Shown: piece after piece, positions 1-28,608 of the stretch
Position numbering within the stretch: the stretch's first letter is position 1
Layout: each line of letters begins with the position of its first letter
NCBI GenBank assembly: GCA_030704615.1
Contig: JAKLZA010000121.1
Coordinates: 1-28,608 of the forward strand
DNA: 28,608 nucleotides
Direction of reading: 5' to 3'
Origin: Takakia lepidozioides
Lineage: Eukaryota; Plantae; Bryophyta
Position numbers and translations under genes: made by a program
The notes under the pieces: generated by a model
What the model was told of the DNA's origin: nothing
Seen by the model: the letters and a program-made list of their open reading frames with translations, nothing else
Database searches by the model: none

Positions 1-330
1 AATTACAAATGCTTGTTTCACTTTTACAATTACGAGGACGACAAAATGTCCTCACAAAGTGTGCGCCATAAAGGCTGCCACGGGAAGACCTTCCTCCCTC
101 CTCAAATAACAATGAGAGTTAGGATCATCTTTAAAAGATGATTGTAGTGCATAGCGACAGCAAGACATGTAGACTTCGAACGGTGCAATGACAAATGTGC
201 ACTACCTAAAAGTTGTCACTCAGAGCTCACTCCGTATAGTTGGAGGCCATATCATTGCACAGCCGACGAATTGATGTGAAATACACATTTCAAATCATGG
301 TCATCCACATACCACATTACATAGTTCATG

Positions 331-3300
331 CTACCCATGTGTTGTATCCCGCTGCAAAAGAGTATCGACCTCGTTGAAACTCATAGTGGCCTGGTGAATG
401 AAGTTGTCACGTTTGGGATCGCAAACCATCCTCCTCAAAAATATGAAATACAAATGTTTGCAGGGTATGAATTTACCTCTCTTGCCCAAACTGGTTGATA
501 GCATATTCACAAAATCAGGGCATGTGCAATTGGGGAAATTGGAAACCGTGATGTCGTAGGTCCTGTCATGAACAGCAGATGTGGAAGTGATGATTGTGAA
601 TACCCGACCATATCCTGGATCGGGTACTTCCGTGGTGCTTCCAACACGAGCTTGGAGCATTCTTGCGGACTCCACTTTGCCAAAGTGTTCAGCGGTTGGA
701 GGGAAACGCCGAACGAGCTTTCCATCTCGTTTGGTTGGCCACAAGTCAGGATTTGCCGGGGGGACCCGGGAGGACGCAGAAGTAGTAGCACATGCATGGA
801 GTTGAGGTTGTCTCGCAAGGAAAAAACCTGCCTCCTCCAGCATTTCAATCTCCTGAAAGCTGAGATGTGTTCCCACCTTCACGGGCCAAACGGTTGGAGG
901 AGTTGGCTTCATCACTACGAAAGGACGCACAGTTCCATGCACACATCTGGCACAATCATCTGCGCAGAACCAGAACTTGTGGTTCTTGGCTTCTGGTTGA
1001 CCGTATGGACGCATCAAGCCCGTGAAAGTCGGAGCAGGAGTTCGGGCACCACCTCTGGATATAGAAGTGCACTTCTCGAAATTAGTTGCCATGATCGCTG
1101 TACATTTCACACGAGACCCTACACTTGTGCGTTCTATGTGCCAAACGTGGTCGGGGCATGCAGACTCAAGCACATCAAGGGGGTTGTTTCTCTCCTGCAC
1201 CATTTCAGTGGCACTGTTTGATGCTGGAGCTTGCCGTCGTGTTGGAGGTTCCTCCACAATGGAGGTTCCGGACATGGAGCTGTCATGCAGGGGAACACGA
1301 GGCTTCGAGAAGTTATCACGGTCTGCCCTGTGGGAATCTGAATCCGAACCAGGTGGAGTGTTCAATTTCCTCTTACAGGAGCCGAATCTCTCCTCCCCTT
1401 CAAGATGTGGAACTCTAGAAACAAGTGGCGTTCCCTGGGCATACATGCTCACCGCCCGTGCTATCTTGATTGAATCCCCAGATCTGTTTGCAGCACGCAA
1501 CATCAACTCCCATTTGTCCGGACCCTTGCCACCAACCCCACCTCGTAAGAAATCACGGTATCGGGTTTGTTGTTGCAAGGCACGTATCAAATCATCTGTT
1601 GTTGCCACATACAAATCCCGACCTCGTTTCCCAGACTGCTGCAACCATGCATTGTGCACAGTTTCTGCCAAATTGCAAGATGGCATGTCCGCCATTTCCT
1701 CAATGGACATGTTTCTGCAAAGAGGATAACCACACTTCAGAATAGTGCACAGGAAACAACATAAAGAAAGCAATGAGTCAAAAATATGGAAAGCAAATGT
1801 ATGAATAAAGCATGAAATAGAAGCCTCGTACCATTGTCATGGCTGCTCCCCACTGTCTATACCCGAAGTGCCAAACGCAGCCAATCTTCCAATGCTCTCA
1901 TACTCTCAAGTGATGCAGCTCCAAAGAGAACCACCAGGCACGAATTGTCTGGAACAAGTGTCCGCCTCCTTCATTGTTCTAGCATCTTTGTACTCTTTGC
2001 ACAATTTACGGTGCTGAGTCTGCATCTCTGGTTTGATGTCCGACTTTGTATGTTTTTCCAGAGATTGTGTCCAATGGAATAGACATGTACGCTCTCTCCT
2101 GGCATAGGCACTTTTGGTCGCCCGAATCCGAAGACAATACAATAGCATTGAAATTTGCTTGAGCACTATCCGCCATGAAACCTGCGAAATTTGGAGATGG
2201 CAGCCCATGGCAGCCCATGACACGTATCAGGGAATTCCACATGAGCTTCTGGGATTCCGTATCCTCGGATTGCATGTCACAAACTGCAATGTCATAACTC
2301 GTTGGTACAACTGGATCGTAGACATGACAAGCCATTGTCGTCCAATCCTTCACTCGTTTCACATCACATGATCAAACATAAAAAAACAGTTCTGCAAGTC
2401 CCCAGTCTTCTGCATCCGCTTCACGAGGCTAACCCCACTGCCCTCCCCAACAGTCGACATTTTGAAAGAAAAACTTTGATGGCACCTTGACCTGGGAATA
2501 CATTGTCCTGGATGTAATCGTACTTGCTCACTTTTCAATTCCAAAATATTGTCTATGTAGCCTCTGATCCCAGAGCCCATTCTCAATGCATTGATCTGAT
2601 GCCGAATGTTAGGTGAACTTAAAGTGGAGAAATGATCCATGACCAGGTCCAATGCTGCACCGTCAAGTTTAGTCCCCACAGAATCTCCTTCACTCAAAAT
2701 ATGGCTTTCCAAGAAGGACTTGCTTGCGCCAAGAGCAATTGCAGATGTTGTTGCGGATGGGTTTCTCCCGAACTCCTGTTTGATCAACCTCGATACTGTC
2801 TCAACACTCTCCCTGTAATCCCCCTTCGAGACAGGATGGTTATGGAATCCAAAATGCACACAAGCTCTCGTCATTGTATTCAAACGGTGGACAACATAGT
2901 ACATTCTTCTTGCTCCGCAGAGCGCCAAGCAGGATGGCACAAGTTTGCAGAATTTGCAGACGAAAGTGTTTGCCGGTGGAGGGGCAGTCCCAGGCTGAAA
3001 TGGATTTTCTCCGCCAGACCCTCCCATTCGCTTTGATTATGAACACCAGACTGAAGAAAGTGTCTGCAATTCAAATTATCACACCTAAGGTGTCCATTGC
3101 AAACTGTCCTCCTGAAAACAAGCTTGTCATCATTCTGAATATTGGATGTTTTGTTTCTGCACCACGGGTGCCCGTCGTGTTTCTTGTCCATTCCCATGCA
3201 TCATGATTGTTACACCTCCAACTCGCGGAGGAGGAGGCAGCTCGAATAGGATATCGCCATCAAAAGTCTCCGGCAAGAACTTCACACAGGCCCTGCTTCA

Positions 3301-3845
3301 AAGATTCCCAATCAATTCCCCGCAACTCACTTTTGAATCCAGCCATTCCCCCATCGCCCGCAATTTTGGAATGACACTACAAATCTCTTCTTCATCAGCT
3401 TCTGCAACCACAGTAGGAAGGACTGGATTTGGAATTTCACTTATGTCATCATCGGAAGAATCCGAAAGCTCAACGATTGGAGTGGAGGAAGTCTGTTCTT
3501 TTTTCACCACCACCTCCCTCTTGTCTTCAACGACCGAAGCAGCAGTCCCGGCGTCACATATGACCCAAGGGACTTTCGCCGAGGCTCTCCAAGTACTCTG
3601 TATCGACCAGGACGCACTCTCCACTGGCTGATATGAGCCGTCTCATCACGGTTTTGGAAAGAATATTTCACCAACTTCCCTTTCAGATCGTAAACCTCTT
3701 TCTCCAAAAAGATGGAGCCATTCTGCAGCTGAAAACGGGTAGCCAAGACATGTTCCAGAACAATTGCAAATCCATTGTCAAGGACTTCCTGGGAGAACGG
3801 CACTGGTTTGTCGTCTGAGAAGAACTCCGCTTCAGAGGAAGCCAT
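331..3845 (-). pseudogene. Mutator-like (MULE) DDE transposase with GCM/WRKY-like N-terminal Zn domain and C-terminal SWIM finger; several frameshifts, one intron at about 1715-1831
   Basis: Collinear minus-strand ORF fragments 3845>3624>3197>3027>2362>2223>1773. Motifs: HDGHPW..RRTVCNGHLRCDNLNC..CKFC..C..HFGFHNHP (~2820-3200); catalytic-like FMFDHV (~2370), GFMADSA (~2168), CLFHW (CxxH, ~2075-2087), CNLAETVH (E, ~1664); SWIM CTCPDF..PCKH (~454-530). D-D-CxxH-E plus SWIM is the established MULE signature. Confidence 0.85.
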
Positions 3846-4701
3846 CTTCCTTCCTCGAGTATGTTTGTACCTTGCTATCGCAGATCTAGTGTAAATCGGT
3901 TTACTGCTGTCTCCAGAACACAGTTGAAGAATGAGCAGAGCATATGGCGGAGGAAGCTCAGATAACGACTGTGCATATTCTGTTATTCATTCCAGATATG
4001 CAGCCGTCCATTTTAATTACTTTCTTGTGGGCCCAGTGGTCAGAGAATCCCTAGGGGCAGTGTCGGCAACTGTTAAACCGTTAATCAGAACCTCATCAAT
4101 AAACCCAATAACAAAGCCGACTTCCTGGAAGCATGCCACAGGATCTGAGAATGGGATTGCAGATTAAGTAAATGTATCTATATACTACTACCAATGATCA
4201 TGCGCACCTGGAAAGTTCCAAATGTGAAACGAATGTGGGGTTTGGATAACAAGGATGACCGTGTATGATATTCCAAAATTTGTCATCAAACTCTCGTTCA
4301 TTTATATTATTTGTTTAAGACTGCGCATCAATTTCTGGGATTCGCTGTTCTTTTTTAAATATTGAACCCGTTATAATAAAGAACACGCCGTTTTTTTTTT
4401 GGGCGGCACACGTCAGACATCCATAACTGAATACGAACAGCTGTACACCAATTGCTGGCATGTGCACTAATAAGGAAACGACTATGTGTAACGGTCACGC
4501 GGGAGGGAATCCGATGCTTCTAGAGACACGCAAGAACACAGGCAATCCCGCAAGAAATCGGGAGTCACTGCGTTTTTCTACTTTTCGCGCTTAGAGGGAG
4601 AGTGGTAGTCAAGCTGGAGAGGGTTCCTTCTAGAATACGAAAGAAAAAAGTCTCTTTATTTTTTTACTTCCCTTAGAGAGAGACGCAGAGCAAGAGAGAA
4701 A
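3846..4701. promoter_or_regulatory. Intergenic region between divergently oriented transposase and ParB-MTase genes; likely bidirectional promoter
   Basis: Transposase ATG at 3845 (minus) and first exon of the plus-strand gene near 4702; AT-rich core at 4170-4400. Promoter function is inferred from geometry only. Confidence 0.4.
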
Positions 4702-5080
4702 ATGACGAGGCGTCGTTTGTTGAGAACACAGGGCCAAGGCAGCAGGTGAACGCGGAGACTGATTCACAAGAGCAGACGGAGACTGAGGCAGCGGCTGCGA
4801 CACAGTCGGCGATAAGAGTGCGCCAGCCTGTGGAGGCAGAGATGATCGCAGGGACACTGAAGAAGGTGGAAGCACGCGGAACGCCGAACCTGAAGAAGGT
4901 CAAGAAACCCTTGCGCAGACAGAAACTCCAGCAGATGTGAGAGGGAAGAGGAAAGCTGCAGAAGGGGATCAAATTTCAAAACCTAAGAAGGTGCCAGTAA
5001 GTTTTATCATATAGTCTGTCTGATTGCCTTTCAAGGAGTCCTTCCTCTTCCATTCTTTAGCAGGAACTACTGAATCGCGA

Positions 5081-5396
5081 GCGTCGTTAACGCCATTCGA
5101 TTCTCCTCATGAGATTTATGTACCTATGTGTTTGAAGAGAGAGTCTGCACTTACTATTCTCCCTAAACTACACTGAATGTCGTTGCCGCCAATCAGTTGC
5201 ACATATATGTCATTACACAACACCGATCCGGCAGGTGTTATCTTTTGTGATTGTCGTTAACGCCGTTCGCTATCGCTCTCGCTTTTGTTTTGAATACGGC
5301 AGTCTCGGCTTTGCATGTGTAGATTGTGCTGAATTCTTTCACACCATTCATGGTGAGTTTCCTTGATACAGAGTGATTGTCGTTACCGCCATTCAC
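5081..5396. repeat. Four degenerate copies of the intronic palindrome (intron 1 of the ParB-MTase gene)
   Basis: gcgtcgttaacgccattc 5081; tgaatgtcgttgccgccaatca 5174; gtgattgtcgttaacgccgttcgc 5247; gtgattgtcgttaccgccattcac 5373. Confidence 0.75.
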
Positions 5397-7234
5397 TATT
5401 TGCAAATCACTTAGTCAGAACTGAATGGCATCGTGCAGAAAACTGTGAGGTCGAAGCCTACAGGATCAGAGGGGAAAGGATCTGGAGATGGGGACGAGTC
5501 CGCAAAAAGCTCAGAGAATACAGATGAAGCAGATGAATCCGAAGTGCACTACCTTGACAAGGTGAAAGAACTCATGTCATTCCAGAAGGTAAACTCTCAG
5601 GAGGTTATAAGGGACATGCTCGTATCTGGAGGGCGTCTGGACATACCTCTGTGCCGGATGATATCAATGCCTGTTGTGCGTCCACCTCTTTCCCATGACA
5701 TAACAAAATTGGAGAGTGATTTTGTGCATGGATATAGACTTGGTGCACAAGTTTTTTATGTGTCACTGACGGATATAAATGGGAAAAGCACATTAGTTTC
5801 TCCAGAGATCAGTGATAACTGGGATGAGTGCTGGAAAGATGCCAATGAGGAGTTCGAGCTGGGCCTCATGATGGGAAAGAACACCCAGCAATTCTGCAAC
5901 CACATGTTCTACGTCTGGGACGGCAACCACCGATTGCTGGCATGGATGGGATACATTCAGAAACACCATTCGAAAGACAAAGACAAGCATGTTGCTGTGG
6001 AGGCAATGGTTTTGGATCCAGGAAACGACATCGCTAGGCTTCTTACAGCTATGCACGACGTGAACAAGTAAGTCATCCAGGAGATTTGATTCCCTCTGTA
6101 GTGTCTTGTTAATCCTCAAAAAACAGTGTTAAGGAATGCAATGTTTCCAATGTTTTTGCAGATCGACAGAGAAATCGCATGTGACAACAAGCTTGGTTCA
6201 CACACTATTCCGAATTCAGAGGATTGGTCTGATGAAGCTGGATGATTTTCGGACAGTACTACCACCCAATATCATCAAGAAGTGCGAAACAGGAAGAGCT
6301 GCAGGCACTTGGTATTCTTTGACACGAGAGGCGTTTCTGGAGTACATGTATGCGGTAAGCCCGAGTCTGTAATCTGTTTACTTTTCGAATACATGTTTAG
6401 AGTCCCTTCGGAGCTAATCACTACTTGAATGAATGCAGCAAGAACTGGCAGAGGCAGCTGAGAAGGGAAAATCCGAATATTACCGCACTACACCAGAGGA
6501 ACTAAGGACATCAAAGGGTGTGGAAGCTGCAATAAAGAAGGAGTTTGAGATGCGAAGAACCAAATTGATGTCAGCCTTCGGAAAGCAGCTTAGAATAGTA
6601 GATCCTGGACTTGGTCCTGAGTTCCTTCAGCAGATCAAAACACACTATGACAAGCATGTGCATCCGGAGATGCAGCAGGAGAAATTGCACCGGCTGGCCA
6701 TATCGATGGTCGACCCACAAACAAAAATAAGGTGGCTGGAGATATGGAACTCAGATCAAACAGTAAAGGACTTGAATCAGTTCCCAAAGAGCACCATACA
6801 GCCTGGCACAAAGGTGGAAGGAATCAGTGATTTGGTGTTTGATAACTGGCTCCACAAGGCTACATTTTGGAGTCAGGTGTGTATTCGAACATGCTGTTTC
6901 TTCTCTTCAAGTATGTGATGTGTATCTTTTTTGCAATTCTGACAAATATACTATTTGCAGCTCGAAAAGCGCGCCGTCATTGTGCTGGATCAGACTTTGA
7001 AGGACCTGAACATTGCGATTGTTTCCCCTCCCCAAATGTCATTGGAGGCATATTGTTTTTTCCGGGAGTTCTCCAAAGATGGTAACATTTTACGGTCCAA
7101 CGACTTTGACAGTCAGGTTGGAGGAGAGTGGGCCATGATGCGAGTTGTGTACAGGTGCAATGTCATACTTGAAACTCTACTGTTTTTTTGGGAAAAAATG
7201 TGGCTTCATATGGATTGCAATCTTAGATCCAGAT

Positions 7235-7959
7235 TGAATGTCGTTGACGACATTCACTTCTTTGTCTAAGTCATTCTTAAGCGAGTATATGAATTCACCT
7301 GGTTAGGATCTAAGGGTGCAATTATATTGTCCCTGATTAGAATTGATAATGTCCTTGAATGGCGTTGACGACATTCACATACGGAGTTGTTGAGAGGTCC
7401 TCAAGGTTATTTAAATTTTTGTAATGTCCATAGAGGTTACAGTGAGGGTTCCTCACTTCATTTTGCTGAATGTCAATGCAGACATTCAGTTGTTCTGCAT
7501 TGTTTTTTCCTCTTGCGATGAATGTGGAGGCTTGATAAGCTCTGTTTTAAGAAATCCAAAGTGAATGTCGTTGACGACATTCACAGCTGTGTCTGTATTA
7601 TTCAAAAGCGACAAATTCAATTTACATGGATTGGGGAGCTAAGTAATTGGTTTCTTTTTTGTATTTTTGTGAATGGCGTTGACGCCATTCACATACAGTG
7701 ATGTTGTGAGGTCCTCAGTGATAGGTTCGTTATGAATGTGCATTGAGTTTTCCTGGATGGTTCCTTACTCAATTTTTTTTATTTCCATCCTGTGATTTTG
7801 CTTCATTTAAGTAATAATTTGGCTTCATTCTTGAATGTCGTTGACGACATTCACTTCTATGTCTGTGTCATTTCTAATCGATTATTTGCATTCACCTGGA
7901 TTAGGATGTATTTACAGTGTCATGGAATGGAATGTTCTGAATGGCGTTGACGACATTCA
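7235..7959. repeat. Array of seven 22-26-bp palindromes (GTGAATG[T/G]CGT-TG-ACG[A/C]CATTCAC) in the 946-bp intron 7155-8100
   Basis: Copies start at 7235, 7356, 7466, 7561, 7668, 7832 and 7938 (spacing ~95-165 bp). The spacers are diverged but mutually related. Confidence 0.92.
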
Positions 7960-10429
7960 TATCTGGAGCAGTAGTGTGGTCCTGAAAGGTCCTTGGAGCA
8001 GTTGTCAGAGCCATTTCAATCCCTGTTTTATTCTTTCTGTTCTACTTGCATCTTACTCACTGAGCGCTTTTGTGGGTTGGGATTCATCTCCTTTTTTCAG
8101 GTACACGAAATATGTGCTTATGGAAGGAAATCACCTGAGCGGAATTCCCGACTATCTTGACATGTGGTCGGACCCTGCAAACGATCCAACCATGTATACT
8201 GCAGGGATATTGAAGGACTGGAGTCCTTCTCACTTCAGAGACTGTGGGTGGTACCTTGACTGCCCACCTGAGCACACGACCTTTCAAGAACAGCATATGA
8301 AATACTTGAACAATAACGCTGAGATGCTGGCGCCTTTGACTGACGAAGAGTATCAATGAAACATAGCAACCTTGGCTGCCAAGGAGCCTGATGCTCAGGG
8401 AACGCCGCAGAAGGGAAAGAAGGCGGGCCGCAAACCAAAAGACAAGGCTGTTGATGTCATAGCCATCTCACCAGCAAAGCCAAAGGACAAAGACAAGTCC
8501 AAAGAGAAGGAAAATGACAAGGGGAAGGAGAATGAAAAGGAGATGGAGAGTGGGCAGGACTTTAGTGCTGGAAGATATACCCGCACTCTTCAGTGCGTGT
8601 TCGATGCCAAGCCACACCCTTCCCGTTCTGATTCAGCAGGAGAGATGAAAATTGTTAATGAGGGTTGGCTTTCGATGATGCAGAGTCGAAAGAGAGGATA
8701 CACTGGGGTGCCATCCCCTACCTGGGACAATATAATCTCATTCCTCAATCTGGTGAGAATTCCAGTTTCTTTCCTTTTCTCTGAAAGTTTCGTTGGCAGT
8801 ATTTCAGTCTCGTTCTTTGAAAACATTCTTGCCATCGTTCTTATAAAAAACATGTCTGTTTGCAGGTGAGCACAGGTCCCACCTTCGTGTGCGGTGTGCA
8901 TAAAACTTATGCGGCCGACATTGTCATTCTCGACATCCCGGATGGCCAGGCTGTGCCAGAAGTTCTTCCAAAGGGCAAGACGCCAGGCTGGAACAAATTC
9001 GAGGACAACTACTGGAGTTGGGTGTTCGGGTTCTGTAACAATTTCCTCTCTGATGCAGGGACACTTCTGCTTTTTCAGTCATGTGACAATGATAGTCGTC
9101 GGGCATTGGCATCATACCTCAAGTCTTCAGGGTTTGAAGTTTTGCGCACATGGAATTGTGTGAACAGCCTCTACCTTGTGAAAGGGGGTTTCCCTGGTCA
9201 GCTGGTATGCCGTCTCCCTTCTGCTTGTGCTTTGATCATGAGTTTCAATTTTCTCTGCAGCTCCACTCTAGTAGAATGTTTTATGATCGACACCGATCAT
9301 CAACGATTCATGATTTTTTTGTGTCAGAGTTCTGAATAGCCGATGTACACACTTCCACTTTAGATTGTGTTTACCACACTAACCTGCTATCTTTGGCAGA
9401 CGAGGATGTTCGAGGCGATCTGCCTGCGGAGGATTCGCACATCAAAGACACCATCCTCCATCCGCAGCTTTGAGATTTCTGACCAGGGTTGTTTCGTCAA
9501 CCCCCCCTATGAGCCCCATGTCGATGACATTTTGTACAACTTCATGCAGTCCAGTCAGACTCTGAAGAGACCAGATGGCACTCCCTGGAGAGGTGCAAAG
9601 GAAAAGTCACCAGCATTCATGCAAATACTGCTGGAGTCATGCAGCCACCGCTCTGCACGGGTGGTCGATCTTTCTGTGTCCACAGGTTCATTTTTTCCCT
9701 TCCGAATTGGTTTTCTTTCAACAGTTTCATCTGCTTAAATCCCCCCCTCCAAACTGTTCATGTTCTCCTGTCTGGTGCAGGAGCAACTTACCACGCATGC
9801 AAGGCAGGCGGAAGAAGCCTTTTTGGCATGGAGGGTGATTCTGACCTCTACAACACCGTGCTCCTCCCCCTTTTGTCTGGCTCCACTTCAGGCACACAGA
9901 CTGATCGTATTCAAATTCGAAATGATGACGATCCCGAAGATAAGCAGGTCGACAACGACTTTTCATGTGAGTAAGTGCTAAACCCTCTTTGGGGTCATAC
10001 TCAATTTCTCGATAACATCAAAGTTACAGTAATAACTTTTTCAGGCTGTCTTTCAGGAAAGCCAGCGGTGGATCTTCAGGAGATACAGTCATTTCTGGCG
10101 AGTCTGTTTTCGACAGCCCCCTTTCCAATTTTCTGCTCCCTGTTTATGCCGAAGCAATGGCACTTCACGCGGCCGAGTCCCTATCCCCTGACTTTTTAGT
10201 GGCCAGCCGTAGGTGTATCCAGCGTGGATCCGGTGTTCTAAAATACTTAGACTTAGATGCAGAGGAAGAGGGGATACATTGTACTGACTCTGAGTCAGAC
10301 TGAACTGTATTATTTTAATATTCATTTTCATATTATCTGGAAAACGTTGAATCCCCTTCCTCTACCGTAGTTGTTCCTTTAGAACAAATAATAATCACAG
10401 AATCAACTTTCGTTTAAATTGCTATATGT

Positions 10430-10790
10430 ATGAATCCATCTCACAAACCTTCCTGACTCTTCTCATATCCATTGTGCATTCATCTACACTGTATTCATGC
10501 GTGCTCCATTCATGAAAGCTTCCTTTGTACAACATCCATTGTACATTCATCCTCTGTACTCTTTAATCCACCCCACAAACCTTCCACACTCATTTCATAT
10601 ACTTTGTGCATTCGTCAAAAGATTTGGTCATGCATCTTCCTGTCATGAATTTTTGTCATTGCTCAACATCCATTATACATTCATCCATTTTACTCTTATC
10701 CATCCGTCATTCATCCATCTACATACATTTTTCACACTCATCCATCTGTTTATCATCCAACTGTACATTCATCCATCCTTTATTCAATGC
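10430..10790 (+). repeat. Low-complexity block of (T)TCATCC/ATCCAT motifs
   Basis: Many catcc/ttcatcc/atccat units; reverse complement of the GGATGAA block at 27950-28075. Confidence 0.55.
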
Positions 10791-10943
10791 CTTTTATTAT
10801 GTCGTCCAGCTTGTTTCCGCGGTAAAGGGTGCCAATCCGCGGGAATACACTCCACTTCTTTCTGGGTGCGTGGTGACTCGGCCTTCACGTGTGATGACGT
10901 GGACTGAGCCCCGTGACGTGGCATTTGCGCAAGGTGACGTGGC

Positions 10944-13143
10944 GTGAGCGCAGTTGCGCTCACGCGCTCACGTGACCAGGCTCACGCCGAGGCATCCCTG
11001 GCTGACCAGGATGGCTCGGAGCGGCAGACTGCACAGCTCAGCTCTGACTGCACAGTTCAGATTGCACGGCCTGACCAGCACACTGCACACTTCACAGAGG
11101 GAAGGACTGACGACCAACCTGCCACCGAGCACATTGCCCACATTGAGGAAGAGACTGAACCGCAGAGTTGCCAGCAGACTGCACAGTTCATAAACGAAAG
11201 GACTGACGAAGAACCGACGGCCGAGCAGACTGCCCACATTGAGCAACAGACTGAACATGCTGGCAGGCACACTGACAAGGAACCACATGCGGCGTAGACA
11301 CCGTCTGGTATAGCACTGGATTACATGGAGTCTGCTCCCTCACCCCTTGGGCAGGTTGTGCCATTTCCTCTTTCAGCATTGTTGTTTATGTTTTAGCACA
11401 TTATGAAATTGGGCTAATTCAACATTTTGCTCGGTATCCTCACAGGATGTTCGTCCCTCCGTCGGCAGACTGTCTACTTCTGAGGACATGACATCTTCCG
11501 CCCATGCTGCAAACGTGGGATCGACAACCATCAAAGGTGTGGGGGTGAGCACGTCCCCCGATGCGCGGGTCAGTTCTACGCATGCGACCCACGAAGCTGC
11601 AAAGACAGGTCCAGCAAGTGTAAACAAACCTGCTGACCAGCCTCTGTTGCGAAGTAGGGCGGCAGCGCTGCGTTTGTCTGCTCTATCCAGCCCGCCTACA
11701 GCTGTCCTTGCTTCCCAGGGGAGAGGCAAAGCCAAGAAGCGGACTGTCGTGGACCATGCTGAGGAGGTCGAGGAGGGTCCGAGTACCAAGAGACCGGCGA
11801 AGAAAAAGTCTGGCGTCTTTATGAACAAGAACCGCAAGCTGGCCTTGGACATAGACAAAGATGTGGGTTGTTTCCTAGAGCAGCACAGGTGAGTACTGTG
11901 CTCAGTCTCCTCGTCTGTCTTTGTCGTTAAGTGCTTTGCGGTCTGTTGTGGTCAGTCTACACGCTGGTCAGTCTGCTGCTGGTTTCATCATTGTCTGTTG
12001 TGGTTAGTCTTGTCAGTCTGATGAATTGTTCAGCCTGTAGAGTGTTTGGTACCATGTTGACGTCAGTCTGTTCAGTACATGAGGCTTCCCGAAGGATGGT
12101 CTGCTCTGTGCAGGATGGGTGCTCGGTTTGGCAAAGCACATGCTCTGCACGTGAAGGCGGGTAATTCCATGCTGATGTTTTTTTAAGGGGACCCACGGTT
12201 TGAATGCGGACTGTCGCCGGATGACATAAAGGCGGTCCAGAAGGTTGAGTCGGAGTGCACAGATAGACTCTTGGAGCTGTGGTGTCGATTCTATGAGAAG
12301 TCGGTTGAGGCTGCGTTCACCAAAACTATTGCTGTTCTTCCAACGTCGACGTGGACGGTGTTGAAGTCATTGGGGGTGGGGCAACATGAAAGCCTTCTGG
12401 AGGTCTTGAAAGGTTGCCTCAGCACTGAACGACTGGGTAAGGACTTGAAAGAGTGCGATTTCATTTTGGTGCCAATTGGGGACGAGTAAGAACTCTTCTG
12501 AGTCTGCTGAGACTGTCTTCTGAGTCATAGTCTGGTTTTGCAGTGTCGTCTTGACTCTGAGCGATTAAGTTGACCTCTGTATTTGTGCAGTGGACTAGGT
12601 TTGAAGATTGAGTCTGCTGAGTGTTGAGTCTGCTGAGTGGTCGGTCTGCTGAGTGTCAGTTTGCTGAGTCTGCCCATCATGATTGTGCAATGACGCCATG
12701 TTGTTTGATACCATTGCAGGGGGCACTGGAGTGTTTGTATCATCGACCTCCGCAAGGGCTGTTACACTCACCTGAACTCTATCAGGGACTTGCATAAATG
12801 TCCCTTTGTTCTAGGGTGGATTTGGAAGCTTCATGCGCAGTGCTTAGGGTACTCGATGGACTCACCAGAGTGGCATGAGATTGTCCAAGCATTTCAGTTC
12901 CACGCGCCTGATGTGCCCCAGCAACCATTCAGCTGGGAGTGTGGCTTTTACGTCATGTCATTCATTCAAGTGTTTTATGAGAGGGTAAAAGTCAGAGCAA
13001 ATGTCTCCAAGACTGCAAAGCCAGAGAGAGGAACACCTTTCACGAAGGACTGGTTTTCTTTCAAGTTTGCACTTGGGCAGCGAATGCAGTGTGCCCAGTA
13101 TATCGTGCGGGGGTTGGACAATGTAGAGAAACTGCTCTCATGA
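10944..13143 (+). CDS. Ulp1/C48 SUMO-peptidase-domain gene (TE-borne, multi-exon, probably degraded in its 5' part)
   Basis: Splicing 12485^12720 joins ECDFILVPIGDE-GHWSVCIID..HLNS..DVPQQPFSWECGFYVM, giving the His / Asn (Asp position) / Gln-Cys arrangement of C48 peptidases. Upstream low-complexity exons (~10944-11293, 11446-11889) include KRPAKKK. 5' structure uncertain. Confidence 0.75.
12486..12719 (+). repeat. Intron rich in AGTCTGCTG(A) short motifs
   Basis: Repeated ctgagtctgctgag units; similar GTCTG motifs in 11892-12110. Confidence 0.55.
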
Positions 13144-13539
13144 GTATGATGTACTTGTCCTGTGAAGTCTATGTATCGAAATAAAAAATGCGAGTCTTTT
13201 CGCTTACTATTCCAGTGGTGATGAGCACTTTTGTGTACTGTGGGTGCTGGCTTGTTTTGTAATGTTGTCACTAAACTCAATGGACACAATGGTATCAATT
13301 TTTCCATGCACTGTGCACCCGAGTCTGCTGAGCTTGAATGTGCGAGCAGTACGCTGCCGAGGCTAGGACTGCTGGGTCTGGTACCTAGTCTGGGAGGCAC
13401 CATATCCATGAGTCCGCTGGGACGCTGGATTGGCATAAGTTGCAGGGATGAGGTGGAAGTGTGGTGAGCAGAGTTTTGGAGTGGGCAGCATACTGACCAA
13501 CAGACTGGCTTACTGGCGCTCGCAGTCTGTTGACTATGA

Positions 13540-13640
13540 CTCTGTTGGGAGACTGTGCGTGAGTCCGTTGGGAGACTATGCTTGGGAGACTGTGTGGGAG
13601 TCAGTTGGGAGACTGGAGGAGTCCGTTGGGAGACTGTGCA
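13540..13640 (+). repeat. Five copies of (G)TTGGGAGACT(G/A)
   Basis: Copies at about 13544, 13567, 13582, 13604 and 13625. Confidence 0.7.
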
Positions 13641-13688
13641 TTAGTCCATTGCGGACTTGTATTTCAGAAAGGGACAATGCTACCAGAA

Positions 13689-13952
13689 GAATTGCAGACT
13701 TATATTGTCTTCTTCGTGACACGTACACGACATGAAACCTTATCTCTTTTCGAGGAATTGCAGACTTATATTGTCTTCTTCGTGATACCTACACGACATG
13801 AAACCTTGTCTCTTTTCGAGGAATTGCAGACTTATATTGTCTTCTCCGTGACACCTACATGACGTGAAACCTTGTCTCTTTTCGAGGCATTGCAGACTTA
13901 TATTGTCTTCTTCGTGACATCTACACGACCTGAAACCTTGCGAATTTTCGAG
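13689..13952. repeat. Four tandem copies of a 66-bp unit overlapping the 3' end of the second transposase
   Basis: gaattgcagacttatattgtcttcttcgtga... starts at 13689, 13755, 13821 and 13887. Confidence 0.92.
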
Positions 13953-15154
13953 TATATATGTGCTGCAGGTGCAGGTGCAGACACCCTCTTGCTGGTTCTC
14001 CGCAAAACCCTAGGCCGGGTTTTCCAGGCCTTCACGAAATCTCGTCTCCTTTTCAGAGACATGTTGTTGTTGTCGTTCAGAGGACGGAAAGCCTTCGCTG
14101 CCGCAGGGTGCAACATTCCAGCCGCACTTTTCGCCAGGATATCAACGAGCTGCCCTCTGCACATATGAAGAGCAGATCGGGCATGTGCCTCCAGGTAACC
14201 TACAATGCGAAGTATGTCCGCGAATTCTTGTTCCAATGAGGCTGAGACCTCCAGAGGTGCCTCGTCGTAGGGGAAGTCGTCCGGAGGATGTCTTTCCATG
14301 AACTGATTGGATTCGTCGTTGCCGCCGGCACCATTGCCCAAGAGCAAGTTAGGTAATCCTCCATGAATGGTTCCTAGCGCCGTGCCATAAGCGCGCACAA
14401 GGAGGCCATCCTGCAGGTCAGGGTGAAGCATCTTCAGGACATGAACCTGATGCTTGCATAAGTTTCCCTTCATTGCCCATGGGCACGTGCAACAACCCCA
14501 ATCGCAATCAGGATTGTAAACAATGTATGTTGTGTCGGGGTGGTTGCTGCTGAGAACGTAGGCTGGTTCACCAGGACCCAAGGGAAGAGTAACACTCTCA
14601 GCAGAAATGTCTCGTGCCGCAAGTATAGAATTGGATATGTACTTTTCGTGTTTGTCATTTCTTATGAACCCGTGGGTCTTCAAATGGATTGCGTACCAGT
14701 AGTGTGTTAGCACACGGCCAGTGAGTTCCCATATAAGCCAGTCCACTCTACGACCACTCATCTTACCTTTCCCCATGGCAAGTCTTGCCTTCAGATTTCC
14801 ATGGTATGCCTCAATGCTTGCGTTTGTGTCTTGCCTCACATGAGGGACATGGCGGGCTGCTGTACACCACATTGCTATTTTGGGCTTCCAGTACTGTTCA
14901 ATATAGTCAAGAAATTTATGTCATTTCGGGTATTTTGACCTCATACGACGGATTCTCCTTGCAACCCACCGAAGCGTTCTTTTCTCGTTGCGTGGTCCCC
15001 CTCTACAGTACATGAGGTCTCCCATATCCTTCAACAAGTTTACAGCGGTCACCGAATCCTTCATTTTCTTGCATGATTGCTTCACCCATGCCTTGCGGAC
15101 ATGCCAAAGGCAGAGGAAAATGAGTACTCCTTCAAAAACAATTCTGCACAACAC
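13898..15154 (-). pseudogene. C-terminal half of a second MULE transposase (CxxH, catalytic E, SWIM); N-terminal exons not seen in window
   Basis: IFLCLWHVRKAW (~15100), RQDTNASIEAYH (~14811), GRRVDWLI, SWIM CTCPWAMKGNLCKH (~14450-14492); frameshift at about 14880-14960; splice acceptor tgtgcag near 15145. Confidence 0.8.
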
Positions 15155-15179
15155 ACATGGTACACATTAGAGTCTTGGG

Positions 15180-15535
15180 ATCCGACTGCAATGGTGGACT
15201 GCCGGAGTGGACTGTAACAGCGACCTGTATCAGCGGGCAGAGCCACTGCACTCGGCCAGTGGACAGTACAATGCCATGACGTTGATGTGCTGAAATAACC
15301 CCATTGGACTTCCCCTAGCTAGGTCTGGGGCAGCGGACTGCCCCATTGGACTGCCACAGCGGACTGCTAGCGGACTTGCCAGGGGAGTGATGACCGGACT
15401 TGACAGCGGACTACCAGTGGATTTGCCCAGCGAACTGCCATCGGGTTTCGCCACAGGAGTCTGCCAGTGGACTGTAGCAATGGACTGCTGCAGTGGACCT
15501 CGACAATGGACCGGTGCTGTGGACCAACAGACTTA
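15180..15535 (+). repeat. Array of more than 10 (T/C)GGAC(T) motifs in the putative transposase intron
   Basis: tggactg/cggactg/cggactt recur at 11-30-bp intervals. Confidence 0.6.
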
Positions 15536-15584
15536 CCAAATCAATGAGTAGTCTTCAGCGCCAAGAATGATTCAAGATCGATGT

Positions 15585-15772
15585 TGTCGTGCGCATACAT
15601 ATCGCTACACAACTACATCGCTGTCCAAAACCACACAACACATGTGCACACCACACACTAGTATACCACTAGTCTACCACTAGTCCAACCACTAGTCCAA
15701 CCACTAGGCTACAACTAGTCAGTCACTAGGCTGCCACTACGCTGCCCACTATGGCAGTCACTAGTCCACACA
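15585..15772 (-). repeat. Terminal repeat segment A (outer copy)
   Basis: TGTCGTG...CCACACA; identical to 16103-16278 except for one extra 12-bp ACTAGTCCAACC unit. Confidence 0.95.
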
Positions 15773-15773
15773 A

Positions 15774-16100
15774 TGATAAAGAGGAAGAATACAAGCACAA
15801 GCTCATGCGAGCTCACAAAGCTGAAGCATAAACTCAGGCATATATAACCTCATCACTCAAATACAAGTCAAGCCAAGTGCACCCCACGCCATGGGGAATC
15901 CACACTACGGCGCCATAGCTAGGCGCGGTGAGGCTCAACTCGAGAAAGATGAGCCTCCCGCGCTTGCCGTGAAGATAACCACTCCAGGGCCTAAATCTGC
16001 CTTGACCCCTGGATTGACACTTGGGCCAATCCCAAATGTCAATATGTAAAAGCTAGCTATTTCCTAGCTAGTTTCACACTAGTGGTAAAATAACTTGACA
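15774..16100 (-). repeat. Terminal repeat segment B (3' copy, 327 bp)
   Basis: TGATAAAG...CTTGACA; differs from 27334-27657 by a 1-bp indel, a 2-bp indel and one substitution (by eye). Confidence 0.95.
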
Positions 16101-16102
16101 GC

Positions 16103-16278
16103 TGTCGTGCGCATACATATCGCTACACAACTACATCGCTGTCCAAAACCACACAACACATGTGCACACCACACACTAGTATACCACTAGTCTACCACTA
16201 GTCCAACCACTAGGCTACAACTAGTCAGTCACTAGGCTGCCACTACGCTGCCCACTATGGCAGTCACTAGTCCACACA
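16103..16278 (-). repeat. Terminal repeat segment A (inner copy, adjacent to PPT)
   Basis: Direct repeat of 15585-15772; joined to B through the palindrome GACAGCTGTC (16097-16106). Confidence 0.95.
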
Positions 16279-16280
16279 AT

Positions 16281-16290
16281 CGCCCCCCTA
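16281..16290 (-). promoter_or_regulatory. Polypurine tract (plus-strand primer)
   Basis: Minus strand reads TAGGGGGGCG-AT-TGTGTGG, i.e. a G-run just before the TG start of segment A. Confidence 0.65.
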
Positions 16291-16538
16291 GCTGGTGCTT
16301 AGGTCCCTCTAAGTCCAGGTAGCCACAAGATGTGATAGTGACCATAGCCTCACTAAGTCCTCCACCACTATCCCTACTACACTCAAACTCGATAGATCAA
16401 GAGGCCGGGTGCAAGAGTTGCCCCATCGTTAGTCGCCGTCTTGCAACCTGTGAACTTGAGCTTGGGATCTCATGTATTGACTCCTATGAGCTTGGCCTCC
16501 CATGTCTTGTTAGCTGCCTCCAGTCATGTCCACTGCCA

Positions 16539-19500
16539 CTATCCCAAGCAGTGTGGACACAACCAATCTCCGTCAGGAACCTTCTCAAGGGGTGGTGTCA
16601 AGCATCCCATATGCCAACCCCTTGAGCACCGATCACACACCAGCATGGTGGCTGCCCCTTTGGCAGACCCACAGAGCATGCACCTCAAACCTGCAGGTAC
16701 CACTGCCAAGTTTGGGTCAACTCTGCCATCGACATTGGGAAGGTGACATGGCGCACAATTACGCACATGGTCTTTCCAAGTCATGCCATCCCGACCCTCT
16801 AAGATCAGGACCCCTGAGGGCAACACCTCTCGAACCCTCAGAATAACACGCCCTGCAGTAACATCCAGAGTCGTAGGAGCAGTCTGCTGCAAATAAACAT
16901 AGTCACCAGGGCTAAACCTCCGAACCCCAGGACGATATCCTCCACCACATATAGTGGCATACCTCAACGTATCACGGTGCTGTGCAATGGCAAGGTTCTC
17001 AAAAGCCATGGGCATGACTTTCTTGAACAACTCTGCACGCTGATCACATGCACGTACCCACATGTCCGGATCGTCAAGGTTAAGGACTTGAGCAGTGTCC
17101 CTACGAATGGCTGCAGGCAAATCCGGCTCTCGGCCAAAGAGAAGGAAATATGGTGAGAAGGAGGCAAGTGATGCTTGTTTGCTGAACCTTAGCCCATGGC
17201 TAACCAAGGAACCTGAAGATCCCAATCTCCTAGGTGTCCCTTCTGCAAGCCATACTTGCGCAAACCCCTCTTCACCGTCTGAACAACTCTCTCTGCTAAG
17301 CCATCGGCCTCAGGATGATCCCGAGAAGTGGTGCGGTGGTCTATCAAGGCTTTATCACACAAAGCCTGAAACTCCCCCAAGAACTCTCTCCCTTGGTCCG
17401 TGAGTACCTCAGCTGGAGCACCAAATCGGCTAAGCACACGATCCAAGAATGCATACGCAGCCCCCTCACTAGCCTTGTCAGGCAATGGAACCAACTCAAT
17501 CCACTTGGAGAAGTGCTCCACCATCACCAACACATATCTGTGGTGGCGCATAGTCAGTGGCAACGGTCCTGCGAAGTCAAGACTCCACCTGTAGCCTAAT
17601 CCCATGATTGGTAAAGGATGCAACTGTGGTGTAGGGGCGTTGAATGAAGCACGCACCCTGTCACACACCATGCACCTAGCCACAAACTGTTGCACCTCTG
17701 TATGCATACCACGCCACCAATACTGCCCCTGCAGTAAACTGTGAGTGCGTCGCACTCCAAAATGCCCCAACTCCTCATGGGCATGCCGCACTAACCGTGC
17801 ACGCTGTGTGGGGTGAGGCACAATCCTCACCCGACCATCCTCCCACACTCGAAGTAGGTGTATCCCCTCCCACTTGAACCTCTTGGCTTGTTGCAGGATC
17901 CGATCCCTCTCCCTGGCAGTCACAATGGCTGCCGTGTCTCCCGTGCGGAGGTAGTCCAACACAGCCGAATCCTCATGTATATCTCTGGCACCACCTAGCT
18001 CATCACTAGCCTCAGGGTCCTCAGACACTCCGTCTACAGTCATCCCTGTTGTAGGTCCAATCTGACCTCCCGATGCCAAGATACACAAAAATGCAGATGC
18101 GTGCCATCCCGGCACCATCTCCTCGTCCGTCTCACCATGCCACCGAGCTCCAGTGTCATCCTGCTGGCTCATGCATGGATTGCGACTCAATCCATCCGCA
18201 TCCCGATTGACCAAACCCGGTCGATGCACAACCTGAAAGTCATACTCCTGGAGTATAAGTGCCCACCGTGCAAGCTTCCCCGTAAGCTTGTCTGACTCCA
18301 TCAACCACTTGAGTGGCTGGTGATCCGTGACAAGGGTGAAAAGATTGCCGTATAGATAGCACCTGAAGTGTGCCATGGCCCACACTGCAGCTAAGCACTC
18401 TCCCTCATATGAGCTGTACTTAGCCTCTGCAGCGTTGTTCGAGCGACTAGCGTAAGCCACTACGAACTCTCTTCCCTCATCATCCACCTGTGTGAGCACC
18501 GCTCCAAGCCCCAGCATGCTCCAATCCGTATGCAGCTGAAAGGGACGCCCCCTGATAGGTCGTCTCAAGATAGGCGCCGAGGTCAACCTCGCCTTGAGCT
18601 CTTGAAAAGCTCGTTCCTGCTCATCTTCCCACTGCCACTCTTGGTCCACCTTGGTCAGCTTGGTTAGAGCCTTTGCAATGGTACTAAATCCCTTGACAAA
18701 CCGTCTATAATAGTTTGCCAACCCCATGAAAGCTCGAACTCGGCTCACATCCGTGGGGCGTGGAATTTGTGCAATGGCCTCTACCTTAGTCTGCTGTACC
18801 CCCAATCCTCCAGGATATATCATGTGACCCAGATACTCAATCTGGTTGTGGAAAAACTTGCACTTCCCCGGATGCAACTTCAATCCGTGCGCTCTCAAGC
18901 GCTCCAATACCACCTGAAGGTGTCTCTCATGCTCCTCCATCGTAACACTAAAGATGATGATGTCATCTATGTAGCACCGAGCAAAGTCCACCCCTGCTAG
19001 AATCCTATCCATGACTCTCTGAAACTCTGCAGGAGCATTCTTAAGCCCAAATGGTAAGAACCGCCACTGATATAGGCAATCCTTGCCGTGCTCATTGATC
19101 CCCCAGAATGCCGTCTTCTGCTTGTCCGCCTCCTTGATTGGCAACTGGTGATATCCGGATCGTAAATCCAAAGTGCTAAAGGCCTTAGCATGCCCGATGG
19201 CATCAAAGATCTCCTCTGGTGTTGGCATGGCATACTTATCGGACTTGGTCTGACGATTTACAGGCCGGTAATCACCGCACATACGTCTCTCCGTCCAATT
19301 GCCATAGACATCCTTCTTGGCTGGCATCACTGTGGCTGAAGCATACTCTCCACCAGAGAGCTCCACCAAACCTGCCTCCCAGAGATCTTGAGTCCTCATC
19401 TGAATCAAAGACCTCTCCATGTCACTGTATCTATAGGGTCTCCGAAAGATTGGCGTGTCAGTGGCCAACTCAATACGGATCTCTTGACCCTTCAGTGCTC

Positions 19501-19672
19501 CCAAGTCCTTCAAACTGAAGGCAAAGCAATTCCTGTAAGCCCTCAGGAACCACCGTATACGTCGTCTCTCTCCTCCGGTGACAATGGGTCCAATGTCAGG
19601 CTCCCAATTGTCCTCCGTAACTACAACCTTAAGTCCAGTGGGCTTAGAGGTAGAGGACGCGTCCCGTGGTTG
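16539..19672 (-). CDS. pol: Pol: reverse transcriptase - RNase H - integrase - PHD finger (1-nt frameshift at ~17190)
   Basis: RT: RMCGDYRPVN, LDLRSGYHQ, LPFGLKNAP, YIDD (~18962-18973). RH: LHTDWS, YSSYEGECLA, TDHQPL, ADGLSR. IN: H-x6-H..CMVC, WSLDFAG, VLTDQG, GLAER. ATGGGCTAAGG restores to MGYRFS with one added base. PHD C4HC3 at 16548-16682. The frame is open upstream to TAG 19673-19675. Confidence 0.93.
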
Positions 19673-19787
19673 CTATGCTGCAACCTCTTGAGCAGTACTC
19701 CCTACCTGCTCAGTCAATGACAAGGCATCATCCTGCCCCATCATCTCATCCTTGAGGACCTCCTCAACTCGAGAAGAATCCCCAACC

Positions 19788-22004
19788 TCATCCATCACAG
19801 CCGCCTTGGCTGCCAACTCCCTCTGAACCTCGAGCACCTCCCACGTGCCATGGATGCATGCACCCCGTGGTCCTCATATGCTCGCCCCCACTCACTGCCT
19901 GTACCGTCTCGGTAGGCAGAGAGACCATTGAGGGAAGTGTATTCCGCACTCTGCGTTGCTCAGCTAGAGCCAAGCTGATAATCCAGGTCAAGCAATTGAG
20001 ATCCATTGCTTGCCCCAACACTTGACGACGTGATGCCTCAGAAAGAGACGACACCGCCGTGGTACCAGTGGTAAAACCCATTGCCCGCTCACGCTCGTCA
20101 GCATTAGGCTCCACTAACTGCTGCAACTGAGCATCCCACAGGAGGCCAGGTCCACTATCCCGGAAAGCATGCGATCCTGGGAAGCTGAGCAGTGTAGGTA
20201 ATGCTGCTCGTGGTTGACCCACCTTGTTGACCACTGCCAAAGGCGAACGGTCATCGTGTCTCACACGTTGAGACTGCCTCCCTGTGTCCAGAATGTTATC
20301 CACTGTGAGATGTGCTGGCCGCTGCACCCCATCAAATGCACGCTTGAGCAGTGCGGGTGGCATCATGTTAGTCCACCATAGCCGTGGACGATGAGCCCGT
20401 GACCCCACTGTAGCTGCATCTAGCAACACTGCTGACCCAAGCCACGACCGGACTTGATGCACACTGGCCATCACCCTGGCCCGAGAATAGCCCATCAGTG
20501 GCACATTCTCCAAGATGTATGCTGGAGATACAGCTTGATGAAGCTGCAAGTGGCGCAAAACCCGCACCATCTCCCAAAACAGACCCGACCTCGAGTCTCG
20601 CAATCCATTGCCATGCCCGGCTGATGAATGCCCTTGGCAGGGCCAACCTGCCACTACCAGATCAATGGAGCCAACCCGCTCCAAATCCTGCGCCCCCAGC
20701 AACGAAATGTCTGCTGGCAAGGCCTGCTGATATCCACGAATTGCAGACACCGACAACAACTCAGGGTACCGCTGCACCAACTGAGCAACATGGCGAAGTG
20801 AAACGCGTCGTGCAGTCTCATCCCTCTCCACATACAGGTAACGCCGAACTCGTACACCTGCCTGTAACAAAGCAGCCAATCCGGTGCTGATCCCGCCAAA
20901 CAAGTCCAGAAGACAAATGCCTTCATCCGGAGACTGCCACACAATAGGTGTGGTGTCCAATGGAGACAATTGAGGTGGTCCTGGTGCAATCCCCACACTC
21001 TCCTCCTCTCTTGACGGTACAAAAGCCTCCACCCAGGCTTGTTGCACCCGTCGATCAGCATCCCGCTGCAAATCCTTGCTCGTGCCCCACAATGGAGTAT
21101 GAGCAACCATGGTAGGCAACTCCGCCATACCATACATGTCATCCTGCTCTCCCAGAGGTGGTACATCCTCTAAATGAGCATTGCCCTCAAGCAACTCTCT
21201 AGGCCAACTCACTGCCGCTGTGAATGCTGCTAGTGTCGGCATCTTGCCTCGCTGGGCAACCGCAACTCCTCCTATGAACGTCACAGGGAGCTGCACACGC
21301 CGGCCCTCCCCTGACTGCCATGCAGGCCTATAGGAAGCTGACTCCTCCCAAAAATCCAGGGTGAAGCCCATGGGGTACAACACTGCCCCACCAACCAGGA
21401 CATCGTATGAGACTGCGTCTGTCACAATGGCCTTGGCTCGCATCACTGAGCCATCTGTAGGGTGATCCGGCCGTAGTCTGATAGCCAACTCATGCCGTGT
21501 CATGCCCCGAGCCTGCTCCGATCCTCCCAGAGACATCTGTATCTGGAAAGGACAAGGCTCCATATCCGCCTCCGTGAGGCCCAAGCCTGCAATAGCAGCT
21601 CTGCCCAGCATCAGTGGCTGAGCTCCCGAGTCCAACAAGACTCGCAGTGGCCGGTACCTCTTGCCTGCCGGTCCACTCAAACAGAAAATGCCATCCTGGT
21701 TGTCTAACATGACAACTCCAGGTGTCACCATGGCGCGCTCAATGGCTGGCCTAGCTGGCAGCTCCATCAACCTGGCAGCTGCAGCTTGCCATGGCGCCGC
21801 CGTGGCAGTCTTGACCCTCAAATCCGAGGATCCCTCCGGCACTACACCTCCCACTATCTCCGCAGAAGATGAAGTAACCTCCCCACTCTCACAGAGTGTA
21901 GCTGCCAGCCTGAACACCTCAGCTGGTCTTACCCCCGGCATCGCAATCATGGTAGCCAAGAACAATGGAGCCTGGCACACAGATGTGGCCGCTCCTAGCA
22001 GCAC
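19788..22004 (-). CDS. Aspartic protease followed in frame by a complete DNMT3-like cytosine-5 methyltransferase domain (~19960-20920)
   Basis: PR: VLLDSGAQ (D at 21630-21632), YDVLVGG. DNMT motifs: I LDLFGGISTG; II YVERD; IV VAGWPCQG (20634-20648); VI ILENV (20502-20510); VIII AHRPRLWWTN; IX ERERAMGF; X RRQVLGQAM. Confidence 0.93.
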   Translation of the reverse strand: MLLGAATSVCQAPLFLATMIAMPGVRPAEVFRLAATLCESGEVTSSSAEIVGGVVPEGSSDLRVKTATAAPWQAAAARLMELPARPAIERAMVTPGVVMLDNQDGIFCLSGPAGKRYRPLRVLLDSGAQPLMLGRAAIAGLGLTEADMEPCPFQIQMSLGGSEQARGMTRHELAIRLRPDHPTDGSVMRAKAIVTDAVSYDVLVGGAVLYPMGFTLDFWEESASYRPAWQSGEGRRVQLPVTFIGGVAVAQRGKMPTLAAFTAAVSWPRELLEGNAHLEDVPPLGEQDDMYGMAELPTMVAHTPLWGTSKDLQRDADRRVQQAWVEAFVPSREEESVGIAPGPPQLSPLDTTPIVWQSPDEGICLLDLFGGISTGLAALLQAGVRVRRYLYVERDETARRVSLRHVAQLVQRYPELLSVSAIRGYQQALPADISLLGAQDLERVGSIDLVVAGWPCQGHSSAGHGNGLRDSRSGLFWEMVRVLRHLQLHQAVSPAYILENVPLMGYSRARVMASVHQVRSWLGSAVLLDAATVGSRAHRPRLWWTNMMPPALLKRAFDGVQRPAHLTVDNILDTGRQSQRVRHDDRSPLAVVNKVGQPRAALPTLLSFPGSHAFRDSGPGLLWDAQLQQLVEPNADERERAMGFTTGTTAVSSLSEASRRQVLGQAMDLNCLTWIISLALAEQRRVRNTLPSMVSLPTETVQAVSGGEHMRTTGCMHPWHVGGARGSEGVGSQGGCDG

Positions 22005-23727
22005 ACTAGCTGCCGTAGCCTTGGAACACTAGGTAGTGGTGCTGCCTGTGTAGCTCTCCCCAATGGCATAGTAACCTCCGCCTCGGTAATAGTCGGGCGA
22101 GAACTAGGTGCCATGGGTGGCGTCGACACTGTCTCCGCCAATGTGAATGACTGAGGAAGCCTAGCCTGACGGCTTGCCTCCCCACGCTGTGGATCCAACT
22201 CCACCTCTGCACCTCGTGGCTCAGGAACTCGTGCTGCTCCTCGAGTCACGGCTGCAGCAGACTCCACCTGCACTAGTGGTAGTGCTGCTCCACACATGAA
22301 TCCCATGCCTCCCATATCTCCTCCCTCAGGAGCAGGAGGTGGACCATCCGGCCTTAGAGCCGGTACCACCTGAGCTGTAGCCATGGCAGCGAGCCTCTGC
22401 TCTAGCTGCTGAAGCCGGTTGGCCATGCCTTGGTCAACACCCTGACCTCCGCGTCCTTGGCCACGTTGAGCTTGCCCTTGGCTTGCACCTCGTGGCTGGC
22501 CACCTCGTCCTCTCTGGGCTGCTCCACCTCGCCCCCAGCCACCATTGTTCCCTTGGAACTGGCCTGGGCGCAACTCAGGATGCAAACTATAACACTGGGC
22601 CTCTCCATGCCCGTGCTTGCCACAATGCCCACACTGCAACTGTGCAGGCTGTGCATGTGCCGACCCTTTGCCTCCCTCTGGGCAATCCTTCTTGACATGG
22701 GGTCCTCCACATGTCCAGCACACCACATCCGCCCGTTGTTGGCCAGCAAATGAAGGAGAGACCCCTGCATTTGAGGTCCTCTCTGCCCTTCCCTGAGCTT
22801 CACCTGAGCCCCCTTGTTGCCTTGAGCACGTTGAGGTAGTGGTTGGCTAGGAGCACCACTACCCCGTGGTGTCTCCTTAGCAAATCCCACCATGACCACT
22901 CGTTCCTCCACCATGTTGAGCTCTATCCGCTCTGCCAGCAAAAACACATTTGCTAAGGTGGGTTGGGCCGCTTGTAGGAGAGTTGCATCCCGCACCCTTC
23001 TCCTCAGCTCCTTGTCCAATATCCCATACCAGAATTGGACTGCCTGAGCTTCCGTAACCCCTTGGGTTACATTTATCAAGCGCCTCATGCGAGTGAAAGC
23101 CTCCCTCAAGCTCTCGGTCGGCTTCCGTTGGAACTCTTGCAAGCTCCGCAACTTCTCTGTCCTCACCCCTTGGTAGTTCCCTCTCAACTCTTCGAAGAAC
23201 TCCACAACAGGGTTGAAGGCAGGCACGGGTGCTAGTGCTGGTGCGGTAGTGGCTTGGGTGGACGTCGTAGCTACTGTACCACCAGTCCCACTGCTGCTTG
23301 CTGAAGCTGCCGGTGCAGCGGCAGGTGTAGCCACTGCCCTCGTGGCTCTAGTGCCCCTAGTGATGGAGACATAGTCGGGTGACCAGTACATCCTCCACTC
23401 CTCGATCTCAACCTCATGCCCCCGCCTGAACTCATGGTAATCATCCATAGGCGGCCCCTCAAGGTGCTGAAACAGCCCTTTCCATGCCATGAACGGCGTA
23501 AATAGTTGTGGATTGCGCATTTGCTGCAAATCACACCAACTATCAAACTCTTGGATAAAATCATCCAACTCAATGGTGCCCACCGCCCCAGAGTACCTTC
23601 GTGGCCCCTTGGTAGCTCCATACATCTCCTCCATTGTGTCCCACAATAATGGCAAAGAAACAACTTGCACCGCCTGTATGAGCCCTCCTGATTCACAATC
23701 CGAATCAGAACCTTCCGTGGAAGACAC
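21995..23727 (-). CDS. gag: Gag (capsid-like region + two CCHC zinc knuckles + RGG-rich stretch), frameshifted at ~22800 and ~22035
   Basis: FQRKPTESLREAFTRM (retrotrans_gag Q..ES..Y..RF-like); CWTCGGPHVKKDC and CGHCGKHGHGEAQC; GRGG repeats. Confidence 0.85.
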
Positions 23728-24054
23728 AGGAGGTGAAGGTGGGCTCTAAACCGCACACCTCGTCTCGTGTACCCACTGTCCCTAACCCCCTCTCCACAAG
23801 GTAACCGGGTAGAGAACCTGTTGCGGCTTATGGTTTGGAATACTAAGTTCCTAACATAGCCTACACCTGAACTTGCATGACCATGGGAATATCATGAAGA
23901 TATCCTCACCGCCCTCCACGAGCTTCAAATTCGGCCTTCCAGACCACATGCCAGTCCTTAGTCCACCAGTGCCTCCACAAGTCAGCACAGGCCATCCCAG
24001 GTCAACACGGGCCACCACAGACCAGCACAGGCCCACACACATCAGCTCACTGGT

Positions 24055-25790
24055 CACACAGCCGTCACAGTCCCCAGGCCACTGGGCACAGCACAGCCTG
24101 TCACAGCCCCTCACGCTCGTCACAGCCCTCAAGCTCAGGCACAGCCTGTCACAGCCCCAAGGCCTCAGGCGCGGCCTATCCCACACAGCCCCTCACAGCG
24201 TCACAGCCCCAAATCATGGGCACAGCGTGTCACGGCCCGTCACAGCCCGTCACAGCCTCAAAGGCCTCAGGCACAAGCCTTGCACAGCCCATCACATCCC
24301 CAAAGCCTCAGGCACGGCCTGTCACAGCCCTCACAGCCCGTCACAGCCCCAAAGGCCTCAGCGGCCTGTCACAGCCCCTCACAGCCCGTCACAGCCCCAA
24401 AGCCATGGGCACGGCCTGTCACAGCCCTCACACCCAGGCCATGGGCACGCCTGTCACACACACAGCCCCTCCAGCCCGTCACAGCCCCAAAGGCCAGGCA
24501 CGGCCTGTCACAGCCCCCACAGCCCGTCACAGCCCAAAGGCCATGGGCACGGCCTGTCACAGCCCTCCAGCCCGTCACAGCTCAAAGGCCTCAGGCACGG
24601 CCTGTCACAGCCCATCACAGCCCCAAAGCCTCAGGCACGGCCTGTCACAGCCCCTCACAGCCCGTCACAGCCCCAAAGGCCTCAGGCACGGCCTTCACAG
24701 CCCCTCACAGTCACAGCCCCTCACAGCCCTTCACAGCCCCAAAGGCCTCAGGCACGGCCTGTCACAGCCCCTCACAGCCCGTCACAGCCCCAAAGGCCTC
24801 AGGCACGGCCTGTCACACCCTCACAGCCCCTCACAGCCCGTCACAGCCCCAAAGGCCATGGGCAGGCACGGCCCCTGTCACAGCCCGTCACAGCCCAAGG
24901 CCCATGGCACGGCCTGTCACACCAGCCCCTCACAGCCCGTCACAGCCCCAAGGCCTCAGGCACGGCCTGTCACAGCCCCTCACAGCCCGTCACACAGCCC
25001 AAAGGCCATGGGCACGGCCTGTCACAGCCCCCTCACAGCCCGTCACAGCCTCAAGGCCTCAGCACGGCCTGTCACAGCCCCTCACAGCCCCAAAGGCCTC
25101 AGGCACGGCCTGTCACAGCCCCTCACATCACAGCCCGTCACAGCCCAAAGCCTCAGCGCGGCCCCCCCTGTCACAGCCCTTCACAGCCCCCAAGGCCATG
25201 GGCACGGCCTGTCACAGCCCCCCTCACAGCCCGTCACAGCCCCAAGGCCTCAAGGCCTCAGGCGGCCTGTCACAGCCCCTCACAGCCCGTCACAGCCCCA
25301 AAGGCCATGGGCACAGCCTGTCACAGCCCCCTCACAGCCCGTCACAACGCCTCAAAGGCCTCAGGCACGGCCTGTCACAGCCTGCACACAGCCCGTCACA
25401 GCCCCACAGGCACAGGGCCAGCCTGTCACAGCCCTCACAGCCCTCACAGCCTCAAAGCCTCAGGCACGGCCTGTCACAGCCCCTCACAGCCCACATCACA
25501 GCCCCAAGGCCAGGGCACAGCCTGTCACAGCCCGTCACAGCCCCACAGGCCTCAGGGCACAGCCTGTCACAGCCACACAGCCCGCACAGCCCGTCACAGC
25601 CCAAAAAGGCCACGGGCACACAGCCTGACCAGCCCTTCACAACAGCCCCACAGGGCACAGGGCACAGCCTGTCACAGCCCATCACAGCTTGCCACACACA
25701 GCCCCACAGCCCGTCACAGCCCGTCACACCAACACCACAGCTCTCCACAGCACAGCCTGACACAGCCCGTCACAGCCCGTCACAGCTGGC
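24055..25790. repeat. ~1.7-kb hierarchical minisatellite in the retroelement 5' leader
   Basis: 10-11-bp (G)TCACAGCCC subunits grouped into ~50-bp units (cacggcctgtcacagcccctcacagcccgtcacagccccaaaggcctcagg, with a ...ccatgggc variant). Confidence 0.95.
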
Positions 25791-26299
25791 CACAGCTGCC
25801 ACTGCCCCACACTGGCTTAGCCATTTCTCCAAGGGGTTTAGCCACGCCAAGCTAGGGTTTGTGTCTCTTGGACTCTAGGCTTCTTTCCACCGAGCTATGG
25901 TGGCTGTGAGGAAATCAGCAAGGTATCCTTGCTCTTTCGGCTCCCACACACACCACCATAGTAGCCCTAAGCCATGAGGTGGTTGCCACAAACCAAGCCT
26001 TCTTTCTCACTTAGCCTCCCAAACACGCCACTAAACTCAATGGCAAACAACCAAGCCCTGCTGGTTCCCAGCCCTTGTGAGCACTCATTCAAGCACTCTC
26101 CTCTCATTGGCCATAGCATCTGTCTTAGAGCCTATTCCAGCCCCCTACCCTGCTGCTTCAAGAGTTGCGCTCCTTCAAGCTTGAAGTTGAAACCCCAACT
26201 CACATAGGCCCTACAAGTGCTTTTCTTTCACTCCAAGTGGAAACCAGCCCTAGACCTTCCGTTCTTCTGCTCTCTAAAGCTTGAAAACAAGAGCCTCAA

Positions 26300-26620
26300 T
26301 GGGCTGAAGGCATGCTCCACACATGCCCCACTCTCACCATAAAAGAATCAGCTCCTTTGCTTCATTTCTTGCACCCACAACCTGAAATACAAGCTTCAGC
26401 AGGCTGAAAGCATGCTCCACATGCCCTACAGGGAAACCAGCCCCTTCCTTCCTTTCTTGCACTCCCACACCTAAAGTGCAAGCCTTCACCAGGCTGATAG
26501 CATGCTCCACACATGCATTGCCCTCACATAAGGGAAGTCAGCCCTTCCCTCTTCCTTGCTTGCCCTCCAAGCTTGAAGATGGAAGCTTCAATGAGCTGAA
26601 TACATGCTCCACACATGCAA
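26300..26620. repeat. Four degenerate ~90-100-bp repeats with core GCTGA-x-CATGCTCCAC(AC)ATGC
   Basis: Cores near 26302, 26401, 26491 and 26593. Confidence 0.65.
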
Positions 26621-27317
26621 CCTCTTCACACAAGAGATATCAGCCCCCTATCTTGGCTCCTTGGCTCCTTGATGCTCTCTAAGACAAGACTAAGCACTCC
26701 ATAGCCTTTGCCAAGCTCCTGAAACCCTAAGGCTTACATTTCCAGCCACAAGACACTTCTCTTGTGGTGCAAGAGCTCTTCTTTCAAGCTCTGTAACCCT
26801 AGGTGCACATTCCATGGCCTTGCCGCACCTCTTAGCTCCTGTTCCAGCCCTGCTCTCGCCATGACAAGAGCCCTCTCAATGCTGAAGCTCGAGATTGAAA
26901 CCCAATCTCACCATACTCCACAAAGTGCACTGATTTGCCCCAAGCCAAATCAGCCCTTTCGCTTGGTCTTGCAATCCTTCACACAATGACAGCTCGCATT
27001 CCCAAGTCCAGTTCTCAGCTTTGCCACCAAAGCCACTATAACCTGCTCTTGACTGGTCCTCTTCCCAATCGTGCTTGCTCATGCATGTACACAATCTGAA
27101 ACCATCAAGGTGCTCTGGAATTACCTACAGTATGGTGCTTTCATCTCTGAAGCTGAAGATCGAATGCCAAGGTTTACCACCTCGTAACCCACATCGCCTC
27201 CGCTTCTAACAACCAAGAGCTCCACGGTGCTCCTTGCATAACAACTTGGTTTCTCTCATTCTCAAGCAAAAACCACAAGTGCTACAACTAACTCGTATCT
27301 AGCACTCATAGATACGA

Positions 27318-27334
27318 GCTCATCTTTCTCGAGT
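27318..27334 (-). promoter_or_regulatory. PBS-position sequence complementary to the element's own LTR (self-priming-type PBS)
   Basis: 27318-27334 GCTCATCTTTCTCGAGT is the exact reverse complement of 27495-27511 ACTCGAGAAAGATGAGC; there is no TGG-initiated tRNA PBS. Confidence 0.7.
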
Positions 27335-27657
27335 GATAAAGAGAAGAATACAAGCACAAGCTCATGCGCTCACAAAGCTGAAGCATAAACTCATGCATAT
27401 ATAACCTCATCACTCAAATACAAGTCAAGCCAAGTGCACCCCACGCCATGGGGAATCCACACTACGGCGCCATAGCTAGGCGCGGTGAGGCTCAACTCGA
27501 GAAAGATGAGCCTCCCGCGCTTGCCGTGAAGATAACCACTCCAGGGCCTAAATCTGCCTTGACCCCTGGATTGACACTTGGGCCAATCCCAAATGTCAAT
27601 ATGTAAAAGCTAGCTATTTCCTAGCTAGTTTCACACTAGTGGTAAAATAACTTGACA
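27334..27657 (-). repeat. Terminal repeat segment B (5' copy, 324 bp)
   Basis: About 99% identical to 15774-16100; no segment A beyond 27657. Confidence 0.95.
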
Positions 27658-27949
27658 ATTTCTTGAAGTTAGCAAATGCTGGAAAATGCTTATCTTGCTG
27701 GAGGATCTCACCAGCAGATTGACTCTTAGAACACGCTACAACTCGCTTTTCAAGCATGGGAACCTCTCCCCGATCTCAACATAGCATGGGAAGAGAGCTA
27801 ATGGGAACACAGGATAATGTGAAAAACCTGATAGGGGTTTAAATCAGGATAAGCGATCCCCATCTTCCCAACGTATGAAATGACATGGGATAAGAGCACA
27901 TCATGAGGATTTAAACCGGCTCATGTACAATGTAAGTTGGTCATGTCCC

Positions 27950-28075
27950 TGGATGGATGAAAGTTACAGATGGATGAAAATTATGAGGAAGAATGAAAAT
28001 GGATGAAATCAGCGGATGAAACCATGGATGGATGAATTATGGCTGGATTTTCTGGACGGATGACAATGGATGGAG
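27950..28075 (+). repeat. GGATGAA/ATGGAT motif block
   Basis: About ten ggatg(a/g)a units; probably subterminal repeats of a DNA element. Confidence 0.6.
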
Positions 28076-28608
28076 GAAAACACGTGGTTGGATCTGGTCC
28101 GTTCAGGTGGAGGGCGTATATCTGAAGGATTTTAATATATATATTAATGAACACTCTAGGGAAAATTAATTAAAAACTTTAACTAGGTGTCGGTGCTTAA
28201 ATGCACCAATGATGATTTATTATTTTTCTAAGGATGAATGAAAGTCGTCAAAACAAGTGACGGATGTAGGGCAACGACTGGTATAAATCAGCCCGGCGAA
28301 GGGAGAACAGCGACAATCAAGTTCTTATTTCTCTCGCTCCCTCTCTTCCTCTTCGCTCTCTCCCTCTTCGTTTTAATGTAGGCTAGATGTTGTAGTGAAG
28401 AGAACGGTGTATATGAACTGGTTTTTGATTAAATATACAGCCGCAAGCCGTTGGGATCAAGGTGTCGTGTTAGTGGACGGAGTTTAGCTATTTCATGAGC
28501 ATGAGCGGCATGAGCGGAATAGTAACACAATCGGTTTTTCATGAGCAGAAGTACAAATTTCGAAATAAAAAAACAATTAAAAACATTAATTTAATGCAAT
28601 GTGTCAGG

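Follow-up and report, generated by a model that had tools for sequence, protein, structure and literature searches.

Why retrotransposons retain DNA methyltransferases has been asked since 2018, and the known hosts, which are difficult experimental organisms, are part of the reason why the question has lasted. The same question is raised by a 28,608-nt stretch of the Takakia lepidozioides genome (contig JAKLZA010000121.1), referred to as the window. It carries a Ty3/Gypsy element of 12,073 bp (12.1 kb) spanning 27657-15585 on the minus strand, composed of repeat A1, a leader containing an array of 10-bp tandem units, gag, protease (PR), a DNA methyltransferase (DNMT), a TAG codon, reverse transcriptase (RT), RNase H (RH), DDE integrase (INT), a PHD finger and the repeats B1, A2 and B2. 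Judged from its sequence, the element is of the KnitGypsy-Dnmt3 kind of Ty3/Gypsy retrotransposons and represents a variant with a stop between DNMT and RT. We consider it likely that, as a whole, such an element produces DNMT at Gag level, probably packages it to methylate cDNA, and inserts after its integrase has cut an LTR palindrome in end-joined cDNA. Split LTRs were already listed in the original prediction made on this DNA, and their implication for integration is the most novel part of the present analysis. The features of the element are collected in the table.

Features of the retrotransposon in the window
Feature	Position	Strand	Remarks
Left copy of 4-bp target-site duplication, AAAT	27658..27661	-	right copy ACAT 15584-15581, one mismatch
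Repeat A1, left end of element, starts TGTCA	27334..27657	-	
Self-priming primer-binding site	27318..27334	-	17-nt exact complement of 27511-27495 inside A1; fold z -7.6
Degenerate 10-bp tandem array, 5' leader	23982..25802	-	
gag, N-terminal piece	22402..23745	-	Retrotrans_gag Pfam match, weak: E 0.0019, under curated cut-off
gag, C-terminal piece, two CCHC-type knuckles	21995..22846	-	translation read by eye; resembles Marchantia P0003/P0004 by eye
ORF piece, aspartic protease (DSGA 21632-21621) and DNMT in one frame	19788..22028	-	746 aa, no stop
DNMT3-like C5 cytosine methyltransferase domain	19950..20960	-	motifs I, IV, VI, VIII, IX, X in linear order
TAG CAA CCA, likely leaky stop in RT frame	19667..19675	-	sequence context
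RT (YIDD 18973), RNase H, integrase zinc finger, DDE core	17189..19672	-	D, D, E at 17578, 17398, 17293; second D to E 34 residues apart
Integrase C-terminal part with PHD finger	16539..17309	-	PHD Pfam E 3.4e-11
Polypurine tract directly ahead of B1	16281..16289	-	
Repeat B1, ends CACGACA	16103..16280	-	
Palindrome GACA-GC-TGTC at B1|A2 junction, predicted integrase cutting site	16097..16106	.	
Repeat A2	15774..16100	-	
Repeat B2, right end of element, ends GACA	15585..15774	-	

The Gypsy order PR-RT-RH-INT with a DDE integrase was found in the window and in metagenome loci. Tyrosine recombinase had no Pfam match in the five ORFs of the window element or the two ORFs of its relative L023, and an rve integrase was found. 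Similarly, the integrase C-terminus carries a PHD finger and no Chromo match was obtained in the window or L023 ORFs. The Asp_protease matches, on ORF1 of L023, were under the Pfam curated cut-off. No tRNA gene is present within the window. The readthrough signal, PHD finger and split repeats of the original prediction are all present. A1 and A2 are nearly identical (1 substitution and 2 gaps over 327 columns), which points to a young copy, as had been supposed. The methyltransferase motifs are intact as described, but the copy itself is not: the reading frame is interrupted at four places in the coding region (near 22750, 22020, 19845 and 17190), in one case between DNMT and the leaky stop. 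At the same four places, public-run contigs vary in length, and the breaks are therefore copy-specific or assembly errors. One more divergent run, possibly of RNA, and another run that yielded nothing were left out. The element is called high-copy, and the summed contig depth in public runs is not a copy number.

Protease and DNMT share a single stop-free ORF (22028-19788, minus strand), in which the motifs DLFGG (20906), GWPCQ (20648), ENV (20510), RAHRPR (20399), RERAMGF (20093) and QVLGQAMD (20024) follow each other in linear, non-permuted order, in agreement with the prediction. Pfam DNA_methylase matched the domain with an E value of 3.1e-12. A PDB sequence search gave DNMT3A as the best match (E 2.8e-12), followed by DNMT3B (5.7e-9), DRM (1.8e-6) and M.HhaI (4.4e-4). 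The AlphaFold model of the domain has a pLDDT of 91.7, and all 34 matches listed among ranks 1-50 of a Foldseek search with it were DNMT3A/B/C. Fold and motif order are like those of the DNMT3A/B catalytic domain (TM-score 0.85 by target length to 6f57_D). Identity to DNMT3A/B, plant DNMT3 (PpDNMT3b) and DRM is about 22%, and, in contrast to these proteins, the window and L023 ORFs have no Pfam match to PWWP/ADD or DUF3444. The linear order also separates the domain from DRM, which is permuted with motifs VI-X ahead of I-V. Sequence motifs I, IV (PC), VI (ENV), VIII (RxR), IX and X and the predicted fold of active C5 DNA methyltransferases are thus all present. Motifs, Pfam, PDB match and predicted fold agree on a complete DNMT3-like domain between protease and RT, correctly located in the original prediction.

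Distribution of this architecture was analyzed in the best 80 of 231 confirmed metagenome DNMT stretches, which had been fetched through DNMT. Wherever the contig reaches, PR lies ahead of DNMT and RT/RH/INT/PHD behind it, the exceptions being deleted copies such as L012 and L070. As these loci stem from a small number of host genomes, with duplicates among them, locus counts overstate independence. A retroelement domain accompanies DNMT in 104 of the 150 best 50%-identity representatives, and in 77 of the 78 that have at least 1000 aa. A second domain order, RT-RH-DNMT-INT-PHD, is the commonest full architecture among these 150 (36 representatives). The DNMT occurs in named proteins of Marchantia, Calypogeia, Riccia, Sphagnum, Closterium, Klebsormidium, Tetraselmis and Monoraphidium, the Tetraselmis protein being N-terminally partial and having no Pfam methylase match. 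The closest named homologs of the window element are from liverworts and Sphagnum, so the supposed occurrence in land plants holds. The DNMT is also no one-off capture, as the same order recurs in metagenome loci and named plant proteins.

Both the RT tree and the DNMT tree place the window just outside its liverwort and Sphagnum relatives, with the same branching within the close clade; both come from quick searches with SH-aLRT support only, and neither includes host DNMT3 or DRM. Together with the named homologs, this position indicates a host among non-flowering land plants or close streptophytes. All 43 retroelement DNMTs, Klebsormidium included, form one clade (SH-aLRT 100) against 23 viral methylases in the tree lacking host DNMT3 and DRM. 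The RT falls outside a starred group of one chromodomain element and animal and angiosperm Ty3 elements, in a tree without Tf1, Tcn1 and Chlamyvir references. Viral contigs gave no match to an RT-INT query and only distant methylases (24-42% identical) to a DNMT query. Bacterial genomes likewise gave distant methylases only, besides L104 and L105, which we infer to be eukaryotic contigs binned into cyanobacterial MAGs. In the ESM Atlas, viral and streptophyte methylase clusters rank equal (0.96), so it is no guide to the origin of the DNMT.

The original prediction had named neutral evolution of the DNMT as an outcome that would speak against it, and dN/dS across copies as the check. Comparison of the sequences indicates that the domain is under purifying selection, like RT. 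Between the window and 10 Sphagnum-like loci, DNMT dN is 0.215 with a saturated pS of 0.73, and RT dN is 0.179; for the pair L023-L036, DNMT dN is 0.166 and dS 1.28. Variants among host copies comprise 16 synonymous and 12 non-synonymous changes, with 31% synonymous expected (28 in-domain variants among 40 listed of 72). Within subfamilies, dN/dS is 0.40-0.53 for DNMT and 0.34-0.49 for RT, values inflated by post-insertion decay and therefore not used as selection estimates. The catalytic cysteine is kept in all 77 loci covering that position and the glutamic acid of ENV in 70 of 80. These two residues, the motif VIII arginine and the SAM-binding motifs I and X are conserved from chlorophytes to bryophytes. 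E-C-Q replaces P-C-Q in 28 of 77 loci, and the proline to glutamic acid change ahead of the catalytic cysteine occurs in 75 of 125 representatives with readable motif.

The stop between DNMT and RT is a regular feature of the close relatives. Among loci with covered linker, 33 of 37 close ones have an in-frame TAR-CAR stop at the position homologous to that of the window (23 TAG, 10 TAA), and none of 22 distant-clade loci has one; in the latter, the linker is open in 10 of 15 same-frame cases. It is absent also from Klebsormidium P0063 and L105. L023 is unbroken and reads, in one frame, 1369 codons of gag-PR-DNMT, a single TAG CAG TTA and 1047 codons of RT-RH-INT-PHD; L104 similarly has two long ORFs in one frame with a single stop between, the contexts in L023/L104 being TAG-CAG-TTA or TAG-CAA-TCA. 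UAG-CAR-YYA is the read-through context of tobacco mosaic virus, and the TAG CAA CCA of the window fits it. From its position behind DNMT, the stop would make the enzyme a Gag-level product in the close clade, very probably so in our estimate, with RT-RH-INT-PHD produced by read-through. High-level packaging of DNMT becomes more plausible in this way. As it is missing from the distant clade, Klebsormidium P0063 and L105, the leaky stop is a derived state, and Gag-level expression is not essential to the family. DNMT and RT thus do not share the single uninterrupted ORF found in K. nitens, which makes the window element a variant and not a plain member of KnitGypsy-Dnmt3.

The ends of the element follow the layout A - coding - purine tract - B - GC - A - B with a G-rich purine tract, and so show both the A-coding-B-A-B arrangement and split direct repeats. 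The purine tract precedes B and the self-complementary primer site follows A, which marks B-GC-A as the working LTR. In the window, a long stem (z -7.6) has the primer site at its base. A self-primer of 15-17 nt at offset 0 was found in 7 of 20 A copies, compared with a null maximum of 9-12. These seven belong to three subfamilies whose sequences are unrelated; in the other 13 copies the self-primer is below 15 nt, shorter or decayed. A TATA box lies 26-34 nt upstream of the self-primer in 6 of 8 A copies and is missing from the window and L042. Genomic copies run from A, with TGTCA first, to B, with GACA last. They are flanked by an exact 4-bp target duplication at 6 of 10 distinct sites, by one with a single mismatch at 3, including the window, and by none at 1.

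At the B|A junction, GACA-NN-TGTC was observed in 14 loci with the spacers GC (7), AC (4) and GT (3); L064 and L067 are one copy, and a match in L043 was dropped as it is not at the B end. A C-to-T change at CAG/CTG fits the AC and GT forms, and CAG/CTG are the most mutable contexts in the copies (0.17-0.24). The palindrome is the sole such site in L104 and likewise in L105, an RH-DNMT-INT element with RT only 39% identical and another domain order, yet with the palindrome kept. The A|B junction is variable in length, at -1 in the window and 3 loci, 0 in 1 further locus and +2 in 5, and fairly uniform inside a subfamily. L031 reads A, 14 nt, B, and is ambiguous. Copies of the form A-B-A-coding-B were not seen: the upstream flanks, 21 distinct ones from 26 loci, are all free of B. 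Copies of the form A-coding-B are common (9 loci, 8 sites). Such copies could derive from 1-LTR circles, yet they were not taken as support, since L060 and L074 share one site and differ in form, at least one of the two being due to recombination or to collapse in the assembly. A 127-bp terminal overlap in L104 was rejected as evidence of a circle.

Taken together, these features can be arranged in a six-step cycle. Transcription would start at the self-primer inside A1, and translation would give Gag-protease-DNMT as the main product, with RT-RH-INT-PHD obtained by read-through. Self-primed reverse transcription would then produce an ordinary linear cDNA, (B-GC-A)-coding-(B-GC-A), whose two ends would be linked to form the A|B junction, either in a 2-LTR circle or through an end jump of RT. 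In the upstream GACA-GC-TGTC, both strands would then be cut by the integrase behind CA, which would leave 2-nt 5' overhangs, and insertion would yield A-coding-B-A-B. In the particle, the protease would free DNMT, which would methylate cytosines of the cDNA before integration. A cut at the internal palindrome of end-joined cDNA is suggested because the copies run from A to B with 4-bp duplications while the working LTR is B-GC-A, and because the palindrome is conserved. The 2-nt spacer would leave an overhang like that of a processed retroviral end, from which two nucleotides are removed, according to the available text of PMC1905944. Cleavage of palindromic circle junctions by foamy virus and HIV integrases is reported in the accessible parts of PMC1180852 and PMC4372172. 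We hold the part from linear cDNA through end joining and palindrome cutting to insertion with good confidence. Methylation of cDNA in the particle, proposed also for SymbioDIRS in the text available, appears most likely among the roles of the predicted enzyme, with chances for that step a little better than even.

Several observations count against this cycle. A 2-LTR circle has two palindromes, yet A-B-A-coding-B was not found, and the model therefore needs an unexplained bias; either one palindrome is marked, or the mirror form is hidden by short-read assembly and recombination. Uniformity of the A|B junction within a subfamily exceeds what random end-joining might give. The short self-primers in 13 of 20 A copies, the window A without a TATA box at that place, the frequent E-C-Q and the negative yeast result of the Klebsormidium domain also weigh against it. 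As given in the accessible text of PMC5890265, that domain produced no methylation in yeast, a result that its authors call inconclusive; human DNMT3B failed the same yeast test as well.

The lack of the mirror form would need no extra assumption if the repeats worked as in Ngaro, PAT or VIPER, that is, if RNA ran from A1 into B2, the B-A junction templated the ends and the integrase acted on true cDNA ends without an internal cut. The A1-B1-A2-B2 layout is common to tyrosine-recombinase elements, and near-uniform A|B junctions inside subfamilies fit this route as well. We regard it as unlikely, since the purine tract before B1 and the primer site after A1 are at the exact places for an ordinary LTR B-GC-A, the window ORFs and L023 have no tyrosine recombinase domain, a DDE integrase goes with 4-bp duplications, and the A|B junction does vary in length. 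The same asymmetry would be explained if DNMT shielded one of the two palindromes from its own integrase, in the manner of restriction-modification, thereby setting which palindrome is cut and guarding the B|A junction of every genomic copy. DNMT and palindrome co-occur across the deepest split sampled and in both domain orders, the core CAGCTG contains a symmetric site open to methylation, use is confined to the upstream palindrome, and in the close clade particles are likely to contain much of the enzyme. Host CHG methylation could, on the other hand, mark CAGCTG without an element enzyme, in keeping with the high mutability of CAG/CTG, and the tested retrotransposon Dnmt3 enzymes methylate CG with no further preference in the available text of PMC5890265. 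Shielding is likewise unlikely, with a slightly lower chance than the Ngaro-like route. Equally speculative is its extension to an ancient green-lineage class that would integrate only via end-joined cDNA, with the DDE integrase as a site-specific nuclease and the DNMT3-like enzyme as the matching protective methylase.

A role other than cDNA methylation, in which the domain is kept for binding DNA or RNA or for interference with host silencing, would agree with the inactivity of the Klebsormidium domain in yeast and with the change ahead of the catalytic cysteine. It is improbable, to about the degree of the Ngaro-like route, in view of the conserved catalytic cysteine, ENV glutamic acid, motif VIII arginine and SAM motifs I and X and of the failure of human DNMT3B in the same assay. 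That the DNMT is a one-off host-gene capture or an assembly chimera has a negligible chance. The four frame breaks may be assembly errors, but the order recurs in metagenome loci, named plant proteins and the intact L023, L104 and L105, and contigs of three public runs, with many variants among them, cover the DNMT throughout; this reading was rejected on that recurrence. The preferred reading remains the cycle with packaged DNMT and an internal palindrome cut.

The DNMT of the window is a range extension of the known KnitGypsy-Dnmt3 family. The original prediction took the combination of features for an unrecognised one; in the available text of de Mendoza 2018 (PMC5890265), a Gypsy element of Klebsormidium nitens with Dnmt3 in Pol and DIRS-like A-coding-B-A-B repeats is already described, and PHD fingers are called widespread in retrotransposons in the published text available. 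As far as that description of KnitGypsy-Dnmt3 goes, the likeness covers Gypsy domains, an intronless non-permuted Dnmt3 in the polyprotein, the A-coding-B-A-B repeats and purifying selection. The K. nitens protein KFL_009030040 (P0063), which is probably one of the de Mendoza copies, has the order PR-DNMT-RT-RH-INT, and its identity to the window is 45% in DNMT (260 aa) and 48% in RT-INT (788 aa). The same source, in its accessible text, assigns the capture to the K. nitens lineage and has DNMT and RT in the same ORF, whereas relatives are found here in liverworts, Sphagnum, Closterium, Tetraselmis and Monoraphidium, DNMT is parted from RT by a leaky stop in the window clade, and a second order RT-RH-DNMT-INT-PHD exists. 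It gives, in that text, no mechanism for the Klebsormidium repeats. A preprint (bioRxiv 10.64898/2026.05.21.726589) names 'streptophytes (Gypsy-DNMT3)', with Marchantia and bryophytes unmentioned in the part available. A search thin on subscription journals and Repbase reports brought up no published account of members in land plants, of the leaky stop or of an attachment palindrome inside the LTR, and the end anatomy apparently represents a specific, undescribed integration route. Standard LTR finders expect two equal terminal repeats, so this class has probably been overlooked or wrongly annotated in the genomes of green plants. Relatives are present in the genetic model Marchantia polymorpha, among annotated hypothetical proteins, and the leaky stop predicts that DNMT is a major particle component.

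Among other known systems, Ngaro/PAT-like elements, VIPER and SymbioDIRS-Dnmt3 have similarly split repeats, A1-coding-B1-A2-B2, and SymbioDIRS has a Dnmt3 as well, as far as the accessible text of PMC6681497 and PMC5890265 goes. The window element differs from them by its DDE integrase, 4-bp duplications, purine tract and primer site and by lacking a tyrosine recombinase. With Tf1/Sushi and Tcn1 Ty3/Gypsy elements it shares a primer-binding site complementary to its own LTR and not to a tRNA (PMC6317226, in the text available), and, unlike them, it has a PHD finger and no chromodomain. Gypsy-7a_cRei of Chlamydomonas, an active element with a PHD finger, is described as having 'LTR subparts'. 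The closest parallel to the proposed cut is the cleavage of 2-LTR circles of foamy virus and HIV-1, where the integrase cuts a double-stranded palindrome made of two attachment sites, as described in the available portions of PMC1180852 and PMC4372172. That palindrome is made by cDNA end joining, and the cleavage is a side route, in the same portions, whereas in the window element the palindrome is encoded by the LTR and the joined ends are not attachment sites. From the end structure, a DDE retroelement is predicted that integrates via an internal palindrome of joined cDNA; retroviruses have this as a side route at most. All full copies seen in the window family fit the palindrome route.

DNMT motif IV reads W-E-C-Q in place of W-P-C-Q in 28 of 77 related metagenome loci, as noted for L043 and L049-L080 (distant clade). 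The same variant was found in 75 of the 150 best representatives at 50% identity, the motif being readable in 125 of them. In the integrase of the window element, 34 residues, not 35, separate the second D from the E (17398-17293).

Analysis of C-to-T differences in the sph and dis locus groups of relatives revealed a strongly uneven distribution within CHH context. The values were 0.07-0.12 at CTA, CTC and CTT and 0.06-0.07 at CAA, and about 0.01-0.02 at CAC, CAT and CCH.

In the relative L031 (5538-5819), a partial copy of split repeat part A is linked to part B by 14 nt which start with primer-site sequence; the join could be a cDNA end junction retaining primer remains, or else an internal deletion. 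The coding region of L063 and L066 (8872-9032) contains an inverted B end from another copy, and the second A of L063 (14772) is not followed by B.

L105 possesses a single ORF of 3265 codons (122-9916) in the order RT-RH-DNMT-INT-PHD, and an additional 713-codon ORF (10033-12171) is situated between pol and the purine tract. Its contig is assigned to a Cyanobium MAG and that of the related L104 to a Synechococcales MAG, a placement which is probably due to mis-binning.

Repeats and element-flanking features in the window
Feature	Position	Remark
SWIM-finger ORF	331-1836	weak Pfam match
Ulp1/C48 protease fragment	12709-13143	Pfam search
66-bp tandem repeat	13689-13940	3.8 copies, 93% matches
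Second ORF	13898-14920	Cys/His pattern similar to that of SWIM-finger ORF; without Pfam match
Degenerate 10-bp tandem repeat	23982-25802	about 1.8 kb; 5' leader of the element

The unit of the leader repeat holds TGTCAC/GTGACA, a sequence that by eye resembles half of the palindrome GACA-GC-TGTC at the B1|A2 junction. The two ORFs and the protease fragment are DNA-transposon-like remains in the flanks of the element.
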